Shown here: piece by piece, positions 1 to 64,000 of the stretch | Numbering within the stretch: the first letter of the stretch is position 1 | Layout of the letters: the number at the start of each line of letters is the position of its first letter | Virus record (IMG/VR): IMGVR_UViG_3300033388_006651 | Span: 32,001-96,000 of that record | Length of the DNA: 64,000 nt | DNA from: a virus | Reading direction: 5' to 3' (one strand) | The notes under the pieces: generated by a model | Seen by the model: the letters and a program-made list of their open reading frames with translations, nothing else | What the model was told of the DNA's origin: nothing | The model's database searches: none | Position numbers and translations under genes: made by a program

Positions 1-70
1 GCGATTTCGACCGCCTCAACCCTGCTGACCGCCGAGGTTGTGATCACGCGGGTAAACTCGTGAAAAGCTC

Positions 71-892
71 ATGCGCTATCAACTGATCCAACACAAGAAT
101 GGCGTGTACACGCCGGACACCGTGGACGCCCTGCGGACGCTCGAGCAGCGTGTTGCCAAACTCAGCACGAGTCTCGTCGTTGAAGGTCGTCCACAGCCGA
201 CGATGGGGTGGGGACAGGTTCGAGAGGACCCAGGGCCGACGGGGCTCCCTCCCGAGTGGAGCGCGGTTTCGACGGGGCGTGAAGTTTACATGCGCCTGGA
301 GATGAACAAGGACGAAGGCTCCGAGGCAACGCGGCGTGAGCGTGAATTGGCGATGCTGTGGGGGCTCACGGTGCCGTTGGGGTTCACTCCGTACACGCGC
401 TACCCGTTACCAGGGCCCCACGATCAGGTGTTTCACTTCTTCGGAGAGTGGACCACGATGATGGACCAGCTCCTGGGGGCCGGTCGTGGTGAGGCTGCGT
501 GGCCGGGTTTTTGTGCTGCTGCACAACTTGACGTAGGAAAGTGGGAAGGCGGGCGCGGGACCGAGCGGCTCGTCCAAACTCACCTGCACCGGATCGGTTA
601 CAACGTCGGCGCGATCGACGGCATCGTAGGGAACAAGACCCAAGGTGCGCTGAGGGCGGCTGGGATGCACTCCTTGGAAATGACCGAAGTGGCCAAGCAG
701 ATCGTGAAAATGGTGCCGCACGTTCCAACGATCCTCGAAAAGGATGTGCAGGGTCGTTTGGAGATGCCTGACGTTGATTGGTCTATACATCCCTATGGAC
801 AGGTACGCACGACGCGAACTGTTCGAGGGGCCGATTTTCACATCTCCGGTCCCGGCCGTGTCGTCATCGACGTTCGGGACCCTCCTACATGA
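71..892 (+). CDS. Protein with peptidoglycan-binding (PG_binding_1-like) domain
   Basis: LVQTHLHRIGYNVGAIDGIVGNKTQGALR matches the L..lGy..G.iDG..G..T..Al motif. Confidence 0.6.
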   Translation: MRYQLIQHKNGVYTPDTVDALRTLEQRVAKLSTSLVVEGRPQPTMGWGQVREDPGPTGLPPEWSAVSTGREVYMRLEMNKDEGSEATRRERELAMLWGLTVPLGFTPYTRYPLPGPHDQVFHFFGEWTTMMDQLLGAGRGEAAWPGFCAAAQLDVGKWEGGRGTERLVQTHLHRIGYNVGAIDGIVGNKTQGALRAAGMHSLEMTEVAKQIVKMVPHVPTILEKDVQGRLEMPDVDWSIHPYGQVRTTRTVRGADFHISGPGRVVIDVRDPPT

Positions 893-1575
893 CTCTTTCC
901 ACGCTCAGCCCGAATCACGAGAAGGTCGCCTGGGCGTGGCTCGACAACCTGGTGGACAGGGCCCAGCGGGGCCAGAAGCGTCCGCCCACACAAACGGTCC
1001 CTGCGGATCTTCCGCCTGCGGTCAAAATGACGCCGCGCGCACGGGAGCAGTCCGTCCAGGATGCGTACGACGCGACGTTGAAGGTCCTCATCGCGACCAT
1101 CAAGTCGGAGATCGGTGGCATCCAGAGGGCTGAGGCCCAGTTCGCACGCCGAGCTGGCGTAGATCCGCTGTACTTCAACTGGTTCCTCATCAACGGGAAA
1201 CATTGGCCCTCGATGTCGAGAGACGCGAACCGGGCTCTTCGAGCGATCCAGAACATCTACCTGTGGTACGGCGCGGTGCCGAGCCACTGGAACAACATGC
1301 AGATCCCTGAGATGGCTCAGAGCCGTGATCGGGATCGTGAATTTAAAGTTTTCGGCAAATGGTTTTTGCAGTCGGTCATCCCGAAAATCGAACGCAAGTA
1401 CGTTCGTGAAATTTACAAACAGTCGCAGGATTTGGTGAAACAGTTCCGAGGCCAGGGCACCCCGCGTGATCCCAAAGCTGCGATCATGTTGATGCGGGAT
1501 TTCGAGAAACGTCTCGTTGCGGATCGCTTCCAACTCAAGCCCGCGGTTCAAGAAGTCGTCGATCTCTTTTCGTGA
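889..1575 (+). CDS. Hypothetical protein
   Basis: ATGA overlap with the upstream stop; long ORF. Confidence 0.6.
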   Translation: MTLSTLSPNHEKVAWAWLDNLVDRAQRGQKRPPTQTVPADLPPAVKMTPRAREQSVQDAYDATLKVLIATIKSEIGGIQRAEAQFARRAGVDPLYFNWFLINGKHWPSMSRDANRALRAIQNIYLWYGAVPSHWNNMQIPEMAQSRDRDREFKVFGKWFLQSVIPKIERKYVREIYKQSQDLVKQFRGQGTPRDPKAAIMLMRDFEKRLVADRFQLKPAVQEVVDLFS

Positions 1576-1591
1576 GGCGTATAAGTGGGGA

Positions 1592-4500
1592 ATGGATCTG
1601 GACCCGCGCCTCAAGGCAGCTCATGAGCGGCTGAAAGAGATTCGTAACGAAACGAAACTCACCCTCAAGCCAACCCCTTTGCTCAAGACGACCTTCACCG
1701 GGTTCGACGGCGAAGAGCACCCTTTCAACCTGCGGTACTACCAGGTGCAGGGTGTCCTCCACCTGGTGGCGATGAACCGGTTCCTGCTCGGCGACGACAC
1801 CGGCATCGGCAAGTGCGTCGCCCATGACACCCGGATTTTGACCGATCAAGGACTGGTCCCCATCCAGGACCTGTGGGCGGAAGGTCCCTGTGATCTCGAC
1901 AACCACCCCGAACCGGGCACGTTTGTGCCCGCAACGGACCACAAGGTTTGGACAGGCGCGCGGTGGGCGAAGATCAAGTCCTTTTACTATGACGGTGATC
2001 GGCCCACCAAGTACGTCGAGACCCGATACGGGTTCACGGTTGAAGGATCGCATCGCCATCCCATTCTGGTTCGCACGGAAGCAGGAGAAGAATGGCGGCG
2101 CCTTCCTGAAATTCAGGAAGGCGATTACGTTGTCGTCGAACGCCGCAAAGTGCGATGGCCTCAAGAAGCACCGGACCTGACATGGGAGCCCAGTCGAGCA
2201 CCGAACGCCAAGACGTACCCCCTCCCCGCCACACTGACTCCTCGTTACGCGCGATTGCTGGGTTACTTTGTGGCCGAAGGGAACTCCGCTAACCAGTACG
2301 GGTTTACCATCACGCAATACGACACCGAAATTCATGAAGACATCCGGGGGTGTTTGAAAGACGTGTTTGGCTGGGAGGGGAACGAAAACCGCGCCAACCG
2401 AAACGAGGAAATCGTGGTGTCGAGTGTGGTGCTTCGGGATTTTTTGGAGTTCTCCGGGGCAAAACATGTCACCTCGGAAGCCAAGCGGATCCCCTGGTCC
2501 GTCATGCAGGGAACCCAGGACTGTGCCGTGGAATTTCTACGAGGGTTGTTTGAAGGCGATGGGCATGCGCTCGCCATTGGGGGGATCGAATACACCTCCA
2601 AGTCTTTGCAATTAGTACGGGATATCCAGGCCCTTCTGCTTCGATTTGAAATTGTTTCACGAATAGCTGAGAAGGTGATTGATGATGAGTCCTACTGGCG
2701 TATGACCCTTCTTGGTGATGATGGCAGGGTGTTTCGCGATGGCATTGGATTCGTTTCGCGCCGCAAGACCGCTGATCTGCAAGTTGGTCTCGACAAACCC
2801 AGCAACACGAACCACGACATCATCCCTCATGTTGCCCATCTGGTTGGGCCGCTTTACGGAGCCCTGAAAGAAGCAACGCACGTTGGCGGCCCAAACGGGG
2901 CTCGCCAGGGGTCCGGGATCAAGCAGTTTGGAGACAGTTTCCGTAACTCCATCCAGCACGTTTTGGCGGGGCGTCGGAACCTCACGTATCCCAAGCTGCA
3001 AGAGCTTTTGAGCCATGCCGCCGATTTCAATCTCGAGGCCCTCCCAGAGTTCGTAGAGCTTCACCGCATCTCCCAGGACCATCATTTCTACGACCCCGTG
3101 ACATACCTTGACGATGGGGTGTGTCCGCTAATGGACCTGGAGATCGACGCGGAAGAGCACTCGTTCGTCGGCAACGGCATCGTCAACCACAACACGATTC
3201 AAAGTATCGCGGCCCTATGTTTCGTGTGGGCCAAGGACCCGAACATGAAGGCCGTCATCCTCACCAACAAGTCGGTGGTGGGTCAGTGGGCGCTCGAGTT
3301 CGACAAGTTCTGCACGCCGGACAACATCAACGTGATCACCTGCGTGGGCTCACCCACCAAGCGCGAGAAGATCTACAAGGAGTTCGAGGCGTCCACCGGG
3401 CCGACCGTCCTCATCATGGGGTACGCGACCTCTCGTCGGGACATCAAGTTTCTCCAGCACTGGAAGGACTTCGTCCTGATCTGCGACGAGGCCACTGCGT
3501 TCAAGAACCCATCCACGCAGACCTACAAAGTCATCCGTCACCTGTCCCGCAATGCGAGTCGGTTTTGGGCGCTCACCGCGACACTGATCAAGAACAATCT
3601 CATCGAGGGGTTCGCCATCTACTCGCTCCTCATTCCCGGCTTGTTCCCGAGCTCGAAGAACAAGTTCATGATGGAGTACTGCCTCACGCGGTTGCAGCCC
3701 ATCCCGGGTAGTCGCCGACAGATTCCGGTCATCATCGGATACCGCAGCGACCAGATCAAACGGTTCAAGGACAAGATCGATCCGTACTTCCTGTCGCGCG
3801 CCAAGTTCGACGTGGCCAAAGAGCTGCCCGTGCTCCAGATCAAGCAGCACAAGTGCGGCATGACTCGGGCCCAGCAGGCCAAGTACCAGGAGGCCCTCGA
3901 AGGGTTGCTGGAGAAGGACCTCTTGGACGAGGAGGTCGAGACCACGAAGCTCACCGCGCTGATCTACTGCCAGCAAATCGTGGACCATCCTGAGCTTGTT
4001 GACTGCGAAGGCGACAGCGACAAGATGAACGAGCTTTTCACGTTGTTGACCGAGGGGGATCTCGCAGACGAGAAGGTCATCGTGTTCAGCCGGTTCCGCA
4101 AAATGATCGACAAGCTCGAGGAAGTTGCGAGTTCCAAGAAGTACAAGATGAAAACCGTTCGGGTCACCGGGGCCGAAAACGAGGACGAGCGCAAAGCTGC
4201 GATGCAGGCGTTCCAGGACCCGAACTCCGATGTGCGCATCTGCTGGATCACGGAAGCGGCCAAGGAGGGCATCAATCTCCAGGCTGCCAAGGCCCTCGTG
4301 TTCTACGACAGCCCATGGTCTGCGGGAGACTACCTCCAATGTCTTGATGACGACACCGAGATTTTAACCCGGAGGGGGTTCGTGGGGCGCACAGAGATCC
4401 GAAAAGAGGACGAGGTCGCGGCTTTCAACCAGAACACTTCTGAGATTCGGTGGCAAGCCATTCGATCCATTACAGATCGTCCTTTGGCGCAGGGGGAGCA

Positions 4501-5650
4501 GATGTTCGAGATTAACTCTCGGCACCTGAATCTTCGCGTAACAGGGGGACACCGCATGCTTTACAGACGGAAGACACTCAAGGACAAGAAAGCCGTGTGG
4601 CCGGAAGCCTGGAGGATCGAGACTGCTGAGGAGATGGCCTCGGAGAGGTCTCACTACCAAGTTCCAGTCTCGGGTGAGCAGGAGGCCGAAGGACTCCCCC
4701 TTACTGAAGACCAACTTGAGTTTATCGGGTGGGTTCTATCAGATGGATCGCTTAACAAAGCGAACCGGCAACTCGTCATTGCGCAGGCCGTGCATCAGCC
4801 CCAAATTCACGATCTTCGTCATTGTATCCAGAAATGCGGTTTTGACTGGAGCGAGTATGACCGAGACCCTGAAAAGTGTGGGGGATTTCCGAATGGAAAA
4901 CCTCAGATCGTGTTCTCCATCCCGAAAGGCACTCAGGGAGGATCCCGTGCTCGTAACGGGTGGAAAGATCTCGAACCCTACCTGGACAAGGATTTCCCTC
5001 TCCTGTTGGAGAAAGCCACAAACCATCAACTTGCGGCCATGCTTCGAGGACTGCACCTTGGAGATGGCGCCAAATATCGCGGATCAGATTGGACGCAAAG
5101 GTCGTACCACATCTACACAAGTAGAAAGATCTTCGCGGACAGGCTGCAAAGCCTATGCGTGCGGCGAGGCTTCCGATGCAACGTGAGGCACGAAAAAGGA
5201 GGGCCGGGAAAAGCCCGTGAGAAGGACGGGTTTCATCTCCACATCAAGAAAACTAGTTCTTGGTCCCTTTGTGGCAACCTGAAACATGGTGACCGTTCTC
5301 ATCTGACTATTTCCCAAAGTAAACCAGAGGAACGCGTGTGGTGCGTCGAGAATGACATGGGGACCCTGGTCACTCGTCGTGCTGGGAAGGTGGCGGTCGT
5401 TGGAAATTGCTTGGGCCGCATGATCCGCATTGGATCGACACACGACCGCTGTTACGCGATCCACCTCGTAGCCAAGGGCACGATCGACACCAAGGTCATG
5501 GGCGTTCTGCGCACCAAGATGAAGCTCATCGAAGCCGTGATGGGCAAGCGCCTCAAGGGCGAAGGGATGGAGGACGTGGTGGTGTCATCCGACAACAGCA
5601 TCGACGACATTTTCTCGGCCCTCCAGGCGGACGCAAGGAAATACGCATGA
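1592..5650 (+). CDS. SNF2-family (SF2) helicase containing two inteins
   Basis: Q motif LRYYQ, Walker A GDDTGIGK[intein]T, DEA, TATLIKN, EGINLQAA, Q[intein]CLGRMIRIG. Confidence 0.92.
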   Translation: MDLDPRLKAAHERLKEIRNETKLTLKPTPLLKTTFTGFDGEEHPFNLRYYQVQGVLHLVAMNRFLLGDDTGIGKCVAHDTRILTDQGLVPIQDLWAEGPCDLDNHPEPGTFVPATDHKVWTGARWAKIKSFYYDGDRPTKYVETRYGFTVEGSHRHPILVRTEAGEEWRRLPEIQEGDYVVVERRKVRWPQEAPDLTWEPSRAPNAKTYPLPATLTPRYARLLGYFVAEGNSANQYGFTITQYDTEIHEDIRGCLKDVFGWEGNENRANRNEEIVVSSVVLRDFLEFSGAKHVTSEAKRIPWSVMQGTQDCAVEFLRGLFEGDGHALAIGGIEYTSKSLQLVRDIQALLLRFEIVSRIAEKVIDDESYWRMTLLGDDGRVFRDGIGFVSRRKTADLQVGLDKPSNTNHDIIPHVAHLVGPLYGALKEATHVGGPNGARQGSGIKQFGDSFRNSIQHVLAGRRNLTYPKLQELLSHAADFNLEALPEFVELHRISQDHHFYDPVTYLDDGVCPLMDLEIDAEEHSFVGNGIVNHNTIQSIAALCFVWAKDPNMKAVILTNKSVVGQWALEFDKFCTPDNINVITCVGSPTKREKIYKEFEASTGPTVLIMGYATSRRDIKFLQHWKDFVLICDEATAFKNPSTQTYKVIRHLSRNASRFWALTATLIKNNLIEGFAIYSLLIPGLFPSSKNKFMMEYCLTRLQPIPGSRRQIPVIIGYRSDQIKRFKDKIDPYFLSRAKFDVAKELPVLQIKQHKCGMTRAQQAKYQEALEGLLEKDLLDEEVETTKLTALIYCQQIVDHPELVDCEGDSDKMNELFTLLTEGDLADEKVIVFSRFRKMIDKLEEVASSKKYKMKTVRVTGAENEDERKAAMQAFQDPNSDVRICWITEAAKEGINLQAAKALVFYDSPWSAGDYLQCLDDDTEILTRRGFVGRTEIRKEDEVAAFNQNTSEIRWQAIRSITDRPLAQGEQMFEINSRHLNLRVTGGHRMLYRRKTLKDKKAVWPEAWRIETAEEMASERSHYQVPVSGEQEAEGLPLTEDQLEFIGWVLSDGSLNKANRQLVIAQAVHQPQIHDLRHCIQKCGFDWSEYDRDPEKCGGFPNGKPQIVFSIPKGTQGGSRARNGWKDLEPYLDKDFPLLLEKATNHQLAAMLRGLHLGDGAKYRGSDWTQRSYHIYTSRKIFADRLQSLCVRRGFRCNVRHEKGGPGKAREKDGFHLHIKKTSSWSLCGNLKHGDRSHLTISQSKPEERVWCVENDMGTLVTRRAGKVAVVGNCLGRMIRIGSTHDRCYAIHLVAKGTIDTKVMGVLRTKMKLIEAVMGKRLKGEGMEDVVVSSDNSIDDIFSALQADARKYA
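1814..3193 (+). mobile_element. Intein 1 with LAGLIDADG endonuclease, in the helicase Walker A motif
   Basis: Starts CVAHDT, ends SFVGNGIVNHN followed by Thr; LLGYFVAEG and FLRGLFEGDG blocks. Confidence 0.92.
4340..5407 (+). mobile_element. Intein 2 with LAGLIDADG domain, in helicase motif VI
   Basis: Starts CLDDDTEILT, block B VTGGHRM, ends VAVVGN followed by Cys; FIGWVLSDG and LRGLHLGDG. Confidence 0.9.
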
Positions 5651-6804
5651 TCGATCCCGTGACTGTCCGGCGTCCCCTCGGAGACAACGCGTCTACCGCA
5701 ACGCTCTACTACGGGGCCGACTGTCGAGAGACTCTGCGAGGGATCCCTGAGAAGTCCGTCCATACCGTTGTCACGTCGCCCCCGTACTTCGGTCTACGGG
5801 ACTACGGGACCGGTGATGCGCAGATCGGTCTCGAGAAAACACCACAGGCTTTCGTGGCCCAGCTCGTTGAAGTGTTCCGTGAAGTTCGACGCGTACTTCG
5901 TGACGACGGCACTCTGTGGCTCAACCTGGGAGACAGCTACGCCAACGACACGAAATGGGGAGGCAGTAGCGGGGGCAAGCACGCCGCCGGGCTTCACGGT
6001 GCTACTGGCGTGGGACGAGGGAAGCGCCACACGGGGCTCAAGAGCAAGGATCTGATCGGCATTCCTTGGATGGTGGCGTTCGCTTTGAGAGCAGACGGCT
6101 GGTACCTGCGCAGTGACATCATCTGGTCCAAGAGCTCGTGCATGCCCGAGAGCGTGAAAGACCGCCCAACGAAAGCACATGAGTATCTGTTCCTGCTGTC
6201 CAAACAGCCCAAGTACTTCTACGATTCGGATGCTATCCGGGTGCCGGTGGCGAACCCAAAAGCGGTCGCGCACGGTCTTGGTTCTGTCGAAGCGTGGTCG
6301 GCTACACGCAACAACGCTTACGGCTTAGGAGACGCGTCGAAGGGTCAGCCGAAGGGACATGCGGGCACGCACAAGTCTGGCAAGAACAAACGCTCGGTGT
6401 GGAACGTGAACCCCAAGCCGTACCCGGGGGCGCACTTCGCCGTGTTCCCGCCTGAGCTGATCAAGCCGTGTATTTTGGCGGGCACTTCGGCAAAAGGCTG
6501 CTGCCCTGACTGTGGAAATCCCTGGGAGCGGACGGGATCGCGGGGGAAAGACGCGGTTACGTGGCGCCCCACCTGTGAGTGTGATGCAGGGGACCCAGTT
6601 GGGTGTACGGTTCTGGACCCTTTCAGCGGAAGCGCCACCACCGGATTCGTGGCCCTGAACCATGGCCGGGACTACGTCGGCCTGGATCTGAGTGATGAAT
6701 ACCGGGCTCTTGCCGAGGCCCGTCTTCTCGGTGAACGTCCGCCAAAAGAAGATGAAAATGGCGACGACGGGATCTTGGAGTTCTTCGGGGTAGAAGATTC
6801 GTGA
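5647..6804 (+). CDS. Beta-class N4-C/N6-A DNA methyltransferase
   Basis: VTSPPY, LNLGDSY, HFAVFP, VLDPFSGSATTG. Confidence 0.92.
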   Translation: MIDPVTVRRPLGDNASTATLYYGADCRETLRGIPEKSVHTVVTSPPYFGLRDYGTGDAQIGLEKTPQAFVAQLVEVFREVRRVLRDDGTLWLNLGDSYANDTKWGGSSGGKHAAGLHGATGVGRGKRHTGLKSKDLIGIPWMVAFALRADGWYLRSDIIWSKSSCMPESVKDRPTKAHEYLFLLSKQPKYFYDSDAIRVPVANPKAVAHGLGSVEAWSATRNNAYGLGDASKGQPKGHAGTHKSGKNKRSVWNVNPKPYPGAHFAVFPPELIKPCILAGTSAKGCCPDCGNPWERTGSRGKDAVTWRPTCECDAGDPVGCTVLDPFSGSATTGFVALNHGRDYVGLDLSDEYRALAEARLLGERPPKEDENGDDGILEFFGVEDS

Positions 6805-7865
6805 GCCGAGAGTACGCCGATCCCGACTGCCCGGACTGCCGGGGGGAGGGGTTCATCTACGGAGCGTCCATGCTCGATGGGGGTCATTGCTGCCACTGCA
6901 TGATGGATGCGCTGAAACTCCAGAACATGGACAAAGTGTGGCCGTCCTTGGCGGCATCGAAGGAGTTTACGGACCTGCGTCTGAATCCTCCGTTGGCCAA
7001 ATTCCTGAACCACAGTATTTGGATCACAGGAAGAGAATCGTATTTTCGAGCGCACCTCAAAGCCGTGGCTTTCGTCCAGGACACCATGTGGGATGCGAGA
7101 GTGATCACGGACCTTGATCTGCTCGACGCATGGCTCAAGACCGCGAAAGCGCAGGGACACAAAATTTACGATTCGGAGATCGACAATCATGACCACCGGT
7201 TCGTTGCCATGGATGTTTCCGAGCTCGTTGAAACGTTCGGCCTTGTGATTTTGAAGCTCGGGGTGAAGCAAGCCCCAAACAAGGAGACGCACAGCGTCAT
7301 CCTTGAAGCCCTCGCCGTTCGTCGGCATTTGGGACTTCCGACGTGGATCGTGGACCAACCTGACCAACGCATCGACGACATGACCCACCGCGGTTACAGC
7401 GACATCCTTGAGGGGATGCTCGGTCACTGGCCACACCTTGCTTTGGTAGGCCCCAACATCAAGTTGATCGCTGGGGAACCGCCGCGAGGTGAGCCAGAAG
7501 TTGTTTCGGATGTGAGTGTGGATGACCTTTTGGAAACTGCACTTAGTGCCGACGACGAGGGTGGTGAAGACACCGAGGGCGACGGCGAAGACACCGAGGA
7601 CGCTGAGGACGGCGAAGACACCGAGGATGCTGAGGATGCTGAGGATGCTGAGGATGCTGAGGATGCTGAGGATGCTGAGGATGCTGAGGATGCTGAGGAT
7701 GCTGAGGACGAAGAGGAGGTCGAAGAAGAAGAAGAAGACGACGATGAAGAGGAGACCGAAAACTCGATGATCGCGGCCCTTCAAGCCAACGAGGAGCGGG
7801 CTGCTGAAAAAGAGCGGTACAAGCCCAAGAAGAAAAAGAAGAGTAGCTGGGGGCGCAAGAAATGA
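6801..7865 (+). CDS. Degenerate DnaC/IstB-like helicase loader with Zn finger and acidic tail
   Basis: CPDC...CCHC N-terminus; RRHLGLPTW resembles DnaC R...LPT; directly upstream of DnaB; Walker motifs not intact. Confidence 0.5.
   Translation: MSREYADPDCPDCRGEGFIYGASMLDGGHCCHCMMDALKLQNMDKVWPSLAASKEFTDLRLNPPLAKFLNHSIWITGRESYFRAHLKAVAFVQDTMWDARVITDLDLLDAWLKTAKAQGHKIYDSEIDNHDHRFVAMDVSELVETFGLVILKLGVKQAPNKETHSVILEALAVRRHLGLPTWIVDQPDQRIDDMTHRGYSDILEGMLGHWPHLALVGPNIKLIAGEPPRGEPEVVSDVSVDDLLETALSADDEGGEDTEGDGEDTEDAEDGEDTEDAEDAEDAEDAEDAEDAEDAEDAEDAEDEEEVEEEEEDDDEEETENSMIAALQANEERAAEKERYKPKKKKKSSWGRKK
7623..7703 (+). repeat. Nine perfect tandem copies of GAGGATGCT (Glu-Asp-Ala)
   Basis: Read directly; in frame. 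Confidence 0.95.
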
Positions 7866-9442
7866 AGAATCTACTTCGTTCCTGCTTCGTCGCGGACCCC
7901 ACGACGGACAAGTCTGAGCTGTTCGCTCACAACTACCACGCGATGGTGGACTCGGGCCTCGGGTTTGACACTCCGGAGGACAACATCCTGTGGACGTTCA
8001 TCCAGGACTTTTTCAAGTCCCATGGTCACGTCCCCGAGCTCCAGACGATGCGGTCCCACTTCGCGACCGTGCAAGACACGGACGCGGTGGACCGTATCGA
8101 ACGTCTGGCGATGCTCAAGTCGAGGATGCGGGGTGACTTCCTCACTTACCTCGAAGAGAAAGCCACCGACCGACGTAACCGGATCGTGATGGACCTCGCC
8201 AAAGAGATGGCGCAGATCGTCACCACCGGCATCGAAGTCAAAGACCTGAAAGGCAATTCGACGAAACTCCTGGGGGCGATCGACGCGATGCGTTACGTCC
8301 TCGATCGGAGCCACGACATTGTGGCACCGACACTGGGGTCCAAGCTCTCCGGCAACTTGATGCAGGATGAGGATGACTTCATCGATCGCTATGACCGCAT
8401 CAAAGCCGACCCTCTCTACGGGGTTGGGCAGCAGTGTGGCATCAGCCAGATCGATGCCGTGCTCAACGGTGCCAAACGGTACGAGCTGTGGTTGCACACG
8501 GCGTACACCGGCGGTTTGAAGTCCACGTTCGCCCTGCACTGGGCCTACATCCAAGCCATCTATTACCGGGCCAGCTCCGTCTACTTCTCGATCGAGATGC
8601 CCTACGTGCAGGTCCGCAACCTGATCATGGCGATGCACTCGGCGCATGAGAAGTTCCGGGAGGTCCGTGAACAGCTCGGCATCACCGGCCTCGGCCTGGA
8701 ATACGACAAGCTCAAGACCTCGACGTTGGCTCCCAACGAGGAGAAATTCCTCAAGGAGTACGTCGTTCCTGATTTCAACAAGAAATCCACGGTGCGGGCG
8801 ACCGGGCCTTCTGCGGTCCAGGCGGAAGACTACGGCGACATCCATATCCGTAACCGGGATCCGGAAAAGCGCACGTTCACCATCGACGATCTGCGCTCCC
8901 AGGCGGAACTGGTTTTCGCCAAGACTCCCTTCTCCCTGATCTTCGTGGACCACGTCGGTCTGATGGATCCGCGTGAGAAGCACGGCGGCACCACGGAGAA
9001 ACTGAACGAGGTGCTGAAAGACCTCAAACAGTTGGCCATGGGGTTCAACCGTGGCATGGGCATCGCGGTGGTCGGGCTGTTCCAGATCAGTCGTGAGGGG
9101 TTCAGGTCCGCTGAGAAGAACGGCGGCCGGTACAATCTCACCCACCTCAGTTACGCGAACGAGGCCGAGCGTTCTTCGGACATCGTCACGGCAACGTGGA
9201 TCGACGACGAGTTGCGCAAACTCAACCGGGCGATTTTCATGTGTCTCAAAACGCGTGACACAAAACCCTTTGATCGCGTGCCTGTGCGGGTAGAATTTGC
9301 TTGTCGCCGGATGCTTACGGACAACACGTCGATCGAAGAGATTGACCAGAAGGTCAAGGACGCCAAGGGCGGCGAGGACGAGGACAAACAGAATTGGAAA
9401 AAGAAGGCGAAACAACCCGTGCCGGATTTGGACTTTGACTGA
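7862..9442 (+). CDS. dnaB: DnaB-like replicative helicase
   Basis: GISQIDAVLNG, Walker A variant AYTGGLKS, FSIEM, IFVDHVGLM, LFQISR, ERSSDIV, KTRD. Confidence 0.85.
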   Translation: MKNLLRSCFVADPTTDKSELFAHNYHAMVDSGLGFDTPEDNILWTFIQDFFKSHGHVPELQTMRSHFATVQDTDAVDRIERLAMLKSRMRGDFLTYLEEKATDRRNRIVMDLAKEMAQIVTTGIEVKDLKGNSTKLLGAIDAMRYVLDRSHDIVAPTLGSKLSGNLMQDEDDFIDRYDRIKADPLYGVGQQCGISQIDAVLNGAKRYELWLHTAYTGGLKSTFALHWAYIQAIYYRASSVYFSIEMPYVQVRNLIMAMHSAHEKFREVREQLGITGLGLEYDKLKTSTLAPNEEKFLKEYVVPDFNKKSTVRATGPSAVQAEDYGDIHIRNRDPEKRTFTIDDLRSQAELVFAKTPFSLIFVDHVGLMDPREKHGGTTEKLNEVLKDLKQLAMGFNRGMGIAVVGLFQISREGFRSAEKNGGRYNLTHLSYANEAERSSDIVTATWIDDELRKLNRAIFMCLKTRDTKPFDRVPVRVEFACRRMLTDNTSIEEIDQKVKDAKGGEDEDKQNWKKKAKQPVPDLDFD

Positions 9443-9453
9443 TGGGTACCCTG

Positions 9454-10251
9454 TCATCCGATGCCCAGCGCTTTCCGGACGGCCTCATTGGGGTCCGTCC
9501 GGAAATCGATTTCCCAGACCTCGACAAGTTCGATGTTTCGGGCTTTCAGCAACGCGCATTTCCGTTCATACCGACAGGCAGTTCGAATCTGGCTCGGGTA
9601 TTCAGGACCATTCGGGTAGATTCTTGGATCTGCGTGCCAAAAAGTCCCGTTCACTTCGACAGCGATGTTTTTGGAGGGCACGAAGAAATCGATAACAGCG
9701 CCGAATGTCCCGTCTGGGTTTCGAATCCTGTGTTGGGGCATGTTGTCGATTCCGAGAGAGTTCAGCATCTTTCCGACTTCTTTCTCCAGATGAGAAACAC
9801 GTGGGACACGGCCTTCAGCGATCGCTTTGGAGGTGGCCAACGAAAGTTTCTGCCTCGTCTCGGCCGACACCGTGTATCGTCCCTCTGCCTTTCTTTGCGC
9901 GTTCATTTTGCGGCGTCGTTCAGAGGACGCTTGTCGCACGTGAAGAGGTACCTCGTACGGTTTGGTCACTACCCTTCCAACGATCCCGCTCCCACGAGCT
10001 TTGTAATGACACGCTCGCGAACAAAGAAAAGCGTCGGTTTTCGAGAGCCGTTCCTGCGAAGGAGTTCTCGTCACTGGGGTTTCACAGACCGCACAAGGCT
10101 TCGTCTCCGAATCGGAGAGGATCTCAGCTCGACGAGCGTACGAACATTTTCTCGAGCACGTGGTCTGACGGCCATGTTTCAACCGAGCAGGATCTGCTTG
10201 GTACGATGTCCCACACACCGGGCAATTCCGGTTAACTAAACGAGAACTCAT
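9454..10251 (-). CDS. Free-standing homing-type endonuclease (Zn ribbons, NUMOD3-like, Vsr/DUF559-like nuclease)
   Basis: CxxC pairs, SAETRQKLS, DFFVP..IAVEVNGTFWH, VWE. Confidence 0.8.
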   Translation of the reverse strand: MSSRLVNRNCPVCGTSYQADPARLKHGRQTTCSRKCSYARRAEILSDSETKPCAVCETPVTRTPSQERLSKTDAFLCSRACHYKARGSGIVGRVVTKPYEVPLHVRQASSERRRKMNAQRKAEGRYTVSAETRQKLSLATSKAIAEGRVPRVSHLEKEVGKMLNSLGIDNMPQHRIRNPDGTFGAVIDFFVPSKNIAVEVNGTFWHADPRIYPNGPEYPSQIRTACRYERKCALLKARNIELVEVWEIDFRTDPNEAVRKALGIG

Positions 10252-10282
10252 GATGAAAAAGGACCTAGTTCATAGGGTGGTC

Positions 10283-11859
10283 ATGGTTCGTCTCTGGCAC
10301 GGGGACTGTCTCGAACGACTTCGAGATCTGTCTGATGGTGCTGTAGGGACGATCCTTTGTGATCCACCCTATGATTAGCAGACATCGCATTTATGTCAAA
10401 GGACTGGGATGACAACGACGTGCTGCGCAACGACAAGATCTGGCGGGAGTGTCTCCGAGTGCTGCGCCCTGACGGCATCTTCAAAGCGTTCGCGGCCACG
10501 CGGACCTATCACCGGTTGTGCCGCACCATCAAAACTGTAGGGTTCGTCGAGGTTCGGCTCGAGGCATGGCTGTACGGATGTCTCACCGACGATGCTGAAA
10601 TTCTGACTGAGAAAGGATGGGTGCCTGGTGTTGACGTGAAAATCGGAGACAAGGTGATGTGTTGGAGAAGCGATCTCGACGTGGCGGTGCTTATGCCTGT
10701 TGAGGACAAGACGCTTGCCCCTTTTGACGGTGATATGGTGGCTTTCGTTAATGACAACACGGATCAGTTGTTGACGCCCAACCACCGAGTCTACAAAAAA
10801 CATCGGTTCCGTAAACAGGTGGATGGGGTGCGTGTGTCTTCGCGTGAACCGGAGTGGACCGTAATGGAGGCGGCCGAGATTAATCGTTGGCAGCCCGTTC
10901 AACTGCCATTGGCAGCTTTCCACGAAGGACCGGGTTTGCAGAAGGACGAGTGGTATGCCGAACTCCTCGGCTGGGTTTGGACCGAGGGCGGTTTCGACAA
11001 GAACGGCACGGGGGTTCGCCTTTGGCAAAGCAGCGTGAACCCAGATCATGTTGATCTGATCAACACGCTTTTGGAAACCCATGTACCAGAGCATAAACAC
11101 TACGAACGAACTCGGAATTACAAGGGCCGCGACTACGTGGAACACTGCTGGTTTTTTTCCGGCGAACAAGCCCTACGTGTTCGCGGCGATTTGCCCGGTA
11201 AACATCCGACCTACGATTTGCTGTGGCGCATGACCCTTGAGGAGAAGGAAGCCTTTTCTCTCGCAGCCCTCCGCGGGGACGGAAGCAATGAGATCGTACT
11301 GTGGCAGAAGAACGAGGACGACCTTATATGGTACCAAACCCTTCTCCACATGACGGGACGACAGGGGCGGATCAATCTCCGAAAGTGGTGTTGTGGGGTC
11401 CACAACAATCCAACCACGGAGCTACAACAACGGCATCTCACTGCCGTGGACAAAGTTCCGTACAAGGGAAACGTGTGGTGCGTGAAAGTTCCGACCGGGG
11501 CTTTTTTCGCACGCCGCAATGGGCAGGTGTTCATCACAGGCAACTCCGGTTTTCCAAAATCCACGAACATTTCAAAAATGATCGACCGACAAGCCGGGGC
11601 TGAGCGAGAGGTTGTCGGCACCAAGCGTGGTGTCGGGGGCGAGAACATGAACGACATCGTGCACGGCAACGATGTCCGACAGACGACGGACGCTGGTGGC
11701 AAAGGGGTGGGGGCCTACGGCACCGGTGCCAAACAGGTCGCTGTGGATGTGCCGGTCACCATCCCTTTCACGGAGATGGCCAAATTGTGGGAGGGGTATG
11801 GAACTGGGCTTAAACCGGCTTGGGAAGCGGTGGTGTGCGGCCGAAAGAAATCGTCATGA
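10283..11859 (+). CDS. DNA methyltransferase N-terminal half (DPPY), frame interrupted by 8 nt at 10373-10380, with intein
   Basis: MVRLWHGDCLERL..ILCDPPYD* then, in another frame, DIAFMSKDWD..RVLRPDG..WLYG[intein]SGFPKS..LKPAWE. Confidence 0.8.
10579..11544 (+). mobile_element. Intein 3 in the methyltransferase WLYG/SGFPK site
   Basis: Starts CLTDDAEILT, TPNH block B, LLGWVWTEG, ends FITGN followed by Ser. Confidence 0.9.
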
Positions 11860-12095
11860 TGAAAGAGGACAATCGGGTGTTCGTTCGTGTTCGTGGAGGT
11901 TGGCGTGTGGTGGACCCCGGTTGTGCTCTTGACGTGATGCCCCCCGACGGGTGGCCAGATCTCTCCTACGCTCTTCGGACGTATTCGGATCTCGTCATCT
12001 GGCGTGGGAGAATCGTCAAAGATCGATGGAACCTTTTCAACCTCACTGAGTTTTTGGCTGAACTCCGTGAACAAGGGATTTCGGTCGAGTCATGA
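11856..12095 (+). CDS. Small hypothetical protein
   Basis: ATGA overlaps at both ends. Confidence 0.55.
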   Translation: MMKEDNRVFVRVRGGWRVVDPGCALDVMPPDGWPDLSYALRTYSDLVIWRGRIVKDRWNLFNLTEFLAELREQGISVES

Positions 12096-13555
12096 AAATC
12101 GTAACGGTCACTCGGAAGCCGTGCACGTCGTCGAGTACGACGGGCAACGTGGTCGAGCATGACGCTGGTGCGATCAACATCGAGGCGTCGCGCATTGGGT
12201 TCGCGGACGCGCAAGACTTGGCGGTAGTCAAGATGAAAAACCCCAGCAACGGTGGGGCCGAGGCTGCTACCTCAGCCGTGTACGGGGCGAAACGTCCGCA
12301 GGGAAAGGTCACGGAGACAGGGCGTTGGCCTGCGAACCTGATCCTTCAACACAAATCCGGATGCAAACGCGTCGGGACCACGACAGTTCCTGGCTACACC
12401 ATCAACCGCTGGACGGATGGTGCGAAACCGTTTGGAGGGGGCGCCGGACACGAGTACGAGAGTGAAAGGCAGCCGGATGAGGAGGTTCCTGTCTGGGAGT
12501 GCGAGGATGGATGCGCTGTCAGAGGACTCGATGGGAAATATACGCCACCGCCAAAAGCGGGGAACCGTAGAAAATCTCTGAGGGGTACCACTGACGGGGG
12601 GGTTTATGGGGCGTGGGGGCCGGTGAGCCATAACCCCGACTATTTCAAGGATGATAATGGCACCGCGTCTCGCTTCTTCAAACAGGTACAGGGAACGGAC
12701 ATGAACGATCTTTCTCCCGAACTCATCGACTACCTCACCACGATGATCTCACCACCGCCCGAGTGCGAGCCTTTGGTGCTCATCGAACTCAATCTCGATG
12801 ACGTGGCGTGGGAACAGTATGAAGACAGCTCCGTCCACGGCATCATCACCGTCGGCAACCCTGAGCCGCACATGGACGCCATCGATCGTGTCCTGCGACC
12901 CGGTGCCCATCTCCTTGTCATCGCGCCGGATGAGGAGCCCGCAGGGTACCCCGCTGCCTGTGCGATCGAAGACTTCGGCTACGAGATCCGGGACGCCATC
13001 GCATTGCTCGATGAGCCCGGTGGTTTCCACTACGTCGCCAAAGCCAGTTCAGCCGAACGCAACGCTGGCATCCTGCTCCATGAAACGGAGACGGGGCGGA
13101 AGGTCCAGAATGAGCATCCAACAGTTAAGAGTATCGGCGTGATGGAGGCCCTTCTCCATGATGTACCCAAGGGAGCCCTCGTCGTCGATCCTTTCATGGG
13201 ATCCGGGACCACGGGCATCGCCTGTCTTCATACGGGCCACAACTTCATCGGCATCGACCAGGACGAGAACTACCTGCGCATCGCCGACCAACGGATCCGT
13301 CACTGGGACCGCGCCAAGAATGCGTGGAACGGTGCGACGATCGAGTCCGAAGCTGAGTTCGAGGAATCCGAAGAGCCGATGGAGCTCGACGATTTGTTTG
13401 GGTTGGCGGTCGAGGACCCCACCCCTGTTGGAGACTGTCGAGTTTGCGGAGAGCGGGACGAGGAAGAGGAGATCAAAGAGGGCGGCGAACGATTTGAAGT
13501 CTGTTCCCAATGCGCAGCCGATCGACCTCGTGTCCGAGCTTTCCTTGCGAAGTGA
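12092..13555 (+). CDS. DNA methyltransferase C-terminal part (SAM-binding FxGxG), no intact DPPY
   Basis: GAINIEASRI, GRWPANLI, ASRFFK, HPTVKS, VVDPFMGSGTTG. Confidence 0.85.
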   Translation: MKIVTVTRKPCTSSSTTGNVVEHDAGAINIEASRIGFADAQDLAVVKMKNPSNGGAEAATSAVYGAKRPQGKVTETGRWPANLILQHKSGCKRVGTTTVPGYTINRWTDGAKPFGGGAGHEYESERQPDEEVPVWECEDGCAVRGLDGKYTPPPKAGNRRKSLRGTTDGGVYGAWGPVSHNPDYFKDDNGTASRFFKQVQGTDMNDLSPELIDYLTTMISPPPECEPLVLIELNLDDVAWEQYEDSSVHGIITVGNPEPHMDAIDRVLRPGAHLLVIAPDEEPAGYPAACAIEDFGYEIRDAIALLDEPGGFHYVAKASSAERNAGILLHETETGRKVQNEHPTVKSIGVMEALLHDVPKGALVVDPFMGSGTTGIACLHTGHNFIGIDQDENYLRIADQRIRHWDRAKNAWNGATIESEAEFEESEEPMELDDLFGLAVEDPTPVGDCRVCGERDEEEEIKEGGERFEVCSQCAADRPRVRAFLAK

Positions 13556-13558
13556 GCC

Positions 13559-13949
13559 ATGCGCATCGTAACCGTCGCCCGGAAGCCCTGTGAGTCCTCG
13601 AGCACGACCGCGAATGTGGCCGAGCATGAGGCCGGTGCGATCAACGTGGACGCTTGTCGGATAGGGGGACGCTTGTCAGGGGGACGCTTGTCGGATAGGG
13701 GGACGCTGGCCGGCCAACGTGATCGTGGTTGGCTCTGAACCTCAAGAGTTTCTGGATGCCCAGAGTGGTCAGCTCACAAGCGGCACGGGGACCGTGATGC
13801 GGGCTTCGTCGAAGGATAAACAAGGCAACCGGGGAATGGCTTACGGCGCTGAGAGCCGTCCTTACGGCGCTGTGATGGTCAGCTACGGGGACACCGGGGG
13901 AGCCTCCAGGTACTACAAATGCTTCGAGGACGGGGATCAGCCCGAATAG
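13559..13949 (+). pseudogene. Methyltransferase insert-module paralog frameshifted by a 34-nt tandem duplication
   Basis: MRIVTVARKPC..GAINVDACRIG / GRWPANVIV..ASRYY, paralogous to the start of 12092; repeat at 13649-13701. Confidence 0.7.
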
Positions 13950-14009
13950 CCGTCAACTGGGCTAGTTTCCAGGCTACGTCCGTTTCGTGAAAAGTCGGGT
14001 AAAACCAGC

Positions 14010-14573
14010 GTGAGCCAAACAGAAATGTACGTGGCGGGGCCGAACGGGGACGTGGAGTCCTACGCTGAGTTCAGAAATGCCCATGGAGGAGCGATGGCCG
14101 TGTGGCGCATCCTTTCCGAGAAGTACCTGAACGCGAAGGGCCCCGAGTTCATGATGCTGATGATGCAGGGGTTCAAGCCTCTGTTCGATCTGCACAAGCA
14201 GGGGAAGCTCGAGCCGTGGGAGGCCGTCGTTCTCACGACCACCTACGACAAGGTGTTCATCCCTATCGAACACGTCGCGTCGGTCGCATCCGCTTTCGAG
14301 AAATTCGTCGAGGTACACGGGCCTTCCCAAGAGGGGATGGTGTTCTCGATCCCGGAGCAGGCGAAGAACCTTCGTTTCATGCTGACCGAGGTCGAGGAGA
14401 AAGGCTGGCGGGGTGTCGGCTGGAACCAGAACTCGGTGAGCGAAGCGATCTGGCATGGGGATGGAGACACCCCCTACAACATCGACCGCGACACCAAACA
14501 CTGGGTCTGGCCCGAGAACAAAGCTGACCAGGAGGACGCGGAAGGCTCTTCGCGCGCTCCACGCGACGAGTAG
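14010..14573 (+). CDS. Hypothetical protein
   Basis: ORF with genome-typical codon use. Confidence 0.65.
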   Translation: MSQTEMYVAGPNGDVESYAEFRNAHGGAMAVWRILSEKYLNAKGPEFMMLMMQGFKPLFDLHKQGKLEPWEAVVLTTTYDKVFIPIEHVASVASAFEKFVEVHGPSQEGMVFSIPEQAKNLRFMLTEVEEKGWRGVGWNQNSVSEAIWHGDGDTPYNIDRDTKHWVWPENKADQEDAEGSSRAPRDE

Positions 14574-14649
14574 AGTGGTCTCTGAGCCTTCTTTTCACGA
14601 TTTGAGCCGAAATCGTGTGTAAAAAGGTCGAAAGGTCCGTGCACAAAGT

Positions 14650-16674
14650 ATGAGTAACCGCAAACAGCAGGAATTGGTCGAACGTATTGAGGAGATCGTC
14701 GCTGAGCTTAGGCCCGCGCGTTACGCCTATTACAACGACGATCCGATCATGTCGGACGCCGAGTACGACCTTCTCGAAGATGAGCTTCGGGAGGGCATGG
14801 ACGCGCTTCGGAAGATCGTCGAGAAGAAGACGTTTCTCGACTTGGTCAAGGATGTCGTGGTTTTCCTCAAGGGCGTCGGAGCCAAAGCGGCCAAGAAGAC
14901 CAAGTGGAAGACGGTCAAGCACAGCGCCCCGATGGGTTCGCTGATGAAGGTCAAGACCTCCGACGAATTCATCAAGTGGTACGCGGCTCTTACTCAAAAG
15001 ATCGCGAAGGCGAAGAGCGACGGTGACATCGACAAGGCTTCGTCCGAGCAGGTCGGCAGCGAGAAGCTGGACGGCATCTCCCTGAGCCTCAAGTACGTCA
15101 AGGGCAAGTTCGTCCAGGGCGTCACCCGTGGTGACGGCGAGGAGGGCGAGGACATCTCCCGCAACGTGCGTTTGATGAAGGGGTTCCAGGACAACGTGCG
15201 CGATCTGACCGGCATGGTCCGTGCGGAGATCATCCTCAAGAAGTCCGACCACAAGAAGTACCTCTCCGAATACAAGAACCCGCGCAACGCGGCCAGCGGT
15301 ATCGCCAAGCGCGAGTCAGATCCAGAGCCCTGCAAGCACCTCACGATCATCTGCTATCAGATCATCAGTGAAGAGCACGACATCACTTCCAAGTCGATGG
15401 AGTTCAAGATGCTCAAGGCGCTTGGGTTCCTCACCCCGAACTGGAAGATCTGCAAGACCCAGGACGCCGTGCTCAAGATGTACCAGGACTACATCGACGG
15501 GAAGCGCGAGAAGTTGGACTACGAGATCGACGGGTTGGTGTACGAGTGCAACATCCTCGCCATCATGGAGCACTTGGGCGAGCACGATGGCCGTCCCAAG
15601 GGCGCCCGTGCGTTCAAGTTCCCCCACGAGGAGCAGCCGACCCGGCTCCGCAAGATCGTGTGGCAGGTGGGCAAATCTGGCCGCGTGACGCCCGTCGCTT
15701 ACTTCGAGACTGTGGACCTCGTTGGAGCCAGCGTGAGCCAGGCGACGTTGCACAACATCAGCAACATCCACCGGCTCGCCGCCAAGTCTCCGCAGACTCT
15801 CATGGGGCTCGGCGATACCATTTTGGTGTCCCGTCGGGGCGACGTGATCCCCCAAGTCGAGAAGGTGATCAAGGCATCGAAGAATGCCCGCTACCTCGTG
15901 CCCACCGAGTGTCCTTCGTGTGACACGAAACTCAAGATGAAAGGCGAGTACCTCATGTGCGGCAACGGGGCTCGGTGCCCGGCGCAGCAGAGCGGCTCCA
16001 TCAAGCGTTGGGTCGAGAAGCTCGACATCAAGGACTGGGGCGGGACGCTCATCGAGGCCCTGTGCGAGAACGGGATGGTCGTCACCATCGCCGACCTCTA
16101 CGGGCTCGACGAGGACGCGCTGGCTGCGGTGACGCTCTCCGGCAAGAGGGTCGGCAAGAGCACGGCCAAGAAGGTCATGAAGAACCTGCGGGCCAAGATG
16201 GAATTGCCCATTGGGGACTTCGTCGGCTCCCTGGGCATCGACCTGTGGGGACGTTCCATGGTCAAGCTCCTGGCGGCAGCCGGCATCGACACCATCGAGA
16301 AGATGGAAGATGCCGCCGTTGGGGACATCGCTCGCATCCCGCGTGTCGGTGAGACCAAGGCCGTCGCGTTCGTCAACGGCTTCGGTCGGCGCAAGAAACT
16401 GATCGATGACCTCCTGGCTGCTGGCGTCACCGTCAAAGCGCCCATCGTCGGCGGCAAATTGTCCGGGGTGTCCTTCTGCTTCACCGGAGTGCGCGACAAG
16501 CCGCTCATGGTGGACCTCGAGAACGCTGGCGCCACGGTGAAGGGGAGCGTTGGGAGCGGCCTGACCTACCTTGTGGTAAAGTCCAAGACCTCCTCTTCGG
16601 CCAAAATGAAGAAGGCCAAGGCGCAAGGGACTTCGATCGTGACCCTTGATGAGGCAAAGGCTCTTCTCCGATGA
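14650..16674 (+). CDS. ligA: NAD-dependent DNA ligase
   Basis: YY...P..SDAEYD, EKLDG, TRGDG, EIDG, RRGDVIP, Cys4 Zn finger, HhH, C-terminal BRCT. Confidence 0.95.
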   Translation: MSNRKQQELVERIEEIVAELRPARYAYYNDDPIMSDAEYDLLEDELREGMDALRKIVEKKTFLDLVKDVVVFLKGVGAKAAKKTKWKTVKHSAPMGSLMKVKTSDEFIKWYAALTQKIAKAKSDGDIDKASSEQVGSEKLDGISLSLKYVKGKFVQGVTRGDGEEGEDISRNVRLMKGFQDNVRDLTGMVRAEIILKKSDHKKYLSEYKNPRNAASGIAKRESDPEPCKHLTIICYQIISEEHDITSKSMEFKMLKALGFLTPNWKICKTQDAVLKMYQDYIDGKREKLDYEIDGLVYECNILAIMEHLGEHDGRPKGARAFKFPHEEQPTRLRKIVWQVGKSGRVTPVAYFETVDLVGASVSQATLHNISNIHRLAAKSPQTLMGLGDTILVSRRGDVIPQVEKVIKASKNARYLVPTECPSCDTKLKMKGEYLMCGNGARCPAQQSGSIKRWVEKLDIKDWGGTLIEALCENGMVVTIADLYGLDEDALAAVTLSGKRVGKSTAKKVMKNLRAKMELPIGDFVGSLGIDLWGRSMVKLLAAAGIDTIEKMEDAAVGDIARIPRVGETKAVAFVNGFGRRKKLIDDLLAAGVTVKAPIVGGKLSGVSFCFTGVRDKPLMVDLENAGATVKGSVGSGLTYLVVKSKTSSSAKMKKAKAQGTSIVTLDEAKALLR

Positions 16675-16675
16675 A

Positions 16676-16942
16676 ATGTCCGATTTGCTACCCATGCGTC
16701 GTGACGAGGGGCGTCCGGGTCTCTACCGTGACTCCGAGAACGGCAAACTCGGCGGGGTGTGTTCTGGCGTCGCCCGTTGGACGGGCGTCCCTTCTGTGGT
16801 CTGGCGCCTCATATTCGCAGCAATGTTCTTCGGGTGGGGTACTGGGCTCGTGTTGTACGTGCTCCTGTGGTTCCTCATGGACGATCCCCCGAAGCCGACG
16901 CAGCCAGCGCTCCGCAGTTCAACCGTCGAAGCTCTGTATTGA
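16676..16942 (+). CDS. PspC-domain membrane protein
   Basis: LYRDSENGKLGGVCSGVA..VWRL plus a hydrophobic helix. Confidence 0.8.
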   Translation: MSDLLPMRRDEGRPGLYRDSENGKLGGVCSGVARWTGVPSVVWRLIFAAMFFGWGTGLVLYVLLWFLMDDPPKPTQPALRSSTVEALY

Positions 16943-16951
16943 GGTGAACCT

Positions 16952-17299
16952 ATGGCATTTGGAAAAATAGACCAACGCGCGTACAAAAAAGCACTGCATG
17001 AGGCGGTCGATAGCTATTCAGGAGTGCCGTCAGTTAGCGACGTTCTGGACAAGATGGCCAGGGCAGAAAAGGAGCACCCGAACTACCTCAACAACGAGAC
17101 GGTCCGTGACAGCCTTCACAAATATCTCCTCGCGCACAATGCACCTCGCGCAAAGAAGTTCGTGGATCACCTCCCGGACACGACGGCGGCCCCTTGGGTT
17201 GTGGCATCGATGATGGCGGGAATGGCGGTGCTCGCTTTTGGGGCAATCGCCCTTGTTGTCGGGTTGGCGATTTTCCTGTTTCAGTATTTTTTCGGCTAG
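16952..17299 (+). CDS. Hypothetical membrane protein
   Basis: GAGGTG SD; C-terminal hydrophobic helix. Confidence 0.6.
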   Translation: MAFGKIDQRAYKKALHEAVDSYSGVPSVSDVLDKMARAEKEHPNYLNNETVRDSLHKYLLAHNAPRAKKFVDHLPDTTAAPWVVASMMAGMAVLAFGAIALVVGLAIFLFQYFFG

Positions 17300-17368
17300 G
17301 CCGGATCGAACTCAGCGTTTCGTGAAAAGATGAGCGTGGCACGGCTGCGCCTATAGAACCCCCTTCTT

Positions 17369-18067
17369 GTGACTTCCTACCTTACGGTGGGGCGACGCCC
17401 ACCGAGGGGGTACAAGAAGAGCATGAAGCTCGCGGACGCATACGAACGGCTCCAATGGGGCGCCCCGTTGTCATTTGAGCGAGCTGCGCTCGGGGGCGAG
17501 AACGACGCGCCGACGTTTCCTCGTGGGATCGGCACGTCGGTCCACATGTTGATCGAGCTCTACCTCGACATACACCGGAGCCGAACCTCTCAGTTCGGAC
17601 GCCCATATTTCCTGGTTCGGTGTCTGTCCTCAGGACAAGGGAGAGAGCTACGAGACTGGCTGTCGAGAATCCATCACAGGCTCGATCTCGACGTGGACCT
17701 CGACCGTGTCCGGTTTTCCCCTACGAGTGGGGGTACCGAGAGGATTCGTGGGGAGATTTGGTATTCGTGGGCCATTTTCTGCGATCACTCGGTCAAGGAA
17801 GAGGACACCGTTGGGGCCGATCGTAACGTGGGACCTTACGGTCTCATCCGTCGTCTCGAGCCAGACAACTCTCGCATCCGTCCGTTTTGGAGAGCCTATG
17901 ATCGTGATGACCGGTATATCGGTGCGCTCACCGACAACGGCAAAAGCGATCTGATGGATACGGCAACGTGTCCCATCACGTTGGGAGGCACGCGGCCAAC
18001 GACGTACCCGGCGGCTTTCCTGGGAACCGATGTGAGTGTCCGTCTCCGAAAGGCGTTTGCTCGATGA
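17369..18067 (+). CDS. Hypothetical protein (alternative start 17423)
   Basis: ORF; stop overlaps the next ATG. Confidence 0.5.
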   Translation: MTSYLTVGRRPPRGYKKSMKLADAYERLQWGAPLSFERAALGGENDAPTFPRGIGTSVHMLIELYLDIHRSRTSQFGRPYFLVRCLSSGQGRELRDWLSRIHHRLDLDVDLDRVRFSPTSGGTERIRGEIWYSWAIFCDHSVKEEDTVGADRNVGPYGLIRRLEPDNSRIRPFWRAYDRDDRYIGALTDNGKSDLMDTATCPITLGGTRPTTYPAAFLGTDVSVRLRKAFAR

Positions 18068-18663
18068 GCTTCGAGCGCATGCGTGCCCGTGCGGAACGGG
18101 TCAAGACCGAGTGCGATCTCGGAACTCTTTTGCAGGATTACGGCTACGCCGTTTTCTCCGACCGCCATCGGGAGCAGCAGTTCTCGTGTGACCTGCACGG
18201 CGTGGACAACAGCCCGTCGGCTCGTCTCTACGGCCACAACAACACGACCTACTGCTGGGCCTGTGGGAAGACCCGAGACCCTATCTCCTACGTGATCGAG
18301 AAGGAGCTCCTGAACTTCCGGGGTGCCGTGGAGTATCTCGAAAAGAAGATGGGGCTCCCTCCTCTTCCCTGGTCCGATGACCACGAACGTCCCGTCACCG
18401 TCGAGGATGAGATCAGCAAGATCGAGAAGACCTCGACGACCGTCACCTACGCGCAAGCCAAACAGCGCCTGGGCAAGTTCCTGGAGTCGCTGACTACCGA
18501 CCGTGATATGGGTTCAAGCTCTCTCCTCTCGTTCTGGGAGGTGTACGACCGGGTGGACTACGGCGTGGCTCGAGAGAACTGGGAGGAGCACAAAGGTGCG
18601 GCGGCGATGGAGGGGTTGCGGGAGCGTGTCATGAAGAAACTCCAGGAGGTGTCGGGGCAGTGA
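18064..18663 (+). CDS. Stand-alone primase CHC2 zinc-binding-domain protein
   Basis: CDLH..DNSPS..YCWACG..DPISYV..LNFRGAV; no TOPRIM domain. Confidence 0.75.
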   Translation: MSFERMRARAERVKTECDLGTLLQDYGYAVFSDRHREQQFSCDLHGVDNSPSARLYGHNNTTYCWACGKTRDPISYVIEKELLNFRGAVEYLEKKMGLPPLPWSDDHERPVTVEDEISKIEKTSTTVTYAQAKQRLGKFLESLTTDRDMGSSSLLSFWEVYDRVDYGVARENWEEHKGAAAMEGLRERVMKKLQEVSGQ

Positions 18664-19115
18664 TCACGGGCATGCGTTACGCCATGATCCAGGACCCCGA
18701 TCGCTTCCGCATAGTTCCGGTGCTTTACCCGACGCCGTTGCCCGACAATCTATGGGGAGTCCTCCTTCCGTTGCGCGATACCGTCTGGGGCGCGCAGATT
18801 CCGACCGTCACTGGGGAGGCGTTATCACATGCGTTGCATGGCGACCCGAAGGCGTTTCTTGAAATGTTGGGGCGCCCACCTCGAGGCCGACCGTTACGTT
18901 TGGAGATGGAGGATCGCAGGTGCATCGAAGCCCAACACGAAACGTGCGCCCTGGCGGGATCGCACTGCGTACCAGGGTCGGGCAAATTGCCCGATTGCTA
19001 CCTCGCACCCTACGAAGATCCCACGCTGAGACTCCTGGCGGTCACTGTGGGCCGGGCGTGGGACGAGGGGCGCGCGGTATTCGTCGTAGAGGGCCCTGAG
19101 TTTATGGTTCGGTGA
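18660..19115 (+). CDS. Hypothetical protein
   Basis: GTGA overlap. Confidence 0.55.
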   Translation: MITGMRYAMIQDPDRFRIVPVLYPTPLPDNLWGVLLPLRDTVWGAQIPTVTGEALSHALHGDPKAFLEMLGRPPRGRPLRLEMEDRRCIEAQHETCALAGSHCVPGSGKLPDCYLAPYEDPTLRLLAVTVGRAWDEGRAVFVVEGPEFMVR

Positions 19116-19154
19116 ATTCCGGGGAGTAGAACCTCCGAGCGAGAGGACCCACCG

Positions 19155-22100
19155 ATGAGTTTCCTGGATGAGTTGGAAGTAGCCACACGGCCTGATGTTG
19201 AAAAGAAGCCTTGGATGAGCAAGGTAACGATGGAACTTGTTTCCGTCGAAACCCTTGAACGCGTCATCGACGAGTGTATCGAAGCCGGGCATTACGCCCT
19301 CGACGTTGAGACCACCGGTCTGGACAACCGCTATTTCAAGGAAATGGGCGGCACCAAGGACAAGATCGTCGGGATCTGTTTGAGCCCTGACGGACACCGG
19401 GGCTACTACATCCCGGTTCGTCACAAGAAGGGTCAAGAACACAACATTCCCCTGACGCTTTTCAACGAGCAGATGCTCCGACTCGTGGAATCGGAAGCCA
19501 TCGCCATTTTCCACAACGCCAAATTCGATCAGGAGTTCCTCCAGTTCAACGGCGGCGCGACGCTGGGCATCTGGGACGACCCGCTCAAGTTCGAGGACAC
19601 CCTCATCCTGGCGTGGCTCCGGAACACCCGCGAACGGAACAAGGGCCTCAAGCATCTGAGCAAGGTCGAGCTCGACAAGGAGATGATCGAGATTACCGAT
19701 CTCTTCGGAAAGGATGAAGTCAAGAAGCGCAAGGGCTACATCAACTTCGAGGAACTCGACCCCTCCTGGGAGCCTTGTATTTGGTACGCGTGTTCGGACG
19801 CGATCTGCACCTACCTGCTCTACCAAGTTCTGCACCCCCAGGTGGTGGCGCCGGACGGGAACCGGGGCCGTGGCCAGGAAGTCGTGTACCGCCTGGAGAA
19901 GATGTGCCTTCCGGCGACACGCTGGATGGAGCGGTGCCGGGTTTGGATCGATCCCGAGAAGGTCTCCGAGCTGATTCAGATCGGTCAGGTCGAATACTTC
20001 GAGTGCATCATCACCATCTACGATTTCTGCAACAAAGCCCTCGGCCGCAAAATCGAGCCCGGCTGGGTGCGTCTCCTGCGTGAGAAGTTCATCCCCGACG
20101 ACGCCGACTACAACATCAACAAGCAGATCGAGGACCTGCGTCTGGAAGCGAACCGTGGTCGGATGGATGACTACGACGCGAACGGTCATTTCATGAAGAC
20201 CCAGTCAGGGTTTGCCGAACGCTACGACATTCTCAGTCGCCAGCAGCTCGGGCCTCTGTTCGAGGAACTCAAGATCCCGGACCTCCGCAAGACGGAGAAG
20301 TCCGAGCAGATCATGACGACGCAGTCAGAGATCGACCGGCTCAACGAAAAGTACGGGCACCGGTACTCGTTCCTCCCGAAGATCAAGCGCCTGGGCGAAC
20401 TCCAGAAAGCCCTGGGCACGTACCTGATCTCCCTGCACAACGACGTGGGCCCTGACGGCACCCTGCGCATCAACTACCGTCAGACCGGCACAGACACGGG
20501 ACGTTTCACGACACCGTCTTCACGTCGTCCGCAGCTCGACGGTGGGACGAAGTTCCCGATGCACGGCACACCGGCTTCGTACGACAAGACTCGACCAGAG
20601 TGTCTTCTCCGGATTCGTGAGGCCATCAAGGCGCGACCCGGCAAGCTCATGGCTGCTCTCGACTTTGGCGGCGTGGAACTCAGGATCGCCACCATCCTGT
20701 CTGGCGAGCCCAAGTGGCTCGAGGAGTATTTCCGTTGCAGCACCTGTGGTCAGGAGTTCGAGCGCGGTGACGGCAAGAGCACCCCGGAAGCGCCCCCGGC
20801 TTACTGCCCCAAGTGCGGCGACGACCGCATCGGCGATCTCCACACGCTCACCGGCGTCACCTTCTACGGCAACGAGCGCATGTCCACCAAAGAGGGGAAG
20901 GGGCTGCGACAGGGTGCCAAATCTGCAAATTTCGCTATGGCTTACGGAGGGGGTCCGAGCGCCATCATGCGTGCCATCGAAGGTTGCACCGAGCAGGAGG
21001 CTGCTCGGCATCACCGGACCTTCAACAACACCTACGGCACGCTGAAAGCCTGGTGGGATCAGATCAAGGGCTTCGGTCGCAAGCACGGCTACGTGGCCAC
21101 GGCCTTCGGGCGTCACTACCCGCTGCCCGACATCCGGTTGCCCATCAGCCAGCGCGATGTTGCCAAGGACCTTCGCGAGAAGTACCAAGCCAAGATCGAA
21201 GCCGGCAAGGAGGCCACGGCGCCGACCGACGCGGACGTGAAGAAGTTCATGGACTTCAACCGAAAGTTCCGGGCGAAGGCCGAGCGTAACGCGACCAACG
21301 GACCCATCCAGGGGTTGAGCGCGGACATCACCAAGCTGGCGATGGCGCTGATCTACCGCGAGTGCAAGAAGCGCGGCTGGTTCGACAAGGTGGCGATGAC
21401 CATCACGATTCACGATGAGCTTGTGTTCGAGATCGATCTCGATCTTGCACCCGAGGCTCTTGAGGTGTTCCAGGAGATCATGACCCGGAACAAGACGCTC
21501 CTGAATCTCAAGTGGAGTGTCCCGCTGACGACGGACTGCGAGATCGGGCACGATTGGACCGTCCCCTGGGACATCAAGGATTTCAAGTTCCAGCGTGTGC
21601 GTGCCGACGGTTTCCAGACCAATGAGCACGGGGGGCTGTACCGTCACGAAAAAGACGATAAGAACGGCAAGTTCAAAGCAGGTGAGTTGGGGGCCAAGCG
21701 GTGGCCTCCTGAATACGTGAAAACATTCGGTGCCGTGTACGGCTTCGCGCCGGTTACGGAAAACTTGACCGCCGAAGAAGGTAAAAAGTTCTTCGGTGAC
21801 GACTGGACGCCGTTGCCGCTGTCGGACAAGGCGACGGCCCCGGTGCGCCCTTTGAGCATCACGACGGCCAGTAGTCCGCAGCCGTCCTCCAGTGTTGCTC
21901 AGACGCCTCAGATGCCCCAGGAGCCTTCGCAGCCCACTCCCGCGCCCGTTGCGGCACCCACGTTGGACACCGCTCCTGCTGCCCCTCAGCGCCCCTCACC
22001 GGTGCAGCTTGAGAAGGGCGAACCGTTCCAATACGAGCTCCGTGAGATTGGTGTAGGAGTCGCGGAAAAATTGGCCCGTGTGATCGTACAGTGTCAGGGG

Positions 22101-22220
22101 CGCGGCGCTCATCCATTACGCGTCATCGACCCTACGGGAAAATCTGTCCTGTGGGATGGAGCGACCATCATGGTCAACCCTGTCGAGTTCAATATCGCCG
22201 CCAACTACCACGGGATCTAA
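19155..22220 (+). CDS. polA: Family-A DNA polymerase with 3'-5' exonuclease
   Basis: DVETTG, HNAKFD, YACSD; TGRFT, LDFGGVELR, RQGAKSANFAMAYG, IHDEL. Confidence 0.95.
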   Translation: MSFLDELEVATRPDVEKKPWMSKVTMELVSVETLERVIDECIEAGHYALDVETTGLDNRYFKEMGGTKDKIVGICLSPDGHRGYYIPVRHKKGQEHNIPLTLFNEQMLRLVESEAIAIFHNAKFDQEFLQFNGGATLGIWDDPLKFEDTLILAWLRNTRERNKGLKHLSKVELDKEMIEITDLFGKDEVKKRKGYINFEELDPSWEPCIWYACSDAICTYLLYQVLHPQVVAPDGNRGRGQEVVYRLEKMCLPATRWMERCRVWIDPEKVSELIQIGQVEYFECIITIYDFCNKALGRKIEPGWVRLLREKFIPDDADYNINKQIEDLRLEANRGRMDDYDANGHFMKTQSGFAERYDILSRQQLGPLFEELKIPDLRKTEKSEQIMTTQSEIDRLNEKYGHRYSFLPKIKRLGELQKALGTYLISLHNDVGPDGTLRINYRQTGTDTGRFTTPSSRRPQLDGGTKFPMHGTPASYDKTRPECLLRIREAIKARPGKLMAALDFGGVELRIATILSGEPKWLEEYFRCSTCGQEFERGDGKSTPEAPPAYCPKCGDDRIGDLHTLTGVTFYGNERMSTKEGKGLRQGAKSANFAMAYGGGPSAIMRAIEGCTEQEAARHHRTFNNTYGTLKAWWDQIKGFGRKHGYVATAFGRHYPLPDIRLPISQRDVAKDLREKYQAKIEAGKEATAPTDADVKKFMDFNRKFRAKAERNATNGPIQGLSADITKLAMALIYRECKKRGWFDKVAMTITIHDELVFEIDLDLAPEALEVFQEIMTRNKTLLNLKWSVPLTTDCEIGHDWTVPWDIKDFKFQRVRADGFQTNEHGGLYRHEKDDKNGKFKAGELGAKRWPPEYVKTFGAVYGFAPVTENLTAEEGKKFFGDDWTPLPLSDKATAPVRPLSITTASSPQPSSSVAQTPQMPQEPSQPTPAPVAAPTLDTAPAAPQRPSPVQLEKGEPFQYELREIGVGVAEKLARVIVQCQGRGAHPLRVIDPTGKSVLWDGATIMVNPVEFNIAANYHGI

Positions 22221-22224
22221 CCCA

Positions 22225-22890
22225 ATGCTGAAACCCCTGACGACCATTTTCCGAGATCACGAGATCACTCTCGAGTGCACTCACAAGAAGATCTTCCCTC
22301 CCCCTCAGATGTACGGGTCCACGCCCGAAGACATCGACACCCTGTGGAAGCAGGGCGTCATCGATCAGAACCAGTACCAGCAGCTCCGGGTCTGGAAAGA
22401 GAAGTGCGGCATCATGGTGATGGGACCGCGCTGTCTCGACTGCCCGTTGGCGAAAAAGCAGAATCCTCGTCCCGGGCGCCCCAACGTCATCGAGACCGAG
22501 TCGTGGATTGCGGCGAAGGAGAAGATGCACTGGGCCGACATGAAGGCCGGCAAGCTGGCCCCTCCCGGAGATACGATCGTGGTCGAAGGAAAGGCAACTC
22601 TCACCGTAAAGATTGCTTCGGAGCCGGAGACTGTGGTCAGCGAGAAGGGGTTTGTGAAAAAGGGAACGCCGGTGCCCGTCGCCGTCGTGGAGCCCCAGGA
22701 AACAGAGCCCGCGGCCGAAGAAACGCTCCCCGAAGAAACGATGGAGGAGGCTCCGGCCGAGCCCGAGAAGGAGACGCTGCTCGACGCCCTCAAGAACCCT
22801 GACAAGTTTCTCGTTCAGGAAACCGATCCGGAACCTGAGTCCGATGACGGCTTGGGCGACGACATTCTGGACGCGCTCGCGGACGACTGA
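22225..22890 (+). CDS. Hypothetical protein with acidic tail
   Basis: ORF in operon. Confidence 0.6.
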   Translation: MLKPLTTIFRDHEITLECTHKKIFPPPQMYGSTPEDIDTLWKQGVIDQNQYQQLRVWKEKCGIMVMGPRCLDCPLAKKQNPRPGRPNVIETESWIAAKEKMHWADMKAGKLAPPGDTIVVEGKATLTVKIASEPETVVSEKGFVKKGTPVPVAVVEPQETEPAAEETLPEETMEEAPAEPEKETLLDALKNPDKFLVQETDPEPESDDGLGDDILDALADD

Positions 22891-23918
22891 TGGCGAAGAA
22901 GCCGCCCAAGCTGAGTCTCGGAGATCGGGTTCTTGGAATGACGCCCCGCAAGAAGCGGGATCTCCTTGCTGGGTGCAATGAAGCTGGCAAGCAGTGGTTT
23001 CATCCGGACGATCACGTCTTCATGAAGACGTTCTGTCGTCTCTGCAAGAACGCAGACTGCATCCGTGCCAAGGGAGCCATCAGCCCTTGGCACACCCGCA
23101 TGGCGGAACAGGTGGACTACCTGCTCAACGATCCGGCGTTTTCCGACATCACGAGCGAAGCCCATCGGGATCTGGCCAACCAGGCGTTCAACGACATCGG
23201 CCACAAGATGCAGCGCCTGGAGATCGCCAAGCAACGCCAGGACTGGGAAATCCCGGAAGGCCCCACCGATGGTTTCGACAAGGTGGCTGCACCGGACACG
23301 ACGGACCAGTTCGATGAGGCCGCCAAGGAGCTCGCCCGAGCTCGGGGCAAGAAAGAGCCTGATCTTCCGCGTCCTCAAGGGGAGGATGCTCCGGCGCATT
23401 TCCAGGTCGATGAGGACGACGACGATCCGTACGAGTACGACACGGACTACCCGAGTTCGGATGGGAGTCGCACGTACCACGTCACGCTCGACAAGGGCGG
23501 TCACTGGGCCTGTGAATGCAACGGCTACAAGCACCGCAAGAAGTGCAAGCACATCGATACCGTCGCCCAGTGGTACCGGGAGCAACTTGAGCGTGATGAT
23601 GACGACGATGATGATGACGACGACGGCTCTTCAGGAGGGCCCACAGGAGGTGCACCGGCGCAACTTGAAGCACCCCGACCTGCTGCCCCGGAGCCACGAC
23701 CTGAACCGCCGCCTCGAGACCCCAGGCTTCCTGCAGAGCCGCGTCCTTTCAACACACCGATGCCGCAAGGTGGCGTGATGGTCGGGCGTGAGGACATGCC
23801 ACCTGACCAGGGGCAGCAGCGTACGAGTGCTCCGCAGAAAGATCCTTGGGCAATTCCCACGCAGAAGGTTGTGGAACCCGGCGCGAGAGTTACCTTGAAG
23901 AGCAAGAAGAAGCCATGA
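22890..23918 (+). CDS. SWIM zinc-finger protein
   Basis: YHVTL..WACECNGYKHRKKCKH. Confidence 0.7.
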   Translation: MAKKPPKLSLGDRVLGMTPRKKRDLLAGCNEAGKQWFHPDDHVFMKTFCRLCKNADCIRAKGAISPWHTRMAEQVDYLLNDPAFSDITSEAHRDLANQAFNDIGHKMQRLEIAKQRQDWEIPEGPTDGFDKVAAPDTTDQFDEAAKELARARGKKEPDLPRPQGEDAPAHFQVDEDDDDPYEYDTDYPSSDGSRTYHVTLDKGGHWACECNGYKHRKKCKHIDTVAQWYREQLERDDDDDDDDDDGSSGGPTGGAPAQLEAPRPAAPEPRPEPPPRDPRLPAEPRPFNTPMPQGGVMVGREDMPPDQGQQRTSAPQKDPWAIPTQKVVEPGARVTLKSKKKP

Positions 23919-24994
23919 GTGACGAAAAAGCGTTCCTTGATGCGGTGCTGCGATTCGGCCATGAGTTCCTGGACAAGAATCCCGGGCTCATTGATTTGAT
24001 TGAAACGGCTCGAGCCGGTGCGCTGGACCCCAAGGAGGTCATCAAGGAGGTGTGGCGTGCGGCGGCCGAGAACCAGGAGTTCCAAGACAGCGTGCAGAAA
24101 GCTCTGTCGGAAGCCTTCGGAGTCCAGGATTCGACAGCACTGGCCAAGCTACCCGAGCGCGAGAAGATGCTCGAACGGTGGGGATTCTCGGATGAGGATT
24201 TGGTCTTCCAGCCCTTCGAGAATCGACCTGACTACAAGATGCTCCATCCGCTGTTGATGGGGATGATCGTCGAACTCATCCAGTTCGATGGCGACATTCC
24301 TGAGCTGCGTACCGGCCCTCTTCCAGAAGGCGGCTCCCCGGCAGTTCCCGTCAAAACAATGGCCCGCAACCCGGTGGTGATCGGCGCCATGCTGCGGCGA
24401 GCCAGTGAAGAAGTTACTCTCGAACTCGGCGCAGCCAAAATCGAACAAGACCAGAAGGTTGCGGCCCTCATCCAAGCACTTCCCGAAGGCGACCCTGCGG
24501 TTTCTGGGCTTGTGCGTCAGGAGACTGAGCGAGGGCTTGCGGTGCCGGGGTACCGCCCCGGGCAGAAGGCGCAGATGCGAGAAGTGGAAGCCCCCACCGG
24601 ATCCCAGCTTGCGCGTATGCCTTTCAAGGAGAAGCAAGAGCTGGCCCACAAGGCGCTGACCAGTACGCAGGGTCGGCGCTCGGCCGTGCCGGTGATTACA
24701 GAGATGATGGCTGCGGCTTTGGGCCCGATGGTCCAAAAGCTGGAGATCGTGGCTCGTAACGCTAACGATCCGTTCGCCGAGGCGGAATGGGCGGTGCAGA
24801 TCGACGGAGGCGTCTCCGAACGCAATCCGAATTTCAACTTCATCGACACTGCGGCCCAGTCGCTGACCAACAAACTGCGTCGGGAACTCGGGGCCCAAGA
24901 TGCTTGGGGTGATGAGTACGAATTGGTGGTCGCTCCCATCAATACGGTTGACGACCGTCGCGTTGGCTGGCGGGCTGCTTTGTACGCTTCGTGA
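23915..24994 (+). CDS. Hypothetical protein
   Basis: ATGA overlap; long ORF. Confidence 0.65.
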   Translation: MSDEKAFLDAVLRFGHEFLDKNPGLIDLIETARAGALDPKEVIKEVWRAAAENQEFQDSVQKALSEAFGVQDSTALAKLPEREKMLERWGFSDEDLVFQPFENRPDYKMLHPLLMGMIVELIQFDGDIPELRTGPLPEGGSPAVPVKTMARNPVVIGAMLRRASEEVTLELGAAKIEQDQKVAALIQALPEGDPAVSGLVRQETERGLAVPGYRPGQKAQMREVEAPTGSQLARMPFKEKQELAHKALTSTQGRRSAVPVITEMMAAALGPMVQKLEIVARNANDPFAEAEWAVQIDGGVSERNPNFNFIDTAAQSLTNKLRRELGAQDAWGDEYELVVAPINTVDDRRVGWRAALYAS

Positions 24995-25030
24995 AAAGGG
25001 CGCTCAGGCTTTTGCGTAAAAAGGAGGAAG

Positions 25031-25405
25031 ATGGTGGTCACCGTGTCCAGTCATATCTCCGCAGTTCGCGCAGCCGTGGAGCACGCACGTCAAAGTGGGA
25101 GCTGGATCGTCATTGTGGCGCCGTCCGGAGGGCCCGAGACGACGCTCCAGGAGACCCTCACAGCCGTCCGGCCGCCTGACGCCGCCATGGGGGGCCGAAC
25201 CCTCCTGATACCTGGTGGCGGGCGTGTGACGGTCACAGGAGGGTCTTGTGATGTGGCCGGGGAGGGTTACTTCATGATGACCCTGGGCTACGACACCAAA
25301 TTGACCCCCAGGGAAGAGATCGCTCTCCATGGTTGGCGTCAGAATGCCGCCGGGATGGTTACGATGGGTGCACAGCCAGGTGAGCTGAGGATCATACGAA
25401 AATGA
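25031..25405 (+). CDS. Hypothetical protein
   Basis: AGGAGG SD. Confidence 0.6.
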   Translation: MVVTVSSHISAVRAAVEHARQSGSWIVIVAPSGGPETTLQETLTAVRPPDAAMGGRTLLIPGGGRVTVTGGSCDVAGEGYFMMTLGYDTKLTPREEIALHGWRQNAAGMVTMGAQPGELRIIRK

Positions 25406-25845
25406 GACAGCTTTGGATTTTTCGCGTATCGGGAGGGGAGCCTTTTCAACTTCAAGTGACGGGCAACCCGTCCATGAATTACGACGGGCGCCCCAATGCG
25501 CTCCTTCGGACATTGTGCACGCGCGAGCAAGCGATGACGCTGGAGGCTGAGATCCGGGCGAAGGGTTGCACGGTCGAAGCGAGTTGCCCCGATGAGAGCC
25601 CCGCGCAAACAGAGAAGCGCAAGAACATCATGCACGTCCTCGGGGGCGAGATCACGTTCCCCTCTGTCAAGTGCGCCGAGTGTGCGTGGTTCGATCCAGC
25701 GATTCCGAGTTTGTGCGGTGCTGGTTTCTCGAGCATCGCTGACCGCAAGGGTTGGGACGACGACGCCATGAAGGGCGTGATGGAGAGCGAGAAATACGCG
25801 GACGACTTCGCCAGTTGCCCTATCCGGGACGACCAGATGCAATGA
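25402..25845 (+). CDS. Hypothetical Cys-containing protein
   Basis: ATGA overlap. Confidence 0.6.
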   Translation: MRQLWIFRVSGGEPFQLQVTGNPSMNYDGRPNALLRTLCTREQAMTLEAEIRAKGCTVEASCPDESPAQTEKRKNIMHVLGGEITFPSVKCAECAWFDPAIPSLCGAGFSSIADRKGWDDDAMKGVMESEKYADDFASCPIRDDQMQ

Positions 25846-26099
25846 AAGCGAAAACGGAAGAAGACAGGATTTTGGACGCCCGTGAGAGCGCGTTCATGTG
25901 GGGCGCCACGGCGCTGGCGACCGTGCTGGTTGTGCTCGGGGTCATCGGTGCCCAGTACGACAAACCGTGGTGCACGATGGACCTTGCGGAGGTTCCTCGT
26001 GGGATGGAGCTTTTTGCCCTGGCAGTGTGTGCTCTCGGGTACAAAGGGTCCCGGTGGTTTGGCGTGAACCGGTTTGACCCGAAGCGGAAAAAGAAATGA
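25842..26099 (+). CDS. Small two-TM membrane protein
   Basis: Two hydrophobic segments; ATGA overlaps. Confidence 0.55.
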   Translation: MKAKTEEDRILDARESAFMWGATALATVLVVLGVIGAQYDKPWCTMDLAEVPRGMELFALAVCALGYKGSRWFGVNRFDPKRKKK

Positions 26100-26728
26100 G
26101 CGACGACGAAAAAGAGAAACGGAGCCCCCAACTCGAAGTTCGCGATGGCGGCATGCCCCCACGCGCCGAAGTCCAGAAGCTCCTCAAGGGGACTTTCCTT
26201 GATGTCTATGGCGAGAACTATATGGGCAGCGGGCTCGGGTTCTCTGATTGGATGCGCACGATGGACATCCTTCGTTACGAGCGCTGGTACGGGAACCAGG
26301 CCCGTGACGAGAAGAGGCGCCGGATGAAGTACCTGGTCGCCCTGTGCGCTGAGCAGGAGCGCTTGGTCGAAGCTGATATCACCGCCACGGGGTTGTCCGA
26401 GTCGGTGATCGAGTGCCTCGTCGAGGGTGACTGGAACAGCGTGAAAAGCTGGACCACTGCGCTCAAGTTCGAGGACGAGAACCAGTCCTGGCGCGAAGAG
26501 ATGCAGAAGCGGTTCGCCAAGTTCGTGGAGATCGCCGAGGAAGCCTACGAGACGCGCCCGAGGGCCTTCTGCCCTGTGTGCCGGCGCCCCACTCCGAAAG
26601 AGAACATCGGCTCGTTCAAGGACGGCCGTCACGAATGTCCGTGGTGCGCCATCATCCACGATGACGACGGCGAAGCCATCGAGAAGAGCAAAGCCCATCT
26701 GAGCCCCGTGGAGGATACCAATGAGTGA
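26096..26728 (+). CDS. Hypothetical protein with C-terminal Zn ribbon
   Basis: CPVC...CPWC. Confidence 0.6.
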   Translation: MSDDEKEKRSPQLEVRDGGMPPRAEVQKLLKGTFLDVYGENYMGSGLGFSDWMRTMDILRYERWYGNQARDEKRRRMKYLVALCAEQERLVEADITATGLSESVIECLVEGDWNSVKSWTTALKFEDENQSWREEMQKRFAKFVEIAEEAYETRPRAFCPVCRRPTPKENIGSFKDGRHECPWCAIIHDDDGEAIEKSKAHLSPVEDTNE

Positions 26729-27113
26729 CATGTTACCCCTGGGCACCGTGCTCGATCATCCGTGCCCTGAGTGCGGGAGCACGATGGTGCTCCGCAAAAG
26801 CAAGTACGGGGTCTTCTACGGCTGCTCGGAGTTCCCAAAGTGCAAAGCTGCACACGGGGCCCACAAGAGTTCCGGCAAGCCCCTGGGCACGCCGGCCAAC
26901 AAGAAGACCAAGCAGGCCCGGATGCGTGCTCACGCGTCCTTCGACACGCTGTGGAAGGACAAGCACATGGACCGAAGCGCCGCGTACGTGTGGATGCAGG
27001 AGGCCATGGAGATGACCGAGGACGAAGCCCACATCGGCAAGTTCAGCGAAGAGCACTGCGACCAGCTCGAGATGCTGGTCAATGATTATCTCGAAGAGCA
27101 GGACGATAAATAG
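26721..27113 (+). CDS. Topoisomerase-type C4 Zn-finger protein (DUF3268-like)
   Basis: CPECGSTMVLRKSKYGVFYGCSEFPKC; GTPA..R..AH..FD.LW; HIG. Confidence 0.7.
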   Translation: MSDMLPLGTVLDHPCPECGSTMVLRKSKYGVFYGCSEFPKCKAAHGAHKSSGKPLGTPANKKTKQARMRAHASFDTLWKDKHMDRSAAYVWMQEAMEMTEDEAHIGKFSEEHCDQLEMLVNDYLEEQDDK

Positions 27114-27115
27114 CC

Positions 27116-27367
27116 ATGGCTGATGCACCCAAAAAAAAACTCGCCGACCTTTGGAACGACTACGCGACCAAAGTGCTCCCTGCAAATGCTATCCCGGTCC
27201 AGGTGATCCAGTTGAGGAGGGCGTTCTACGCTGGGGCCTATGCCACCCTCACCGAACTGGTGAGTCAGGTTGGGGATGAAGAAGATGCGAACTTCGACAT
27301 GCTGGGCGGGTTCTTTCAAGAAGCCGAAGAGTTCTTCGTTTCCCAGATCAAAGGCGCTTCGGCTTAG
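27116..27367 (+). CDS. Hypothetical phage protein
   Basis: RRAFYAGA motif. Confidence 0.6.
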   Translation: MADAPKKKLADLWNDYATKVLPANAIPVQVIQLRRAFYAGAYATLTELVSQVGDEEDANFDMLGGFFQEAEEFFVSQIKGASA

Positions 27368-27372
27368 TTTTC

Positions 27373-28212
27373 ATGGCCCAGAAGATGTGGCTGGTCCCGG
27401 CCCTCGACGGGCTCATAGATTTGAACGACGACTCGGTTGACCTCATTGTCACCGATCCGCCGTACGACACGCTCGAGAAATGGCGCAACATGGGGACGAC
27501 GACCCGGCTCAAGAAGTCGAAGCAGTCGAGCAACGAGTGGTTCCCGACGTTGACTTTTGCCGAGCTCGAGAAGGTCTTCGTCGAGTGTTTCCGGGTCCTC
27601 AAGAAGGGCACGCACATGTACATCCTGTGCGACGAGGAGACGGGTGACGCGCTCAAGCCCATCCTCAAGGCGATTGGGTTTGACATGCGCAAGAGCCTGA
27701 TCTGGCACAAGGTCGGCAAACGTATCGGGGTCGATGTGGACTGCCCTCGCTGTGGCGAGTACGAGATGGACGACCACACACCCGGGACACCCGGCATGGG
27801 TTACCCGTACCGCAGCCAGTGGGAGATGGTGCTGCTCGCCCAGAAGGGCAAGCGCAAGCCTCCCGAGAACCGATCAGTCCGCAACGTGTTGACCGTGCCG
27901 TGGATCAAGCGTAAAGGCGCTTACCCCACCCAGAAGCCTCATGAACTTGCTCAAACTTTCATAACTCAGAGTAGCTCACCAGGAGATTTGGTGTTGGATC
28001 CCTTCGCGGGATCCTGTTCGACTGGTTACGCGGCTTTTTTGGAAGGCCGGGATTTTTTGGGATTCGACATCAGTGAAAAAGCCGTTAAGTTTGCCCGGGA
28101 GTGGCAATCCTCGTGGCTCAAGATTGAGGCTGAAAACATCCCAGAATCCCCTGGGACCCCGTCTATCCTGGATCTGTTTGGAGCGCCCGAAGAATCCGCT
28201 GACGACACATAG
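27373..28212 (+). CDS. Beta-class DNA methyltransferase
   Basis: VTDPPY, YPTQKP, VLDPFAGS. Confidence 0.9.
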   Translation: MAQKMWLVPALDGLIDLNDDSVDLIVTDPPYDTLEKWRNMGTTTRLKKSKQSSNEWFPTLTFAELEKVFVECFRVLKKGTHMYILCDEETGDALKPILKAIGFDMRKSLIWHKVGKRIGVDVDCPRCGEYEMDDHTPGTPGMGYPYRSQWEMVLLAQKGKRKPPENRSVRNVLTVPWIKRKGAYPTQKPHELAQTFITQSSSPGDLVLDPFAGSCSTGYAAFLEGRDFLGFDISEKAVKFAREWQSSWLKIEAENIPESPGTPSILDLFGAPEESADDT

Positions 28213-29059
28213 TCGAGTCTTTTTTCATTTCGGATTCCCACACGCGTACCGTAGTGAACCCGCACGCGGTCATGTAGGCGTCCTGTGCTTTGTCCCAGTT
28301 GCGTTGGCGTTGTTGCCGAGCGCTGGGATTCGGGTAGCGAACCGGATTTGCGTGCCAGTAGTCGCCGTCGAATTCAATGACCAGGGTTTGTCCGGGAACC
28401 CAAGCATCTACGGTGAACCGCCCATTCACGGTATGCTGAGGCTTGTATGAGATCCCGAGATCCTTGAGCATCGTGTAGCAGCGACGTTCAAAATTGTTCG
28501 GCTGACGTTTTTGTTGCTCTGCGTTCATCCGGCGCAGCATAGCGATCCGCTCCGGGTCCCGATCACGGCATTGGAGGGAGCAGTATTTCCGGTTGGAGTG
28601 CGTGGCAGCGGAAGGGGAACACCAAAAGGTCTGTTTACAGATTTTGCAGGTGTACGAAATTTTGTTGCGGCTCTGCCATCGGTCGTGACATGTGGTGGAA
28701 CAAAAGCGGGCAGTTTTTCGAGATTGCGGGACGACAAACTTCGAATTGCATTGTCCGCAGTTTTTTGTGATCTGGTCTTTTCGGTTTTTGAGTGCACATG
28801 AGAGTGTGCAAAACCGACTGCTGTTTCCGCGCCCTGCGGGGATTTCATAGGAGGTTCGGCAACCTTCACATGTCCTTTGTTCTGGTGGTCGTTTTGGACG
28901 GGGTTGACGAGGGCGACGTTGGGTTGGGATCCCCAGTTGGCGCCGCCATCGCATAACCGTGGTCCCAGAGACTCCGAAATGTGTTCCTAAGTCCGTATCC
29001 GAATTGCATTCGTACCTTTCACGCAAGAGCGCTTCGGAGGGCCGCGAGGCTTTGTGCAC
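28163..29059 (-). CDS. Free-standing endonuclease (HTH, Zn ribbons, DUF559/Vsr-like)
   Basis: VDAW..VIEFDGDYWH..D..QD..RVWE. Confidence 0.8.
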   Translation of the reverse strand: MHKASRPSEALLRERYECNSDTDLGTHFGVSGTTVMRWRRQLGIPTQRRPRQPRPKRPPEQRTCEGCRTSYEIPAGRGNSSRFCTLSCALKNRKDQITKNCGQCNSKFVVPQSRKTARFCSTTCHDRWQSRNKISYTCKICKQTFWCSPSAATHSNRKYCSLQCRDRDPERIAMLRRMNAEQQKRQPNNFERRCYTMLKDLGISYKPQHTVNGRFTVDAWVPGQTLVIEFDGDYWHANPVRYPNPSARQQRQRNWDKAQDAYMTACGFTTVRVWESEMKKDSTMCRQRILRALQTDPG

Positions 29060-29115
29060 GAAGTTATCTTACCTGGATATGCTCTGATCGGTAGCTCGCC
29101 TATCGTTCCTTCCAA

Positions 29116-29730
29116 GTGAGGATGCAAAGCGTCACTGCCACTCCTGACTTTGTCCCCCATGAAGCGTGGGACCAGTTCGCATGGCTCGTGCCCCACGAGA
29201 CGGGCAAGGAGCCGTGGTTCTACAGGGCGTTCCGGAACAAGCGCCCCAACACGCGGCGTCTTCCTTCGGACCCGAACTTCATGAAGACGGTGGACCCGGA
29301 ACTGCAGCCGCTCGTCGGTTGGCTGCATTCGCGTGGAGTAACCACGGGACCTTCGTGTTCGGGACACGACATCAACAAGCGCGGGTTCCACGAGATCTAC
29401 GCCGGGCTCGAACGCGACGCCACCAAAATCAAGACGGCTGGTCTGACGCTGCAAGATCCGGAGAACGGTCGCGACTACGTGATGCAGGACAACAACTACC
29501 AGCTCCCCTGGGGCTCGTTCGATTCGTTCCGCAAGGTGGCCAACCAGCATCAGCCGGTTGGGTGGCTCCCGTTCTACACGACCGATCTGCGGGCAGGGCT
29601 TGCGTTGGGCACTGGGCCTGGGTTCGAGATCAAAGAGACGGCTCCCGACATGTACGGGATTCGGACGACGGGCGAGAATCCTGACGCATGGCGTCTGGCA
29701 TCGGACGTATTGCATCGCGCCCTTTCGTGA
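29116..29730 (+). CDS. Hypothetical protein
   Basis: ORF with an SCSGH motif. Confidence 0.6.
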   Translation: MRMQSVTATPDFVPHEAWDQFAWLVPHETGKEPWFYRAFRNKRPNTRRLPSDPNFMKTVDPELQPLVGWLHSRGVTTGPSCSGHDINKRGFHEIYAGLERDATKIKTAGLTLQDPENGRDYVMQDNNYQLPWGSFDSFRKVANQHQPVGWLPFYTTDLRAGLALGTGPGFEIKETAPDMYGIRTTGENPDAWRLASDVLHRALS

Positions 29731-29754
29731 AAAGTCGTTTCGGTAATATGTTGG

Positions 29755-30435
29755 ATGGCTGAAAAGCCCCAACTGGCGCTCCCAGGGATAGTGCCGCCCA
29801 TCGAGCTCCTGTACGAGGACGATGAGGTCATCGAGTTCGTCGAGCACGTTTACGGGGGCGTGGACATGTTCAACATGCCCGCAACGCACTACGGTAAAAC
29901 CGGTCGAAATTGCATCCACTGCAAGGTCATCTTCCTTAAAGCTGGGAAGCCCGAGGCGAAAGTAGGGACCCTCGAGAGCCTCTGGATTTACGAAGATAAT
30001 GCTGGAAAACCCATCCGCTCCAATATCGCGCTATCCTGTCCGGGACCGGGGTGTACGTTGACCGGGGAAGCACTAGAGCGAGCACGCCACAACAAGCAGG
30101 AAATCCGGCACACGAACGAGCAAGTTCACCGGGTCGAGAAGCAGCAGTACGCTCTGGCCGCGGCGATGGAAGGTCGCATCACTCAGCTCGAGCAGGAGAA
30201 CAAGGCACTCAAGGAGCAGGTCGGTCAGGTCACTCAGCTCGACATGAAGGAGTTGGCCGCACACCTTTTCGCGTTGGCCGAGCAAGCCAAGGAGCAAAAG
30301 GCGCTCGAGTCCGTGGAGAGCAAGGGCCGCGTGGTCCAGATCCCGAAGGAGCTTGCCGAGATCATCGACGTGGTGGGGATCCCGGTCGAGGCCGAAATCA
30401 TCGAAAAGGAAGAGGACGATGCTGAACCTGAATGA
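29755..30435 (+). CDS. Hypothetical coiled-coil protein
   Basis: ORF; heptad-rich region. Confidence 0.6.
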   Translation: MAEKPQLALPGIVPPIELLYEDDEVIEFVEHVYGGVDMFNMPATHYGKTGRNCIHCKVIFLKAGKPEAKVGTLESLWIYEDNAGKPIRSNIALSCPGPGCTLTGEALERARHNKQEIRHTNEQVHRVEKQQYALAAAMEGRITQLEQENKALKEQVGQVTQLDMKELAAHLFALAEQAKEQKALESVESKGRVVQIPKELAEIIDVVGIPVEAEIIEKEEDDAEPE

Positions 30436-30964
30436 CACCCCGGATACCGTCCTCGACCTGTGCGAAGGCGAGGCGTCTTTCTTGACGGCCCCGGTGAACA
30501 ACCGGTTCGACGCGTACCGGGAGTACGAAGTGCTGTGGAAGTATCCGCACCGCTTTGGGGGCTACCGTCGGGGGCTGTGGGAGAAGCTCAGGGACTACAT
30601 CGACACGGGGGTGCGGTGGGGCAACGTCCACGATCTGTTCCAAGCCATGACTTTCCTTGGAGGCGACTGGGTTCCCTTTGACATGCCTGCTGCCAAAAAG
30701 ACGTGGGGATGGTCTCGTCCGGACGGCACCGATCGTCAGAGCGTGCTGATCGACATGGTCAAAGAGGGATGGCACGGCACCCGCCAGGACTTTCGCCGGA
30801 ACTGGCACGAGGAAGGTCCCTTGCGCCCTCTGATCGAAACACCAGAGGGACGCAAGGAGATCGCACGCATGTTGACGACAGGCGATCACTGTCTTGAGTT
30901 CAAGGATGGCGAGTTCGTTCCCGCCATCCTCCGACACCTGGGTTACCAGAGCTCGCTGAGGTGA
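30419..30964 (+). CDS. Hypothetical protein
   Basis: GAGGA SD. Confidence 0.55.
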   Translation: MLNLNDTPDTVLDLCEGEASFLTAPVNNRFDAYREYEVLWKYPHRFGGYRRGLWEKLRDYIDTGVRWGNVHDLFQAMTFLGGDWVPFDMPAAKKTWGWSRPDGTDRQSVLIDMVKEGWHGTRQDFRRNWHEEGPLRPLIETPEGRKEIARMLTTGDHCLEFKDGEFVPAILRHLGYQSSLR

Positions 30965-31621
30965 CCCCTCATGTAGAGCTTGGCTCGCATTGTCTTGTCC
31001 GTGTTGTGGTCGTGGACGGTGTCGCGTTGGATGGCGATTGTCCGGACCTTGTCCCCTCGAGCTCCACCACCGATCTGCTTGCGCCGCTTGGAGTTCCGCT
31101 CTTTGACGCGCTTGGTGGTGCCGGCAACCAGCAGTCGAGCCCGTAGGACCTCTCGTGCTGTCTGTCGGTTGATGGGCTGGCTCCGGCCGCCGTCGACCCG
31201 AACTTTGATGCCCGAGGGCCTGTGGACCAGGATGACGCAGGTATCGGTTTTGTTCCGATGCTGGCCGCCGGGCCCACTGCCGCGAGTGAAGGACTCATCC
31301 AGATCGCGCTCGTCGAGCTCGACCTCGTGGGCCTTCGGTTCTTGCAGGACCGCGACCGTCACCGTGCTGGTGTGGACGCGACCTCGCTTTTCGTTGGGTG
31401 GTACGCGTTGGAAACGGTGACCGCCTGCTTCGTGGCAGAACGCAATGTCAGCGTTCTTGCCGGAGATGCGCATCAGCAAAAAGCCGGCGCGCTCCTCTAG
31501 CAGTTCGTGGTCAAAGGTGCTCCAAAGAACAGTACCGGGTGTAGATGCGATACTGTTCCTGGACCAGATTTTTGGCGTCTTCGCCGCCTTCTGCGGCACG
31601 AATTTCTACGAGAATGCTCAT
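30943..31621 (-). CDS. Class-I peptide chain release factor homolog (about 225 aa, no domain 1) made by a +1 programmed frameshift
   Basis: MSILVEIRAAEGGEDAK..EHL-TGA; GGAG-CAC-CTT-TGA-C at 31523-31510; +1 frame has HRFQRVPPNEKRGRVHTS and GSGPGGQHRNKT. Confidence 0.88.
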
Positions 31622-32330
31622 GACTACTGTCTCTTTCAGCCCCGAACAGCATCGCTTTGGCAAGCTCTGCAAACGAGGACACGGTTACGAGGATACTGGA
31701 AAAAGTCTTCGGTTCAAATCGAACGGAAGTTGTGTGATGTGTGTCCGGGAATCGAGCGCTCAGTACCACCAGGAGCACAAGGACGAGATCCACGCTCGGG
31801 CAAAAGGGTGGCGTGCTGAGAACAAAGAATTTCTTCGTGAGAAGATGAAAGGGTACGAGAAACAGTACGGGAAGACCAAACGGGGACAGGAGGTCCGCCT
31901 TCGAGCTCGAAGATCACGGAAAGCCGAGGGACGGGATAAGATCACCCGCGATAAATACCGTCGAACCAAAAAAGGCCGTGAGTCTCAGCGCCGGTGTAAT
32001 GCCCGTTGGAGAATGCGAAAAGCCGAACAGGCCGGTGAGGTAACCCAAAATTACAAGGATGCAATGCTGGAAGCTCTCGACCATTGTTGCCCGGTTTGCG
32101 GAATCCGTTTTCACATGGGCCCCGAGCGCGTTCCAGAACAGTTGACCTGGGATCACGTTGTACCTCTCAGTGAGGATGGCTGCGATGATGACGCTAACCT
32201 GCTTCCCCTCTGCCGACGATGCAATTGTACGAAAGGCGAACGTGGGTTTGAAATATGGCTCCAGCGTCCTATCCGCTGCATCGCAGATTTGCGGGAACCC
32301 TGGCTAAGGGAAGAGATGTTTGGTGGATGA
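31620..32330 (+). CDS. HNH homing endonuclease
   Basis: CKRGH N-terminus; CPVC..WDHVVP..NLLPLCRRCNCTK. Confidence 0.8.
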   Translation: MTTVSFSPEQHRFGKLCKRGHGYEDTGKSLRFKSNGSCVMCVRESSAQYHQEHKDEIHARAKGWRAENKEFLREKMKGYEKQYGKTKRGQEVRLRARRSRKAEGRDKITRDKYRRTKKGRESQRRCNARWRMRKAEQAGEVTQNYKDAMLEALDHCCPVCGIRFHMGPERVPEQLTWDHVVPLSEDGCDDDANLLPLCRRCNCTKGERGFEIWLQRPIRCIADLREPWLREEMFGG

Positions 32331-32348
32331 CATGATGAAGTACTTTAG

Positions 32349-32422
32349 TGAGCCCAGAAGGATTTGAACCTTCGACCGTCGGATTAAAAGTCCGTTGCTC
32401 TACCAGACTGAGCTATGGGCCC
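32349..32422 (-). tRNA. tRNA-Lys(UUU)
   Basis: Cloverleaf; anticodon loop CTTTTAA; GGTTCAAATCC. Confidence 0.9.
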
Positions 32423-32450
32423 AAAGAAAAGGTGAAATGAAAAAATCGGC

Positions 32451-32840
32451 TTGGGGTATGCTGAGAATATGAGGTCGTTCTTCCGAAAATTGCTGACGAG
32501 GATTGGGTTTTTGTCCGAGCCTCTGCCCCGGCCCAAAATCTCCTTTAACCTCAGTAGACAAGAGCGGTTGGATTTCCTTTCAGAGCATGGAGGGCGAACC
32601 GAGAAGAGTCTTACCGCGCTTATGAATACCCACGGCCCGCATGAAGCCTTAGCCTGCTTGACGGGATCGGAGTTGTTCGGGGTCCAGCAAAGTCGGGTGG
32701 GGGTGCCGTCGAAACTCTTTACCCTCGTCTGCTTGGGAATCACAAACCAGAATGGGGAAATGACTAGCTTTGGGCTAACTTTCGCCTATGCCTTGCAGGA
32801 GCACCCCATCCAAGCCGTGCTTGAAGGCTCTATCATCTGA
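32451..32840 (+). CDS. Hypothetical protein, opposite strand to the Lys cluster
   Basis: ORF only. Confidence 0.4.
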   Translation: MGYAENMRSFFRKLLTRIGFLSEPLPRPKISFNLSRQERLDFLSEHGGRTEKSLTALMNTHGPHEALACLTGSELFGVQQSRVGVPSKLFTLVCLGITNQNGEMTSFGLTFAYALQEHPIQAVLEGSII

Positions 32841-32851
32841 GCTATGAGCCG
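32827..32851 (-). pseudogene. Orphan 5' half of a tRNA (acceptor strand and D arm)
   Basis: CGGCTCA-TA-GCTC-AGATGATA-GAGC with no anticodon or T arm. Confidence 0.5.
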
Positions 32852-33279
32852 AATTCAAGTTTCTTGTACCAGCCAAGCGTTCTGGCCGTTTTTTTCCGGT
32901 GACAGTTTGCGCACCGGATCTCACATTTGAGGATTTCTGCTGCTACGCGTTTCCAGGATGCGTCTCGGATCATTTTGGACACGTTGCCTTTTTTCTTGCC
33001 CCGGACATGATCAAAGTCCAAAACAATTGGATCATCTTCACCGCAGTCCACACAGGGATGTGCTTCCAGATACTCCAAAGAACGCCTGTAGTTTTCCCGT
33101 TTCAGATTCAGAGCGGATTGCCGTACCGCAGCGCGTGTTTTGGGGCTCTTTCGGTAATGCTTTTTAGATGCCTCACTTGCACAGGCTTTGCATAGAGACT
33201 GAAGGCCGTCTCGTTTTTGTGCGTTTTTGTAGAACTCTGCACGTTTCTTTTCACTTTTGCATTTAGGGCAGGTCTTCAT
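32842..33279 (-). CDS. HNH endonuclease
   Basis: CPKC; CVDCG..LDFDH..CANCHR. Confidence 0.85.
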   Translation of the reverse strand: MKTCPKCKSEKKRAEFYKNAQKRDGLQSLCKACASEASKKHYRKSPKTRAAVRQSALNLKRENYRRSLEYLEAHPCVDCGEDDPIVLDFDHVRGKKKGNVSKMIRDASWKRVAAEILKCEIRCANCHRKKTARTLGWYKKLEFGS

Positions 33280-33295
33280 TTCTCCATCTTAGCGG

Positions 33296-33368
33296 TGAGC
33301 CACCCGGGAGTCGAACCCGGCTTGACGGGGTAAAAACCCGTTGCAATAAACCGCTCTGCCAATGGCCC
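33296..33368 (-). tRNA. tRNA with UUU (Lys) anticodon and atypical body
   Basis: ACGGG-TTTTTAC-CCCGT; GGTTCGACTCC; D arm GGCAGAGCGGTTTATTGC. Confidence 0.7.
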
Positions 33369-33370
33369 TT

Positions 33371-33439
33371 TGGGGGCCAGCAGATCACAGCCGTTGCGGG
33401 GTAAAAACCCGACGTAACAAACCACTGTACTACCGGCCC
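33371..33439 (-). tRNA. Degenerate tRNA-Lys(UUU)-like RNA with a reduced T arm
   Basis: GGGCCGG/CTGGCCC acceptor followed by CCA; same CGGG-TTTTTAC-CCCG arm; no TTC loop. Confidence 0.5.
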
Positions 33440-33494
33440 AAGGTTGGAGCGGGAGTACGTTTGAGTGTGTCGTGATGGAGATACATGGTGTCCT

Positions 33495-33647
33495 TTAGCG
33501 GCGAACAGGCCGTGTGGAAAAGTGATGCCCGCAACTGGAGCAGAGGTAAGGTAACGGTGGCCTCCGACGCCTCCAACGTGGCTGGGTGCAGAGTGTCGTG
33601 TCAGTGCTTTCGCACTTCGGACATGGGGGTATGGGCTTGGAATCCAT
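33495..33647 (-). CDS. Small Zn-ribbon protein
   Basis: MDSKPIPPCPKC..CSSC. Confidence 0.4.
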   Translation of the reverse strand: MDSKPIPPCPKCESTDTTLCTQPRWRRRRPPLPYLCSSCGHHFSTRPVRR

Positions 33648-33657
33648 CGTTTTGTAG

Positions 33658-33730
33658 TGAGCCAGGGTGGAATTGAACCACCGCATCCGGGTTAAGAATC
33701 CGACGCTCTAACCAACTGAGCTACTGGCCC
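33658..33730 (-). tRNA. tRNA-Lys(CUU)
   Basis: Loop TTCTTAA; GGTTCAATTCC. Confidence 0.85.
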
Positions 33731-33819
33731 TAAATGGCAGCAGGTTCACGGCACGACGCAACGCCGACGTGTCTGCTACCCGTGATCGGCATCGGTCTTT
33801 CGTACCGTGCCGATCACGT

Positions 33820-33896
33820 TGGTGAGCGGGGAGGGATTTGAACCCTCGACCCAGTGATTAAGAGTCACTTGCACAACCAGACTGTGCTTCCCGCCC
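33820..33896 (-). tRNA. tRNA-Lys(CUU)
   Basis: AGTGA-CTCTTAA-TCACT; CCA end. Confidence 0.88.
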
Positions 33897-33949
33897 GGAG
33901 ATGATTCGCTACTACGCCCGTAAAGGACGGAGCGATCCATCCCCACGGG

Positions 33950-33982
33950 CTACAGCTTGGATTTCAGTTTCATGCAGAACAT
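33950..33982 (-). CDS. Lys-rich leader peptide MFCMKLKSKL
   Basis: Lies between the promoter and the first tRNA-Lys; AAA, AAA, AAG. Confidence 0.55.
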   Translation of the reverse strand: MFCMKLKSKL

Positions 33983-33992
33983 GATGTGTTCC

Positions 33993-34021
33993 GTTCTAGG
34001 GGAGCAAGACGGCGAAGTCAA
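33993..34021 (-). promoter_or_regulatory. Sigma70-like promoter for the Lys tRNA cluster
   Basis: TTGACT-17-TAGAAC. Confidence 0.6.
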
Positions 34022-34126
34022 GCACCTCATTCAATTTTTCCTGGGGATCACCGAACGCCTCCCCAGGTGCCCGAACATCATTGAGAAAAGCAACGGTTCC
34101 CAACACGGCTGCGTAAAAAGAAGGCC

Positions 34127-34927
34127 ATGGAAACTCTTGCAGCGATCCCCATCATCCCCGACAACGCAGCCGGGTACTCCACCATCGCCAACGCCAAGAA
34201 CGCTCTGGACAAGGCTCAGATGCCAGATGGCTCTGTCAGTCTGTTCCTCCTCGTGCACCATTTTCTGGAGGGGATGCCCGAGGCTATCGCAGGTACTCGC
34301 GCTCTTCCGGGCACGCGTGGCCCAAACTCCACAGAGTCACCCCTCTTCGACAAGATTTTCCATGTCCCTCTCCCCTGGAAAGGTGGGGATGTAGACCTCC
34401 CCGAAGAAAGAAACCCCGTTGCTTTACTCAAGGCGCTGGATCGGTCCGGCAACCTGACGGCCCCGTACAAGACGGACATCGTGGTCTACGATCATGCGGA
34501 TCGCGGCACCCTCAAGATCACCCAGTGGCACGCTGATGACCCTCGTGGTGAACACCCCCACAATCATCCTTGGGCGGACGAGGAGCACACGAGTTTCGTC
34601 AGCTACATTGTTCGTGGCGGCTACACCGAGACGATCACCGACAACAACGGGGAGACCACGAGTCGTGATTACCGAGCTGGGGACCTCAACATCGCCAAGT
34701 ACACGGACTTTCACGCGGTCAACAACATTCTGCCCGGCACCTTGACCATCCTCATGTGTGCCCCCCGAGCAGTGGTCAAAGAAAAGGGAACGGAGTGGGG
34801 CTACCTGCTGTTTGAGGAGGGTCGTTCCGAACGGGTGGGCATGAACGATCCCCGGGTGAAAGATGAGACGTTCTTGCAGCGCGCGGCCGTGCAAAACGCG
34901 TCGCTGCGTTTCATCTACAAGAAGTAG
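34127..34927 (+). CDS. Cupin-like protein
   Basis: HPHNHPW..GGYTE..FH.V. Confidence 0.6.
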   Translation: METLAAIPIIPDNAAGYSTIANAKNALDKAQMPDGSVSLFLLVHHFLEGMPEAIAGTRALPGTRGPNSTESPLFDKIFHVPLPWKGGDVDLPEERNPVALLKALDRSGNLTAPYKTDIVVYDHADRGTLKITQWHADDPRGEHPHNHPWADEEHTSFVSYIVRGGYTETITDNNGETTSRDYRAGDLNIAKYTDFHAVNNILPGTLTILMCAPRAVVKEKGTEWGYLLFEEGRSERVGMNDPRVKDETFLQRAAVQNASLRFIYKK

Positions 34928-34936
34928 CGCAACCGG

Positions 34937-35308
34937 TCACGCGTACTCAAGACCCCGAGCGTAAAGCCGCGCTCGACCGCCGACGATCTTGCCGACAAGT
35001 TCGTCGGCCCCGACCACGGGACGTTCTCCGCTGACCGTGACGAAGTGATCGAAACGGTATGGGTCATAGGTGATACGACGCCAGCCCCGAGTGGAGGGGG
35101 CCGTCTTCGGAGCCCGGTCTTCACCCCGAACCCCGGCGTGGACATTTTTGCGTTTCTCTCGGATGACACGCTGACGCCCCGACTCGCTCACGGAGAACTT
35201 CACGTTCTCCAGGTGAACGAAGTCGGCATGGCGTTGGACACGGGTGCCTCGACGCACCGAGTAGCGGTCCTTGTGGAGGTTCCAGTAGACGTAAACGCGT
35301 CCAGGCAC
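34937..35308 (-). CDS. Hypothetical phage protein (paralog of 50200-50574)
   Basis: YWNLH..NVHAGVRG. Confidence 0.65.
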   Translation of the reverse strand: MPGRVYVYWNLHKDRYSVRRGTRVQRHADFVHLENVKFSVSESGRQRVIREKRKNVHAGVRGEDRAPKTAPSTRGWRRITYDPYRFDHFVTVSGERPVVGADELVGKIVGGRARLYARGLEYA

Positions 35309-35311
35309 CTC

Positions 35312-35665
35312 CTACTCTACCGGCTGAATCAGGGACGCGTAGGAGAGCAGTTCGCAGTAGATCTGTTCGCAGAACAGGAACAGCTCCAGGTGGTCTTCAC
35401 CCCTCTCCGGGCGCCAGTCTCGGGCGAACGTGAGGTAGTACGCTTGGCGAGCGCGCTCGAACACTTGTAGGTAGTCGAGGAAGGTTCTGTAGGAGGTGAC
35501 TTGCCCCTGGCGCTCCAAGGTCGCCTCCCGCAGCTCCTTGGCGGCTCTGTATTTGCGATTCGCCCGAGCGGGGTCCCCTCTGAACTCGGTGGCTACGTGC
35601 ACGGGGGTGAACTCACCCACCGTGATCACGCTGTCCCAGTCGCTGTCTTCGTTTTCGTCGCTCAT
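35312..35665 (-). CDS. Hypothetical protein
   Basis: ORF. Confidence 0.5.
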   Translation of the reverse strand: MSDENEDSDWDSVITVGEFTPVHVATEFRGDPARANRKYRAAKELREATLERQGQVTSYRTFLDYLQVFERARQAYYLTFARDWRPERGEDHLELFLFCEQIYCELLSYASLIQPVE

Positions 35666-35715
35666 ACCCCCTAGACGGATGGGCCTCAGAAAACTCCCCT
35701 CTTTCCTCAGATTTT

Positions 35716-35991
35716 TTAGAGGAGCCCCAGTTCCCGAAGCTGCTCACGAAAAGACCACTCGGAAAGTACCTCCTGACGTGACCGCGGCTCTGACCATTTC
35801 CAGGATTTGACCGCACGCCCGTTAAAACGACGAGGGTTCCCACAACCTGAACAGCTACACCACGCCAAGTTGTCGGCGTACTGAGCAGCGACCCGAGTCA
35901 ACTCAGGCTCCTCCACTCCCCAGCGTTCATTCATCCGGTACGCACGGGCCACCATGCGTTGACGGTGATGACGACGAAGCGCCCTAGACAT
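35716..35991 (-). CDS. Small Cys-motif protein (tandem paralog)
   Basis: MSRALRRHH..CSCSGCGNPRR. Confidence 0.6.
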   Translation of the reverse strand: MSRALRRHHRQRMVARAYRMNERWGVEEPELTRVAAQYADNLAWCSCSGCGNPRRFNGRAVKSWKWSEPRSRQEVLSEWSFREQLRELGLL

Positions 35992-36292
35992 CGACCCATC
36001 CCCGAAGCTCATCAAGCTCCTCTTGAAGCTCAGCTTCCGCCTGTTGCTCAGGAATGGTGAGCGGTGAGTACCAACCCCCACGACGGGGGTTCCCGCAACC
36101 GTGGTAGAGTTTTGAGCAGACCTTGAGGTGGTCGTGGTACTTGACGGCCCGAGAGTCGGCCAGGGTGTGATCCGGGCAGGTGAGAGGGTCGTTCCAGTCT
36201 TGGTCGTAGGAGCTATGCCAACGACGGGTGACGGTACGGGCTTTTGCGATCATGCGATCGCGATGATGACGGCGGAGTGCTCGTTGGGACAT
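35984..36292 (-). CDS. Small Cys-motif protein (tandem paralog)
   Basis: MSQRALRRHH..CSK..GCGNPRR. Confidence 0.6.
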   Translation of the reverse strand: MSQRALRRHHRDRMIAKARTVTRRWHSSYDQDWNDPLTCPDHTLADSRAVKYHDHLKVCSKLYHGCGNPRRGGWYSPLTIPEQQAEAELQEELDELRGWVDV

Positions 36293-36347
36293 GCAGGGCT
36301 TTCGGCCCCAGCCCGGTCCTGAGAAGCACTATGCAGCTCAAGCCGGG

Positions 36348-36563
36348 CTAAGGCGTGATCTGCTTGTCCGGCGGATCGTCCATCTCCAACGCGAGACCCA
36401 CGAGCGTCTTTTTTCCATCGCGCTCAGCCATGCTGTTCATAAACTGGTCCCAAGGGACCGCACGCTTCGGAGGCGCTCCGACGAAGATGTACATCTCATG
36501 GCGTTCGGTGCCCGAGAGCATTTCGTCGAGCTCGGCGATGCCGGTTTTGAGTTCCTCAGCCAT
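36348..36563 (-). CDS. Short protein resembling a RecA/DnaB-fold N-terminal fragment
   Basis: LKTGIAELDEMLSG..LALEM. Confidence 0.4.
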   Translation of the reverse strand: MAEELKTGIAELDEMLSGTERHEMYIFVGAPPKRAVPWDQFMNSMAERDGKKTLVGLALEMDDPPDKQITP

Positions 36564-36596
36564 TCGTGAAAAGACTGCCCGACTATTACACTCGTG

Positions 36597-37604
36597 TCAA
36601 GAAGGGCAGAACGTGACGGTGTAGTTCACCAGGCCATTGGTTTTGCGGCAGTTGAAGGTCGCGGCTTTGTCATCGAACATCCAGGCGTACACCTGGGGAC
36701 AGCTCGCTTTGACGTTGGCGATGTAGCTCTGGCTCGTCGCATCCCAGGCCCGAGCTTTGTTGCTGTCCCAGGGGTTGCAGGTCTGGCCCTCCGGGTTGGG
36801 AGGGGTGCTGTAGGGAGAGCACCCGTAGGCGCACTTGGCGTCCCCACAAACGATCGGTTTCGACATCGAGCACGAGCAGCACAGCTTCGTCTGAGTGCTC
36901 GCAGGGTCCCCGCTGTTGACCGCGTTCTGGCACGGGCTCCAGCAGCTATCCCCTCCGGCGCTCAGACCACTGGGGCACGTCGGGGTCGAGGTGCAGCCCG
37001 ACACCGTGCACCACGGAGCCTGGAGACCAGGATCGGGTACGGGGTTGAAGGTCCCAGCAACGGCCACGATGGCGACAGGCTCGCTCCACCCGTCCACGAA
37101 GCTCACGTCGTAGGTGTCGTACGGACCCAGTCCTCCCATGGCATCGAAGGTGAACTCGGCGATCCCCACGGGAGCTTTCCCCGAGTAGGCGCACTCGAGC
37201 CCGAAGGTCTTGTTGTCCGAGGTGAGGCACGATCCGCTGGTGCAGCACGGCGTGAAGCCGTCGCACAGGTTCTGGTTGTTGAAGGTGCAACCGGTACGGG
37301 GCCAGATGCGACCGCTCCATCCCACGTCCACTTGGAGGGTCGTGGTGTCGGTGCCAGATCCGGCCGCTCCCATCTCCCAGCCACCGTTGTTGAGCCCGCT
37401 GAACCCGCTGTTGCCGACCGAGCCGACCCACACAGAGCTGGTGCACTTGTTGACGAAGTTCACCGTGTGCGTGGTCGGCGGGGTCCCCATGTCCAGTTTG
37501 GCCACTTCCGTGGGGGGATCAACGGCTGCTTCGCCGTCGGATCCTTTACAGGCAACCAGGGCCAGAGAGAACGCACCGAGGGACCAGAGTTTGCGAGCCA
37601 TCAC
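36597..37604 (-). CDS. Thaumatin-like (PR-5) lipoprotein
   Basis: Lipobox LVAC; FVNKC..VWVG, WSGRIWPRTGC, AEFT, YDVSFVDG, CPQVYAWMFDD, YTVTFCP. Confidence 0.85.
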   Translation of the reverse strand: MMARKLWSLGAFSLALVACKGSDGEAAVDPPTEVAKLDMGTPPTTHTVNFVNKCTSSVWVGSVGNSGFSGLNNGGWEMGAAGSGTDTTTLQVDVGWSGRIWPRTGCTFNNQNLCDGFTPCCTSGSCLTSDNKTFGLECAYSGKAPVGIAEFTFDAMGGLGPYDTYDVSFVDGWSEPVAIVAVAGTFNPVPDPGLQAPWCTVSGCTSTPTCPSGLSAGGDSCWSPCQNAVNSGDPASTQTKLCCSCSMSKPIVCGDAKCAYGCSPYSTPPNPEGQTCNPWDSNKARAWDATSQSYIANVKASCPQVYAWMFDDKAATFNCRKTNGLVNYTVTFCPS

Positions 37605-37638
37605 TCAAGGAGGTCCTCATAGGGGTAAAAATGATGAC

Positions 37639-38844
37639 ATGCTCGTCCTGTTCCCGTCTGACCCTTTTGAGACCTACAAGCCCGAGCCGGACTACGTCCA
37701 GGAGATCGAGATCGCAAAAGAGTGCGGCCACGAGGTTGCCTTCATCCATTGGGAAGCCCTGGTGAACGATGACGACGCTGCCGCGGCCATCAGGAAGGTT
37801 CCTGTTTTCGAGGATTCCACCCCTGCCATCTACCGGGGTTGGATGCTGACCTCCGAGCAGTACGAGAAGCTCTACGCAGAGCTCCAGATCCATGACGTTG
37901 ATCTGTTGACCACTCCCGACGCCTACCGTAAGGCCCATGAGTTCCCTGGGTGGTACTTGGAGATCCCGAAAGCGACTCCGGCGTCGGCGATCATCCAGAA
38001 GCATGAGATCAGCATGGAGAGGCTGCTCAGCAGGGCCAAGGAGATGCTCGAACAGTACGAGCACGGCATCATCATCAAGGACTACGTGAAAAGTCGGAAG
38101 CACGAGTGGGAGGAGGCGTGCTTCATCCCCGATATGTCCAAAGCTGAGGTGGTGATCGCCAACTTCCTCGAGCGCCAGGGTGACGCTCTCCAAGGCGGCG
38201 TTGTGCTCCGGGAGTTCGTGCCGCTCAAGTCGATCGGTAAGCACCCTGACTCGGGGATGCCAATGGGCGAGGAGTTCCGCATCTTCTGGATGAACGGTCG
38301 AGTGGCCGCCGCTGCGGAGTACTGGCCTTCCGAGTTCTACATCGGTGAGGAGCGTGAAGATGAGAACGCAGGTGACGGGAGCACGTACCGTGTGCCTCAT
38401 GCCCTGAGCACTCTCCCCGATCCACAGTCGCTTCTCGAACTCCTCGAAAACATCGACAACCCGTTCGTCTCGATGGACCTTGCGCGTGCCGAGGATGGTG
38501 AGTGGTTCGTCATGGAGATCGGCGACGGTCAGGTCTCTGGGCTCCCGCGCCCCAAGCTCGATGCCCGGCTCATTTACAGCCGGCTCGATCGGTTGCTCGG
38601 GCCTCCTGGGCTTGCCTCGGACGCGACACCGATGACCCAGGCACAGTTCGCCGGTATGACGTGCCACGCCGAAGGCTGCGACCACACCGGCCACGACACC
38701 GAGATGTACCTGCACCCCAAGTGCCACGTCGGTTCTCCGACCTGGGCGATTTACGAGGACGGCGTCATCAACGTGAAGTGTGCCGAGTGCAAGACGCTCG
38801 TGGTCAGAATCGCGGTTGACCCCGGTACGGTCGTCGAAGATTAG
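37639..38844 (+). CDS. ATP-grasp domain protein (R2K-like) with C-terminal Cys/His domain
   Basis: YRGWML, IIKDYVKSRKHEW, EFRIF, SMDLA, MEIGDGQVSGLP. Confidence 0.75.
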   Translation: MLVLFPSDPFETYKPEPDYVQEIEIAKECGHEVAFIHWEALVNDDDAAAAIRKVPVFEDSTPAIYRGWMLTSEQYEKLYAELQIHDVDLLTTPDAYRKAHEFPGWYLEIPKATPASAIIQKHEISMERLLSRAKEMLEQYEHGIIIKDYVKSRKHEWEEACFIPDMSKAEVVIANFLERQGDALQGGVVLREFVPLKSIGKHPDSGMPMGEEFRIFWMNGRVAAAAEYWPSEFYIGEEREDENAGDGSTYRVPHALSTLPDPQSLLELLENIDNPFVSMDLARAEDGEWFVMEIGDGQVSGLPRPKLDARLIYSRLDRLLGPPGLASDATPMTQAQFAGMTCHAEGCDHTGHDTEMYLHPKCHVGSPTWAIYEDGVINVKCAECKTLVVRIAVDPGTVVED

Positions 38845-39050
38845 AGGGCGTGGTCTCGAATGGCCTTGGTCAGCCGGCGCACTTTATTGGTGAAAATAGA
38901 GTAGAACCGGGGGTCCACTTCGTGCAGGAGATGGAGGAGAGATTCGATCTCGGCCTCGGCATCTTCCTGGTCCACGATGTTCTTGGCGACGGCACGGGTG
39001 CAGTCGGGCTGAGAGGTGAGCCAGTGGTTGATGCGTTCTTCGTAAGTCAC
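38841..39050 (-). CDS. Small hypothetical protein
   Basis: ORF. Confidence 0.4.
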   Translation of the reverse strand: MTYEERINHWLTSQPDCTRAVAKNIVDQEDAEAEIESLLHLLHEVDPRFYSIFTNKVRRLTKAIRDHAL

Positions 39051-39119
39051 GATCTAGGTGTATCGCAGGGTCTTGATCCGCCTCGGATCAAGCGCCGTCG
39101 AGAAAGTTGAAGAATTCGT

Positions 39120-39148
39120 TTGACTCGGCGTCTTAGTCCGCGTACACA
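39120..39148 (+). promoter_or_regulatory. Sigma70-like promoter for the main tRNA operon
   Basis: TTGACT-17-TACACA. Confidence 0.55.
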
Positions 39149-39195
39149 GAAATGGTCGCCGTCCCTTGGCAGGAACGCGACTCAAAGTCCCCGCC

Positions 39196-39288
39196 ATGAA
39201 ACACTCCACGACATACACAGCTACGACAACGACTACGGTCGTCGTGGCCGTCGTATTGCCCATTATGGGCGATATGACCTCGTGTTGA
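39196..39288 (+). CDS. Thr-rich (thrL-like) leader peptide MKHSTTYTATTTTTVVVAVVLPIMGDMTSC
   Basis: 8 Thr codons in codons 5-14; followed by hairpins and three tRNA-Thr genes. Confidence 0.7.
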   Translation: MKHSTTYTATTTTTVVVAVVLPIMGDMTSC

Positions 39289-39380
39289 GCATTTCCCGGC
39301 GTTGACCAAAACATCAAACGGCGCCGGGAACCCCCAAAGGGTTTGCTTCGCACGTTCAAAGGCCACGCTGGCTCCCATTC

Positions 39381-39456
39381 GCCGGTGTAGCTCAATTGGT
39401 AGAGCACTGGTTTTGTAAACCAGGGGTTGCGGGTTCGAGTCCCATTACCGGCTCCA
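39381..39456 (+). tRNA. tRNA-Thr(UGU)
   Basis: CTGGT-TTTGTAA-ACCAG; CCA. Confidence 0.9.
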
Positions 39457-39487
39457 AGTATTTCTCTTCACCCAAGGAACAGACAAC

Positions 39488-39562
39488 GCCTTTGTAGCTC
39501 AGTGGTAGAGCAGCTCATTCGTAACGAGCAGGTCGTGGGTTCGATTCCCACCTTGGGCTCCA
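39488..39562 (+). tRNA. tRNA-Thr(CGU)
   Basis: Loop TTCGTAA; CCA. Confidence 0.88.
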
Positions 39563-39564
39563 AG

Positions 39565-39606
39565 CACCAACACCAACACCAACACCAACACCAACACCAT
39601 CACCGA
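39565..39606 (+). repeat. (CACCAA)5 plus CACCAT and CACCGA
   Basis: Read directly. Confidence 0.9.
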
Positions 39607-39611
39607 CATAA

Positions 39612-39686
39612 GCCCTTGTAGCTCAGTGGAAGAGCGCTTCCTTGGTAAGGAAGAAGTCACGAGTTCGATTCTCGTCTTGGGCTCCA
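39612..39686 (+). tRNA. tRNA-Thr(GGU)
   Basis: CTTCC-TTGGTAA-GGAAG; CCA. Confidence 0.9.
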
Positions 39687-39837
39687 GGAACGCAGGACCC
39701 TCGTTCGAAGGTCACAAGCAAAAGGTAAAGACATCTGTTTTTCACACAGAAGACTGCGAGTTCGATTCTCGCCTTCCCCGCCATTTATGGGGAAGTGGTC
39801 ATAAGACGCACTCACCCCGCACACTCTCCTGCGTTCC
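39687..39837 (+). ncRNA. Module RNA A: circularly permuted tRNA-Glu(UUC), broken in the D loop, inside an 11-bp outer stem
   Basis: GGAACGCAGGA/TCCTGCGTTCC; TCACAAGCA; anticodon arm, T arm, CTTCCCC-G-CCA, TTTAT, GGGGAAG-TG-GTC; CACTC. Confidence 0.75.
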
Positions 39838-39998
39838 TTAATTTTCACCCTAATCCCAGCGCCTCGTAGAGCGAGGCACACGACAGCAGCTTCGCTTCGA
39901 GGCGAAAATGGCAGGCGACCGGACGGCCTGTGGGATCAAACAACCGATTTTTCTCAACCCCAACTTCAACCCCCAACGAACAGAAAGGACCGAGCACG

Positions 39999-40136
39999 AT
40001 GAACATCGAAAACGATGACTGCGATGATGTAGATGATACCTACGGAGCAGTGGCGCAGTTGGTAGCGCACTCGGTTGTCAGCCGAAAGGTCGCCGGTTCA
40101 AGTCCGGTCTGTTCCGCCAAGGGGGTGTTGGTCTAG
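39999..40136 (+). CDS. Asp-rich leader ORF reading into the tRNA-Asp genes
   Basis: AAAGGA SD; MNIENDDCDDVDDTY then the tRNA. Confidence 0.55.
   Translation: MNIENDDCDDVDDTYGAVAQLVAHSVVSRKVAGSSPVCSAKGVLV
40044..40119 (+). tRNA. tRNA-Asp(GUC)
   Basis: Loop TTGTCAG; GCCA end. Confidence 0.88.
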
Positions 40137-40198
40137 TTGGTTATGACGCTTCCCTGTCACGGAAGAAATCGCGGGTTCAAGTCCCGCACATCCCGCCA
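40122..40198 (+). tRNA. tRNA-Asp(GUC)
   Basis: CTTCC-CTGTCAC-GGAAG; GCCA end. Confidence 0.9.
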
Positions 40199-40204
40199 TT
40201 TTTT

Positions 40205-40279
40205 AGTCCTGTAGCTCAGTGGAAGAGCATTCCCGTCACATGGGAGAGGCCATCGGTTCGACCCCGATTGGGACTACCA
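40205..40279 (+). tRNA. tRNA-Val(CAC)
   Basis: Loop GTCACAT; ACCA end. Confidence 0.85.
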
Positions 40280-40288
40280 AGAAAACAT

Positions 40289-40363
40289 AGCTCCGTAGCT
40301 CAGTGGCAGAGCAACACCTCGACATGGTGAAGGTCGTCGGTTCGATCCCGACTGGGGCTACCA
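40289..40363 (+). tRNA. tRNA-Val(GAC)
   Basis: Loop TCGACAT; ACCA end. Confidence 0.88.
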
Positions 40364-40422
40364 ACACAACAAGTTACTAAGACACAAGGCCCTCCGTTCC
40401 ATTTTGTGCTACGCTCAGAAGA

Positions 40423-41097
40423 GTGAAGCCGGACAAACAAAAAGAGGCGCGTAGACTGCGTAAGCAGGGCCTTTCTTTGAGTGAGATCGTTACCAAAATT
40501 GGATGCGCAAAAAGTTCGGTTAGCCGCTGGACCCGGGATATCCCTCTCACTAAGACTCAAGTCAAAAACCTTCGACGAAAGGAAGATCAAGGACGACTTA
40601 AAGGCCGTATTGCAGCCGCTACCCATCCCAACTCTCCGAAACAGGTGTGGGCTAAAAAACGAGATGAAGCACGTCAAAAAGGGCACGAAGAGATTTCCCG
40701 GATCGATGACATCTCTCTCAAAATACTCATCGCGGCACTGTACTGGGGGGAAGGGTCAAAGGGTCGTAACAGTTTTTCCATAGCGAACACGGACCCTGCA
40801 ATGGTCCGCCTTATTGCCGCCTTTCTTCGAAAACATTGTCAAGTTCCTGAAGAGCGCCTTCGTTTTCGCGTCTACATTCATCCTCATTTGAGTCTCCGAA
40901 AAGCTCGTATTTACTGGGCTAAAATTGCAGGAACCTCCCCTAAAAATATCGCATCCACCACCGCTGTAAGCTCAGCTAGCCAAGGAAAGAAGGACTCGTG
41001 CCCTTACGGCACTTTTCAAATCACGTACTGTGACACCCTGTTTCGGTCTCGCATAGAAGGCTGGATGGATGCCTTGAAAGAACAGATACCGGGTTAG
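40423..41097 (+). CDS. HTH plus LAGLIDADG-like protein inside the tRNA array
   Basis: GLSLSEIVTKIGCAKSSVSRW; LYWGEG..NTDP; stop codon lies inside tRNA-Val. Confidence 0.7.
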   Translation: MKPDKQKEARRLRKQGLSLSEIVTKIGCAKSSVSRWTRDIPLTKTQVKNLRRKEDQGRLKGRIAAATHPNSPKQVWAKKRDEARQKGHEEISRIDDISLKILIAALYWGEGSKGRNSFSIANTDPAMVRLIAAFLRKHCQVPEERLRFRVYIHPHLSLRKARIYWAKIAGTSPKNIASTTAVSSASQGKKDSCPYGTFQITYCDTLFRSRIEGWMDALKEQIPG

Positions 41098-41161
41098 CTC
41101 AGTGGTAGAGCGCTGCCCTTACAAGACGGATGCAAGAGTTCAATTCTCTTACCCGGTACCA
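41088..41161 (+). tRNA. tRNA-Val(UAC)
   Basis: Loop CTTACAA; ACCGGGT/ACCCGGT; ACCA end. Confidence 0.8.
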
Positions 41162-41201
41162 GACCTCAAACCTCAACCTCTAACCACGAAAGGAACCGAC
41201 C

Positions 41202-41264
41202 ATGGAAAAAGAAGACAGCGACATTAGCGACATTATCTACTCGGCCCGTGGTCCAGTCTGGTAA
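41202..41264 (+). CDS. Ile-containing leader peptide MEKEDSDISDIIYSARGPVW reading into tRNA-Ile
   Basis: AAAGGAA SD; ATT, ATT, ATC just before the tRNA. Confidence 0.5.
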   Translation: MEKEDSDISDIIYSARGPVW

Positions 41265-41316
41265 TGGATGTCGCTCTGATAAGGCGAAGACGGAGGTTCA
41301 AATCCTCCCGGGCCGA
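41242..41316 (+). tRNA. tRNA-Ile(GAU)
   Basis: TCGCT-CTGATAA-GGCGA. Confidence 0.82.
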
Positions 41317-41326
41317 CCGACTACAT

Positions 41327-41403
41327 GGACGTGTAGCTCAGTTGGTTAGAGCGCAGCCCTGATAAGGCTGAAGTCGAAAGTTCAAATCTTTCTACGTCCA
41401 CCA
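41327..41403 (+). tRNA. tRNA-Ile(GAU)
   Basis: CAGCC-CTGATAA-GGCTG; CCA. Confidence 0.9.
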
Positions 41404-41424
41404 AGAGATTTCCAAAACACATAT

Positions 41425-41499
41425 AGCGGGATGGCGCAGTCAGGTAGCGCGCTGGGCTCATAACCCAGAGGTCGTCGGTTCAAATCCAACTCTCCGCTA
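41425..41499 (+). tRNA. tRNA-Met(CAU), initiator-like
   Basis: CTGGG-CTCATAA-CCCAG. Confidence 0.8.
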
Positions 41500-41505
41500 C
41501 TAAGG

Positions 41506-41663
41506 GCAGTAGAAGTCTGCTTGCGAAATATCTCCCTTCACCGGGAAGAGACGCTAGCGAACAAAACTTCATCCTCGCAACGGAGTTGAGGGGAGAGCAG
41601 TAGGAGATCTGCTTGCGACAATAGGCCCCGTAACTGGGTATCGAAGATAGCGAACAAAACTCC
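41506..41663 (+). ncRNA. Tandem pair of an unidentified structured RNA motif
   Basis: GCAGTAGRAG(A)TCTGCTTGCGA..TAGCGAACAAAACTYC twice, with GAAG/CTTC versus GGAG/CTCC covariation. Confidence 0.6.
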
Positions 41664-41672
41664 AACACTTGA

Positions 41673-41750
41673 CGCGGGTTGGGGAAGTCCGGCCATCCCG
41701 GTGGGCTCATAATCCACAGACCCTCGGTTCAAATCCGAGACCCGCTACCA
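41673..41750 (+). tRNA. tRNA-fMet(CAU)
   Basis: C1:U72 mismatch; CTCATAA loop; CCA. Confidence 0.85.
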
Positions 41751-41809
41751 AATCCAGTTCGACAGTGTGCGCCCGTGCGAGCCGAACCGAGTGTAGAAAC
41801 GGGCCTCAT

Positions 41810-41887
41810 GCCAGAATAGCTCAGTTGGTTAAGAGCGCTCCCCTCATAAGGGAGAGGTCATCGGTTCAAATCCGATTTCTGGTACCA
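41810..41887 (+). tRNA. tRNA-CAU (elongator Met or Ile2)
   Basis: CTCCC-CTCATAA-GGGAG; CCA. Confidence 0.88.
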
Positions 41888-42041
41888 CAAGAAACCAAGA
41901 AGCCATGAACATCCACCTGAAACAGTTGCCCATCGGCACGGCCAGTCGCATCTCGTTGTTTGCGGCCGGACAGGTGTGTTCTGCCTATCTCCCCAATCTG
42001 GAGACAGGTAGCGGATAACCCTCAGCTCGATCATGGCGCCT

Positions 42042-42077
42042 AAAAGCCCGTCGAGCTCCCTGCTCGCCGGGCTTTTT
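42042..42077. terminator. Intrinsic, probably bidirectional terminator after the tRNA operon
   Basis: AAAAGCCCG...CGGGCTTTTT. Confidence 0.7.
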
Positions 42078-42245
42078 CGTGCTCGGGCCAAGGATCAACG
42101 GCCCTCTCGAGCCCTTTTTCGCCAAACCCTCCCTGGGCCCTCCTTTTCGGACATTTTCACGAACTTTTCACGAACCAAACCAACCACGGGGTACAAGGGA
42201 CGAGCCCGAGTGCTCTGCTTTTCACGAATCAGGACAGACAAGCCA

Positions 42246-44114
42246 ATGGACAACAAAGAAACACTCGGACCCGCAGAGACCATCATCCAGTCACTGCTGG
42301 CCTACTCAGATCACATCTACCACGGCCGCCCCGGCGTCGTGGTGCCCGACGCGCGATCCACGACCGGAGTGCGATGGGACCCCGTCACCCACAAGGTCGG
42401 AGAGGACGGCGTCAAGACCGTTCTTCGCCTCACGCGAAACGGCAAGAAGACCATTCGTACCGAGATCGGCACGATGAACGGCGACAATCGTGTGAAGAAC
42501 GCGGGTGCCGATGTCGGCCTGTACCGCAAGAGCGGCCTCTTCCCAGAGGTTGCCCTGTGGTTCTACAAGCAGATCGCTGAGGTGTGGACGCTCGACAACG
42601 AATTCGCTGCTCGGTGGGCGTCGTACGCCTTCCGTCAGGAGCACCGTGACCTCAAGGTCATGCTCGCTGCGTTCATGCTCGTTCAGTCGCGTAAGGGCGA
42701 CCCCGTCATGGACGGGGGTGAGCGTCTGTTCGACGACGAGGACTACCGTGACGTGGGCGAGGCCATGGTCCTTCTCCTTGAGAAGGGCAACGACCTCAAC
42801 CCGAAGCTCCTGCTTCGGATCTACGATGTCCTGAACCTGCCCGAGATCGCAAAGATCAACCACGAGCTCGGCTTCGGCAAGTCCGCCAAGCGTCCGTTCC
42901 TCGGTCGTTGGCCCAAGGCGATCGACAAGTACCTTCGGTACCGCGAGGAGAACCCGAAGCTGCTCGAAGGGCTCGTCAACAAGGCTGCTTTCGGCAACAC
43001 CGTCAAGACTCTGGCTCGGCGTATCGGCTACAAGCCAACGTCCGACAAGTTCTTCGCTACCCTACGCTGGAAGCAGAAGCAGGCTGAAGACGGGCGTCGT
43101 GAGATGGCCATCGGTAAAGCCGTGAGGGCTGCTGAGTCGTGGGATCACCTCGACGAAGCCGGTGTTTGCGAGCTCATCGAGAAGAACAAGCCTGGCTGGA
43201 AGCGGATCGTGGGTCTCCTTCCTGCGAAGATCGGGGTCACCCGTGCGGTGATGGCTGCGACCATCGAGTCGGGCGGTCTCTCGGACAAGGATCTCATCAT
43301 CCTCACTCCAACGATCGAGGATCTTGGTCTGTTCAAGGTCCAGGAGATCAAGGCGCGTCATGCTGCGGCTCTCGCCAAGGCAAGCGACATGCGTGCGGCT
43401 AACATCGCCCGCAACGTTCGGTCCAAGGATCTCAAGGAGGAGATGGAGACCGGTGCCGACAAGGCAGCTCAGAAGGCTGCTGAGGAGGTCATCAAGAACC
43501 TGCGCCTCTACGTCGTCATCGACCGTTCGGCGTCGATGCAGGGAGCACTGGAGAAGGCGAAGCCACTGATCGCCAAGCTCATTCAGGCAATCCCAGCCGA
43601 GCGTCTGCACGTTTCGACGTTCAACACGATCGGTAAGGTGATCACCTTCAAGCACCACTCGACCGCTGGGGTCGAGGCAGCTTTCCGGGGCGTCAACGCC
43701 GGAGGGGGCACGGTGCACGCAGAAGGTGTTCGGGTTCTGGCTCAGTTCCCGCCTGCGGCAGACGAGGACTCCCTGATGATCTTCATCGGGGACGAGGGCG
43801 AGCGTCGGCACTTTGCCGAAGCTGTGGAGGCATCTGGTCTCCGTCCCCTGGCCTTCGGGCTCCTCGCCACGGTGGGTCCTCGTTGGGGTCGCGGTCAGGC
43901 GATTCGGGACACGGCTGCTCGACTGGACATCCCGTGCTTCGAGATCGATGACCGCACCTTTGATGGCGACCCGTACGCCATCCCGCGTACGATCAGGAAC
44001 CTGATCGCGGCTACCCCTGTGGGGGTGAACACCGGTCGTCGCGTCGTCCCGCGCGTGACGCTGGTGGGTCAGATCCTGGAGACCGAGATTCTCCAGAAGC
44101 CCAACTGGGCATAG
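42246..44114 (+). CDS. Helical-domain plus vWA protein, Ro60/TROVE-like
   Basis: C-terminal MIDAS DRSASM..GGT..IFIGDE after a long helical region; Ro60 assignment is inferred. Confidence 0.6.
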   Translation: MDNKETLGPAETIIQSLLAYSDHIYHGRPGVVVPDARSTTGVRWDPVTHKVGEDGVKTVLRLTRNGKKTIRTEIGTMNGDNRVKNAGADVGLYRKSGLFPEVALWFYKQIAEVWTLDNEFAARWASYAFRQEHRDLKVMLAAFMLVQSRKGDPVMDGGERLFDDEDYRDVGEAMVLLLEKGNDLNPKLLLRIYDVLNLPEIAKINHELGFGKSAKRPFLGRWPKAIDKYLRYREENPKLLEGLVNKAAFGNTVKTLARRIGYKPTSDKFFATLRWKQKQAEDGRREMAIGKAVRAAESWDHLDEAGVCELIEKNKPGWKRIVGLLPAKIGVTRAVMAATIESGGLSDKDLIILTPTIEDLGLFKVQEIKARHAAALAKASDMRAANIARNVRSKDLKEEMETGADKAAQKAAEEVIKNLRLYVVIDRSASMQGALEKAKPLIAKLIQAIPAERLHVSTFNTIGKVITFKHHSTAGVEAAFRGVNAGGGTVHAEGVRVLAQFPPAADEDSLMIFIGDEGERRHFAEAVEASGLRPLAFGLLATVGPRWGRGQAIRDTAARLDIPCFEIDDRTFDGDPYAIPRTIRNLIAATPVGVNTGRRVVPRVTLVGQILETEILQKPNWA

Positions 44115-44125
44115 GAGTAAACCTC

Positions 44126-45058
44126 ATGGGATGGAGAGACCTAATCACAACCAAGGAGGAGACCACCACTCTTCCGTGGACCGGAGGACGGTCTCTCCAC
44201 TCCGGGTCCCGAACCTTCAAGCTCGGGGCCCGGCCTCGGGACTTTGGCTGGTACACCTTCGACCTCGAAGGCAACAAGGCCAAGGACCCGAAGCCCGCTG
44301 ACCCAGTTCCTGAGATTCTCAAGAGCTCCGTCAAGGGCTATCTGGTCGGGGACCGTCTGGTCCCCGATGACACCCGGATCGATCCCGACCCGGCCAAGAT
44401 CATCAACTACTCGGAGAAGGTCTACCTCCTTCCCGAAGAACTCGACCGGTTCTCGCGTGTGCGAGCCGGCCGCATTTACCCCGAGGGGCCTCTCATTTTT
44501 CTTGAGCAGGAATTCCCCCTCGGCCCCGAGGACGAAGTCATGGAAGCATTCTTCGACAACAAGATCAGCACCTTCGGTATCCGAAGCGTCGCGCCCGCAC
44601 TCGATGCGGCTTTCCGTATGGAGGTCTACCAGCGTCAGCAGGCAGAGTTCCGTCGGCAAGAACTGATCCGGCTTCGTGCCGAGGAGGAGGCACGTCTTGC
44701 CAAGGAGGAGCGCCGCAAGGAGATGATCGAGAAGCTCGGGGATGGCGCTGGCCGTCGTGCGATGGCCCAGGAAAACTTCGGTGAAGCCGCTCGGGCTGCC
44801 CTCATGGTCGGTGGTGCTCAGTACCTCGACCACCGAAAGGGAGGGCGTAAAGGTGAATGGGTCGTCAAGTATCGCGTCGATGGGCAACGCCTTGAGTGCG
44901 TGTGCGACACCAACCTCCAGATCATCGACGCAGGCGTTTGCCTTGTCGATCACGGAACCAACGAAAAGGGCGACACCTACTTCACCCTCGAATCACTGCC
45001 TGCGGTCATCCGTCAGGCCATCCGCGAGCACAAGCTCGTCGTATGGAGACACATCTAA
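44126..45058 (+). CDS. Hypothetical protein, possible E2-like C-terminal domain
   Basis: AGGAG SD; IIDAGVCL resembles the E2 G.iCL site; operon context. Confidence 0.5.
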   Translation: MGWRDLITTKEETTTLPWTGGRSLHSGSRTFKLGARPRDFGWYTFDLEGNKAKDPKPADPVPEILKSSVKGYLVGDRLVPDDTRIDPDPAKIINYSEKVYLLPEELDRFSRVRAGRIYPEGPLIFLEQEFPLGPEDEVMEAFFDNKISTFGIRSVAPALDAAFRMEVYQRQQAEFRRQELIRLRAEEEARLAKEERRKEMIEKLGDGAGRRAMAQENFGEAARAALMVGGAQYLDHRKGGRKGEWVVKYRVDGQRLECVCDTNLQIIDAGVCLVDHGTNEKGDTYFTLESLPAVIRQAIREHKLVVWRHI

Positions 45059-45633
45059 TGGAATTCAAAGACATCAACATCAAGGCCGTCGGCACCGAGG
45101 TTCTCCTCGTGGGCGGCGTCTGGGCTGGCCAGGGTCAGACCTTCGTGTGCCTGTATCCGCAAGAGGAGCAGGAAGGGGACGTTCACGTCCTCGACATGAC
45201 CCGCGAGGATTGGGCCGCACTGCTTCGGCAGTCGGACCTGATGGAGACGGAAGTTCTGGCGAAGGCCGAGGACGGAAAACTCTACAAGGCCATCGCTCGC
45301 AAGAGCCAACGCAACATCGACCAGGGCACTTCCTGGAACGTGTTCCGACGGGACGGGTACGCCTGCCGCTACTGCGGCAACGACAAGATCCCCCTTACCG
45401 TGGACCACCTCGTGCTCTGGGAAGAGGGCGGTCCTTCTCTCGAGGAGAACCTCCTGTCCGCTTGTCGCAAGTGCAACAAGGTGCGTGGCAACACGCAGTA
45501 CGCGGACTGGCTCAAGCACCCCTTCTACCTGGGGAAGTCCAAGAACCTGACGCCCGAGGTCCGAGCCGCCAATGAGGCGATCCTCGGGACTCTCGACGCC
45601 ATCCCACGGCACACCAAGAAGAGGAAGCGATAG
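45058..45633 (+). CDS. HNH nuclease-domain protein
   Basis: RDGYACRYCG..TVDHL..NLLSACRKCNKVRG. Confidence 0.8.
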   Translation: MEFKDINIKAVGTEVLLVGGVWAGQGQTFVCLYPQEEQEGDVHVLDMTREDWAALLRQSDLMETEVLAKAEDGKLYKAIARKSQRNIDQGTSWNVFRRDGYACRYCGNDKIPLTVDHLVLWEEGGPSLEENLLSACRKCNKVRGNTQYADWLKHPFYLGKSKNLTPEVRAANEAILGTLDAIPRHTKKRKR

Positions 45634-45635
45634 TC

Positions 45636-46007
45636 ATGATCGAAACAGGTCTAGTCGTAACTGACGCTGGTCCCGTCTACTGGCACCTGCCGCGAGGCAG
45701 GACCGGTGGCAGCCTTCCCGACAGCCGCTCGCTGTGGGACGTGCTGTGGGAACTCCGTAGGGAACCGTTCCTGGGAGTCGCCCACAGCCATCCGGGCTCG
45801 GGAATTCCCGGGCCGTCCATGACGGACATCACTACCTTCTCCGGGGTCGAGCTCGGGCTTGGCCGTCGGCTCACCTGGTGGATCACCAGCTCATCACACA
45901 TGATCGGCCTGAACTACGCAGGACCGACCAAGTACAACTACAACTCTTTCCCCGTGAAGGAGCCCTACTGGGCTGCGCAACTGCGGGAGTTCTCGAAAGG
46001 ACAATGA
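45636..46007 (+). CDS. JAB/MPN (JAMM) metalloisopeptidase
   Basis: E near the N-terminus; AHSHP..PSMTD. Confidence 0.8.
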   Translation: MIETGLVVTDAGPVYWHLPRGRTGGSLPDSRSLWDVLWELRREPFLGVAHSHPGSGIPGPSMTDITTFSGVELGLGRRLTWWITSSSHMIGLNYAGPTKYNYNSFPVKEPYWAAQLREFSKGQ

Positions 46008-46267
46008 ACATGGAAAACAACGAAGCACGCGTCAACATCACCTACGGGGGGAACAACGGGGATCTCCCTGACCCCGTCCTGTTCGACTCCACTGATGGCG
46101 ACATCAAGGGGTGGATCACGGAAGCTGTCGCAGGGGGTTCCGTCCCCGGTATCCCGGCGGACGGCAACGTGGATTTCACGGATTTCGTCGTGGATCGCTT
46201 CTCGGCTAACGCTGAGCGCGACTACAATTTAATTCAGATAAGACCTAAAACTCCATTCGGGTGTTGA
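46004..46267 (+). CDS. Small ubiquitin-like (beta-grasp) protein candidate
   Basis: About 87 aa, ends RPKTPFGC; lies between JAB and E1. Confidence 0.55.
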   Translation: MNMENNEARVNITYGGNNGDLPDPVLFDSTDGDIKGWITEAVAGGSVPGIPADGNVDFTDFVVDRFSANAERDYNLIQIRPKTPFGC

Positions 46268-46280
46268 CCGAAGACACCGT

Positions 46281-47243
46281 TTGGTCTACGATCAAACGGT
46301 GCCAGAAGATCTCGACCTGGATGCTCTCGTGAGCCGGTACGAGGAGGGGGCGAGTGCCGCTTCTCTCGGCCGGGATTTCGGGGTCAGCACCTGGACGGTT
46401 CTGAACCGTCTCAGGGGTGCTGGGATCCGTATTCGTTCCAACAAGGAGCAGAACGAGAAACGGCTCGATCTGGATGAGGTGCAACAGCGGCGTCTCGTTG
46501 AGATCGTAGACGGGCTCCTCCTTGGAGATGGGTCCATTGATCCCAAAGGGAGTTTGCGCATCGAACAGACTCAGGACCATTTGGGTTGGTTCGATTCGAT
46601 CCAACAAGCCCTTGGGAGTGTCGGGGCGGTTTCGCGACGCACCCCTGTCGCACCTCGCGTCCGTTTCATTAAGGATCATGAGGCGCACGGCAAAGGAGGC
46701 GCCGTCTTTTACACGCCCTGCTACGTTGAGCTCCAAGAGCAGCGGCAGCGGTGGTATCCGAAAGGAAAGAAGCGCGTCCCCGAGGATGTGCTCCTCACGC
46801 CTCTAAGCATTGCCTACTGGTTCTGTGGGGATGGTTCCTATGACAAGCCGGGATCGCTCGTGTTCTACACCAACTCTTTTTTCAAGAAGGAGACAGAGCG
46901 TTTGGCTCGGGGCCTTACCAAGCTCGGTGTTCGGGCCCGGTGTCGTCCTGTGGGACAACACCGATACCGCGAATGGAAAATCCACATCCTTCGGCGTGAC
47001 GATGCCCTGCGGCTTCGTGAACTGATGGGGGATCATGTGCCGGAGTGTTTCCAGTACAAGTTCGTATACGTCCGAGCGGCCATTCCACCAGGTTCTACGA
47101 CCGCTAAGCTGACTTTCACGCAGGCCCAGGAAATCCGGGAGCGTACAAAGAACGGGGAAACCCAGACGGCGCTGGCCAAGGAATTCGGGGTCTCCCAAAC
47201 CGCGATCCGCCAGATCGTTCGCGGGAAAGTCCACAAGCCATGA
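46281..47243 (+). CDS. LAGLIDADG homing endonuclease with HTH domains
   Basis: GLLLGDG, YWFCGDG. Confidence 0.85.
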   Translation: MVYDQTVPEDLDLDALVSRYEEGASAASLGRDFGVSTWTVLNRLRGAGIRIRSNKEQNEKRLDLDEVQQRRLVEIVDGLLLGDGSIDPKGSLRIEQTQDHLGWFDSIQQALGSVGAVSRRTPVAPRVRFIKDHEAHGKGGAVFYTPCYVELQEQRQRWYPKGKKRVPEDVLLTPLSIAYWFCGDGSYDKPGSLVFYTNSFFKKETERLARGLTKLGVRARCRPVGQHRYREWKIHILRRDDALRLRELMGDHVPECFQYKFVYVRAAIPPGSTTAKLTFTQAQEIRERTKNGETQTALAKEFGVSQTAIRQIVRGKVHKP

Positions 47244-47464
47244 AACCCAAACACGAGAAAACTCTTGAGGTAGCAAAGCGCTGCCTGGAGTACCCGGAGA
47301 CAGAGCTGAGCCGTTTGGAGATCAAGAACCTCTTACTCTGTTACAGAGATGCAATAGAGAGCCGCTACGAGACTTGGGAGATCGCTGAGGCTTGGGACAC
47401 GGATAGTCCGATGGGCACGTTGAGGCGGTTGGGACAGAACCGAGAAAAGGAAATGGGAACGTGA
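47240..47464 (+). CDS. Small hypothetical protein
   Basis: ATGA overlap. Confidence 0.45.
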   Translation: MKPKHEKTLEVAKRCLEYPETELSRLEIKNLLLCYRDAIESRYETWEIAEAWDTDSPMGTLRRLGQNREKEMGT

Positions 47465-47710
47465 AAATTACGATCATGAAAATTACGATCATCGATTGCA
47501 GGGACACTCGTGTGTCTAAGGAGCAGAACTCGTGATCGGGAAATACATTCTGGCCGGCAATACCTCCCACCTGTGGGGGTGCGAAATACATGTCTGCTCT
47601 CTTTGTGGGCAACATCAAGACTCGGCCGAAGAAACATGTCCTGAAGGGCGCCGCATGATGGGTTTTCGAATTTCGACTGGGGATGCCAAAAGCATCAAGG
47701 AGATACCAAC

Positions 47711-48280
47711 ATGAAAATTACGATCATCGGAGTCGGAGCACTGGGCTCACACCTCGTGCAAGCTCTTCGGAACGAGAAGGTGACCCTCAAGGTCATCGAC
47801 TTCGACCGCGTCGAGATGAAGAACGTCGCTTCTCAGTTTCACTTCAAGAACGGAGTGGGCAAAAAGAAGGTCGATGCTCTCAAGCAGGCGATGCAATTCT
47901 GCTACGGCCGGAAGATCGAGATCGTGGGCAACAAGCTCACGGCGGACAACGTTGACCAGCTCCTGGGCGACGCTGACCTGCTCGTGGACTGCCTGGACAA
48001 CGGAGAAGCCCGGACGCTCGTCCAGGGCTTCGCTCGAGCCAATGGGGTGCCGTGCGTGCACGGAGCTCTTGCGGCCGATGGTGGCTTCGGTAGGGCCGTA
48101 TGGACTTCCGGTTTTGTTATTGACAGCGAGACATTGGGTGCGGCAACATGTGAAGACGGTGCCTTCCTCCCGTTCATCCAGCTCGTTGCCACACGCCTCG
48201 CGTACGTCGTCCAGCGATTCCTCCAAACTGGGGAGAAGCACAACTTCAACATCTTCCCCGGCGGCGTCACTAAATTCTAG
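47711..48280 (+). CDS. ThiF/E1-family adenylyltransferase
   Basis: IIGVGALGS, DFDRVEMKN..Q, KVDAL, VDCLDN..R. Confidence 0.88.
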   Translation: MKITIIGVGALGSHLVQALRNEKVTLKVIDFDRVEMKNVASQFHFKNGVGKKKVDALKQAMQFCYGRKIEIVGNKLTADNVDQLLGDADLLVDCLDNGEARTLVQGFARANGVPCVHGALAADGGFGRAVWTSGFVIDSETLGAATCEDGAFLPFIQLVATRLAYVVQRFLQTGEKHNFNIFPGGVTKF

Positions 48281-48284
48281 GGCC

Positions 48285-49265
48285 GTGTGTCGAGGGACCC
48301 GGCGCACTGCTCACCTCGACATTGACGCGCTCGTGCGGGGTTACGAAACCGGCGACAGTGCCCAGACGCTGGCGAAGAAATTCAACACTGGACGTTCCAC
48401 CGTACTCACCCGGTTACGGGAAGCCGGGGTGCGAATTCGGCGTCCTTCTGAATGGGAAGAGAAACATCTGGTTCTCCTCCCCCAACACGAGGAACCTTTC
48501 ATCGAGCTCCTTGATGGCCTCATGCTCGGAGACGGCACTCTCCCTCGTGACGGGGGGCTTCGCATTGAACAGAGCCATGTGCGTCACGGGTGGTTGAAAG
48601 ACATCCAACAGGAGCTGCGGGGTTTTGGGGTGAAGAGTACGATGGACGAAGTTATACGGCCCGAAAGGGCCCGCAAAGACGGACGAATCCTTTCGGCCTA
48701 TAGGGGGTTTCTTTTGCGCACTCCTGCTTACGTTGAACTTCGCTCACAACGACAGCGATGGTATCCAGGTGATGTAAAACGCATTCCTGACGATGTGCGT
48801 ATCACCAAAAAATCTGTTGCGGCCTGGGTAAGTGGGGACGGCACAGGAGGTAAGAAGGGCACGCTGGTTCTTTGCACCGATGATTTCACCGAAGAAGGAG
48901 TCGGTCTGCTGATTGACCGACTCAAAGAGGTTTTTAATGTTAAGGCTCGACGCGTTTCAGGTGAACGACCTCGAGTCGGCCTTTACCGGAAAAATGATGT
49001 GCTCCGACTTCGTGAGGTCCTTCTCCCACACATGTCGAAATGCTGTCGGTACAAGTTCCAACACGCCCGTGGCGCCCAAAGGAAAGGGAAACTCCCCGAG
49101 GCGTCCGTGCAGGCTATTCGTGGAAAGTACGACGAGGGGGTCACGTTGAGCGTGATCGCAAAGGAGCATGGGCTGAGTCGGTCAGCCGTCAACAACATTG
49201 GTCTGCGGAAAGTGTACAAGTGGGTGGCTGAGACGGCCGTTCCAGCCACCGTCGAAGAAAGTTGA
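48285..49265 (+). CDS. LAGLIDADG homing endonuclease (paralog of 46281)
   Basis: GLMLGDG, WVSGDG, shared RQRWYP..KR.P. Confidence 0.82.
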   Translation: MCRGTRRTAHLDIDALVRGYETGDSAQTLAKKFNTGRSTVLTRLREAGVRIRRPSEWEEKHLVLLPQHEEPFIELLDGLMLGDGTLPRDGGLRIEQSHVRHGWLKDIQQELRGFGVKSTMDEVIRPERARKDGRILSAYRGFLLRTPAYVELRSQRQRWYPGDVKRIPDDVRITKKSVAAWVSGDGTGGKKGTLVLCTDDFTEEGVGLLIDRLKEVFNVKARRVSGERPRVGLYRKNDVLRLREVLLPHMSKCCRYKFQHARGAQRKGKLPEASVQAIRGKYDEGVTLSVIAKEHGLSRSAVNNIGLRKVYKWVAETAVPATVEES

Positions 49266-49275
49266 AAAAAAGTGG

Positions 49276-49304
49276 TTGACTTCCCTCAGCCCCCGATCCA
49301 ATCT
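49276..49304 (+). promoter_or_regulatory. Sigma70-like promoter for the module-RNA array
   Basis: TTGACT-17-CAATCT. Confidence 0.5.
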
Positions 49305-49312
49305 GTTCGTCC

Positions 49313-49380
49313 AGGCTGTTTCCCACGCGCAGGTCTCACAAGCACAACCCCGGTCCGAAGTGACCGGGACACTGAAGCCT
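49313..49380 (+). ncRNA. Module RNA B: minimal module without a tRNA domain
   Basis: AGGCT/AGCCT, GGTC-TCACAAGCA..GACC..CACTG. Confidence 0.5.
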
Positions 49381-49414
49381 CCCAGACCGCGCCCTCGAAA
49401 CTACCTACAACTAA

Positions 49415-49550
49415 GCCGGATATGACCCGTGGTGGGTCACCAACCTTCCAAGTTGGCTAACAATCCGACACCTGCACTCACCCCTTCACAGGGGTACTCG
49501 GCAAAATGTCTACAAGCATCTGCCTGGTTCGACTCCAGGATCCGGCTCTA
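49415..49550 (+). ncRNA. tRNA-Gly(UCC)-like RNA with the module (about 65 nt) in the variable loop
   Basis: GCCGGAT/ATCCGGC; CCAAC-CTTCCAA-GTTGG; GACA..CACTC-ACCCC/GGGGT..TGTC-TACAAGCA; CCTGG-TTCGACT-CCAGG. Confidence 0.75.
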
Positions 49551-49680
49551 AAGAAGCAACCACTGCCCGTAAGGCTCACAAGCAAAGTAGCTCAGTGTAG
49601 AGCGTCTGTCCTGAAAACAGAAGGTCGCGGTTTCATCACCGTCCTTGCAACAAACCAGCTTTTCCACTCGGTCGCTTCTT
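49551..49680 (+). ncRNA. Module RNA C: degenerate tRNA enclosed in the module
   Basis: AAGAAGC/GCTTCTT; TCACAAGCA; D arm, TCTGT/ACAGA arm; CACTC. Confidence 0.7.
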
Positions 49681-49716
49681 AACTTTTTCACTCAGCAGCA
49701 GTACACAACATAACAT

Positions 49717-49848
49717 GGAGGACATGACCCCGATGGGGGGTCGCCCGACGGTAAATCGGTAAAACCGACACCACCACTCGCTTCTTCACGGAAGCACTCG
49801 GCGAATGTCTACAAGCAACTCTTGGTTCGAATCCAGGGTCCTCCACCA
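49717..49848 (+). ncRNA. tRNA-Tyr(GUA)-like RNA with the module in the variable loop
   Basis: GGAGGAC/GTCCTCC-A-CCA; loop CGGTAAA; GACA..CACTC-GCTTC/GAAGC..TGTC-TACAAGCA. Confidence 0.75.
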
Positions 49849-49978
49849 GAAGCAACCACCACGCCTAGACTCACAAGCGAAAGTAGCTCACTCGGTAGAG
49901 CGCGTCCCTGATAAGGATGAGGAGCTGGTTCGATCCCGGCCCTTTGCAACAAAACAGTCTTTCGACTCGGTCGCTTCT
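49848..49978 (+). ncRNA. Module RNA D: tRNA-Ile(GAU)-like domain (49877-49948) enclosed in the module
   Basis: AGAAGC/GCTTCT; AGAC/GTCT; TCACAAGCG; CGTCC-CTGATAA-GGATG; no CCA. Confidence 0.72.
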
Positions 49979-49986
49979 AACTTTTC

Positions 49987-50134
49987 GATCAACGCACCAG
50001 ATCAATCTCACAAGCAAATTGTTGGTTCGATTCCAACCTTCCCCACCTATGGGGAAGTGGGCAAATGGTAAAGCCACCGGTATATTAAACCGGCGTTTCA
50101 AAACGCAACTCCAGGTTTTTCACTCGCGTTGATC
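49987..50134 (+). ncRNA. Module RNA E: circularly permuted tRNA (T arm, closed acceptor, D arm, anticodon arm), YrlA-like order
   Basis: GATCAACGC/GCGTTGATC; GTTGG-TTCGATT-CCAAC, CTTCCCC-ACCTAT-GGGGAAG, GGC..GCC, CCGGT/ACCGG; CACTC. Confidence 0.75.
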
Positions 50135-50145
50135 AACTAACCCCG

Positions 50146-50190
50146 TCCCCGGGCGCTGCTCCTCAAAGAGCCGCCCGGGGATTTCTTTTT
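50146..50190 (+). terminator. Intrinsic terminator closing the RNA array
   Basis: TCCCCGGGCG/CGCCCGGGGA then TTTCTTTTT. Confidence 0.75.
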
Positions 50191-50199
50191 AAGAACGAC

Positions 50200-50574
50200 T
50201 CATTCGTCCCGGAAGACGAGGCCCTTCGCGTAGACGTGGGCGGTCCCGAATTTCACGAACATGCGCACCAGGTCGGCTCGGACCACAGGGCGCTCGCCGT
50301 GGGCCGTGACGAAGCTGTCGTGCTCTCCAACCTCGTAGATCACGCGCACCCAGTCGCCATCGATCTCGAGATCTTGGAACAGGACCTCACCACGGATGCC
50401 CGCATGGACATTCCGACGACCTTTCTCGAGCATCCGCGCCCGCTCCTTCTGATCTATCTCAAACTCGGCATCCTGGAGGGTGAGACTCATTTTGTGGCGG
50501 CTCACCCGTCCCGTCAGGCGGCACCGCACGGTGAACCGTTTGTCATGCAGGTTCCAATAGACAAACTCTTTCAC
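50200..50574 (-). CDS. Hypothetical phage protein (paralog of 34937)
   Basis: YWNLH..NVHAGIRG. Confidence 0.65.
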   Translation of the reverse strand: MKEFVYWNLHDKRFTVRCRLTGRVSRHKMSLTLQDAEFEIDQKERARMLEKGRRNVHAGIRGEVLFQDLEIDGDWVRVIYEVGEHDSFVTAHGERPVVRADLVRMFVKFGTAHVYAKGLVFRDE

Positions 50575-50610
50575 GATCTCTCCTATTTAGGGGTTCGGTA
50601 TAGTCTCAAA

Positions 50611-51294
50611 ATGAAGACGATTCTGCGCGACCGGAACGAAGAGTTGGTTGAAGCCTGGAAGGGCTGGTTCAAGGATGAGCCAGTGCTCCCCGATAGCGAG
50701 ATCGTCATCGAGCAGGGTGACATCTTCGATGGGCCCGGCGACTGCATTGTGAGCCCGGCCAACAGCTTTGGCATCATGAACGGCGGCATCGATCAGGCGT
50801 ACACAGATCGTTTCGGCATCATCGTACAGGAGCGTATCCAGAAGATCCTCCGTGACAAGTATTGGGGCGAGCTCCCCGTTGGCTGTGCCGTCATCGTGCC
50901 CACCGACGACCCCGAGTTCCCTTGGTGTGCCAGTGCTCCGACCATGCGTGTGCCCGAATCCGTCAGCAACACGCTCAATGCCTACCACGCGTTTCGAGCA
51001 GTCCGGTTGGCGGTCGAGCGTCACAACAAGGACCCGCGTGCCGCCGAGCACCCGAACTGGACCATCAAAAGCATTTTGTGTCCCGGTCTCGGAACCGCCA
51101 CCGGCAAACTCGACTACGACCTGTGTGCTCGTCAAATGCTGTGTGCCTACCGGGCGCCGGACTGGCCCGGTGACTGCTCCGAGAATTTCACGACGCCCTG
51201 GGCGATGGGACGGTTCATGCGGGGAGAGGCCGACATGGCCGGGGTCTCAACGATTCACCAGACGCCCCAGTTTAAGGTCATTCAGGCGGATTAG
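50611..51294 (+). CDS. Macrodomain (ADP-ribose glycohydrolase-like) protein
   Basis: GDI..VSPANSFGIMNGGID..APTM..PGLGT. Confidence 0.85.
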   Translation: MKTILRDRNEELVEAWKGWFKDEPVLPDSEIVIEQGDIFDGPGDCIVSPANSFGIMNGGIDQAYTDRFGIIVQERIQKILRDKYWGELPVGCAVIVPTDDPEFPWCASAPTMRVPESVSNTLNAYHAFRAVRLAVERHNKDPRAAEHPNWTIKSILCPGLGTATGKLDYDLCARQMLCAYRAPDWPGDCSENFTTPWAMGRFMRGEADMAGVSTIHQTPQFKVIQAD

Positions 51295-51350
51295 CTACTG
51301 GCGCATCTCCGGGGGTTGTGTAAATTCTTCCTCTTCCCCGTGCATGTGTT

Positions 51351-51923
51351 ATGGCCGCCCAATTCGACAAGCTGCTGGTGCTGGACTTGGATGAGACTCT
51401 CATCCACACCACCGGTTTTGGGTTCCCTGGAGACCCTCCGGAGAACACCGCGGACTTTTTCGTGGACGACGGATTCTTCGCCGTCCACAAGCGCCCCGGA
51501 GTGGGGGCGTTCCTGGCCTGGTGCCTGGAGAATTTCCGAGGGGTGGGCGTCTGGACTGCGGGGACTCGGGGCTATGCTCTGGAGATCCTCCCGCACCTGT
51601 GCGACCCCAACGATTTCATGTTCGTCTGGGGCCGAGAGCGTTGTGGGTCCCGGCGCGACATGGAGGCCCAGGAGACGCACTGGGTGAAGGACATCGCCAA
51701 GCTACACAACCTCGGCTTCTCCAAATCCCAAATTTTGTGTGTGGATGACATCCCGCAGAATTTCGCGCGTAGCTATGGGAACTATATCCAAGTGCGGCCG
51801 TTCCAGGGGGACCGCTCCGACAACGAGCTTGAGTACCTGCGTCGCTACCTCGAGACACTCGGCTCGGTGCCCAACGTGCGTACCATCGAGAAGCGAGGAT
51901 GGCGCCCTACGAGTCCGGCATGA
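51351..51923 (+). CDS. HAD-family FCP1/NIF-like phosphatase
   Basis: LDLDETL, KRPG, WTAG, KD, VDD. Confidence 0.85.
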   Translation: MAAQFDKLLVLDLDETLIHTTGFGFPGDPPENTADFFVDDGFFAVHKRPGVGAFLAWCLENFRGVGVWTAGTRGYALEILPHLCDPNDFMFVWGRERCGSRRDMEAQETHWVKDIAKLHNLGFSKSQILCVDDIPQNFARSYGNYIQVRPFQGDRSDNELEYLRRYLETLGSVPNVRTIEKRGWRPTSPA

Positions 51924-53523
51924 TCGTGATCAGGGTTCCGTCGAACTTCCGAAGGTCGAACCCTGTGATCGTCTCGTTGTAGGTGGCCAGCACGTTTTTG
52001 AGGTACTGGATGGCGACCTTTTCACCAAGCAGGATGCCCTCGTCACCGTCGCTGCGGTAGTGGACGCCGGCCATGTTGCGGGCCGTGGAGAGGTTGCTGG
52101 CGAGTTTTCCGAGTTCGGAGCTGACCGTGATCACATCGACCACGGCAGGGGTGGTGATGGCGGCAGCATCAAGCTCGGCCATCGTCTCGTCTCCGGTGAT
52201 GGATTCCACGATTTTGAAGGTCCCGCTGTCCAGGTCCTTCATCAGGGTGTCGCCGTCGAAGAACGCCTTGAGGAGCGTCGCACAGGCCCCAGAAAGGACG
52301 GCATGGCCTGCCGGGTAACTCGGGTGCGTAGGACTACCCTCCGGGTACATGAGCGGCAGGAGGTACGTGGCGCTTCCGTTGAGGGTGTTGGCTGCCAGCA
52401 TGTTGGCTGTGGTCGTTGCACCCAAGACGGAGGCATCCAACAAGTAGTCCTGGGCATCGTCGAGGGTGAAGTGGACGCGACCGGCGTAGACCTCTGGACG
52501 TAGACGCATGTGGGCCACCCACTTCTGCCGCCACGCTGCTTTGAGTGCCAGCTCTGAGACGTGAAAAACGCGGTCGAGAATCTCGCCGGCTCCGAGAGTG
52601 ACGAAGCCGTCCTCGTTTGCCAGGACGGGGATGTTCGGGTCCAGGGGCGCACCGTTCTGGAGCAGGATCTGCGCTGCGTTGAAGAACGCCAGGCCAGGAG
52701 GGTCGTTGTGAACGTAGCTTCCGAGTACTCGAGGAGAGAACGCGCGTTTGCGGGTGCCCGTCAGGTTGGCGCCGTTTGGCGTGATGCCATTTTGGATGTC
52801 GAGCCACCCTGCGGTGGTGATCGATGGAGCCGCATCGCTCTCGGTTTCGATCTCCTGGGCGACGGCGATGTTCCCCATGTTGAAATCGTGCAGGAGAAAT
52901 TGGCTGACGTACGGTCCCACCGTTTCGTCGTACCCAGTTCCACGAAAGAGCGTCCCGCGCGTGACGACGCCACCGTCTTTGGGCCCCATGAACGATCCAG
53001 CCAGGGCGTTTAGATCGGTGAGGAGGGAGGTGACGACGGGTTCTTGAGATGTGGTGCCGTTCTGGATTGCGTTGAACGATTCGTCACGAAGGAGGGCCAT
53101 GCCGTAGACCTCGATCATCTCGCCACCGGCCTCGGTAGAGGTCATGGACGGGGCTGCTGGCATCGAGACCGAGTAGGCATCTGCGCCGCTGAGGCTGAAC
53201 GCCAGAGCGGCCTGGGGATTCGTCAATTTACGAACCGCACCGGTGGCACGCACGATGCGATCGAAGTAGCTCTGGTCCCCGCTGCGGAGGGCCACCTCCA
53301 TATTCACGAAGTTCTGATCGGTGACTTCGCCGTAGCTGTTGTGCGGCAGTGTTTTCGAGTAGAGCGCCGTGCGGTAGAGAGTGCCGGCGCGATCGATGAC
53401 GAGGGCCCGATCGTTGTTGAGCGGTTGGACGACATCTGCCTCTGACCGTTGGAAATTTGCCCGGTCGATACGGAAGTCGTATGGGAGCCCGGTGGGGTCG
53501 GAGGGATCTTGGCGCTTCGGCAT
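51907..53523 (-). CDS. Vanadium-dependent haloperoxidase (bromoperoxidase-like)
   Basis: QKWVAHMRLRPE, HPSYPAGHA, RNMAGVHYRSD. Confidence 0.88.
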   Translation of the reverse strand: MPKRQDPSDPTGLPYDFRIDRANFQRSEADVVQPLNNDRALVIDRAGTLYRTALYSKTLPHNSYGEVTDQNFVNMEVALRSGDQSYFDRIVRATGAVRKLTNPQAALAFSLSGADAYSVSMPAAPSMTSTEAGGEMIEVYGMALLRDESFNAIQNGTTSQEPVVTSLLTDLNALAGSFMGPKDGGVVTRGTLFRGTGYDETVGPYVSQFLLHDFNMGNIAVAQEIETESDAAPSITTAGWLDIQNGITPNGANLTGTRKRAFSPRVLGSYVHNDPPGLAFFNAAQILLQNGAPLDPNIPVLANEDGFVTLGAGEILDRVFHVSELALKAAWRQKWVAHMRLRPEVYAGRVHFTLDDAQDYLLDASVLGATTTANMLAANTLNGSATYLLPLMYPEGSPTHPSYPAGHAVLSGACATLLKAFFDGDTLMKDLDSGTFKIVESITGDETMAELDAAAITTPAVVDVITVSSELGKLASNLSTARNMAGVHYRSDGDEGILLGEKVAIQYLKNVLATYNETITGFDLRKFDGTLITIMPDS

Positions 53524-53574
53524 CTCACTTGAGTCCCGGCTATAGGAGGGTCAGTGGTTTTCTGAACAAAACCC

Positions 53575-53602
53575 TTGACTCTGCGTCTGAGGCGAGTACA
53601 TT
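53575..53602 (+). promoter_or_regulatory. Sigma70-like promoter for the His/Phe tRNAs
   Basis: TTGACT-16-TACATT. Confidence 0.5.
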
Positions 53603-53680
53603 CGGTTTCAAGGTAACTCTCATGTTGACGCAAGCACATACCCAGCTCCCCGATGCGGGAGCCGACTACAACACCATCAT

Positions 53681-53757
53681 GGTGTCCGTAGCTCAGTTGG
53701 TAGAGCGTTCGCTTGTGACGCGAGAGGCCGCGGGTTCAAACCCCGTCGGACACCCCA
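53681..53757 (+). tRNA. tRNA-His(GUG)
   Basis: G-1:C73; loop TTGTGAC; CCA. Confidence 0.9.
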
Positions 53758-53842
53758 AAAACCGCACTTCCGTGCAGTTTAGCTAGCCGAGGCTTCCCTT
53801 CGTCTTTGGGACGAAGTGGAGCTTCGGCACGCCGCATTTTAT

Positions 53843-53917
53843 GCCGCGGAAGCTGACTTGGTACGCAAGCGCTGGACTGAAAATCCGGAGGTGACAGTTC
53901 GATTCTGTCCCGCGGCA
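53843..53917 (+). tRNA. tRNA-Phe(GAA)
   Basis: CTGGA-CTGAAAA-TCCGG. Confidence 0.85.
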
Positions 53918-53939
53918 CAACCTAGAAGGAAACAAGACA

Positions 53940-54134
53940 ATGTCACTCATGTTCACTAATTACGATCGCCACACCATGTGCACGCATGCTGGCCTCCTTG
54001 GTCAAAAGGCCAAGGACGGAACCCAGACGTGTGTTCGTTGCGGCAAGACGGTTCTCCCTGCAGATGTGGAGCGCTTTACGAGGCCGGCTGGACGCAAGTC
54101 CGGTCGGCAGACTCAAGGCACTACCCCTTTGTAG
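53940..54134 (+). CDS. Small CxxC protein ending inside tRNA-Phe
   Basis: AAGGA SD. Confidence 0.45.
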   Translation: MSLMFTNYDRHTMCTHAGLLGQKAKDGTQTCVRCGKTVLPADVERFTRPAGRKSGRQTQGTTPL

Positions 54135-54201
54135 CTGAGATAGATTCAAGCGCGCGGTTGAAGCCCGCGAGACTCGGGTGCGAGCACCGACTGAGGGACC
54201 A
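54125..54201 (+). tRNA. Divergent tRNA-Phe(GAA)
   Basis: CGCGG-TTGAAGC-CCGCG; non-canonical T loop; ACCA end. Confidence 0.65.
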
Positions 54202-54219
54202 CAACGGTAGGATAGCAAC

Positions 54220-54735
54220 ATGATTCTCTGCACAGACGTGGACTACAACGACGACGGAACAGCCGTCGCCGCAGGCGTGACTCTCGAGAACTGGTCGGAC
54301 GACCACGCGCTCGAGGAGCTCGTGGTGCACGTCGATGCCGTCGAACCTTACGTGCCCGGTCAGTTCTACAAGCGAGAACTTCCGTGCATCCAAGCCATCA
54401 TGGCGAAGCTGACTGGTGTCAGCCTCGTCATCGTGGACGGGTACACGTGGCTCTCGCCAGGACGCCCAGGTTTGGGAGCCCACCTGTGGGGTGATCTTGG
54501 GGGCTCGATCCCAGTGGTCGGTGTCGCCAAGGCGTACTTCAAAGATACGACGGCCACCGAAGTGTTCCGAGGTACCAGCAAGCGCCCGCTGTATGTGTCA
54601 GCCCAAGGGATGGACGACAGCGACGCGAGCATCCTGGTGCGCAACATGGCCGGGCGCAATCGGTTCCCGGAGATGCTCAAGCGCGTGGATCACCTGTGCC
54701 GGGGCCATGTTCTCCCGAAAGCGACGGCGTCATGA
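54220..54735 (+). CDS. nfi: Endonuclease V
   Basis: DVDY, YVPGQFYKRELP, IVDGY, GVAK, PLYVS. Confidence 0.88.
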   Translation: MILCTDVDYNDDGTAVAAGVTLENWSDDHALEELVVHVDAVEPYVPGQFYKRELPCIQAIMAKLTGVSLVIVDGYTWLSPGRPGLGAHLWGDLGGSIPVVGVAKAYFKDTTATEVFRGTSKRPLYVSAQGMDDSDASILVRNMAGRNRFPEMLKRVDHLCRGHVLPKATAS

Positions 54736-54941
54736 TCTCGGGATTCGGCGGGTTCGGCGGTGCCGCGCCTGCAGCCACCCTCGTCACGGGGGATCACTGT
54801 GGTGCCGTGAGCACCGCATAGAGGTTTTCTGGAACTACAAGCGTGGAAGCCTCTCCTGGGAGGATTTCGTGCAGTACTACGGAGTTGACCCGGAAAGAGG
54901 CTCGATCGTTTGTCGGGAACCCGGGTATAAGGACTGACCAC

Positions 54942-55046
54942 GCCCAAGTAGCTCAGTGCAAGTCTGCGGTCACACGTTTCTTGCTTGGTAGAGCGGTCGG
55001 CTTAAACTCCGATGCGTCGAAGGTTCAAATCCTCTCCTTGGGCACC
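54942..55046 (+). ncRNA. tRNA-like RNA with a hairpin inserted in the D loop and an 8-nt anticodon loop
   Basis: GCCCAAG/CTTGGGC; GCAAG..CTTGC insert; GTCGG-CTTAAACT-CCGAT; GGTTCAAATCC. Confidence 0.6.
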
Positions 55047-55087
55047 GAAATTATGTAAATTCTTCCCCCGCTCCGTGTACCTCTCAG

Positions 55088-55312
55088 ATGATTAAGATCG
55101 ACCATACACAGCCGAATGCTGAGAAACTGGTAGGGCGTCTCGCGAACTGGAAGTTCAAGTCAGCCCTCCAGCACCTGGAGGGTCAATCGGACGAAGTCGT
55201 GGAGACGGTGAAGACACTCTCCACCATGTTCAGCAACTCGGGATGGTTTGAGGGCAACATGGGGCATCTAGTTAGTGTGGTCGTTCAGACCCTCGTGGAG
55301 TCCCACGAATGA
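55088..55312 (+). CDS. Small hypothetical protein
   Basis: ORF. Confidence 0.45.
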   Translation: MIKIDHTQPNAEKLVGRLANWKFKSALQHLEGQSDEVVETVKTLSTMFSNSGWFEGNMGHLVSVVVQTLVESHE

Positions 55313-55321
55313 GACAACATC

Positions 55322-56167
55322 ATGGAGAAATTAACTGTAGCAGGCGTGACCCTCGAAGGGTTCGCGCAAGGAGGGTGGCAGACTTCGATCTACTGCCCCG
55401 AAGTGAGAGCGGTTTTTGACGCGGGCTACGCCTTGCGTGCAAACGTAGAGAACTACTTCATCACGCACAGCCATCCCGACCACATCATGGCGCTCCCCTA
55501 CATTGTGGGGCGCCGGGCGGTGTCGGCTGAGCGCAAGAAGATGATCATCCACGTCCCCGAGCAGATTCGGGAACTGACCGCTACGGTGATCCTCGGAAGC
55601 TGTCGCCTCTTCGGCGATCGGTGTCCCGAGGACTTCGTCGAAATCGTCGGGGTCAAGCCCGGCGACTCGATCACGCTCAGCAAGCAGCACAGCGTCCAGG
55701 TGCTGCCTACGGTTCACCGTGGGCCCACCGTGGGTTACGTGGTCATGCAGCACACCCAGAAGCTCAAGCCCGAGTACGAGGGCATTGAGGGGCGTGAGCT
55801 GGGCCGTCTCCGTGGGGAGGGGGTCGAGATCACCGCAGCCCGTGTGTCGCCGATGCTGGCGATCCCTGGTGACACCCAGATCGAGTTCCTGCTCAACAAC
55901 GAGCTGGCTCGAAAGGCCAAGGTCCTCGTTCACGAGGTCACGGTCTGGGACGAGGGGTTCAACAACGTCGAAGGCTGCCGTCGCTACGGCCACACGCACA
56001 TCGCGGAGATGGTCGAGCACGCGCACAAGTTCGAGGGAGAGGCTCTCGTGCTTTGCCACCGCTCTATGCGGTGGACCCGGAAAGAGATCGAGGCGATCGC
56101 TCGTCGTCGGTTCCCAGAAGAGGTGCTCAAGAAGCTCCACTTCTTCGACGGTGGCGATCGCCTGTGA
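55322..56167 (+). CDS. RNase Z-like metallo-beta-lactamase-fold nuclease
   Basis: FDAG, THSHPDH, TVH, KLKPEY exosite, GDT, HE, GHTH. Confidence 0.8.
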   Translation: MEKLTVAGVTLEGFAQGGWQTSIYCPEVRAVFDAGYALRANVENYFITHSHPDHIMALPYIVGRRAVSAERKKMIIHVPEQIRELTATVILGSCRLFGDRCPEDFVEIVGVKPGDSITLSKQHSVQVLPTVHRGPTVGYVVMQHTQKLKPEYEGIEGRELGRLRGEGVEITAARVSPMLAIPGDTQIEFLLNNELARKAKVLVHEVTVWDEGFNNVEGCRRYGHTHIAEMVEHAHKFEGEALVLCHRSMRWTRKEIEAIARRRFPEEVLKKLHFFDGGDRL

Positions 56168-56279
56168 TACCTTGGCGATGATGGCAGGCGCGCTCTGGTT
56201 CCTGTCCATCGCCCCTCTCCCTGACCAAGCTGCGTATCCCTGGCCCGGGGAACGCTAGCCGGGAGAGGGGCCAGGGCGC

Positions 56280-56813
56280 TTACGGGTTGAATTTACCGCC
56301 GGGGAAATCGTAGATCGTCACCGGGATTCCGTGAGTCACGAAATGCTCGTCGATGAGCACTTCGATCCGAGCCCAGGAGCCGCCTGCGAGCCAGCAGCCC
56401 AGCCTGGGCATGTGAATTGAAACATTGCGTTCAGGGTTCTTGAGAGCGTACGCAGCCAGGTATTTGAATCCCTGGCTGATGGCCTTGTAGCGGATGGGGG
56501 GCTCACCGCCTTTGGCGGTACGGATGCCCTGTTGTCCGATGATGTTGGCGACCGCGATGTTCTCTTCAACAGGGACGAGCTGCATCGCCCCGAGGGGAAG
56601 TTTGTTGTCCCATTTCGATGCCCATAGCCGGTACATCTCTTCGGGGCGAGCCCATTGCTTGGAGAGCGACATTACGAATCCGGCGCCCCATGCCCCGATA
56701 CTGTTTGAACAATGTGCGATGATCTTGAGACCGTCACCCTCTGGCGCAGTGGCGTCGCCCTCGACATACATGACGAGGGGGGAGGGGGTCTGCTTTTTCG
56801 CGGCTGCCATCAC
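56280..56813 (-). CDS. Macrodomain protein (second)
   Basis: GDAT, HCSNSIGAWGAGF, MPRLGCWLAGGSW. Confidence 0.85.
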   Translation of the reverse strand: MMAAAKKQTPSPLVMYVEGDATAPEGDGLKIIAHCSNSIGAWGAGFVMSLSKQWARPEEMYRLWASKWDNKLPLGAMQLVPVEENIAVANIIGQQGIRTAKGGEPPIRYKAISQGFKYLAAYALKNPERNVSIHMPRLGCWLAGGSWARIEVLIDEHFVTHGIPVTIYDFPGGKFNP

Positions 56814-56825
56814 CCATTATACGCG

Positions 56826-57818
56826 TCAGCTCAGGGCGAGTTCCCGTTTCTGGGCGTTCTCCGGGATGGAGGCCATTGCACGAAGATCGGCCATTGATCC
56901 CCGGAAGTAGTTGGCGTCCATCTCACCGCTCGTACCGGGCGGTCTTCCGTCTGGACGAGGCTCGTTGTTGGCGTGCTGGTGGATCACCCAGTCCCAGCCG
57001 GGGATCTCCCCAGTGGGTTCCTCGTAGATCCCTTTGTAGCCAGAGACGATCCACAGCGGGCACTGCGACAGCGACATCGTCTTGGCCAGCCTGTATTTCC
57101 AGAAGTTCGGCCCGGTGTAAACGATGGGCCAGACCCCAAGTTCGTCCTTGATGTACTGGATGAACGCCTCACAGAAGACGACCACGTCGTTGGCTTTCAC
57201 GCCGGCCTTGGTCGCGCGATCGTCCCACTCGATGTCCAACACGGGCGGCAGCATCCCGGGCAGGATCTCTCGGCCGTAGTGATCCAGGAACCATTCGGCT
57301 TCGTTGCGGCCATCCTCGGCGAACCCTTTTTCGCCGTCGCTGTTCTTGAGGGAGACTCGAGCGAAGTGGTAGGCGCTCCAGATCTTGCCGGCCGCGATCG
57401 CCTTCTCCTTGTTCTCAGCGAAACGGGGATCGGCGTAGCCTTCGCCTTTCTTGTCCTTGCCGCCTTCCGTGGCCTTGAGGATGACGAAGGGGAAATCGAC
57501 CATCCTTTCGTGATCGACGGGCCCTTGATGTTTGGCGACATCGTAACCAAGCACGTCGTCGCGCTCGGTGAAGGCCGTCTCCCAGAGTTTGTGCGCTAGA
57601 CGGAGGACCTCTGGCTCAGGGGCTTTGGGTTCTGGGAGTTCGGCGCCCTCGTTCGTCCACTTCGTGTTCTCAATGTGGAGTTCCTCGGTGGGTTTCCCTT
57701 TGGGAGCACCGTCCCGTGGAGGGTTCGAGAAGAACCCCAGGATACGCGCAATGAGGTCCGCGAAAGAGAACACGGGGACTTTGTCACCGTGCATCTGGTC
57801 CCTGATTTCAACTTCCAC
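56826..57818 (-). CDS. GH25 lysozyme
   Basis: DVAKHQ, KATEG, AYHF, LDIE, IVYT. Confidence 0.85.
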   Translation of the reverse strand: MEVEIRDQMHGDKVPVFSFADLIARILGFFSNPPRDGAPKGKPTEELHIENTKWTNEGAELPEPKAPEPEVLRLAHKLWETAFTERDDVLGYDVAKHQGPVDHERMVDFPFVILKATEGGKDKKGEGYADPRFAENKEKAIAAGKIWSAYHFARVSLKNSDGEKGFAEDGRNEAEWFLDHYGREILPGMLPPVLDIEWDDRATKAGVKANDVVVFCEAFIQYIKDELGVWPIVYTGPNFWKYRLAKTMSLSQCPLWIVSGYKGIYEEPTGEIPGWDWVIHQHANNEPRPDGRPPGTSGEMDANYFRGSMADLRAMASIPENAQKRELALS

Positions 57819-57859
57819 ATAAAGGGGCCATCGATAGGGAGGCTATCGCGACCCCCTCG

Positions 57860-58897
57860 GTGATGGCTGAGATGATCCAGGGACTCGATGTAGCTCACCA
57901 CCAGGGCAACGTAGATTTCGCGGAAGTCGCCGGTGATGGTTTCCGCTTCTGTGTGTGCAAGGCGACGGAGGGGGCCGACTACGAGGACCCGAAGTTTCGT
58001 GAAAACATGCGGAAGATCGCGGAGCTGCGTGTGGTCGATCCGTCCTTTTTCGGGGGCGCGTACCACTTCGCTCGACCGGACAACCGCACCGGCCGTGCTG
58101 GCGGTGAAACCGAAGGTCGCTGGTTCTCCCAGATTCTCAACGAGGTGTCGGCCGAGTACGGGTTCTCCATCGAGCATGATTTTCTCGAACCCGCACTCGA
58201 CTTCGAGAAGTACAGCGACTCAAGCGGCACCGACAACATCCCGTGGATCGAAGGGTTCCTCGATGTCCTCAAGAGTGAGACGGGTCGCGACGGGATGATC
58301 TACACGGGACCGAACGTGTGGATGTATGAGGTCAGCAACACGACCCAGTTCAACGACTACCCACTCTGGGAAGTCACTTACAGTTCGCAGGGATCGAACC
58401 CCGATGCCCAACCTCCCCGGATGCCGAAGAACGAACCCGACGAGCCGTACTGGGAGTGGACGTTCTGGCAGTGGAGCGGTGGAGGAGACTATGCCTACTA
58501 CCACCGACAGTTCGGGGACATCGCCGGCATCCCCAGCGGCATCGCGGATGTGAACCGTCTCAACGGAGGTGAAGAGCGGTTGCTGGAGCTCGCCAACGCT
58601 GGCCATTTGCCACCTCCCCCGGTGAACGTGACGTGGCCTCGACCTCCTGAGCAGATCGATCTGAACGATTTGCGTGGTGCGTACTCCGAGTACGTGTCCC
58701 GCGTGCAGGGTCTCCTGCTGGCGCACAAGTACGGACCCAGCGGACTCACCGGTTCCAACGGTTTGCCCGACGGGTTGATGGGCAACAAGACCGAGACCTA
58801 TCTCGAGGACTTCAAAGCGAAGCGTGCCCTGCCAGCCGATACGGTCGTGGACTGGGACACCTGGTGGGCCCTGGCCTACGACAACCTGCGGGCTTAG
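57860..58897 (+). CDS. GH25 lysozyme with C-terminal PG-binding domain
   Basis: DVAHHQ, KATEG, AYHF, LDFE, WQW; DGLMGNKT. Confidence 0.88.
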   Translation: MMAEMIQGLDVAHHQGNVDFAEVAGDGFRFCVCKATEGADYEDPKFRENMRKIAELRVVDPSFFGGAYHFARPDNRTGRAGGETEGRWFSQILNEVSAEYGFSIEHDFLEPALDFEKYSDSSGTDNIPWIEGFLDVLKSETGRDGMIYTGPNVWMYEVSNTTQFNDYPLWEVTYSSQGSNPDAQPPRMPKNEPDEPYWEWTFWQWSGGGDYAYYHRQFGDIAGIPSGIADVNRLNGGEERLLELANAGHLPPPPVNVTWPRPPEQIDLNDLRGAYSEYVSRVQGLLLAHKYGPSGLTGSNGLPDGLMGNKTETYLEDFKAKRALPADTVVDWDTWWALAYDNLRA

Positions 58898-59319
58898 GCG
58901 CCCATCGCTTCACGGACGGCCGCGAGGGCATCCGTGTACGACTTCGTCGTGCCACGTTGCCGCATCTTGGGGTCGGCGGTGTAGTGCCAGGTCGAACCGT
59001 CCCACGCGATGTTCTGACCATGGCGCACGGCGACGGTGCCATCGGTGATCATTTCGCCGTAGACCGTGACGGTCTTGAGGCAGCGGCAGGCGGCTTCCTG
59101 GATCTGGTCTTCGTCGAGTACATCGAGCACTTCACCGAGCTTGGTGTAAACGCGCATCAGTCCTTGGATGGCGTCGTAGTGCGTCAGGTGGAGGGCGTCT
59201 TTGAACGTCAGTCCGGTGATGGCCATCCAGGGTCGGAGTACATCGATGATGGGGACGTTGGTGTCCTCGCGGAGGTTGCCGATTTCGACGATGGCGTCTT
59301 TGAGCGTGATTTGTGACAT
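58894..59319 (-). CDS. Hypothetical protein
   Basis: ORF with an AGGA SD. Confidence 0.55.
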   Translation of the reverse strand: MSQITLKDAIVEIGNLREDTNVPIIDVLRPWMAITGLTFKDALHLTHYDAIQGLMRVYTKLGEVLDVLDEDQIQEAACRCLKTVTVYGEMITDGTVAVRHGQNIAWDGSTWHYTADPKMRQRGTTKSYTDALAAVREAMGA

Positions 59320-59568
59320 GTGGTTTTGTGTCCTGTGTGGGTGAGGTCGAACCCCAAAGCCATGTTACCCACCGAAAAGTGCAGTCAAGTTGCTTTCGCC
59401 TGCATTTCGGGGCTCTCAGGGGCCCTCAGACGCCTCAAGAACCCCGAGGGCGCGTAGGAGGTCCCCGAGGCCCCGCCAACGCCCTCCGGGCCCCTGGTGG
59501 CGACCCTACGGCCGGGGTCTGGGCCTACCGCGCACCGGTAGTCGTCCTATCAGGAGCCCTTTCGTGAG

Positions 59569-60309
59569 ATGCGCATGAAGACTTCGACCTCGCCGGGTGG
59601 CCGCGAAGTGGGTTCTCCGAGTTTCACGAAACGGGAGACGAGCCCCATGGTGTCTGGTTCGATCAGCACGGCGCTTTCGGCCCGGATCATTCGGCTCGCA
59701 CATTCGCGCCCGGAACTGCGCGATGCGCTCCAGCCGCTGCTCTACGTGATCGCGGCCAAGCAGGACTCGGCCAGTTCGGAGCTCCGGCGGAAAGAGCAGA
59801 GGGAGTTCTCCGAACTCTTGAGCTTCGGTCCTCGGTTCGGCGTCATTTCGGCTCACGACGGGAAAGACAGCACCCAGAACCGGATCCGTCGAGCGAAGCT
59901 CATCACGGACCTTTCTCGACTGGGCTACCGGAAAGTGTCACCGATGCGAGGAAACTGGGAGCTGCTCCCGGAAGACTCGTTGATGATCCAGAACATCCGC
60001 CCGCAGGACCTGTTCCAGCTTGGCCGCAAGTACGGCCAGGAGTTTGTGGTGTTCTCTGACGAGCCTGGTCTCGTTGGTTTCTACTACCTGACCGGCGACC
60101 CGAAGACGCGCATCATCGTGGACCCCAAGGGTGACACGACGTTCCGTTCGTTGACGGACATGACGCCTTACTCTCGAGCCCGTGGTCTCGATGTGGAGTT
60201 CGGTTTGCTGTGGTCCCAGGAGTTTCCGTGGGACGGCGGTGATCATCTCGATCGTCGTCGCGTCCGTACCGAGCTCAAGAACCAGGGCCTCCAGAACGTG
60301 ACGCCGTAA
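59569..60309 (+). CDS. Hypothetical protein
   Basis: ORF. Confidence 0.55.
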   Translation: MRMKTSTSPGGREVGSPSFTKRETSPMVSGSISTALSARIIRLAHSRPELRDALQPLLYVIAAKQDSASSELRRKEQREFSELLSFGPRFGVISAHDGKDSTQNRIRRAKLITDLSRLGYRKVSPMRGNWELLPEDSLMIQNIRPQDLFQLGRKYGQEFVVFSDEPGLVGFYYLTGDPKTRIIVDPKGDTTFRSLTDMTPYSRARGLDVEFGLLWSQEFPWDGGDHLDRRRVRTELKNQGLQNVTP

Positions 60310-60747
60310 CCGGTTCGTCAAGTTCTTTGGCGATCAGCTCTTCGAGCTTGTCGAGATCGATCTGGTGAACGTGCAAAGGCACTTGCGAGGAAAGCCATTC
60401 TCGCTTTCGCCAGAAATCCACGATTGCCTTCGCTCGGGAGCGAGGGTTAGAGACAAGGGCGGCGGCAGCCATGGCTCAACCGTACCGATGAGAAGGGGGC
60501 GCGACGGCCGCGAAAAAGTCCAAAGTCTACGAAAACGGGGACTTTGGGAAATTTGTCGGAGCGGCGTCGGGAGATCTCTTACTCCTGTGGATCGGGCACA
60601 GCCTGTTCGTGAAGTTCTGCGACCCGGCTACTGCGCGCCGCTTCTTTGGCTTTGGCCTTGGCGTCTTTTGCCTTCGCCCCATTTTTGCGGGTGATTACGG
60701 GTGGTTCGCTAGCCATCATTCAGGGGAAGCTGATAGGCCCGTTATCG

Positions 60748-61525
60748 TCAGAGTTTCCCTTTTCGGGATCGAGCGACTTCCATCATCGGACTCACGTCCA
60801 CCCACCCGGGCCAGGTGATGATGTCCACGCTCACGAACTCTTTCCACCGTTCGTGCTTGGTGAGATCGTTCCACACCGTCCGGCGCCACGCCCACTTCTG
60901 TGTGCTCACCTCATCGGGCTTGTCGGTGTTGTTCCAGTAGGCGAAGTCCTCGAGCCGTTTGTCGTCGGCCATGAAGTCGAGGAGCCCGCCGAGGTGGCAC
61001 CGACGATCGCAGTAGGGGATGAGGTAGTACTTGCTTCGGTAGACCCGCATGGTGATCGAGGCATCGAGGGCCCACAGGTCCCAGGTGTGTTCGGCCAAGG
61101 TTTTCCCGTACTCCTTGTGCATCCACGAGTCGATATCGAAGGCCCCGGGTTTGTCTCCTTCGACGTGGGTGCGCTTCGACGCTTTGAGTATCTCTTCATC
61201 GCTCACGGCCATCAGATCTTCGAGGCGTTTGAGCTCGGGAGGACAGTGCTCGATGATCCACTCTCGGTAGAGGCTGACCCATTTGGTGGGCACGTCGGTG
61301 TCGGGGTGGTGCTCCTTGAGCCATGCGGCGAAGAGGCGGTTTTCTTCTTCGACCTTGAGCCATGCGTCGCTTGAGCGGCCGTCGAGAATGTCGTGGAAGG
61401 TCTTGGAAGGTCTTGGCGAGGCGCTCTTTGGCAGCGTCCTGACCCTGCCGTTTGAGATCCCAGAGCAGCTCGTAGGGATCAACCCCCTTGGCGACCCGAT
61501 ATGCCTCGTAGATCTTGATACTCAC
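60748..61525 (-). pseudogene. Hypothetical gene frameshifted by a 10-nt tandem duplication
   Basis: AAGACCTTCC twice at 61395-61414; removing one copy joins ..ERLAKTF to HDILDG.. Confidence 0.7.
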
Positions 61526-61688
61526 ACCCCTTGTACGCTTTCGTGAAAAGTTGGGATCCGTTTGTGTAAAAAGTTCGCCCCCTCCGTGCACAGGGTGAGA
61601 CCAAGATGGCCACCACGTATCCGCGAATCGCGCACATCCTTTGGAGTCCGGGTGAGTCACATGATCCCCAGGTCTTTTTGGAGCACCT

Positions 61689-62465
61689 ATGAACCGCATC
61701 ACCAACGGCACCGACCTCATGAACCTTCTGGAGAGCATCAAGATGGTCGGCACCCGCTTGGCCGAGTGGGACTTCCGATGGGCGATGCAGGAACTCAAGA
61801 CCGGCGATGTTGACGGCTGGCTCGTGCAGTGTTCGTTCGAGCGCCCGGATGTCAACGGAGAGTTTACCGAGCAGGGGCTCGGCTATGGCCGCGAGTGGTT
61901 CATCGCCAACGGGGCGCCGGACACCGGCGTGGTGTTCACGGCCTGGGAGGCGATGAAATTCATCGTCTTCCATGAGCTCCACGAGGCGTTTACTGTGGTG
62001 ATCGATGGGAAGCGCGTGCGCCTCCTGGACCCCCACAAAGAGCTGACCGACTTGGCTGTTGGGAGCCGTTATGTCGGGGGGGAGATCGAAGGACGGTTTC
62101 CGGCAAAGATCGAAGGACAGTTTCTGGCAGCCCGTGAAGACAAACCGTTCTCTCCTGAGAACTGGGTCCTCAAGTCCGAAGACAAGAAAGAGACCTCTTG
62201 GAGTCTCTGTGGCTCCAGCGACGGCGGCTTCCTCATGATCTTCGGGCTGAACCGCGAGGCCGGGGACTGGCTCCTCAACCTCGACGGCCCACAGCCCAAA
62301 GGCCCGTGGCGGATCGAAGGCAACATGGGCAACTACCTGTTGATCGGAACCGACGACGAGAAACTTGGTTGGGGTGTTCAGCCGGATCTCGCCCGCTGGA
62401 TGGTCCGCCACAAGCTGGCCACGAGCACGGACTCTTACCTGACCCGAGAAAAAACTACATCATGA
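61689..62465 (+). CDS. Hypothetical protein
   Basis: GGAG SD. Confidence 0.6.
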   Translation: MNRITNGTDLMNLLESIKMVGTRLAEWDFRWAMQELKTGDVDGWLVQCSFERPDVNGEFTEQGLGYGREWFIANGAPDTGVVFTAWEAMKFIVFHELHEAFTVVIDGKRVRLLDPHKELTDLAVGSRYVGGEIEGRFPAKIEGQFLAAREDKPFSPENWVLKSEDKKETSWSLCGSSDGGFLMIFGLNREAGDWLLNLDGPQPKGPWRIEGNMGNYLLIGTDDEKLGWGVQPDLARWMVRHKLATSTDSYLTREKTTS

Positions 62466-62647
62466 AGATCAAATACATAGATTTTGAAGGCGTCGAGCGC
62501 GAGGTGGAAGCGAAAGTATCCGTGGACCTCGAGAGCGGCCACATCAACAGCAAACTCGACTGGGAAGAGCAGAAGCTGGTCCTTCGCGTCGGCGGCAGTG
62601 TCATTGGACGCAAGAGCCTCTGCTACCGGGAAGTAGAACGAAAATGA
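62462..62647 (+). CDS. Small hypothetical protein
   Basis: ATGA overlaps. Confidence 0.5.
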   Translation: MKIKYIDFEGVEREVEAKVSVDLESGHINSKLDWEEQKLVLRVGGSVIGRKSLCYREVERK

Positions 62648-63723
62648 GTGATCGAAAACGAGAAGCCATCGCCGCCCTAGCCCTCGAACATTCCCGCGAG
62701 ATGCAGGAACTCACCGGGGACAGCAAGACCGAAGCCAGGGCTGCGTTCCTCGAACTCTACACCTGGACTCCCGAGTGGATGGACAACGAGCCCCTAGCGA
62801 AGCGTTTGAAAAAGGCGTACCACGCCAACGGAGCTGAGAAAGGCGAACTGCCGCCGTTCCTTTGCAACCTCGCGGTGTTCGAGATGCTCGGCAAGGATCA
62901 GTCGCGGACGTTCGGTGCCATGCTGCGGATTCTCGCTGAGGCCATCGGTATTACCAGCGACGACATGCGCAAGGCCATGCGTGACAGTGACCGGAGCGAA
63001 GAGGAAGTCGCGGAGAGGGAGATCACCAAAGAGACCCCTCTGTCCGCCGAGGATTTTGACGCCATCGAGTTGACCCTCCGGAAAGATGGCAGTTACCTAT
63101 TCGACGGTAACGACGGCCGACAGAAGATGCAGCGCGTCTTCCGAGCCCTCAACGCGACGCGAGCCATCTATGATGCTCCGCACGATCCAGACTGGGAGTA
63201 TTTCAGTGTCAAGCCCAAGGACCTGCGCATCGGTGACGAGATCGTTCGCCGTGGCCAGTGGAACCAAGTGCTCGGATTCTTCCTGCACGAGGAGGACAAG
63301 CGTTGGACCGACAAGGGCATGACCTTCTCGGAGGTCCCTGTGGGGTCCGAGGAACTCGACTGGAATGATGAGCCCAAGGAGTACTTCGTGAAGACCGCAT
63401 GGGGCAGCGACTCCGGCGAGAATTTCAAGGGCCAAGAGAAAATTGCTATCCGTCGCCGCAAAAGTGTGGGGGCCCCTCCGGCTAAGTCAGAAGCACCCAA
63501 AAAGACGCGGGCCAAGAAGTACCATGAGAAGCGTGGGCCAAACGGAAGACCGGAGGCCACCAAGAAGAAGACCACCAAGAAGAAGACCACCAAGAAGAAG
63601 ACCACCAAGAAGAAGGGCGCCAGTAAGAAGACCACCAAGAAGAAGGGCGCCCGTAAGAAGAAAAGCGCCCGCAAGAAGACCTCCAAAAAGAAGGCCACCA
63701 AGAACCGAAGGAGCGCAGCATGA
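62644..63723 (+). CDS. Hypothetical protein with a histone-H1-like Lys-rich tail
   Basis: KKKTT repeats at about 63560-63700. Confidence 0.65.
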   Translation: MSDRKREAIAALALEHSREMQELTGDSKTEARAAFLELYTWTPEWMDNEPLAKRLKKAYHANGAEKGELPPFLCNLAVFEMLGKDQSRTFGAMLRILAEAIGITSDDMRKAMRDSDRSEEEVAEREITKETPLSAEDFDAIELTLRKDGSYLFDGNDGRQKMQRVFRALNATRAIYDAPHDPDWEYFSVKPKDLRIGDEIVRRGQWNQVLGFFLHEEDKRWTDKGMTFSEVPVGSEELDWNDEPKEYFVKTAWGSDSGENFKGQEKIAIRRRKSVGAPPAKSEAPKKTRAKKYHEKRGPNGRPEATKKKTTKKKTTKKKTTKKKGASKKTTKKKGARKKKSARKKTSKKKATKNRRSAA

Positions 63724-64000
63724 ACGAGAGCATCAAAGTTGAAGACCACACCAAGCACCCCCCCATCCTTGACGTTCGTCTGGATGGGGAGAAGACGGTT
63801 GTCATCGTCGATGTGCAGCAGATGTTCCGGAACATTTTTCCGGACGGCAGCACGAACGGGGACCCTGGTGTCTGGGGCGTCATCCTGGCGGACACGGTGC
63901 GGCACCTTGCACGAGCGCACCGTCAGGCTCTGGTGCGGCTTTCGGAGGGCGGCGGTGGCCCGATACCCCCTCCCGAGGAAGCCATCCTCGACCGGATCAT
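63720..64000 (+). CDS. Partial hypothetical protein (DUF5076-like)
   Basis: PGVWGVILADTVRHLARA; runs off the window. Confidence 0.45.
   Translation, partial: MNESIKVEDHTKHPPILDVRLDGEKTVVIVDVQQMFRNIFPDGSTNGDPGVWGVILADTVRHLARAHRQALVRLSEGGGGPIPPPEEAILDRI

Follow-up and report, generated by a model that had tools for sequence, protein, structure and literature searches.

Leader ORFs with cognate codons ahead of phage tRNA genes: a candidate ribosome-based control of tRNA maturation

Leader peptides acting in transcription attenuation are known from thrL, hisL, pheL, ilvL and trpL, and from pheM of pheST. In the translational attenuation of ermC and cat, a ribosome stalled by a drug unmasks a sequestered SD. 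It is a long-standing question what tRNA genes do for phages, and the common view regards them as spares without regulation. Leader-peptide attenuation is covered by Henkin and Yanofsky (2002), cited by PMC4052509. Phage tRNAs offset host tRNA-targeting defences (PMC10264068, PMC11555353, PMC11464382) and arrays of them occur in jumbo phages (PMC7824862). A literature search, with subscription journals largely outside its scope, returned no report of leader-peptide control of tRNA genes. Here, we describe a phage locus in which short ORFs with cognate codons precede or enter groups of tRNA genes.

Organization of the tRNA groups and their leaders

The window, the whole 64,000-nt stretch of DNA analyzed, comes from a large, uncultured phage whose relatives share the arrangement of mini-ORFs and tRNA genes. 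As a previous sequence-only reading had proposed, the tRNA genes are grouped by amino acid, with four Lys genes plus a degenerate one, three Thr, two Asp, three Val, two Ile and three CAU. The Lys genes (32348-33896) lie slightly outside the start given in that reading (33950), and one His gene and two Phe genes together span 53681-54201. The tRNA genes and an inserted ORF, which is probably a passenger, are as follows:

32348-32422 (-): tRNA-Lys(UUU), no leader found
33294-33368 (-): tRNA-Lys(UUU)
33373-33439 (-): degenerate tRNA-Lys(UUU), T arm broken
33657-33730 and 33820-33896 (-): two tRNA-Lys(CUU)
39381-39686 (+): tRNA-Thr UGU, CGU and GGU
40044-40363 (+): two tRNA-Asp, tRNA-Val CAC and tRNA-Val GAC
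From 40423, 3' end within tRNA-Val(UAC) (+): inserted 224-aa ORF, weak HTH match
41088-41161 (+): tRNA-Val(UAC)
41242-41887 (+): two tRNA-Ile(GAU) and three CAU tRNAs
Within 53681-53918 (+): tRNA-His(GUG) with G-1
53843-53918 (+): tRNA-Phe(GAA), not called by default ARAGORN
54125-54201 (+): second tRNA-Phe(GAA)

The four mini-ORFs reported earlier ahead of the Lys, Thr, Asp and Ile groups were all present and conserved in relatives. The His, Phe and Met groups had been described as having no clear leader; this held for Met, where none was found, but not for His and Phe. No leader was found for the Val group either. The leaders and their putative signals are:

33993-34021 (-): sigma70-like promoter of the Lys unit (-35 TTGACT, 17 nt, -10 TAGAAC), a consensus match only
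33950-33982 (-): Lys leader 1, 10 codons (including AAA, AAA and AAG)
33430-33486 (-): Lys leader 2, preceded by an SD, with a single AAA at -23
39120-39148 (+): sigma70-like promoter of the Thr-Asp-Val-Ile-Met unit, a consensus match only
39196-39288 (+): Thr leader, 30 codons, with seven homologous leaders
39983-39989 (+): SD of the Asp leader
39999-40136 (+): Asp leader, ending within the second tRNA-Asp
41188-41194 (+): SD of the Ile leader
41202-41264 (+): Ile leader, stop in the D-loop of tRNA-Ile1
53575-53602 (+): promoter-like site of the His unit
53622-53786 (+): His leader, an ORF passing through tRNA-His
53940-54134 (+): Phe leader, a 64-codon Cys/His-rich ORF with its stop at nt 8 of tRNA-Phe

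Lys leader 1 is nearly leaderless, since its ATG comes 10 nt past the -10 box, and the same promoter-to-ATG layout is repeated in L001, L002, L138, L008 and L110. Lys leader 2, absent from the sequence-only reading, has homologs in L001 and L147 and runs into the degenerate tRNA-Lys(UUU), where it stops at tRNA nt 8. A relay from this degenerate tRNA to the next Lys tRNA was considered and rejected, as the model was not clean. Downstream of the promoter of the Thr-Asp-Val-Ile-Met unit comes a 5' hairpin whose loop is conserved. The Thr leader, previously read as 14 codons long, is indeed present but more than twice that length, and consists of a Thr run using all four ACN codons, a Val run and a hairpin-forming Ile/Met/Asp tail.

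Only the Thr leader and Lys leader 1 stop upstream of the tRNA; the Asp, Ile, His, Phe and second Lys ORFs enter it, those for Asp, Ile and His continuing into it directly. The peptides quoted earlier for Asp and Ile cover only the stretch ahead of the tRNA, and neither ORF stops there. In the Asp leader, six Asp codons occupy positions -30 to -9 relative to tRNA-Asp1, most of them 12-30 nt upstream, and the ORF then traverses tRNA-Asp1. The Ile codons of the Ile leader are found at -19, -10 and -7 from tRNA-Ile1. Relatives carry a run of three His codons in the His leader; in this genome, that run has decayed and is out of frame or mutated. The Phe leader has one invariant UUU (54075-54077), 8 nt ahead of a GC hairpin (54083-54108) in which four pairs changed on both sides and whose covariation score was equalled by 0 of 500 shuffles. 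A Phe-rich frame upstream of the tRNA-Phe at 53843 was rejected because it has no start codon and is not conserved.

Codon enrichment, register and RNA structure

The richness in the matching residue claimed for these ORFs held against label shuffles, with 84 cognate residues versus 34 in the close clade (p<1e-4) and 158 versus 97 in distant relatives (p<1e-4). A universal signal in distant relatives was rejected: it is absent without an ORF filter and comes mostly from Lys(UUU) and Asp cases, and most tRNAs of these relatives have no such leader. Compared with genome codon use, binomial p values were 4e-8 for Thr (first 13 codons), 2e-5 for Asp, 3e-3 for Lys and 0.016 for Ile. The identity of the run tracks the cognate tRNA in six amino-acid groups, and synonymous codons vary at third positions within the runs while the frame and SDs are kept. 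The leaders prefer GAU, AUU, CAU, UUU and AAA, which are minority codons of this genome. Pattern scans of viral contigs for the Asp and His units turned up nothing beyond a locus already known and a single chance match. A Burkholderia phage match was dismissed, as it covers just tRNA-Thr and a few bases.

The final cognate codon, or the only one, begins 8-10 nt ahead of the next helix in five amino-acid groups. The register is -8/-9 for Asp (10/10), -9 for His, -10 for the Ile AUU (5/5), -8 for the final AAG of Lys leader 1 (8/8) and -8 for the Phe UUU (6/6), the homologs being related by descent so that these counts are not independent. An ORF-free test placed the maximal enrichment of cognate codons at -11 to -8 (ratio 1.93, p=0.0015), with none at -7 to -3. 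According to PMC7282821, the bacterial mRNA channel accommodates 11 nt past P-site nt +1, and stems placed 11-12 nt away interfere with binding in the A site. A codon starting at -8 to -10 corresponds to a helix 11-13 nt from P-site nt +1, a spacing that would leave the helix still intact in front of a waiting ribosome. The stops inside tRNAs range from +8 to +226; therefore, ribosome passage appears to matter rather than the stop site.

Candidate mutually exclusive helices overlapping the ORF are conserved for Thr and Lys, in these regions:

33897-33950 (-): Lys switch region, hairpin P versus helix L
39281-39372 (+): stop-codon helix around a GC hairpin without U tract, followed by the 'lock' strand (z -4.8)

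Hairpin P (33950-33916) begins at the G of the Lys leader 1 stop codon, and its 5' arm can alternatively pair, as helix L, with the spacer and tRNA-Lys nt 1-4. In the alignment, hairpin P is 87.5% paired with five pairs changed on both sides, and helix L is 95% paired with two such pairs, a support not above that of column shuffles. In this window, the Lys switch was visible in the full-length model only. For Thr, the lock strand (39361-39372) has two alternative pairing partners, tRNA-Thr nt 1-8 and a 'key' strand in the Val run of the leader (39241-39249), making the sequestered element the 5' end of a tRNA and not an SD or the start codon of a protein gene. The lock was found in 7/7 homologs (-10.9 to -15.2 kcal/mol) and, in this window, places among the top 1.4% of 868 spacers. 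Modelling of the window gave a cost of 0-1 kcal/mol for acceptor-stem formation with the ribosome at Thr-leader codons 9-11, and of 3-7 kcal/mol at nearly all other positions; the modelled switch was clear in only four of the seven homologs. A role of the Thr ORF as master leader for Val, Ile, Met and Asp was rejected, because modelled stalls in the Val run leave tRNA-Thr locked. The corresponding codons are conserved, yet they also form hairpins.

No mutually exclusive helices were found for Asp, Ile and His, where leader-tRNA pairing did not exceed chance, and a general anti-acceptor lock across all read-in leaders was rejected (Mann-Whitney p=0.38). A whole-fold shuffle test was positive to a modest degree only, few single cases being significant (Fisher p=4e-4, 23 related sequences).

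We also searched for known output elements. There was no U-tract intrinsic terminator between leaders and tRNAs, including in homolog alignments, no match at the leaders to Rfam leader families (Thr_leader, His_leader and the like), and no match to T-box (RF00230) even at a permissive E-value. The likeness to biosynthetic attenuators suggested earlier thus applies to the sensor side, with its conserved cognate-codon ORFs, but is not supported at the output step, where both an intrinsic terminator and an Rfam leader family are missing between the ORFs and the tRNAs.

Candidate mechanism and alternative explanations

Taken together, the sequence evidence inclines us to a ribosome-based sensor for each tRNA group that would gate tRNA folding and maturation rather than transcription termination. 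Each tRNA would probably fold and mature only when its own codons are decoded slowly. We infer that the leader ORFs are translated. With plentiful cognate aminoacyl-tRNA, the ribosome would run on past the leader codons and melt the tRNA itself (Asp, Ile, His), or melt or mask a protecting helix so that the lock strand pairs with the tRNA 5' end (Lys, Thr, perhaps Phe). The precursor would then be a poor RNase P substrate and decay. Under slow decoding, the ribosome would pause at the cognate codons and leave the helix just beyond its entry channel, so that the cloverleaf would form and the tRNA would be cut out. The net effect would be a negative feedback per amino acid, releasing phage tRNA when its codons are under-served from any cause; such a sensor would read anticodon nucleases, amino-acid starvation and lost tRNA modification alike. 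The feedback circuit of the sequence-only reading agrees with the geometry, which fits slow decoding leading to more tRNA. Speaking against the folding gate, the RNase P site would be hidden beneath any ribosome that sits on the last codon, and a gate on the first tRNA leaves control of the second and third isoacceptors unexplained.

This last point would be accounted for by transcription polarity, with the same sensor and sign, as would the Val/Ile/Met/Asp codons of the Thr leader. Read-through would leave RNA devoid of both structure and ribosomes, open to termination by Rho (or by a U-less hairpin with NusA), and a stall would therefore turn on all downstream tRNAs of the block. C-rich, G-poor tracts upstream of the Asp and Ile SDs and between the Thr tRNAs have a predicted role in such a scheme, to which the GC hairpins after the Thr and Lys stops also lend themselves, and the Thr ORF may act through Rho on the Val, Ile, Met and Asp tRNAs. 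However, U-tract terminators are lacking, stop positions are not conserved, and the separate mid-operon leaders and the complementarity of lock strands to the tRNA 5' end suggest that the tRNA is targeted, so that we regard polarity as unlikely. Even less probable is a control of opposite sign, in which a ribosome stalled beside the tRNA blocks RNase P and the tRNA, withheld during scarcity, is released after read-through. Withholding would avoid uncharged tRNA and the stringent response, extra tRNA would be useless in true amino-acid starvation, and at -9 the cleavage site falls at the channel entry. Against this, the stalled ribosome for Thr, Lys and Phe would sit 45-150 nt from the tRNA, which the model frees upon stalling; cognate codons end where melting would start, most Asp codons lying further upstream.

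The ORFs could also be unregulated, as relics, peptides with their own function, or codon runs arising from RNA structure or simple repeats. The decayed His run, the degenerate first Lys(UUU), the resemblance of the Phe ORF to a small metal-binding protein and the leaderless tRNAs of distant relatives agree with this, but run identity following the tRNA across six groups, the fixed register and the kept SDs and frame despite variable third positions make it quite improbable. The least credible explanation in our view is an ermC-type stabilization, where the stalled ribosome would only protect the precursor's 5' end against nucleases and tRNA folding would not be switched. It needs no leader-tRNA pairing for Asp and Ile, whose leaders sit just behind the preceding tRNA and therefore would become 5' ends after processing, but it leaves both the 8-10 nt register and the Thr and Lys alternative helices unexplained.

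Returning to the folding gate, we hold with as much doubt as belief the broader view that this phage clade runs a tRNA-pool homeostasis per amino acid at the maturation step. The pre-tRNA would be part of a translated mini-mRNA and the ribosome both sensor and helicase, deciding tRNA survival through a shared 8-10 nt spacing and at least two RNA designs in five groups. Demand-sensing leaders imply that each tRNA is released once its codons are under-served, and the replacement hypothesis can then be tested separately for every amino acid. If true, leader-peptide sensing would gain a new kind of output, in which ribosomes moving across the precursor control tRNA maturation. As a minimal part, the 45-nt Asp unit could be built into tRNA-depletion reporters, for example to find tRNAs cut by a defence nuclease.

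Comparison with described systems

The locus shares with defence-offsetting phage tRNAs an array next to RNA-repair-type genes, and that role is a plausible purpose for the feedback; the portions consulted of those studies describe no demand-driven control of tRNA genes. As in T-box riboswitches, the charging state of tRNA would feed back on gene expression (PMC4052509; 10.1101/2020.06.17.157016), but here sensing would occur by translation and Rfam gave no T-box RNA. The dnaX and HIV frameshift stimulators, stem-loops that pause decoding from the ribosome entry channel, likewise place a helix 11-13 nt past the initial nucleotide of the P site while the key codon occupies the A site (PMC7282821), whereas here there is no slippery sequence and the helix would be the regulated object. 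With ermC and cat, the proposed mechanism shares the terminator-free unmasking of a sequestered functional site by a stalled ribosome; the site would instead be the acceptor stem of a tRNA or a substrate of RNase P, and the stall would come from codon supply. The amino-acid operon attenuators also use a short ORF with a cognate-codon run in which ribosome position selects between exclusive helices, and the Thr leader would follow their 1:2 / 2:3 / 3:4 logic, its Thr codons pairing with Val codons. Unlike in those operons, the targets here are tRNA genes, several ORFs enter the regulated gene, and the last helix would be a clamp on the tRNA 5' strand, or the tRNA itself, in place of a terminator.

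Leader ORFs and their cognate codons

The tRNA genes and four leader ORFs (Lys, Thr, Asp and Ile) listed in the sequence-only reading were all recovered as described in the window. That reading had seen no clear leader for His, Phe or Met; leaders do exist for His and Phe, and the search found none for Met, nor for Val. The leaders and two neighbouring genes are:

30943-31621 (-), release-factor-like gene with RF-1 and PCRF domains
33430-33486 (-), second Lys leader
33950-33982 (-), Lys leader
39196-39288 (+), Thr leader
39999-40136 (+), Asp leader
41202-41264 (+), Ile leader
42246-48280 (+), gene for a 622-aa protein (helical plus vWA), then LAGLIDADG and ThiF genes
53622-53786 (+), His leader
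53940-54134 (+), Phe leader

The codon runs of the four ORFs are improbable by chance given the codon use of the genome. The Thr ORF has 30 codons, while those of Asp and Ile have strong SDs and are stop-free up to the tRNA. The second Lys leader, which the sequence-only reading had missed, contains AAA and lies upstream of the UUU tRNAs. The His leader equals in length its counterparts in relatives L007 and L147. In the window, however, the run of three His codons seen in these relatives has been replaced or put out of frame, so that this copy looks decayed. A 64-codon ORF reads into tRNA-Phe 54125; in this ORF and five homologous stretches, one UUU is invariant and a covarying GC hairpin comes after it. 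The Thr leader lacks an SD and has an invariant 8-mer around its ATG; the loop of the 5' hairpin of its transcript (39155-39182, +) is conserved in all homologs examined. Thaumatin-family (36597-37604, -) and R2K ATP-grasp (37639-38844, +) genes separate the divergent Lys and Thr promoters.

Approximately 170 loci were retrieved via the neighbouring 622-aa gene. A close clade (L001, L002, L007/L138, L008, L110, L058, L065, L068, L147) kept the tRNA order and has homologous Thr, Asp, Ile, His and Lys leaders. Cognate enrichment over shuffles, proposed earlier as a check, was borne out in SD-led ORFs reading into a tRNA. The close clade (n = 23) had 84 cognate residues vs 33.9 in label shuffles, and the other relatives (n = 105) had 158 vs 97 (p < 1e-4 each). 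Asp and Lys(UUU) were the main source of enrichment in distant relatives, which displayed no overall enrichment without the ORF filter; most of their tRNAs therefore have no such leader. Further leaders were found in relatives L068 (1033, 1268), L167 (2491), L170 (7435) and L062 (5568-5823), including an ORF with five terminal Ala before a tRNA-Ala, Trp-containing read-in ORFs, an AAA leader of 9 codons in the GenBank phage Rctr197k, and sensors for His, Phe and Lys in series along read-through ORFs of L062.

Related leaders used GAU over GAC (39 vs 19), AUU over AUC (9 vs 4), CAU over CAC (6 vs 3) and AAA over AAG (23 vs 11), whereas the genome favours the opposite codon in each pair. The codons preferred in the leaders would slow first on shortage of the tRNA or of its modification. 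Judged from sequence, the ORFs are very probably cognate-codon sensors. The cognate-codon leaders before these phage tRNA genes are real and conserved, and we infer their mechanism.

Two leader designs

In the Asp, Ile and His leaders, the ORF reads into the tRNA. In all 10 non-redundant Asp leaders, the last Asp codon begins at -8 or -9 from the tRNA and is GAU every time; His runs end at -9, and all five Ile leaders have AUU at -10, some with an extra one at -7. Their stop codons are scattered from +8 to +226. When the close clade was profiled independently of ORFs, the maximum lay at -11 to -8 (ratio 1.93, p = 0.0015) and the profile was flat at -7 to -3. In bacteria, the 11 nt of mRNA downstream of the first P-site nucleotide lie within the channel, and A-site binding is impeded by stems at a distance of 11-12 nt (PMC7282821). 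When the A site is occupied by a codon at -8 to -10, the acceptor helix is 11-13 nt off; the sensing codons would therefore span the zone where the tRNA stays intact ahead of a waiting ribosome, ending where melting begins. Since leader-tRNA pairing was not above chance for Asp, Ile and His, the effector is probably the ribosome itself. In the leader-overlapped tRNA-Asp copies (window 40044-40119; L001 9013; L002 9268) the anticodon loop is non-canonical (U32 with G38 or G37/A38), which may be related to nuclease resistance; the second window copy is canonical.

The Thr and Lys leaders, and perhaps that of Phe, follow a switch design. Consensus folding of six Thr homologs gave two hairpins, the first of them Thr:Val, then a helix that takes in the stop codon, and a lock formed between the spacer (39361-39372) and tRNA nt 1-8. 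This lock occurs in 7/7 homologs examined, tracks the tRNA sequence in L001 and L002, and ranks in the window within the top 1.4% of 868 spacers. The Val codons (39241-39249) offer the lock strand an alternative partner. With a modelled ribosome on codons 9-11 of the Thr leader, the cost of forming the acceptor stem was 0-1 kcal/mol, compared to 5 kcal/mol for the free RNA and 4-7 with the ribosome on most codons further along; the model behaved similarly in L110, L147 and L001, but not clearly in L002, L007 and L008. The covarying Lys hairpin starts at the final stop-codon base, and the last AAG starts 8 nt before it in 8/8 homologs, as does the Phe UUU before its own hairpin in 6/6. The spacer plus tRNA nt 1-4 can serve as an alternative partner for the 5' arm of the Lys hairpin (95% paired, not above shuffles). 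The codon region paired significantly with the tRNA D arm in 4/8 Lys and 2/6 Phe homologs, whereas in the window this pairing was not significant.

Neighbouring elements and genome setting

The surrounding contig (146,769 bases, 59% G+C) carries phage-type helicase, DNA polymerase, ligase and endolysin genes. Since its close relatives extend to 213-618 kb, it is probably part of a jumbo-phage genome. The window contains every tRNA gene of the contig, covering Lys, Thr, Asp, Val, Ile, CAU, His and Phe. Among bacterial genome bins, those with homologs of the 622-aa gene are mostly Myxococcota, a weak clue to the host.

Inside the tRNA cluster, the element at 39687-39838 (+) is a permuted tRNA-shaped RNA with a closed stem: the tRNA 3' half precedes the 5' half, and the acceptor stem is loop-closed. 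Its kin lie at ~49400-50150 in the window, L002 9038-9182 and L007 2775-2930; the anticodon is UUC in the window and CAU in L002, and a short module is common to this element and those at 49.4-50.2 kb. It is Y-RNA-like, although YrlA (RF02553) gave no match at gathering score. Because Ro60/Rsr were the top structure matches of the 622-aa protein (low-confidence model), the model suggests that these RNAs may be its Y-RNA-like partners (PMC4201824).

The first 36 codons of the release-factor-like gene end in CTT TGA C, with an SD-like GGAG in front. The prfB +1 frameshift has this same arrangement, and by analogy the gene may contain another feedback sensor based on the ribosome. A tandem pair of related ~70-nt hairpin elements (41503-41665, +) with no Rfam match separates the first CAU tRNA from the second, and at 54942-55047 (+) lies a tRNA-like sequence with an extra D-loop hairpin, missed by ARAGORN and Rfam. 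Just upstream of the Ro60-like gene, a 37-codon ORF precedes a GC hairpin that carries a U tract (41905-42080, +); this may be an attenuator or the place where the tRNA transcript ends. C/A-rich, G-poor tracts, with a six-base repeat among them (39565-39610, 39950-39980, 41163-41187, +) lie between tRNAs and upstream of the Asp and Ile SDs; they could be rut sites or nuclease-entry spacers.

Output, trigger and known systems

A scan of 32000-42400 found no hairpin plus U-tract between any leader and its tRNA, nor did the homolog alignments, and the Rfam search returned no leader or T-box family. The elements thus appear to fall outside the classical attenuator class, yet would act alike at the sensor step, the part of the proposed likeness to biosynthetic attenuators that stood.

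We lean towards cognate-codon stalling raising tRNA output through tRNA folding and maturation. Rho-type polarity as the output step would better account for control of a whole block, and we consider it unlikely. The opposite sign, in which stalling lowers output, draws on the RNase P site being covered by a ribosome on the last codon; we regard it as less probable still. As for what would set off stalling-induced maturation, anticodon nucleases are a recognised pressure on phage tRNAs (PMC10264068). Starvation would stall the same codons, and sequence cannot tell these triggers apart.

Within the accessible literature, our search found no report of such leader control of tRNA genes. Among the closest systems, attenuators of the thrL/hisL/pheL type share the sensor and helix logic, and erm/cat-type unmasking shares the lack of a terminator. 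What stands out here is the presence of six amino-acid groups in one genome, terminator-free, and a common 8-10 nt register in five of them.

Follow-up and report, generated by a model that had tools for sequence, protein, structure and literature searches.

A conserved threonine-codon leader upstream of phage tRNA-Thr genes, a candidate sensor of threonine decoding

A small element (~260 nt) located directly upstream of a tRNA-Thr gene cluster in a huge-phage contig is, as far as sequence comparison can tell, a real, conserved, codon-tuned and two-state leader. Our preferred reading, to which we give a probability of roughly 0.4, is that it acts in cis as a 5' sensor: its Thr-rich mini-ORF would report on the decoding of Thr codons, and the output would be the folding, processing or stability of the tRNA precursor.

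A Thr-rich ORF ahead of the tRNA-Thr genes

The window analysed here is a stretch of 64,000 nucleotides, bases 32001-96000 of a 146,769-bp virus record (IMG/VR IMGVR_UViG_3300033388_006651). CheckV puts the completeness of the contig at 28%, and it is therefore a fragment of a very large phage. ARAGORN predicts 20 tRNA genes in the whole contig, all of them inside the window and grouped by amino acid. The leader ends at tRNA-Thr(UGU) (39381-39456, + strand), which is followed by tRNA-Thr(CGU) (39488-39562, +) and tRNA-Thr(GGU) (39612-39686, +), and then by genes for Asp, Val, Ile and Met tRNAs. A first-pass annotation, made from the sequence alone, had placed Val tRNAs in the same operon, and tRNA-Val genes are indeed found in this array, at 40205 and 40289. 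A gene for an R2K-clade ATP-grasp protein (37630-38841, +) lies just upstream of the array, and a gene for a 693-residue vWA-domain protein (42033-44111, +) just downstream. The vWA protein is conserved in huge-phage contigs (54-67% identity).

Several other features of the array were recorded. The spacer between tRNA-Thr(CGU) and tRNA-Thr(GGU) is filled at 39565-39600 (+) by a hexanucleotide repeat of about six copies, which in one frame reads as alternating ACC codons; several relatives have a much shorter spacer. A partial tRNA-like match to the Rfam tRNA model (39717-39772, +; 30.2 bits, model positions 9-63) has no ARAGORN call, and the same is true of further Rfam tRNA matches at 49581-49650 (42.4 bits) and 53843-53917 (58.7 bits), both on the + strand. 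A 224-residue ORF with only weak helix-turn-helix matches lies between tRNA-Val genes inside the array (40423-41097, +), and in one relative the Thr leader is separated from the tRNA by an inserted HNH endonuclease gene. Judging from these two cases, mobile genes appear to invade these arrays.

With the upstream R2K ATP-grasp protein as query, no relatives were found in viral contigs. The vWA protein as query led to six loci in huge-phage contigs of 78-497 kb, three of which (two contigs with an identical leader) keep the Thr-Thr-Thr-Asp-Val order together with an in-frame leader ORF. Two DNA motifs from conserved parts of the leader were also scanned over viral and metagenome contigs, yielding 30 loci with 18 distinct leader ORF sequences in huge-phage or metagenome contigs. 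These 18 versions share common ancestry and are thus not independent. All have the same start context and the same stop, and 17 are found 78-111 nt upstream of a Thr(UGU, CGU, GGU) trio in the same order; in the eighteenth, an HNH endonuclease gene stands between leader and trio. The association first proposed from a single sequence, a leader ORF of cognate codons ahead of the tRNA-Thr trio, is therefore conserved across 18 versions. In a BLAST search of deposited phages, only the tRNA genes, and not the leader, gave matches.

The element begins with a promoter-like site (39120..39148, +), composed of TTGACT at 39120-39125, a 17-nt spacer and TACACA at 39143-39148. The TTGAC(T) hexamer, the 17-nt spacing and a second hexamer beginning with TA are kept in all 18 versions, with variable spacer sequence, and in all 18 the site stands at a fixed distance from the first hairpin (P1). 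This positional conservation supports the earlier reading of the site as a promoter ahead of the ORF, although it does not pass a strict sigma-70 scan and its second hexamer is non-canonical.

The leader ORF (39196..39288, +) has 30 codons, from an ATG at 39196 to a TGA at 39286-39288, and stops 92 nt before tRNA-Thr(UGU). It encodes nine Thr in total, eight of them within codons 5-14 (ACG x4, ACA x3, ACT x1), and codons 15-20 include five for Val; both the run of eight Thr in ten codons, mostly ACG and ACA, and the Val codons behind it had been described correctly in the first-pass annotation. Among the 293,480 six-frame windows of ten codons in the 146,769-bp contig, this is the only one with eight Thr, and just three have at least seven. 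About a dozen other sites in the contig have at least eight identical residues in ten, mostly homopolymer-like runs of other residues.

The Thr richness persists among the relatives. Thr accounts for 23-32% of the leader peptide in the 18 versions, compared with 7.4% in long phage ORFs of the contig; the Thr positions shift between versions and the richness stays within this range. AC dinucleotides in codons 3-15 of the relatives fall into phases 0, 1 and 2 at 107:7:3, and at codons 7-8, which are unpaired in both predicted folds, Thr occupies 16 of 36 positions. ACA, a codon that is rare in this phage (9% of Thr codons in its ORFs) and is decoded by the tRNA immediately after the leader, accounts for 34% of the Thr codons in the leaders. 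Despite several indels the ORF is 30 or 31 codons long in every version, all changes being of whole codons. The last five residues of the peptide are conserved, and in most versions its middle is hydrophobic. Open frames of 30 codons are not unusual in themselves, and the +2 frame is also open in 15 of the 18 versions. Some of the enrichment in Thr could have a structural origin, because the Thr strand is base-paired with the Val strand. Taken at the level of sequence, the data support a pattern at the level of codons.

No Shine-Dalgarno sequence was identified for the leader ORF, whose mean anti-SD energy (-2.5 kcal/mol) is no stronger than at random positions (-3.25 kcal/mol); the Asp and Ile mini-ORFs described below have energies of -5.6 and -5.9 kcal/mol. 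The start region of E. coli thrL likewise has no obvious Shine-Dalgarno. Based on the ATG, the frame, the whole-codon indels and the phase of the ACN triplets, we consider it likely that the leader ORF is translated even without such a site.

Two extensions of the Thr reading were considered and set aside. A separate role in sensing Val is doubtful, as the number of Val codons varies from two to five among versions, with only two in some relatives, and is explained by pairing with the Thr strand. Nor does the leader appear to list all tRNAs of the operon (Thr, Val, Ile, Met, Asp): in a rough count, the excess beyond Thr and Val is small and falls in codons constrained by structure.

Conserved helices and competing folds

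The region from 39150 to 39380 is predicted to fold with -91.7 kcal/mol (z = -5.5 versus shuffles). Six helices, P1-P6, are shared by the relatives, and compensatory changes occur in several of them. A plain MAFFT alignment misaligns P1, P2 and P5/P6, and RNAalifold recovers from it no more than P3, P4 and part of P5; per-sequence folds were used instead.

P1, the 5'-terminal hairpin (39155..39180, +), has two-sided changes at five of its six stem pairs and an 11-nt loop motif (39163-39173) that is invariant in all relatives and occurs once in the window. A 7-nt string in this loop is identical, not complementary, to part of the D-loop of tRNA-Thr(UGU) in several relatives, and the loop could be the site for a factor that recognises tRNA as well.

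P2 (39220..39248, +) forms between the second Thr cluster and the Val codons and is the ACGAC/GTCGT pairing pointed out in the first-pass annotation. This helix is present in all 18 relatives through three unrelated sequence solutions. One subgroup forms it without Thr codons and still keeps the first Thr cluster. The two hairpins that the same annotation named behind the Val codons also exist, as P3 (39250..39278, +) and P5 (39294-39329). P3 is a 13-bp hairpin within the ORF, with compensatory changes at the tip of its stem (one pair, for instance, is CG in 10, GC in 5 and AU in 1). Residues in the 3' half of the ORF change radically exactly at the covarying pairs of P3, which argues for selection on RNA shape and on Thr codons, not on the peptide.

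Downstream, a three-way junction of P4, P5 and P6 (39281..39354, +) is kept in all relatives. P4 pairs 39281-39291, which contains the stop codon, with 39344-39354; within the junction, P5 pairs 39294-39304 with 39319-39329, and P6 spans 39330-39342. Neither in the window nor in the relatives is there a U tract after P3, P4, P5 or P6, and a terminator scan found no terminator on the + strand, bearing out the earlier remark that a strong U tract is absent. With no U-tract terminator, any control must work in another way.

The junction competes with a long-range duplex, P9, in which segment A (39190..39215, +), carrying the start codon and first Thr codons, pairs with segment A' (39277..39305, +), carrying the last codons, the stop codon and the 5' strands of P4 and P5. 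In the window P9 has an energy of -17.9 kcal/mol, and its z versus shuffles ranges from -2.3 to -5.0 in 18 of 18 versions. Segment A' cannot pair both ways at once, making P9 and P4/P5 mutually exclusive. When either was forced, the totals differed by -6.8 to +7.8 kcal/mol, on totals of -78 to -119, across all 18. In these models the near-equal energies of the two folds are characteristic of a two-state RNA. Neither strand of the P9 core varies among the versions, and covariation therefore cannot confirm this helix; its outer pairs include some two-sided changes. An attenuator, as first suggested, implies alternative structures, and exclusive, nearly isoenergetic folds overlap the ORF in every one of the 18 versions.

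Two further pairings could connect these folds to the tRNA. The 26-nt linker between P4 and the tRNA contains an element (39361..39372, +) whose 5' half duplicates the Thr-codon strand of P2. In P7, which is restricted to the main clade and competes there with P2, this 5' half pairs with the Val strand. In P8, an 'anti-acceptor' helix, the whole element pairs with nt 1-11 of tRNA-Thr(UGU) (-17.5 kcal/mol, z = -3.0 in the window). P8 is significant in 12 of 17 relatives, and the P7/P8 relay is missing in five of the 17. A universal relay of four segments (Thr strand, Val strand, linker and tRNA 5' strand) was rejected, as P7 and P8 both reach significance only within the main clade and in a single outlier.

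Models of the tRNA itself gave mixed results. In a ribosome-mask model of the complete precursor from the window, the probability of the acceptor stem is 0.02 for the free RNA, 0.78 when a ribosome occupies the second Thr cluster and again 0.02 when it stands at the stop, and five of 11 modelled sequences (the window included) shift in the same direction. In a model ending at tRNA nt 14, P8 persists in every ribosome state. Forcing fold A versus fold B produced no consistent change in the predicted acceptor stem, and the idea that the choice between them decides acceptor-stem formation was rejected for inconsistent support. Thermodynamic models of tRNA folding are unreliable.

Known leader peptides and mini-ORFs at neighbouring tRNA genes

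Feedback through leader peptides is known for amino-acid genes, and E. coli thrL is the closest comparison. Both thrL and the phage leader are short, Thr-packed ORFs that directly follow a promoter whose -35 hexamer is TTGACT; they share their first three codons and then Ser-Thr-Thr (with an extra Ile in E. coli). A strong Shine-Dalgarno is absent from both, and each carries its regulatory codons in a strand that pairs alternatively. However, thrL has 21 codons, uses Thr plus Ile, is followed by a GC hairpin and T run (an intrinsic terminator) and controls thrABC, whereas the phage leader has 30-31 codons, a stop codon within a helix, no U tract and phage tRNA genes downstream. Three codons plus Ser-Thr-Thr are too little to argue for descent from a common leader, and convergence may explain them. 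A cmscan of 39050-40050 (E up to 10) gave no match to the Rfam Thr_leader, only tRNA and chance hits. Because it lacks a terminator and an Rfam match and precedes an operon other than an amino-acid operon, the element is thrL-like in its presumed working and not a member of the thrL family. The first-pass label of a thrL-like attenuator thus holds for the Thr-rich ORF and the exclusive helices, and fails for the family assignment, the intrinsic terminator and the type of operon.

The trpL, hisL, leuL, ilvL and pheL leaders offer the same general parallel, in that the position of a ribosome on a run of cognate codons selects between exclusive helices, as it would in the phage leader. Rare codons sharpen the response, as in leuL. 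All five have an intrinsic terminator and serve amino-acid biosynthesis, unlike the phage leader. In tnaC, mgtL and ermC, a paused ribosome on the leader ORF alters the fate of the downstream RNA without an intrinsic terminator, as is proposed for the phage element. These leaders sense tryptophan, proline/Mg or an antibiotic and control protein-coding genes, and the phage leader has no downstream ribosome-binding site to unmask. A T-box, like the phage leader as we read it, is a cis-acting RNA that couples tRNA charging to translation-related genes, but it binds uncharged tRNA directly through a specifier loop and T-box sequence and needs no ORF; the T-box covariance model had no match in a cmscan of 39050-40050 (E up to 10). 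We know of no leader-peptide attenuator that controls a tRNA gene, and a full-text literature search turned up no publication on tRNA genes under leader-peptide control.

Mini-ORFs with matching codons also precede other tRNA genes of these phages. For tRNA-Asp this holds in 14 of 14 versions: a mini-ORF that carries a Shine-Dalgarno and 5-8 Asp in 10-17 codons continues in frame into the tRNA, its sequence differing widely from one version to the next. In the window it lies at 39999-40043 (+), has six Asp in 15 codons and a Shine-Dalgarno, and meets no stop before tRNA-Asp at 40044. Ile mini-ORFs (2-4 Ile) adjoin tRNA-Ile in nine versions. The one in the window (41202-41241, +) is acidic, has a Shine-Dalgarno and three Ile near its end, and runs into tRNA-Ile at 41242; Asp and Ser are as frequent in it as Ile, making the match weaker than for Asp or Thr. 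Six versions have an ORF of 7-10 codons with two or three Lys (three in five of the six) ahead of tRNA-Lys; in the five examined, a separate TTGAC promoter-like site precedes it. In the window, this Lys mini-ORF (about 33950-33982, - strand) encodes three Lys, follows a TTGACT-17-TAGAAC site and is upstream of tRNA-Lys(CUU) (33820-33896). A strong hairpin begins at its stop codon, and an inner start shares its first codons with the Thr leader. From their codon content, the matching Asp, Ile and Lys mini-ORFs in the same phages lend support to reading the Thr leader as a sensor.

Possible output of the leader and its meaning

Under the preferred reading, the transcript would begin a few bases past the promoter-like site, with P1 capping its 5' end, and a ribosome would initiate at 39196. 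If charged tRNA-Thr were scarce, the ribosome would pause on codons 5-14, masking either segment A or the 5' strand of P2. With its A site at codon 5 or 6, it would cover segment A and force the P4-P6 fold, because the stop-codon region could no longer form P9 and would fold forward into the junction. In the clade to which the window belongs, the freed Val strand would then capture the linker and loosen the hairpin that holds the 5' end of tRNA-Thr(UGU). With fast decoding or no translation, P9 and P2 would form, the start codon would be buried and the linker would keep the tRNA 5' strand paired; in the absence of a ribosome, P9 could form once 39305 is transcribed, before the 3' strands of P4 and P5 exist. 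Slow Thr decoding would in this way give more correctly folded, processable or stable pre-tRNA, closing a homeostatic loop that needs no intrinsic terminator. The relay through P7 and P8 is not universal, P8 persists in the shorter model and the choice of fold has no consistent effect on the acceptor stem, and for these reasons we put forward an output step only tentatively. A change in the folding, processing or stability of the precursor is our first choice for it, with Rho-dependent termination second.

In the Rho-dependent version the sensor would be the same, with pausing on Thr codons deciding between P9 and P4-P6, and transcription would terminate before or inside the tRNA genes. The P9 state would leave about 100 nt, from the P5 loop to the tRNA, loose and C-rich for Rho loading, and the stalled state would form the junction and permit read-through. 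The missing intrinsic terminator, the A/C-rich P5 loops and the C-rich, G-poor 5' half of the ORF (C/G 1.5-2.9 in all 18 versions) agree with this, the direction of control would be homeostatic, and Rho-dependent control by leader peptides is established for tnaC and mgtL. We nevertheless regard this output as unlikely: the C-rich stretches span only about 60 nt and are in part base-paired, Rho acts poorly on structured RNAs such as those of tRNA genes, and the model would require a host that has Rho, its support coming from base composition. Taking both outputs together, a ribosome-mediated Thr sensor of one kind or the other seems somewhat probable.

Two explanations dispense with sensing. 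An untranslated structured 5' RNA, either an element for pre-tRNA processing or stability or a stable small RNA released by RNase P, would make the Thr codons a by-product of ACGAC/GUCGU-type pairing. Such an RNA would fit the lack of a Shine-Dalgarno, the placement of both start and stop codons within conserved helices, the very strong structure (z = -5.5) and the invariant P1 loop, which suggests a bound factor. Yet helices do not require the phase of the ACN triplets (107:7:3) or Thr at the unpaired codons 7-8, and nothing in this explanation calls for the first Thr cluster to be retained where P2 lacks Thr codons, for an ORF length varying by whole codons only, or for neighbouring Asp and Ile mini-ORFs that have Shine-Dalgarno sites and match their tRNAs; we judge it fairly unlikely. 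The conserved frame, length and last five residues, and the hydrophobic middle seen in most versions, could instead belong to a functional micro-protein of 30-31 residues (basic N-terminus, Thr-rich stretch, hydrophobic middle, conserved C-terminal end) co-transcribed with the tRNA genes by chance. This is highly improbable, given that the middle and C-terminal half change radically between subgroups where RNA pairs covary, that no Pfam match was found for the peptide, that the ORF is always attached to the Thr trio, and that the comparable Asp, Ile and Lys mini-ORFs, being so short and so variable, could not be proteins.

The usual view is that tRNA genes are controlled at the promoter (by growth rate and the stringent response) and by processing; to our knowledge, a sensor of how well the tRNAs themselves decode has no place in it. 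We tentatively suggest that huge phages of one clade place ahead of their tRNA genes a ribosome sensor that works without a terminator and can be retuned, being built from Thr, Lys, Asp or Ile codons, and in which slow decoding may raise the yield of the matching tRNA through folding or processing of its precursor. If so, slow decoding could arise from a mismatch with host codon usage, from host shut-off or from a host anticodon nuclease; where a mini-ORF leads into tRNA-Asp or tRNA-Ile, a ribosome that does not stall would continue into the tRNA sequence and disrupt its fold. A test of Thr decoding placed on the Thr tRNA precursor would close a direct feedback loop, and the leader would provide a natural example of attenuation logic without a terminator. 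It could also alert the phage to host defences that act by cutting or depleting tRNAs. Regulation of tRNA genes by such a sensor would follow a new logic: it would leave the phage in autonomous control of its capacity for decoding and would help explain how the dozens of tRNAs of a huge phage are balanced against the host pool.

What the first reader, a model, noticed from the sequence alone, without database searches (positions are those of the whole stretch)
39687..39837. Circularly permuted tRNA-Glu(UUC) hidden in the main tRNA operon
Seen: the order is 3' D strand, anticodon arm (TCTGT-TTTTCAC-ACAGA), T arm, CTTCCCC-G-CCA, a TTTAT linker, then GGGGAAG-TG-GTC. The 5' half follows the 3' half and the break is in the D loop. 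It has G73 and CCA, and is clamped by an 11-bp stem carrying the module. Known: permuted tRNA genes are described mainly from red and green algae and archaea, using BHB motifs. Inference: it either matures through a circular intermediate, works as a nicked tRNA, or stays a mimic.
Basis: partly seen in the sequence, partly recalled or inferred. Interest (0 to 1): 0.85.

Follow-up and report, generated by a model that had tools for sequence, protein, structure and literature searches.

The report
Back-to-front tRNA mimic beside phage Ro60-like gene
A huge phage carries a conserved 151-base RNA gene shaped like a complete tRNA written in rotated order and clamped by a long stem; it is most likely a tRNA-mimicking "Y RNA" partner of a nearby Ro60-like protein, not a working glutamate tRNA.

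Summary
At 39687-39837 an 11-bp stem (12 bp with its flanking bases) encloses, in order: a D-loop/D-stem 3' piece, a full anticodon arm, a T arm, CTTCCCC-G-CCA, a TTTAT loop, then GGGGAAG-TG-GTC.

The element is conserved at the same place in six distinct relatives, directly after tRNA-Thr(GGU). 96.5% of pair cells are kept, and 15 of 34 pairs show compensatory changes, in the clamp and in the anticodon, T and acceptor stems.

The "tRNA-Glu" reading does not hold:
- The anticodon loop differs between orthologs (UUC, UUU, AUC, CAU), and three loops have U37.
- Two orthologs lack CCA.
- Near-complete relatives already carry canonical tRNAs for all 20 amino acids, including Glu(UUC).
- No BHB motif or splicing endonuclease was found.

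The element lies 2.4 kb upstream, on the same strand, of a 622-aa protein whose predicted fold best matches Ro60/TROVE+VWA. Similar permuted modules in unrelated phage fragments co-occur with DUF2828+VWA-like proteins in 4 of 5 fragments.

My best reading (0.55) is a phage Y-RNA-like tRNA mimic of the YrlA type, possibly nicked by RNase P as M. smegmatis YrlA is. The new features are the clamp inserted in the D loop and the retained anticodon arm. Earlier notes of this scan report Ro60-associated phage tRNA mimics on other DNA.

The parts
39687..39697 (+). P1 clamp, 5' strand (GGAACGCAGGA). It starts one base after the CCA end of tRNA-Thr(GGU), which spans 39612-39686.
   Evidence: Three of its 11 pairs show compensatory changes in orthologs.
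39698..39711 (+). Spacer or small hairpin (CCCTCGTTCGAAGG). It contains a CGAA motif in this phage only.
   Evidence: CTCGT and AGG are invariant. The CGAA is not conserved in orthologs (TGAA, CGAG, ACAC).
39712..39719 (+). Invariant single-stranded motif TCACAAGC (GGTCACAAGC with the two preceding bases). It is shared with paralogous modules at 49333-50017.
   Evidence: Candidate protein-binding 'handle'; this is inference.
39720..39733 (+). D-loop-like piece AAAAGGTAAA (with the G18 G19 equivalents), the D-stem 3' strand GAC, and A26.
   Evidence: GG, TAA and GAC invariant.
39734..39750 (+). Anticodon arm TCTGT-TTTTCAC-ACAGA. The nominal anticodon TTC is at 39741-39743.
   Evidence: All 5 stem pairs show compensatory changes. 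The loop is always 7 nt with U33, but the triplet and position 37 vary.
39751..39755 (+). Variable loop AGACT.
   Evidence: A, C and T are invariant in six orthologs. RNAalifold instead pairs GACT with GGTC of the 5' half.
39756..39772 (+). T arm GCGAG-TTCGATT-CTCGC.
   Evidence: Four of 5 pairs show compensatory changes. Pair probability is 0.98-1.0.
39773..39783 (+). Acceptor 3' strand CTTCCCC, discriminator G, and encoded CCA.
   Evidence: GCCA is kept in 4 of 6 distinct orthologs.
39784..39788 (+). TTTAT linker closing the acceptor stem. The base before G+1 is T in every ortholog.
   Evidence: The predicted RNase P site lies between 39788 and 39789 (inference, by analogy with M. smegmatis YrlA, PMC4201824).
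39789..39800 (+). Acceptor 5' strand GGGGAAG, TG (positions 8-9), and D-stem 5' strand GTC.
   Evidence: 3 of 7 acceptor pairs compensatory; 100% of cells paired.
39801..39826 (+). 3' connector ATAAGACGCACTCACCCCGCACACTC. CACC and ACxCTC are conserved just before the clamp.
   Evidence: The CACTC motif is shared with the paralogous modules.
39827..39837 (+). P1 clamp, 3' strand (TCCTGCGTTCC).
42246..44114 (+). Gene of a 622-aa Ro60-like protein (helical domain plus VWA/MIDAS). It lies 2.4 kb downstream on the same strand and is the inferred protein partner.
   Evidence: AF2 model pLDDT 81. Foldseek top 10 hits are all Ro60/TROVE entries, E 9e-8 to 1e-5. VIA Z 13.4-13.7 over 413-420 residues. 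Atlas features of residues 95-415 point to TROVE/DUF2828 clusters at 0.84-0.86. Pfam finds only VWA.

Best explanation
The element is the gene of a about 151-nt non-coding RNA of the Y-RNA-like, tRNA-mimic kind (YrlA type). It is transcribed inside the phage tRNA operon.

Ends. Its 5' end is released when the upstream tRNA-Thr(GGU) is matured, because the element starts immediately after that tRNA's CCA.

Fold. The two ends pair into an 11-12 bp clamp. Next to the clamp lie invariant single-stranded motifs (GGUCACAAGC on the 5' side, CACC...ACxCUC on the 3' side). I infer that these form the docking site for the phage's Ro60-like ring protein, encoded 2.4 kb downstream. The rest folds into an L-shaped tRNA look-alike derived from a tRNA-Asp-type gene. 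It has a T arm, a 7-bp acceptor stem closed by a short loop, an anticodon arm and D-loop nucleotides.

Processing. The acceptor/T minihelix carries G73-CCA and a U at -1. RNase P probably cuts between 39788 and 39789, and 3' trimming would expose the CCA. That would give two pieces of about 97 nt and 49 nt, still held together by the clamp and the acceptor stem, as shown for M. smegmatis YrlA.

What is shown: the structure, its conservation and its covariation; the drift of the anticodon; the redundancy with canonical tRNAs; and the Ro60-like fold of the neighbouring protein.
What is inferred: protein binding, RNase P cleavage, and the cellular role (tethering or regulating the Ro60-like protein, or presenting a tRNA shape to tRNA-binding factors).
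For: (1) Structure under selection. Six distinct orthologs sit at the same locus. 96.5% of pair cells are kept, against 40-53% when partners are slid. 15 of 34 pairs carry compensatory changes. A model built from them scores 140-172 bits on the seven ortholog copies held (six distinct sequences) and 36 bits or less elsewhere.

(2) tRNA tertiary nucleotides (T8, G18-G19, U33, the T-loop TTCRA) are invariant.

(3) Not a decoder. Anticodons are UUC/UUU/UUC/AUC/CAU/CAU, with U37 in three. L090 and L091 are near-identical but differ in the loop. Relatives G006 (92% complete) and G007 (94% complete) have 52 and 46 canonical tRNAs covering all 20 amino acids, including Glu(UUC).

(4) Partner. The neighbouring 622-aa protein is Ro60-like by fold. 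It is on the same strand, 2.4 kb away here and 0.8 kb away in G007. This matches the published criterion for YrlA, within 4 kb of Ro60 on the same strand (PMC4201824).

(5) Independent lineages. Unrelated AT-rich phage fragments with the same T arm-CTTCCCC-GCCA-loop-GGGGAAG-D arm modules give sub-threshold YrlA hits of 34-44 bits. Four of five of these fragments encode DUF2828+VWA-like proteins, against none of 14 control genomes.

(6) Precedent. M. smegmatis YrlA has a 7-bp acceptor stem, is cut by RNase P in vivo and gains CCA. Phage Ro60 with Y-like RNAs is documented for Thermus phage phiLo (PMC12135203).
Against: - Rfam YrlA (RF02553) gives no hit on the element even at E<=10.
- The published GNCGAAN0-1G/CGAA motif is only approximated here (GTTCGAAGG) and is not conserved in orthologs.
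- The protein has no Pfam TROVE hit. A sequence profile against PDB finds only VWA domains. hhalign against a DUF2828 protein is not significant.
- In G006 the element lies about 7 kb from the gene.
- YrlA has no anticodon arm and joins its Ro-binding stem through the anticodon stem, not the D loop.
- All six orthologs are relatives with conserved gene order, so their linkage to the protein gene counts as one observation.
Confidence: 0.55

Rival explanations
1. It is a tRNA-shaped decoy or regulator that works without the Ro60-like protein. For example, it could be a bait for host anticodon nucleases or other tRNA-targeting defences, a sponge for tRNA-processing or tRNA-modifying enzymes, or a processing scaffold of the tRNA operon. 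Under this reading the clamp only stabilises the RNA.
For: The anticodon loop changes fast between close relatives while the stem, the 7-nt loop size and U33 are kept. That pattern would fit diversifying pressure on a bait. The element sits inside the tRNA operon, abutting tRNA-Thr. In G006 it lies 7 kb from the Ro60-like gene. One AT-rich fragment with such modules (G002, 8% complete) has no DUF2828 hit.
Against: The sequence-invariant single-stranded motifs next to the clamp, shared by paralogous modules with different payloads, look like a common protein-binding handle. Such modules co-occur with Ro60-architecture proteins in two unrelated phage groups. No nuclease or defence data exist.
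Confidence: 0.2
2. It is a genuine translating tRNA encoded as a permuted gene. It would work either as a two-piece (nicked) tRNA after RNase P and 3' trimming, or as a contiguous tRNA after removal of the clamp and ligation. In this phage it would read Glu codons.
For: All four arms are present: a 7-bp acceptor stem, G73-CCA, U33, A37 and C38 in this phage. Re-joined sequences of all six orthologs are called tRNAs by ARAGORN. The body resembles the neighbouring tRNA-Asp(GUC). Two RtcB ligase genes exist in relative G006.
Against: Anticodon identity is not conserved at an orthologous locus, and three orthologs have a pyrimidine at position 37. Two orthologs lack CCA. Complete relatives already have canonical Glu(UUC), Asp(GUC), Lys(UUU) and Met(CAU) tRNAs. 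There is no BHB motif and no splicing endonuclease. G007 has the element but no RtcB or Rnl2-type ligase. The ARAGORN test is lenient. About 60 extra nucleotides would sit in the D loop of a two-piece form.
Confidence: 0.1
3. It is a decaying scar: two fragments of duplicated tRNA-Asp-type genes left by rearrangement in a tRNA array rich in homing endonucleases, with no function.
For: The body resembles the adjacent tRNA-Asp. A partial second D arm (GTC-ATAA-GAC) follows the 5' half, as expected after tandem duplication plus deletion. LAGLIDADG and HNH genes are nearby.
Against: Compensatory changes in four helices and 96.5% pairing across orthologs whose partner proteins are only 69-73% identical cannot arise in a neutral scar. 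The long-range clamp also covaries.
Confidence: 0.04

Closest known systems
YrlA (Y RNA-like A; Rfam RF02553; Chen et al. 2014, PMC4201824), especially M. smegmatis YrlA
   Same: The 5' and 3' ends pair into a stem. The order is T arm, then a closed acceptor-like stem-loop, then the D side, which is a circular permutation of tRNA. It is encoded near a Ro60-type gene on the same strand. M. smegmatis YrlA has a 7-bp acceptor stem, is cut by RNase P and ends in CCA.
   Different: There is no hit to the Rfam model. A full anticodon arm with a 7-nt loop is retained. The clamp is joined through the D loop, not the anticodon stem. G73-CCA is encoded. The GNCGAAN0-1G motif is replaced by an invariant GGUCACAAGC. 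The partner protein is not recognisable as TROVE by sequence.
Thermus phage phiLo Ro60 with Yrl1/Yrl2 (PMC12135203; PDB 9KOP, 9L5Y)
   Same: A phage-encoded Ro60 homolog with Y-like RNAs encoded upstream of it. 9KOP is the top Foldseek match of the protein encoded here.
   Different: The phiLo Yrls are described as stem-bulge-stem RNAs with a CGAA motif. The parts of the paper I read mention no tRNA-like cloverleaf.
D. radiodurans Yrn1 (Chen et al. 2014)
   Same: It is a Y RNA modelled with a T arm and a possible 'anticodon arm', so Y RNAs with different tRNA permutations are already known.
   Different: Its loop is 6 nt, it has no clear D arm, and it has no acceptor stem with CCA.
Circularly permuted tRNA genes of Cyanidioschyzon merolae and other algae/archaea
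   Same: The 3' half is encoded upstream of the 5' half, with the acceptor ends joined by a short linker.
   Different: None of these holds here.
Two-piece (permuted) tmRNA of alphaproteobacteria and cyanobacteria
   Same: A permuted gene order whose product stays as two base-paired pieces ending in CCA.
   Different: There is no G3-U70 alanine identity (here G3-C70), no tag reading frame, and no ARAGORN tmRNA call.

Membership tests
YrlA / Y RNA-like (RF02553) | Score at or above the Rfam gathering threshold (69 bits) | tested here: not met
   No YrlA match on 39670-39860 even at E<=10. Look-alike modules in other phages reach only 34-44 bits.
YrlA / Y RNA-like (RF02553) | tRNA-like domain in the order T arm, closed acceptor-like stem-loop, D side, enclosed by a stem formed by the RNA's own ends | tested here: met
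   The T, acceptor and clamp helices covary. The D pairing itself is invariant and therefore unproven.
YrlA / Y RNA-like (RF02553) | GNCGAAN0-1G motif near the 5' end | tested here: not met
   This phage has GTTCGAAGG, with one extra base. Orthologs have TTTGAAGG, TTTCGAGG and TACACAGG.
YrlA / Y RNA-like (RF02553) | Encoded within 4 kb of the Ro60 gene, on the same strand | tested here: met
   The distance is 2.4 kb in this window and about 0.8 kb in G007, but about 7 kb in G006.
YrlA / Y RNA-like (RF02553) | The neighbouring protein is a Ro60 (TROVE) ortholog | tested here: inconclusive
   By fold, yes and by Atlas features, yes. By Pfam TROVE, no, and by sequence profile against PDB, only VWA.
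YrlA / Y RNA-like (RF02553) | The anticodon loop is replaced by the Ro-binding stem (no anticodon arm) | tested here: not met
   A complete 5-bp/7-nt anticodon arm is present and covaries.
YrlA / Y RNA-like (RF02553) | The RNA is bound by Ro60 in vivo | not testable with these tools
   This needs pull-down or EMSA.
Permuted tRNA genes (algal/archaeal type) | 3' half upstream of 5' half in one transcription unit | tested here: met
Permuted tRNA genes (algal/archaeal type) | Bulge-helix-bulge motif at the junction to be processed | tested here: not met
   The clamp is an uninterrupted 11-12 bp helix. No arrangement of a 3-nt bulge, 4 bp and a 3-nt bulge appears in the sequence or the consensus fold.
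Permuted tRNA genes (algal/archaeal type) | Splicing endonuclease available | tested here: not met
   PF01974 is absent from G000, G006 and G007, while the archaeal controls are positive. The host was not examined.
Permuted tRNA genes (algal/archaeal type) | Anticodon and identity conserved between orthologs | tested here: not met
   UUC, UUU, AUC and CAU occur at the same locus.
Canonical tRNA (RF00005) | Full-length match including the acceptor stem | tested here: not met
   Only model positions 9-63 match, at 30.2 bits. ARAGORN makes no call on the native order.
Two-piece tmRNA | G3-U70 pair and a tag reading frame | tested here: not met
   The pair is G3-C70, and ARAGORN finds no tmRNA.

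The most novel reading that the evidence does not exclude
Huge phages may make two-piece, CCA-ended, possibly aminoacylatable tRNA look-alikes. The pieces would be held together by a protein-binding clamp inserted in the D loop, and the anticodon loop would be under diversifying rather than decoding selection. One conserved 'handle' is grafted onto tRNA scaffolds at different positions: the D loop here, and the variable region at 49987-50135. That would make a modular RNP family in which a Ro60-like ring is aimed at, or baited by, tRNA-recognising host factors such as anticodon nucleases.
Probability: 0.15. Interest if true: 0.85.

Novelty: new variant of a known kind. Interest (0 to 1): 0.55.

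Why it matters
Y RNAs that mimic tRNA are known from bacteria and a few phages, but what the tRNA-like part does is still open. This version keeps all four tRNA arms and an encoded CCA, attaches the clamp at a different point of the cloverleaf, and is partnered with a Ro60-like protein that sequence models do not recognise. Three consequences follow:
- Ro60-type RNPs are probably much commoner in large phages than annotation suggests.
- The tRNA shape, not a decoding identity, is what selection keeps.
- There is now a defined 151-nt RNA and a 622-aa protein on which binding, RNase P cleavage and charging can be tested directly.

It also warns annotators that such elements are neither broken tRNAs nor hidden isoacceptors.

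Tried and rejected
- Rfam YrlA on the element: no hit.
- Pfam TROVE on the genome and on the protein: no hit.
- Sequence profile of the protein family against PDB: only VWA domains.
- hhalign of the family against a DUF2828 protein from L117: only a 29-column MIDAS stretch, probability 8.5%, not significant.
- TROVE and the 622-aa protein itself were not found in the five AT-rich fragments. These fragments are 8-42% complete, so this says little.
- Rnl2-type ligase was absent from G000, G006 and G007, and RtcB was found only in G006, so there is no consistent phage ligase for a circular-intermediate route.
- ARAGORN on re-joined halves works for all orthologs but is a weak test, because 74 of 200 shuffled 5' halves also passed.
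- tmRNA was rejected: G3-C70, no tag frame, no ARAGORN call.
- A protein-coding reading of the overlapping ORFs (39626-39841 on the + strand, 39657-39881 on the - strand) was rejected, because the variation follows base pairs and not codons.
- The first IMG/VR pattern scan returned mostly unrelated hairpins; only 5 of 50 loci were true look-alikes.
- Phage GenBank records have no DNA match to the element itself, only matches to the flanking tRNAs, and only one protein homolog of the 622-aa protein, in Virus Rctr197k, unannotated.

Full report
**Context.** The window is bases 32001-96000 of a 146.8-kb IMG/VR virus record. CheckV estimates it as 28% complete, and its GC content is about 58%. Relatives are phages of 0.5-0.6 Mb. 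The window holds about 22 tRNA genes. The finding lies in the main operon, between tRNA-Thr(GGU) at 39612-39686 and an Asp-rich leader followed by tRNA-Asp x2.

**Observation.**
- Clamp: 39687-39697 pairs with 39827-39837. It is perfect over 11 bp, and over 12 bp counting A39686/T39838.
- D-loop-like AAAAGGTAAA plus GAC: 39720-39732.
- Anticodon arm: 39734-39750.
- T arm: 39756-39772.
- CTTCCCC-G-CCA: 39773-39783, followed by TTTAT.
- GGGGAAG-TG-GTC: 39789-39800.

Rfam's tRNA model matches only model positions 9-63, at 30.2 bits. ARAGORN finds nothing in the native order but calls tRNA-Glu(ttc) once the halves are swapped. I do not lean on that result, because 74 of 200 shuffled 5' halves also gave calls.

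**Orthologs and covariation.** I searched with the neighbouring protein and with DNA patterns in IMG/VR and in metagenomes. These gave the same element at the same place, starting right after the CCA of tRNA-Thr(GGU), in these loci:
- L058, which is the same sequence as in L052, L053 and L089;
- L057;
- L088;
- L090, identical to L092;
- L091;
- L093, identical to ours.

On the six distinct sequences (alignment A2) the drawn structure keeps 96.5% of pair cells, against 40-53% when partners are slid by 1-3 columns. 15 of 34 pairs carry compensatory changes: anticodon stem 5/5, T stem 4/5, acceptor 3/7, clamp 3/11. RNAalifold independently recovers the clamp and the anticodon, T and acceptor helices. 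A covariance model built from A2 scores 140-172 bits on these loci and 36 bits or less on anything else.

The 3-bp D stem GTC/GAC never varies. Other GTC/GAC partners exist: a local GTC-N3-4-GAC hairpin, the upstream GGTC, and the variable-loop GACT. 'Broken in the D loop' is the most tRNA-like reading, but it is not proven. Energetically, a cloverleaf-compatible fold lies within 0.7 kcal/mol of the MFE.

**Is it a tRNA-Glu?** No.
- The nominal anticodons at this one orthologous locus are UUC (ours), UUU (L090), UUC (L091), AUC (L057), CAU (L088) and CAU (L058). L090, L091 and L088 have U37.
- L090 and L091 are otherwise nearly identical. The loop changes faster than the rest, while loop length, U33 and the stem are kept.
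- L088 and L058 have no CCA.
- The body is closest to the adjacent tRNA-Asp(GUC): GGGG..TGGTC..GAC, loop CTGTCAC, GCCA. This suggests origin from a duplicated Asp-type gene followed by drift of position 34.
- The 92-94% complete relatives G006 and G007 have 52 and 46 canonical tRNAs for all 20 amino acids, including Glu(UUC), Glu(CUC), Asp(GUC), Lys(UUU) and four CAU tRNAs. The element fills no gap.
- There is no BHB motif.
- No splicing endonuclease is encoded in G000, G006 or G007.
- G007 has neither RtcB nor an Rnl2-type ligase.

**The neighbour.** 2.4 kb downstream on the same strand lies a 622-aa protein (42246-44114). At least 1493 homologs passed E<=0.001 among the 8000 scored candidates; the 120 listed are 599-699 aa, and sources name most of them 'hypothetical protein' or give no name. 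Pfam sees only a VWA domain. An AlphaFold model has pLDDT 81.
- The ten best Foldseek matches in PDB are all Ro60/TROVE entries (9KOP, 1YVP, 2NVO, 9L5Y and others), with E 9e-8 to 1e-5 over 540-618 columns. They rank ahead of VWA-only hits.
- VIA-align gives Z 13.4-13.7 over 413-420 residues spanning almost the whole model.
- The helical part alone (residues 95-415) is nearest to TROVE and DUF2828 clusters in the ESM Atlas, at 0.84-0.86, which counts only as a lead.
- Sequence-level tests fail.

I take 'Ro60-architecture protein' as likely, at roughly 75%. The gene heads a conserved block: a 310-aa protein, HNH, JAB, a small protein and ThiF.

**Literature.**
- YrlA RNAs are tRNA-like Y RNAs encoded within 4 kb of Ro60 on the same strand in 254 bacteria and 22 phages. 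They are tRNAs permuted so that the acceptor stem is closed.
- M. smegmatis YrlA has a 7-bp acceptor stem, is cleaved by RNase P in vivo, and its 5' half gains CCA.
- D. radiodurans Yrn1 shows a different permutation, with an 'anticodon arm' (PMC4201824).
- Thermus phage phiLo Ro60 binds two upstream Y-like RNAs (PMC12135203).

I found no paper describing permuted tRNA genes in phages.

**Wider family.**
- The same genome holds paralogous modules at 49276-50190 that share the YACAAGC and CACTC motifs next to a clamp.
- One paralog, at 49987-50135, has the same acceptor stem (CTTCCCC-ACCTAT-GGGGAAG) but the order T arm, acceptor, D arm, anticodon arm. Its orthologs have covarying clamps and non-canonical loops.
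- Unrelated AT-rich phage fragments (L001, L018, L022, L023, L024) carry modules of the form T arm-CTTCCCC-GCCA-xTTAT-GGGGAAG-D arm. These are framed by a clamp plus CUAACAGCAA and give sub-threshold YrlA hits.
- Four of those five fragments encode DUF2828+DUF7788 (VWA-like, MIDAS) proteins, against none of 14 control genomes.

So permuted tRNA-like modules travel with Ro60-architecture proteins in at least two phage groups. Earlier notes of this scan describe the same association on other DNA. I treated them as leads and tested the DUF2828 link and the Ro60-like fold myself.

**Verdict.** The element is a real, conserved, permuted tRNA-shaped RNA. It is most probably a Y-RNA-like mimic that docks a Ro60-like protein through the clamp and the adjacent invariant motifs. 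It may be nicked by RNase P at 39788/39789 into a two-piece, CCA-ended form. It fails several formal YrlA membership tests: the Rfam score, the GNCGAA motif and the absence of an anticodon arm. I therefore file it as a new variant of that kind and not as a member. Binding, cleavage and function remain inferred.

Noticed in passing
window 49276-50190: A cluster of paralogous modules shares YACAAGC(A) and (TTTTT)CACTC motifs beside covarying clamps. One is a second permuted tRNA-like RNA at 49987-50135 with clamp GATCAACGC/GCGTTGATC. Its order is T arm, CTTCCCC-ACCTAT-GGGGAAG, an intact D arm, an anticodon arm with loop ATATTAA, then a small hairpin. Orthologs in L051, L052 and L095 keep the design with other loops, some without U33.
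   Followed up: partly
window 42246-48280: The Ro60-like 622-aa gene heads a conserved block: a 310-aa protein of unknown function, HNH, a JAB-like protein, a small protein and ThiF (E1-like), interrupted by LAGLIDADG genes. The same order is seen in L093, L095 and L097.
   Followed up: partly
window 49581-49650 and 49877-49948: Two tRNA-format sequences have a 5' acceptor strand that is part of the CACAAGC(A/G)AAAG motif. The first has loop CCTGAAA (C33) and a degenerate T loop, and ARAGORN does not call it.
   Followed up: no
window 39838-39880: The 3' flank of the element (TTAATTTTCACCCTAATCCCAGC plus hairpin GCCTCG-TAGAG-CGAGGC) is conserved in L057, L090 and L091. It may be a further processing or regulatory element ahead of the Asp-rich leader at about 39999.
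   Followed up: no
window 39563-39600: A run of CACCAA/CAACAC-type short repeats fills the spacer between tRNA-Thr(CGU) and tRNA-Thr(GGU).
   Followed up: no
L022 6990-7700: A tandem array of at least six clamp modules of the form [stem]-CUAACAGCAA-payload-AAAAU-[stem]-CUGUUAAGUUUUAG. Payloads are permuted tRNA-like domains, a tRNA lacking its acceptor stem, or nothing. Payload-less units give weak hits to Dictyostelium Class I RNA (22.6 bits here; 34.4 bits in L018 at 4869-4925, against a gathering score of 41.5).
   Followed up: partly
L024 2217-2605 (- strand): Inside a phage tRNA array there is a 301-nt match to bacterial RNase P RNA class A (52 bits, E 3e-13, below the gathering score of 100) next to a short tmRNA-model match (28.9 bits). 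It may be a reduced phage-encoded RNase P RNA or another tRNA-related RNA.
   Followed up: no
L018 7545-8034: A GOLLD RNA (188.5 bits, above the gathering score) lies in the same phage tRNA array as the permuted tRNA-like modules. One permuted module (7620) lies inside it.
   Followed up: no
G006 (L099-L107) and L055 17757-17831: Ordinary-format tRNAs with an A34 anticodon, Asp(AUC), occur in these phages. G007 has Asn(AUU).
   Followed up: no

Follow-up and report, generated by a model that had tools for sequence, protein, structure and literature searches.

The question of how phages adjust the amounts of the numerous tRNAs that they carry is raised by a tRNA array in a 64,000-nucleotide stretch of viral DNA (positions 32,001 to 96,000 of IMG/VR record IMGVR_UViG_3300033388_006651; here, the window), where short leader open reading frames (ORFs) carrying Asp or Ile codons run directly into tRNA-Asp and tRNA-Ile genes. 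The window is part of one 146.8-kb contig with phage-like gene content, including a family A DNA polymerase, an NAD-dependent ligase, an SNF2 helicase with an intein, and homing endonucleases. Every tRNA gene of the contig falls within the window, which holds more than 20 of them, clustered by amino acid. The promoter-like element, the Asp and Ile leaders, and their tRNA genes described below lie on the plus strand.

The array follows a promoter-like element, TTGACT-N17-TACA, at 39120 to 39146. This motif has two matches in the window (0.06 expected) and also precedes the Thr leader in two related loci (L001 and L002), and the tRNA operon with the Asp and Ile leaders probably starts here. Downstream of it come a leader that is rich in Thr and has a stop codon and a hairpin (39196 to 39288), three tRNA-Thr genes, and an odd tRNA-like module. 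These are followed by the Asp leader, two tRNA-Asp genes, two tRNA-Val genes, an inserted endonuclease-like ORF, and tRNA-Val(UAC), and then by the Ile leader, two tRNA-Ile genes, and three CAU tRNAs. The Thr leader looks like a terminator-type attenuator leader. When we scanned for intrinsic terminators between 38800 and 42200, no terminator-like site was detected on the plus strand, so the Asp and Ile leaders are probably internal to one long precursor. Just beyond the array lies a conserved gene for a von Willebrand factor A (vWA)-domain protein (42033 to 44114), whose product matched neither a solved structure nor a PHROG by sequence.

The Asp unit begins with a C/A-rich, G-poor spacer (39954 to 39983; A 0.37, C 0.47, G 0.07, T 0.10), followed by a Shine-Dalgarno (SD) sequence, AAAGGA (39984 to 39989), located 9 nt upstream of an ATG (39999 to 40001). 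The portion of the leader ahead of the tRNA (39999 to 40043) consists of 15 codons, MNIENDDCDDVDDTY, with six Asp residues within codons 6 to 13, five of them encoded by GAT. The last Asp codon begins at −9 relative to the tRNA, and the final codon before it is TAC (40041 to 40043). The ORF then enters copy 1 of tRNA-Asp(GUC) in frame at 40044 (40044 to 40119; ARAGORN, with an Rfam tRNA score of 61.9 bits over 40044 to 40116) and meets its first stop, TAG at 40134 to 40136, within copy 2 (40122 to 40198; ARAGORN and Rfam).

The Ile unit is built in the same way. A spacer of similar composition (41162 to 41188; A 0.37, C 0.43, G 0.03) leads from tRNA-Val(UAC) to the leader, with 40 nt between the end of the preceding tRNA and the ATG at 41202, and the SD sequence AAAGGA (41189 to 41194) lies 7 nt upstream of that ATG. 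The leader, MEKEDSDISDIIY, has 13 codons plus 1 nt ahead of the tRNA (41202 to 41241), with Ile at codons 8, 11, and 12 (ATT, ATT, and ATC; no ATA). Its last Ile codon begins at −7, and its TAC codon (41238 to 41240) is separated by one additional base from copy 1 of tRNA-Ile(GAU) (41242 to 41318). The ORF terminates at TAA (41262 to 41264) in the D-loop of that copy and does not reach copy 2 (41327 to 41403); both copies were called by ARAGORN and matched the Rfam tRNA model. An earlier, sequence-only reading of this locus had described the two units as a C/A-rich spacer, an AAAGGA SD sequence, and 13 to 15 codons with clustered cognate codons. All of these elements are present in both units, and its account of the Asp unit was right apart from the start codon, which lies one base before the position it implied.

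To collect related loci, we used the vWA-domain gene as an anchor, which yielded 6 IMG/VR loci, 80 metagenome loci, 57 viral loci (by profile), and 23 loci from metagenome-assembled genomes (MAGs). The related set comprised 162 sequences carrying 1,642 tRNA genes. Most of these MAGs were binned as Myxococcota, which suggests the host group, short of proof. The order Thr-Thr-Thr-Asp-Val-Ile-Met was kept in L001, L002, L010/L089, L015, L139, and others. A distant-mode blastn search of GenBank phages returned matches between tRNAs alone, without any relative of the leaders, and a degenerate DNA pattern for the Ile leader matched just one further viral contig. The listing of sequencing runs that contain this DNA included no RNA run. 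Contigs from four DNA runs were mostly cross-matches to the tRNAs of other organisms; one of them, 1.7 kb long and from a close relative, carried the Asp leader in frame with two codons altered.

Among the 162 loci, we found 27 distinct leaders of the same build: 13 Asp, 8 Ile, and 6 His. The SD sequence and the ATG were conserved across all 27 units, with a GAAAGGA(GG) motif shared by the 13 Asp leaders and the SD sequence likewise conserved in the alignment of the Ile leaders. ORF length ranged from 9 to 20 codons, with cognate codons concentrated in the final 8 to 10. The Asp leaders include MADDDDDDRL (L001), MPDDDDDDDDRL (L002), MDSDDSDDRDLY (L089), MNDNDSDDADDSDDTY (L015), MNTNSESDDADDTDDMY (L139), MDDDDDVHDPN (L088), MPRTNTEPLDQDSDEDDDTS (L017), MTWIDTEADDL (L091), MDTPDTDGDDRY (L055), MDSPDDDD followed by a stop (L054), MDAPDDCDDR (L115), and MDTPDSDDR (L123). 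The Ile leaders include MEDSDSDIGPIIY (L008), MEIESDISDIIS (L089), MDTQDESDIGPITE (L014), MDNQDESDIGPITN (L015), MENEDESDIGPIIY (L139), MGAPDSEIAIPS (L001), and MDDDISDIIRH (L002). His leaders, such as MLTTAHTDDEPHHHTY, adjoin tRNA-His, and in more distant relatives Lys leaders adjoin tRNA-Lys(UUU). The window has a His leader of its own, in which the ORF is kept and the His run is lost. Across the wider family, a leader precedes roughly one-quarter to one-third of the first-of-group tRNAs for Asp, Ile, and Lys and about one-fifth of those for His. Conservation of the ORFs was a check that the sequence-only reading had named, and they are indeed retained in relatives whose adjacent vWA protein is merely 52 to 72% identical.

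That reading had also held that the Asp and Ile leaders share one design, and comparisons within genomes bear this out. In one and the same genome, the two leaders align from the spacer through the SD sequence and the ATG into the ORF. In L089, for example, the Asp leader reads AGC-GAC-GAT-AGC-GAT-GAT opposite AGC-GAC-ATT-AGC-GAC-ATT in the Ile leader. As judged from such alignments, the leader module was probably duplicated and then retargeted by codon replacement.

Does the match between codons and tRNA exceed chance? Of 51 ORFs with an SD sequence and an ATG that run into a tRNA, 14 had at least three cognate residues in their last 10 codons; when the tRNA labels of these 51 ORFs were permuted 10,000 times, the null mean was 2.5 and the maximum was 8, although the units are related by descent and these figures, like those of the following test, therefore overstate the number of independent events. 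In the reverse direction, we asked across 1,353 unique tRNAs which tRNA follows an abutting ORF with a high content of one residue. The 12 Asp-rich and 4 Lys-rich ORFs preceded their cognate tRNA without exception. Ten ORFs had at least five of one residue in eight codons, and every one of them was Asp-rich and preceded tRNA-Asp. Despite the shared descent of the units, the codon-matched pattern is unambiguously beyond chance.

The choice among synonymous codons is also distinctive. As a reference for codon usage, we took eight long ORFs of the window. GAT outnumbered GAC by 49 to 25 in the leaders (66% GAT) versus 113 to 249 in the long ORFs (31%). The ratio of ATT to ATC was 15:7 (68% ATT) versus 52:244 (18%), and that of CAT to CAC was 18:7 (72% CAT) versus 50:95 (34%). 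The leaders thus prefer the U-ending cognate codon, the rarer form in the window's long ORFs, and in 12 of 13 Asp leaders the last Asp codon is GAT. ATA, which is not read by tRNA-Ile(GAU), was never used in leaders preceding that tRNA. A test run made up of rare codons is characteristic of attenuator leaders. Between homologous leaders, GAT and GAC swap synonymously while the amino acid is kept, and selection on the leaders, as it appears from their alignment, is exerted at the codons and not on the RNA sequence. We consider it highly probable that the Asp and Ile ORFs are real sensors of their cognate tRNAs and that they act in cis on tRNA output.

A second regularity is the distance between the codon run and the tRNA. 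In 26 of the 27 units, the last cognate codon starts 7 to 10 nt before tRNA nucleotide 1. It starts at −9 in nine Asp leaders and at −8 in the other four (13 of 13), at 7 to 10 nt in all eight Ile leaders, and at 9 to 10 nt in five of the six His leaders. The resulting gap between the last cognate codon and the tRNA is 5 to 6 nt for Asp and 4 to 7 nt for Ile. The two codons that fill it vary (TY, LY, MY, PN, RL, and TS), as do ORF length and tRNA sequence, and in L054 the gap is occupied by a stop codon. The last two codon slots are free of cognate codons in 26 of 27 units. On the ribosome, the A-site codon occupies +4 to +6, the helicase site is near +11, and the mRNA is covered to about +15. 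With these dimensions, an A site occupied by the last cognate codon would put the first base pair of the acceptor stem at +11 to +14, just outside the channel, and one further step would start to melt the tRNA. Cognate-free final slots are what one would expect if a waiting ribosome must spare the tRNA and a moving one must not.

These distances are compatible with a mechanism in which ribosomes gate the maturation of the tRNA and thereby exert negative feedback, a reading of the sequence data to which we give a little less than an even chance. Each leader would gauge the supply of charged cognate tRNA and act on whichever tRNA gene copy it adjoins. Under scarcity of Asp-tRNA or Ile-tRNA, a ribosome would wait on a cognate codon; even at the last of these, the tRNA helix would begin at the entrance of the mRNA channel, about +11 to +14 counted from the P site, and the nascent tRNA could fold whole and be released by RNase P. 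With ample supply, the ribosome would advance and thread the 5′ strand of the acceptor stem, whether it stops from −5 on or reads through. As long as loading continued, passing ribosomes would delay or prevent tRNA folding and 5′ processing. The net effect would be negative feedback for each isoacceptor group, set at tRNA maturation and not at transcription. After cleavage by RNase P, the stop-less leader would be a non-stop mRNA, to be cleared by ribosome rescue. The sequence-only reading had placed the control on the abutting tRNA, and the spacing of the last codon agrees with this, in that a stalled ribosome would spare the tRNA and a passing one would invade it. Inside a multi-tRNA operon, where the units sit, specificity for the cognate tRNA would require such a local effect.

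The same reading had treated translation into the tRNA as a shared feature, and here the relatives tell against it. Stop codons occur at −5, at +7/+8 (the universal U8-A9-G10 of the tRNA), at +20/+21, at +33, at about +90 to +100, and beyond +200. The frame in use was the deepest-reading one in 12 of 27 units, compared with 9 expected, and we rejected selection for deep read-through of the tRNA as a conserved feature. With stops spread from −5 to beyond +200, it is abutment that is conserved and not translation through the tRNA. Stated for the family, the conserved property, as read from the aligned units, is that the ORF ends no earlier than the ribosome's reach from tRNA +1. In most relatives, though not all, the ORF adjoins the tRNA with no intervening stop codon; the exceptions are the Asp leader of L054 (TGA at −5) and the Lys leaders of L044 and L105. 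Only the nearest relatives share the TAC codon. The description of a TAC codon with no stop before the tRNA is therefore true of the window and does not generalize to the relatives.

Several points weigh against ribosome-gated maturation. Cleavage by RNase P may precede the arrival of the first ribosome, and passing ribosomes may do no more than delay maturation. Read-in depth is not conserved, and only part of the first-of-group tRNAs carry a leader. In addition, the window's His leader ORF persists without its His run.

The same sensor could instead have a transcriptional output. The C-rich spacer would load Rho, and a stalled ribosome would block Rho or alter the coupling to RNA polymerase, such that transcription continues into the tRNAs. 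Rho-dependent leader-ORF switches exist, as in tnaC and mgtL, and they resemble the present units in that what happens to the RNA downstream depends on where a ribosome sits on a leader ORF, without an intrinsic terminator. The composition of the window's spacers (C 0.43 to 0.47, G 0.03 to 0.07) and the absence of an intrinsic terminator would suit this explanation. Across the family, the pooled Asp and Ile spacers had a C content of 0.39 and a G content of 0.18, versus 0.26 and 0.29 in 311 other inter-tRNA spacers. However, the previous tRNA is separated from the leader ATG by merely 18 to 41 nt in compact relatives, which is far shorter than usual Rho sites (roughly 60 to 80 nt, C rich and G poor), and unlike tnaC and mgtL these relatives appear to have no site of adequate length. 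Given this spacing, a role for the C/A-rich spacer as an unstructured 30S landing site is more likely than one as a Rho site. Furthermore, the spacer lies upstream of the ribosome, and stalling would hence leave it unmasked. Termination would also strike every downstream tRNA group and not the cognate one alone, and Rho would leave the fixed 5- to 6-nt gap to the tRNA unexplained. In tnaC and mgtL, moreover, there is no counterpart to a codon run that matches the downstream tRNA at a fixed distance from it. We regard a Rho-dependent output as unlikely. Control of processing by translation rather than by termination was what the sequence-only reading had proposed. With no terminator between 38800 and 42200 and a gap of only 5 to 6 nt in the Asp units, termination control is indeed unlikely here and the abutting tRNA is the natural target; the effect on RNase P we carry forward as a proposal.

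Alternatively, the leader RNA itself could be inhibitory. In a free leader, the initiation region or the codon run would pair with the 5′ strand of the tRNA and misfold it, and any ribosome would break this pairing. Structure prediction at first appears favorable, as the native 60-nt leader removed the acceptor stem from the predicted fold of 15 of 20 units. Local complementarities also exist, namely, GACCATGG against tRNA-Ile +5 to +12 in the window and L010, GCAGACCGAG against −3 to +7 in L015 and L139, and CACCAT against ATG|GTG in every His unit. However, the duplex energies between leader and tRNA were no better than those of shuffled leaders. When leaders were swapped between genomes, native and foreign pairs showed nearly equal predicted acceptor-stem loss (0.36 on the diagonal versus 0.48 off the diagonal for Asp, 0.11 versus 0.17 for Ile, and 0.00 versus 0.07 for His). 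Part of the complementary stretch, in addition, is simply the SD module GGAGCAGAC that Asp and Ile leaders share. Since the duplexes resemble shuffles and foreign leaders are nearly as effective as native ones, with shuffled leaders, best duplex, and leader swap all within noise, we do not claim a conserved anti-tRNA helix, and we judge this explanation improbable.

A third alternative retains the sensor and reverses its sign. Stalling of a ribosome at the last cognate codon might hinder RNase P or mark the precursor for decay, such that scarcity shuts the copy off, or the leader might have a role in timing and not in homeostasis. With that codon in the A site, the edge of the ribosome would indeed come to lie just a few nucleotides from where RNase P cuts. 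Most stalls, however, would occur at the first cognate codons, 20 to 30 nt from the tRNA, a distance that leaves RNase P room to act. The outcome would be positive feedback on the tRNA without obvious benefit, and rare, sensitive codons are better suited to a supply sensor. The probability that we assign to a reversed sign is low. Lastly, the codon match could be nonregulatory, with ORFs that are translatable and load ribosomes to shield the precursor or that are remnants of duplicated spacer modules; many relatives do lack such leaders and the window's His leader has outlived its His run, but strict cognate pairing in four amino-acid families, the preference for rare codons, the fixed spacing, and the Asp-to-Ile retargeting of one module make this very improbable.

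If ribosomes do gate maturation, how would the Asp and Ile units relate to known systems? They are closest in build to the leader-peptide attenuators (hisL, thrL, ilvL, pheL, and the pheM leader of pheST), which likewise have a short, SD-led ORF with cognate and often rare codons. In both, the speed of the ribosome reads charged tRNA and feeds back on the supply of that amino acid. Unlike those attenuators, the Asp and Ile units lack a terminator made of a hairpin and a U-run, and 1:2/2:3/3:4 alternative pairing could not be demonstrated in them; the regulated product, moreover, is the tRNA itself, which the ORF touches or overlaps at a fixed distance. They differ from leaders with a stop codon and a terminator in the same respect, as they have no terminator to switch and each adjoins a single cognate tRNA inside an operon. 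A likeness also exists to tRNA punctuation and t-elements of organelles, where an ORF adjoins a tRNA or tRNA-like structure and cleavage by RNase P would set the 3′ end of the mRNA, possibly leaving it without a stop codon. Organellar ORFs of this kind, however, code for a real protein and have the tRNA as a processing signal, whereas here the ORF is a cognate run of 10 to 20 codons and the tRNA is the payload. T-box riboswitches, too, sense the charging state of one tRNA species in cis, but they bind the tRNA directly and need no translation, and the Asp and Ile units gave no T-box match. More broadly, between 38900 and 42100 no known leader family (such as His_leader or Thr_leader) or T-box was matched in Rfam up to an E value of 5, and only tRNA models reached their gathering score.

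In the literature that we searched, we found no account of codon-matched leaders before tRNA genes or of feedback on tRNA genes by the charged tRNAs that they encode. The leaders may represent a new class of cis-regulation, in which a terminator-less, codon-matched mini-ORF would park a ribosome at the base of the acceptor stem and so bring tRNA folding and 5′ maturation under ribosome control. Each isoacceptor group within one operon would then have a loop of supply and demand of its own, and the module could be retargeted by swapping codons. We view this as possible rather than probable. If it is true, translation would control tRNA maturation with single-isoacceptor resolution within a polycistronic precursor. 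The rule would be simple and apparently portable (a codon run, a gap of 5 to 6 nt, and then the tRNA), and each unit would constitute a compact natural sensor of charged-tRNA supply. Such control could also explain why two differing copies of one isoacceptor occur, one behind a leader and one free.

The head of the tRNA operon carries a Thr leader, one of the short codon-matched ORFs that lie 5' of tRNA genes and whose translation is predicted from sequence. Leader and hairpin together span positions 39196 to 39340, directly downstream of a promoter-like site (TTGACT-N17-TACA). The leader encodes the peptide MKHSTTYTATTTTTVVVAVVLPIMGDMTSC and ends at a stop codon (39286-39288), 3' of which lies a GC hairpin (CCCGGCG...CGCCGGG). 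This combination of stop codon and hairpin differs from the design of the Asp and Ile units, in which a mini-ORF abuts its tRNA gene without a terminator. Among loci gathered through a neighboring vWA-domain gene, the Thr peptide of 30 to 31 codons is kept over its full length in four (L001, L002, L010, and L046), with a conserved tail of ...GD(T/M)T(P/S)C. Between tRNA-Thr(CGU) and tRNA-Thr(GGU), a CACCAA hexamer is repeated about six times (39563-39611); one frame of this repeat reads ACC-AAC repeatedly and has no start codon.

Leaders for other amino acids were also found. On the minus strand, a Lys leader (MFCMKLKSKL, 33950-33982) stops 56 nt upstream of tRNA-Lys(CUU), and its counterparts in L010 and L046 read MFCMKRKSKL and MFCMKRKTKL. 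In six distant relatives (L028, L051, L107, L115, L133, and L134), Lys leaders precede tRNA-Lys(UUU) in a frame that leaves a remainder of 2 nt, and the ORFs therefore terminate at the universal tRNA residues U8-A9-G10, read as UAG. The Ala leader of locus L017 (927-1032), located upstream of three tRNA-Ala genes, encodes a peptide ending in AAAAA that uses all four GCN codons and is followed by a stop and then a hairpin. Another relative, L060, encodes MQQHIAHRQV-stop (1786-1818) 3 nt 5' of tRNA-Gln.

The second TTGACT-N17-TACA site of the window (53575) lies upstream of the His leader ORF (53622-53681), which adjoins tRNA-His (starting at 53682). The peptide ends in ...DHHHLM in relatives versus ...DYNTIM in the window, where substitutions have removed all three His codons. 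Despite this loss, the ORF, the ATG|GTG junction, and an internal hairpin are still present.

An HTH-containing ORF that resembles an endonuclease (40423-41097) is flanked by tRNA-Val genes. In a close relative represented by a 1.7-kb contig, about 82 different letters stand in place of positions 40366 to 41168, a stretch that includes tRNA-Val(UAC) (41088-41161). Because of this replacement, the ORF looks like a mobile insertion.

The constant neighbor of these tRNA arrays encodes a protein of 693 aa (42033-44114) that has a vWA domain at its C terminus and shows 52 to 72% identity between loci. The 400 conserved residues at the N terminus of this protein had no sequence match in Pfam, PHROG, or solved structures. 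Contigs L139 to L161, which carry a related vWA gene and tRNA arrays, come mostly from MAGs binned as Myxococcota (Kofleriaceae, Polyangiaceae, and Sandaracinaceae), and one is part of a 799-kb scaffold from the isolate Paraliomyxa miuraensis SMH-27-4, which together hint at Myxococcota as the host group.
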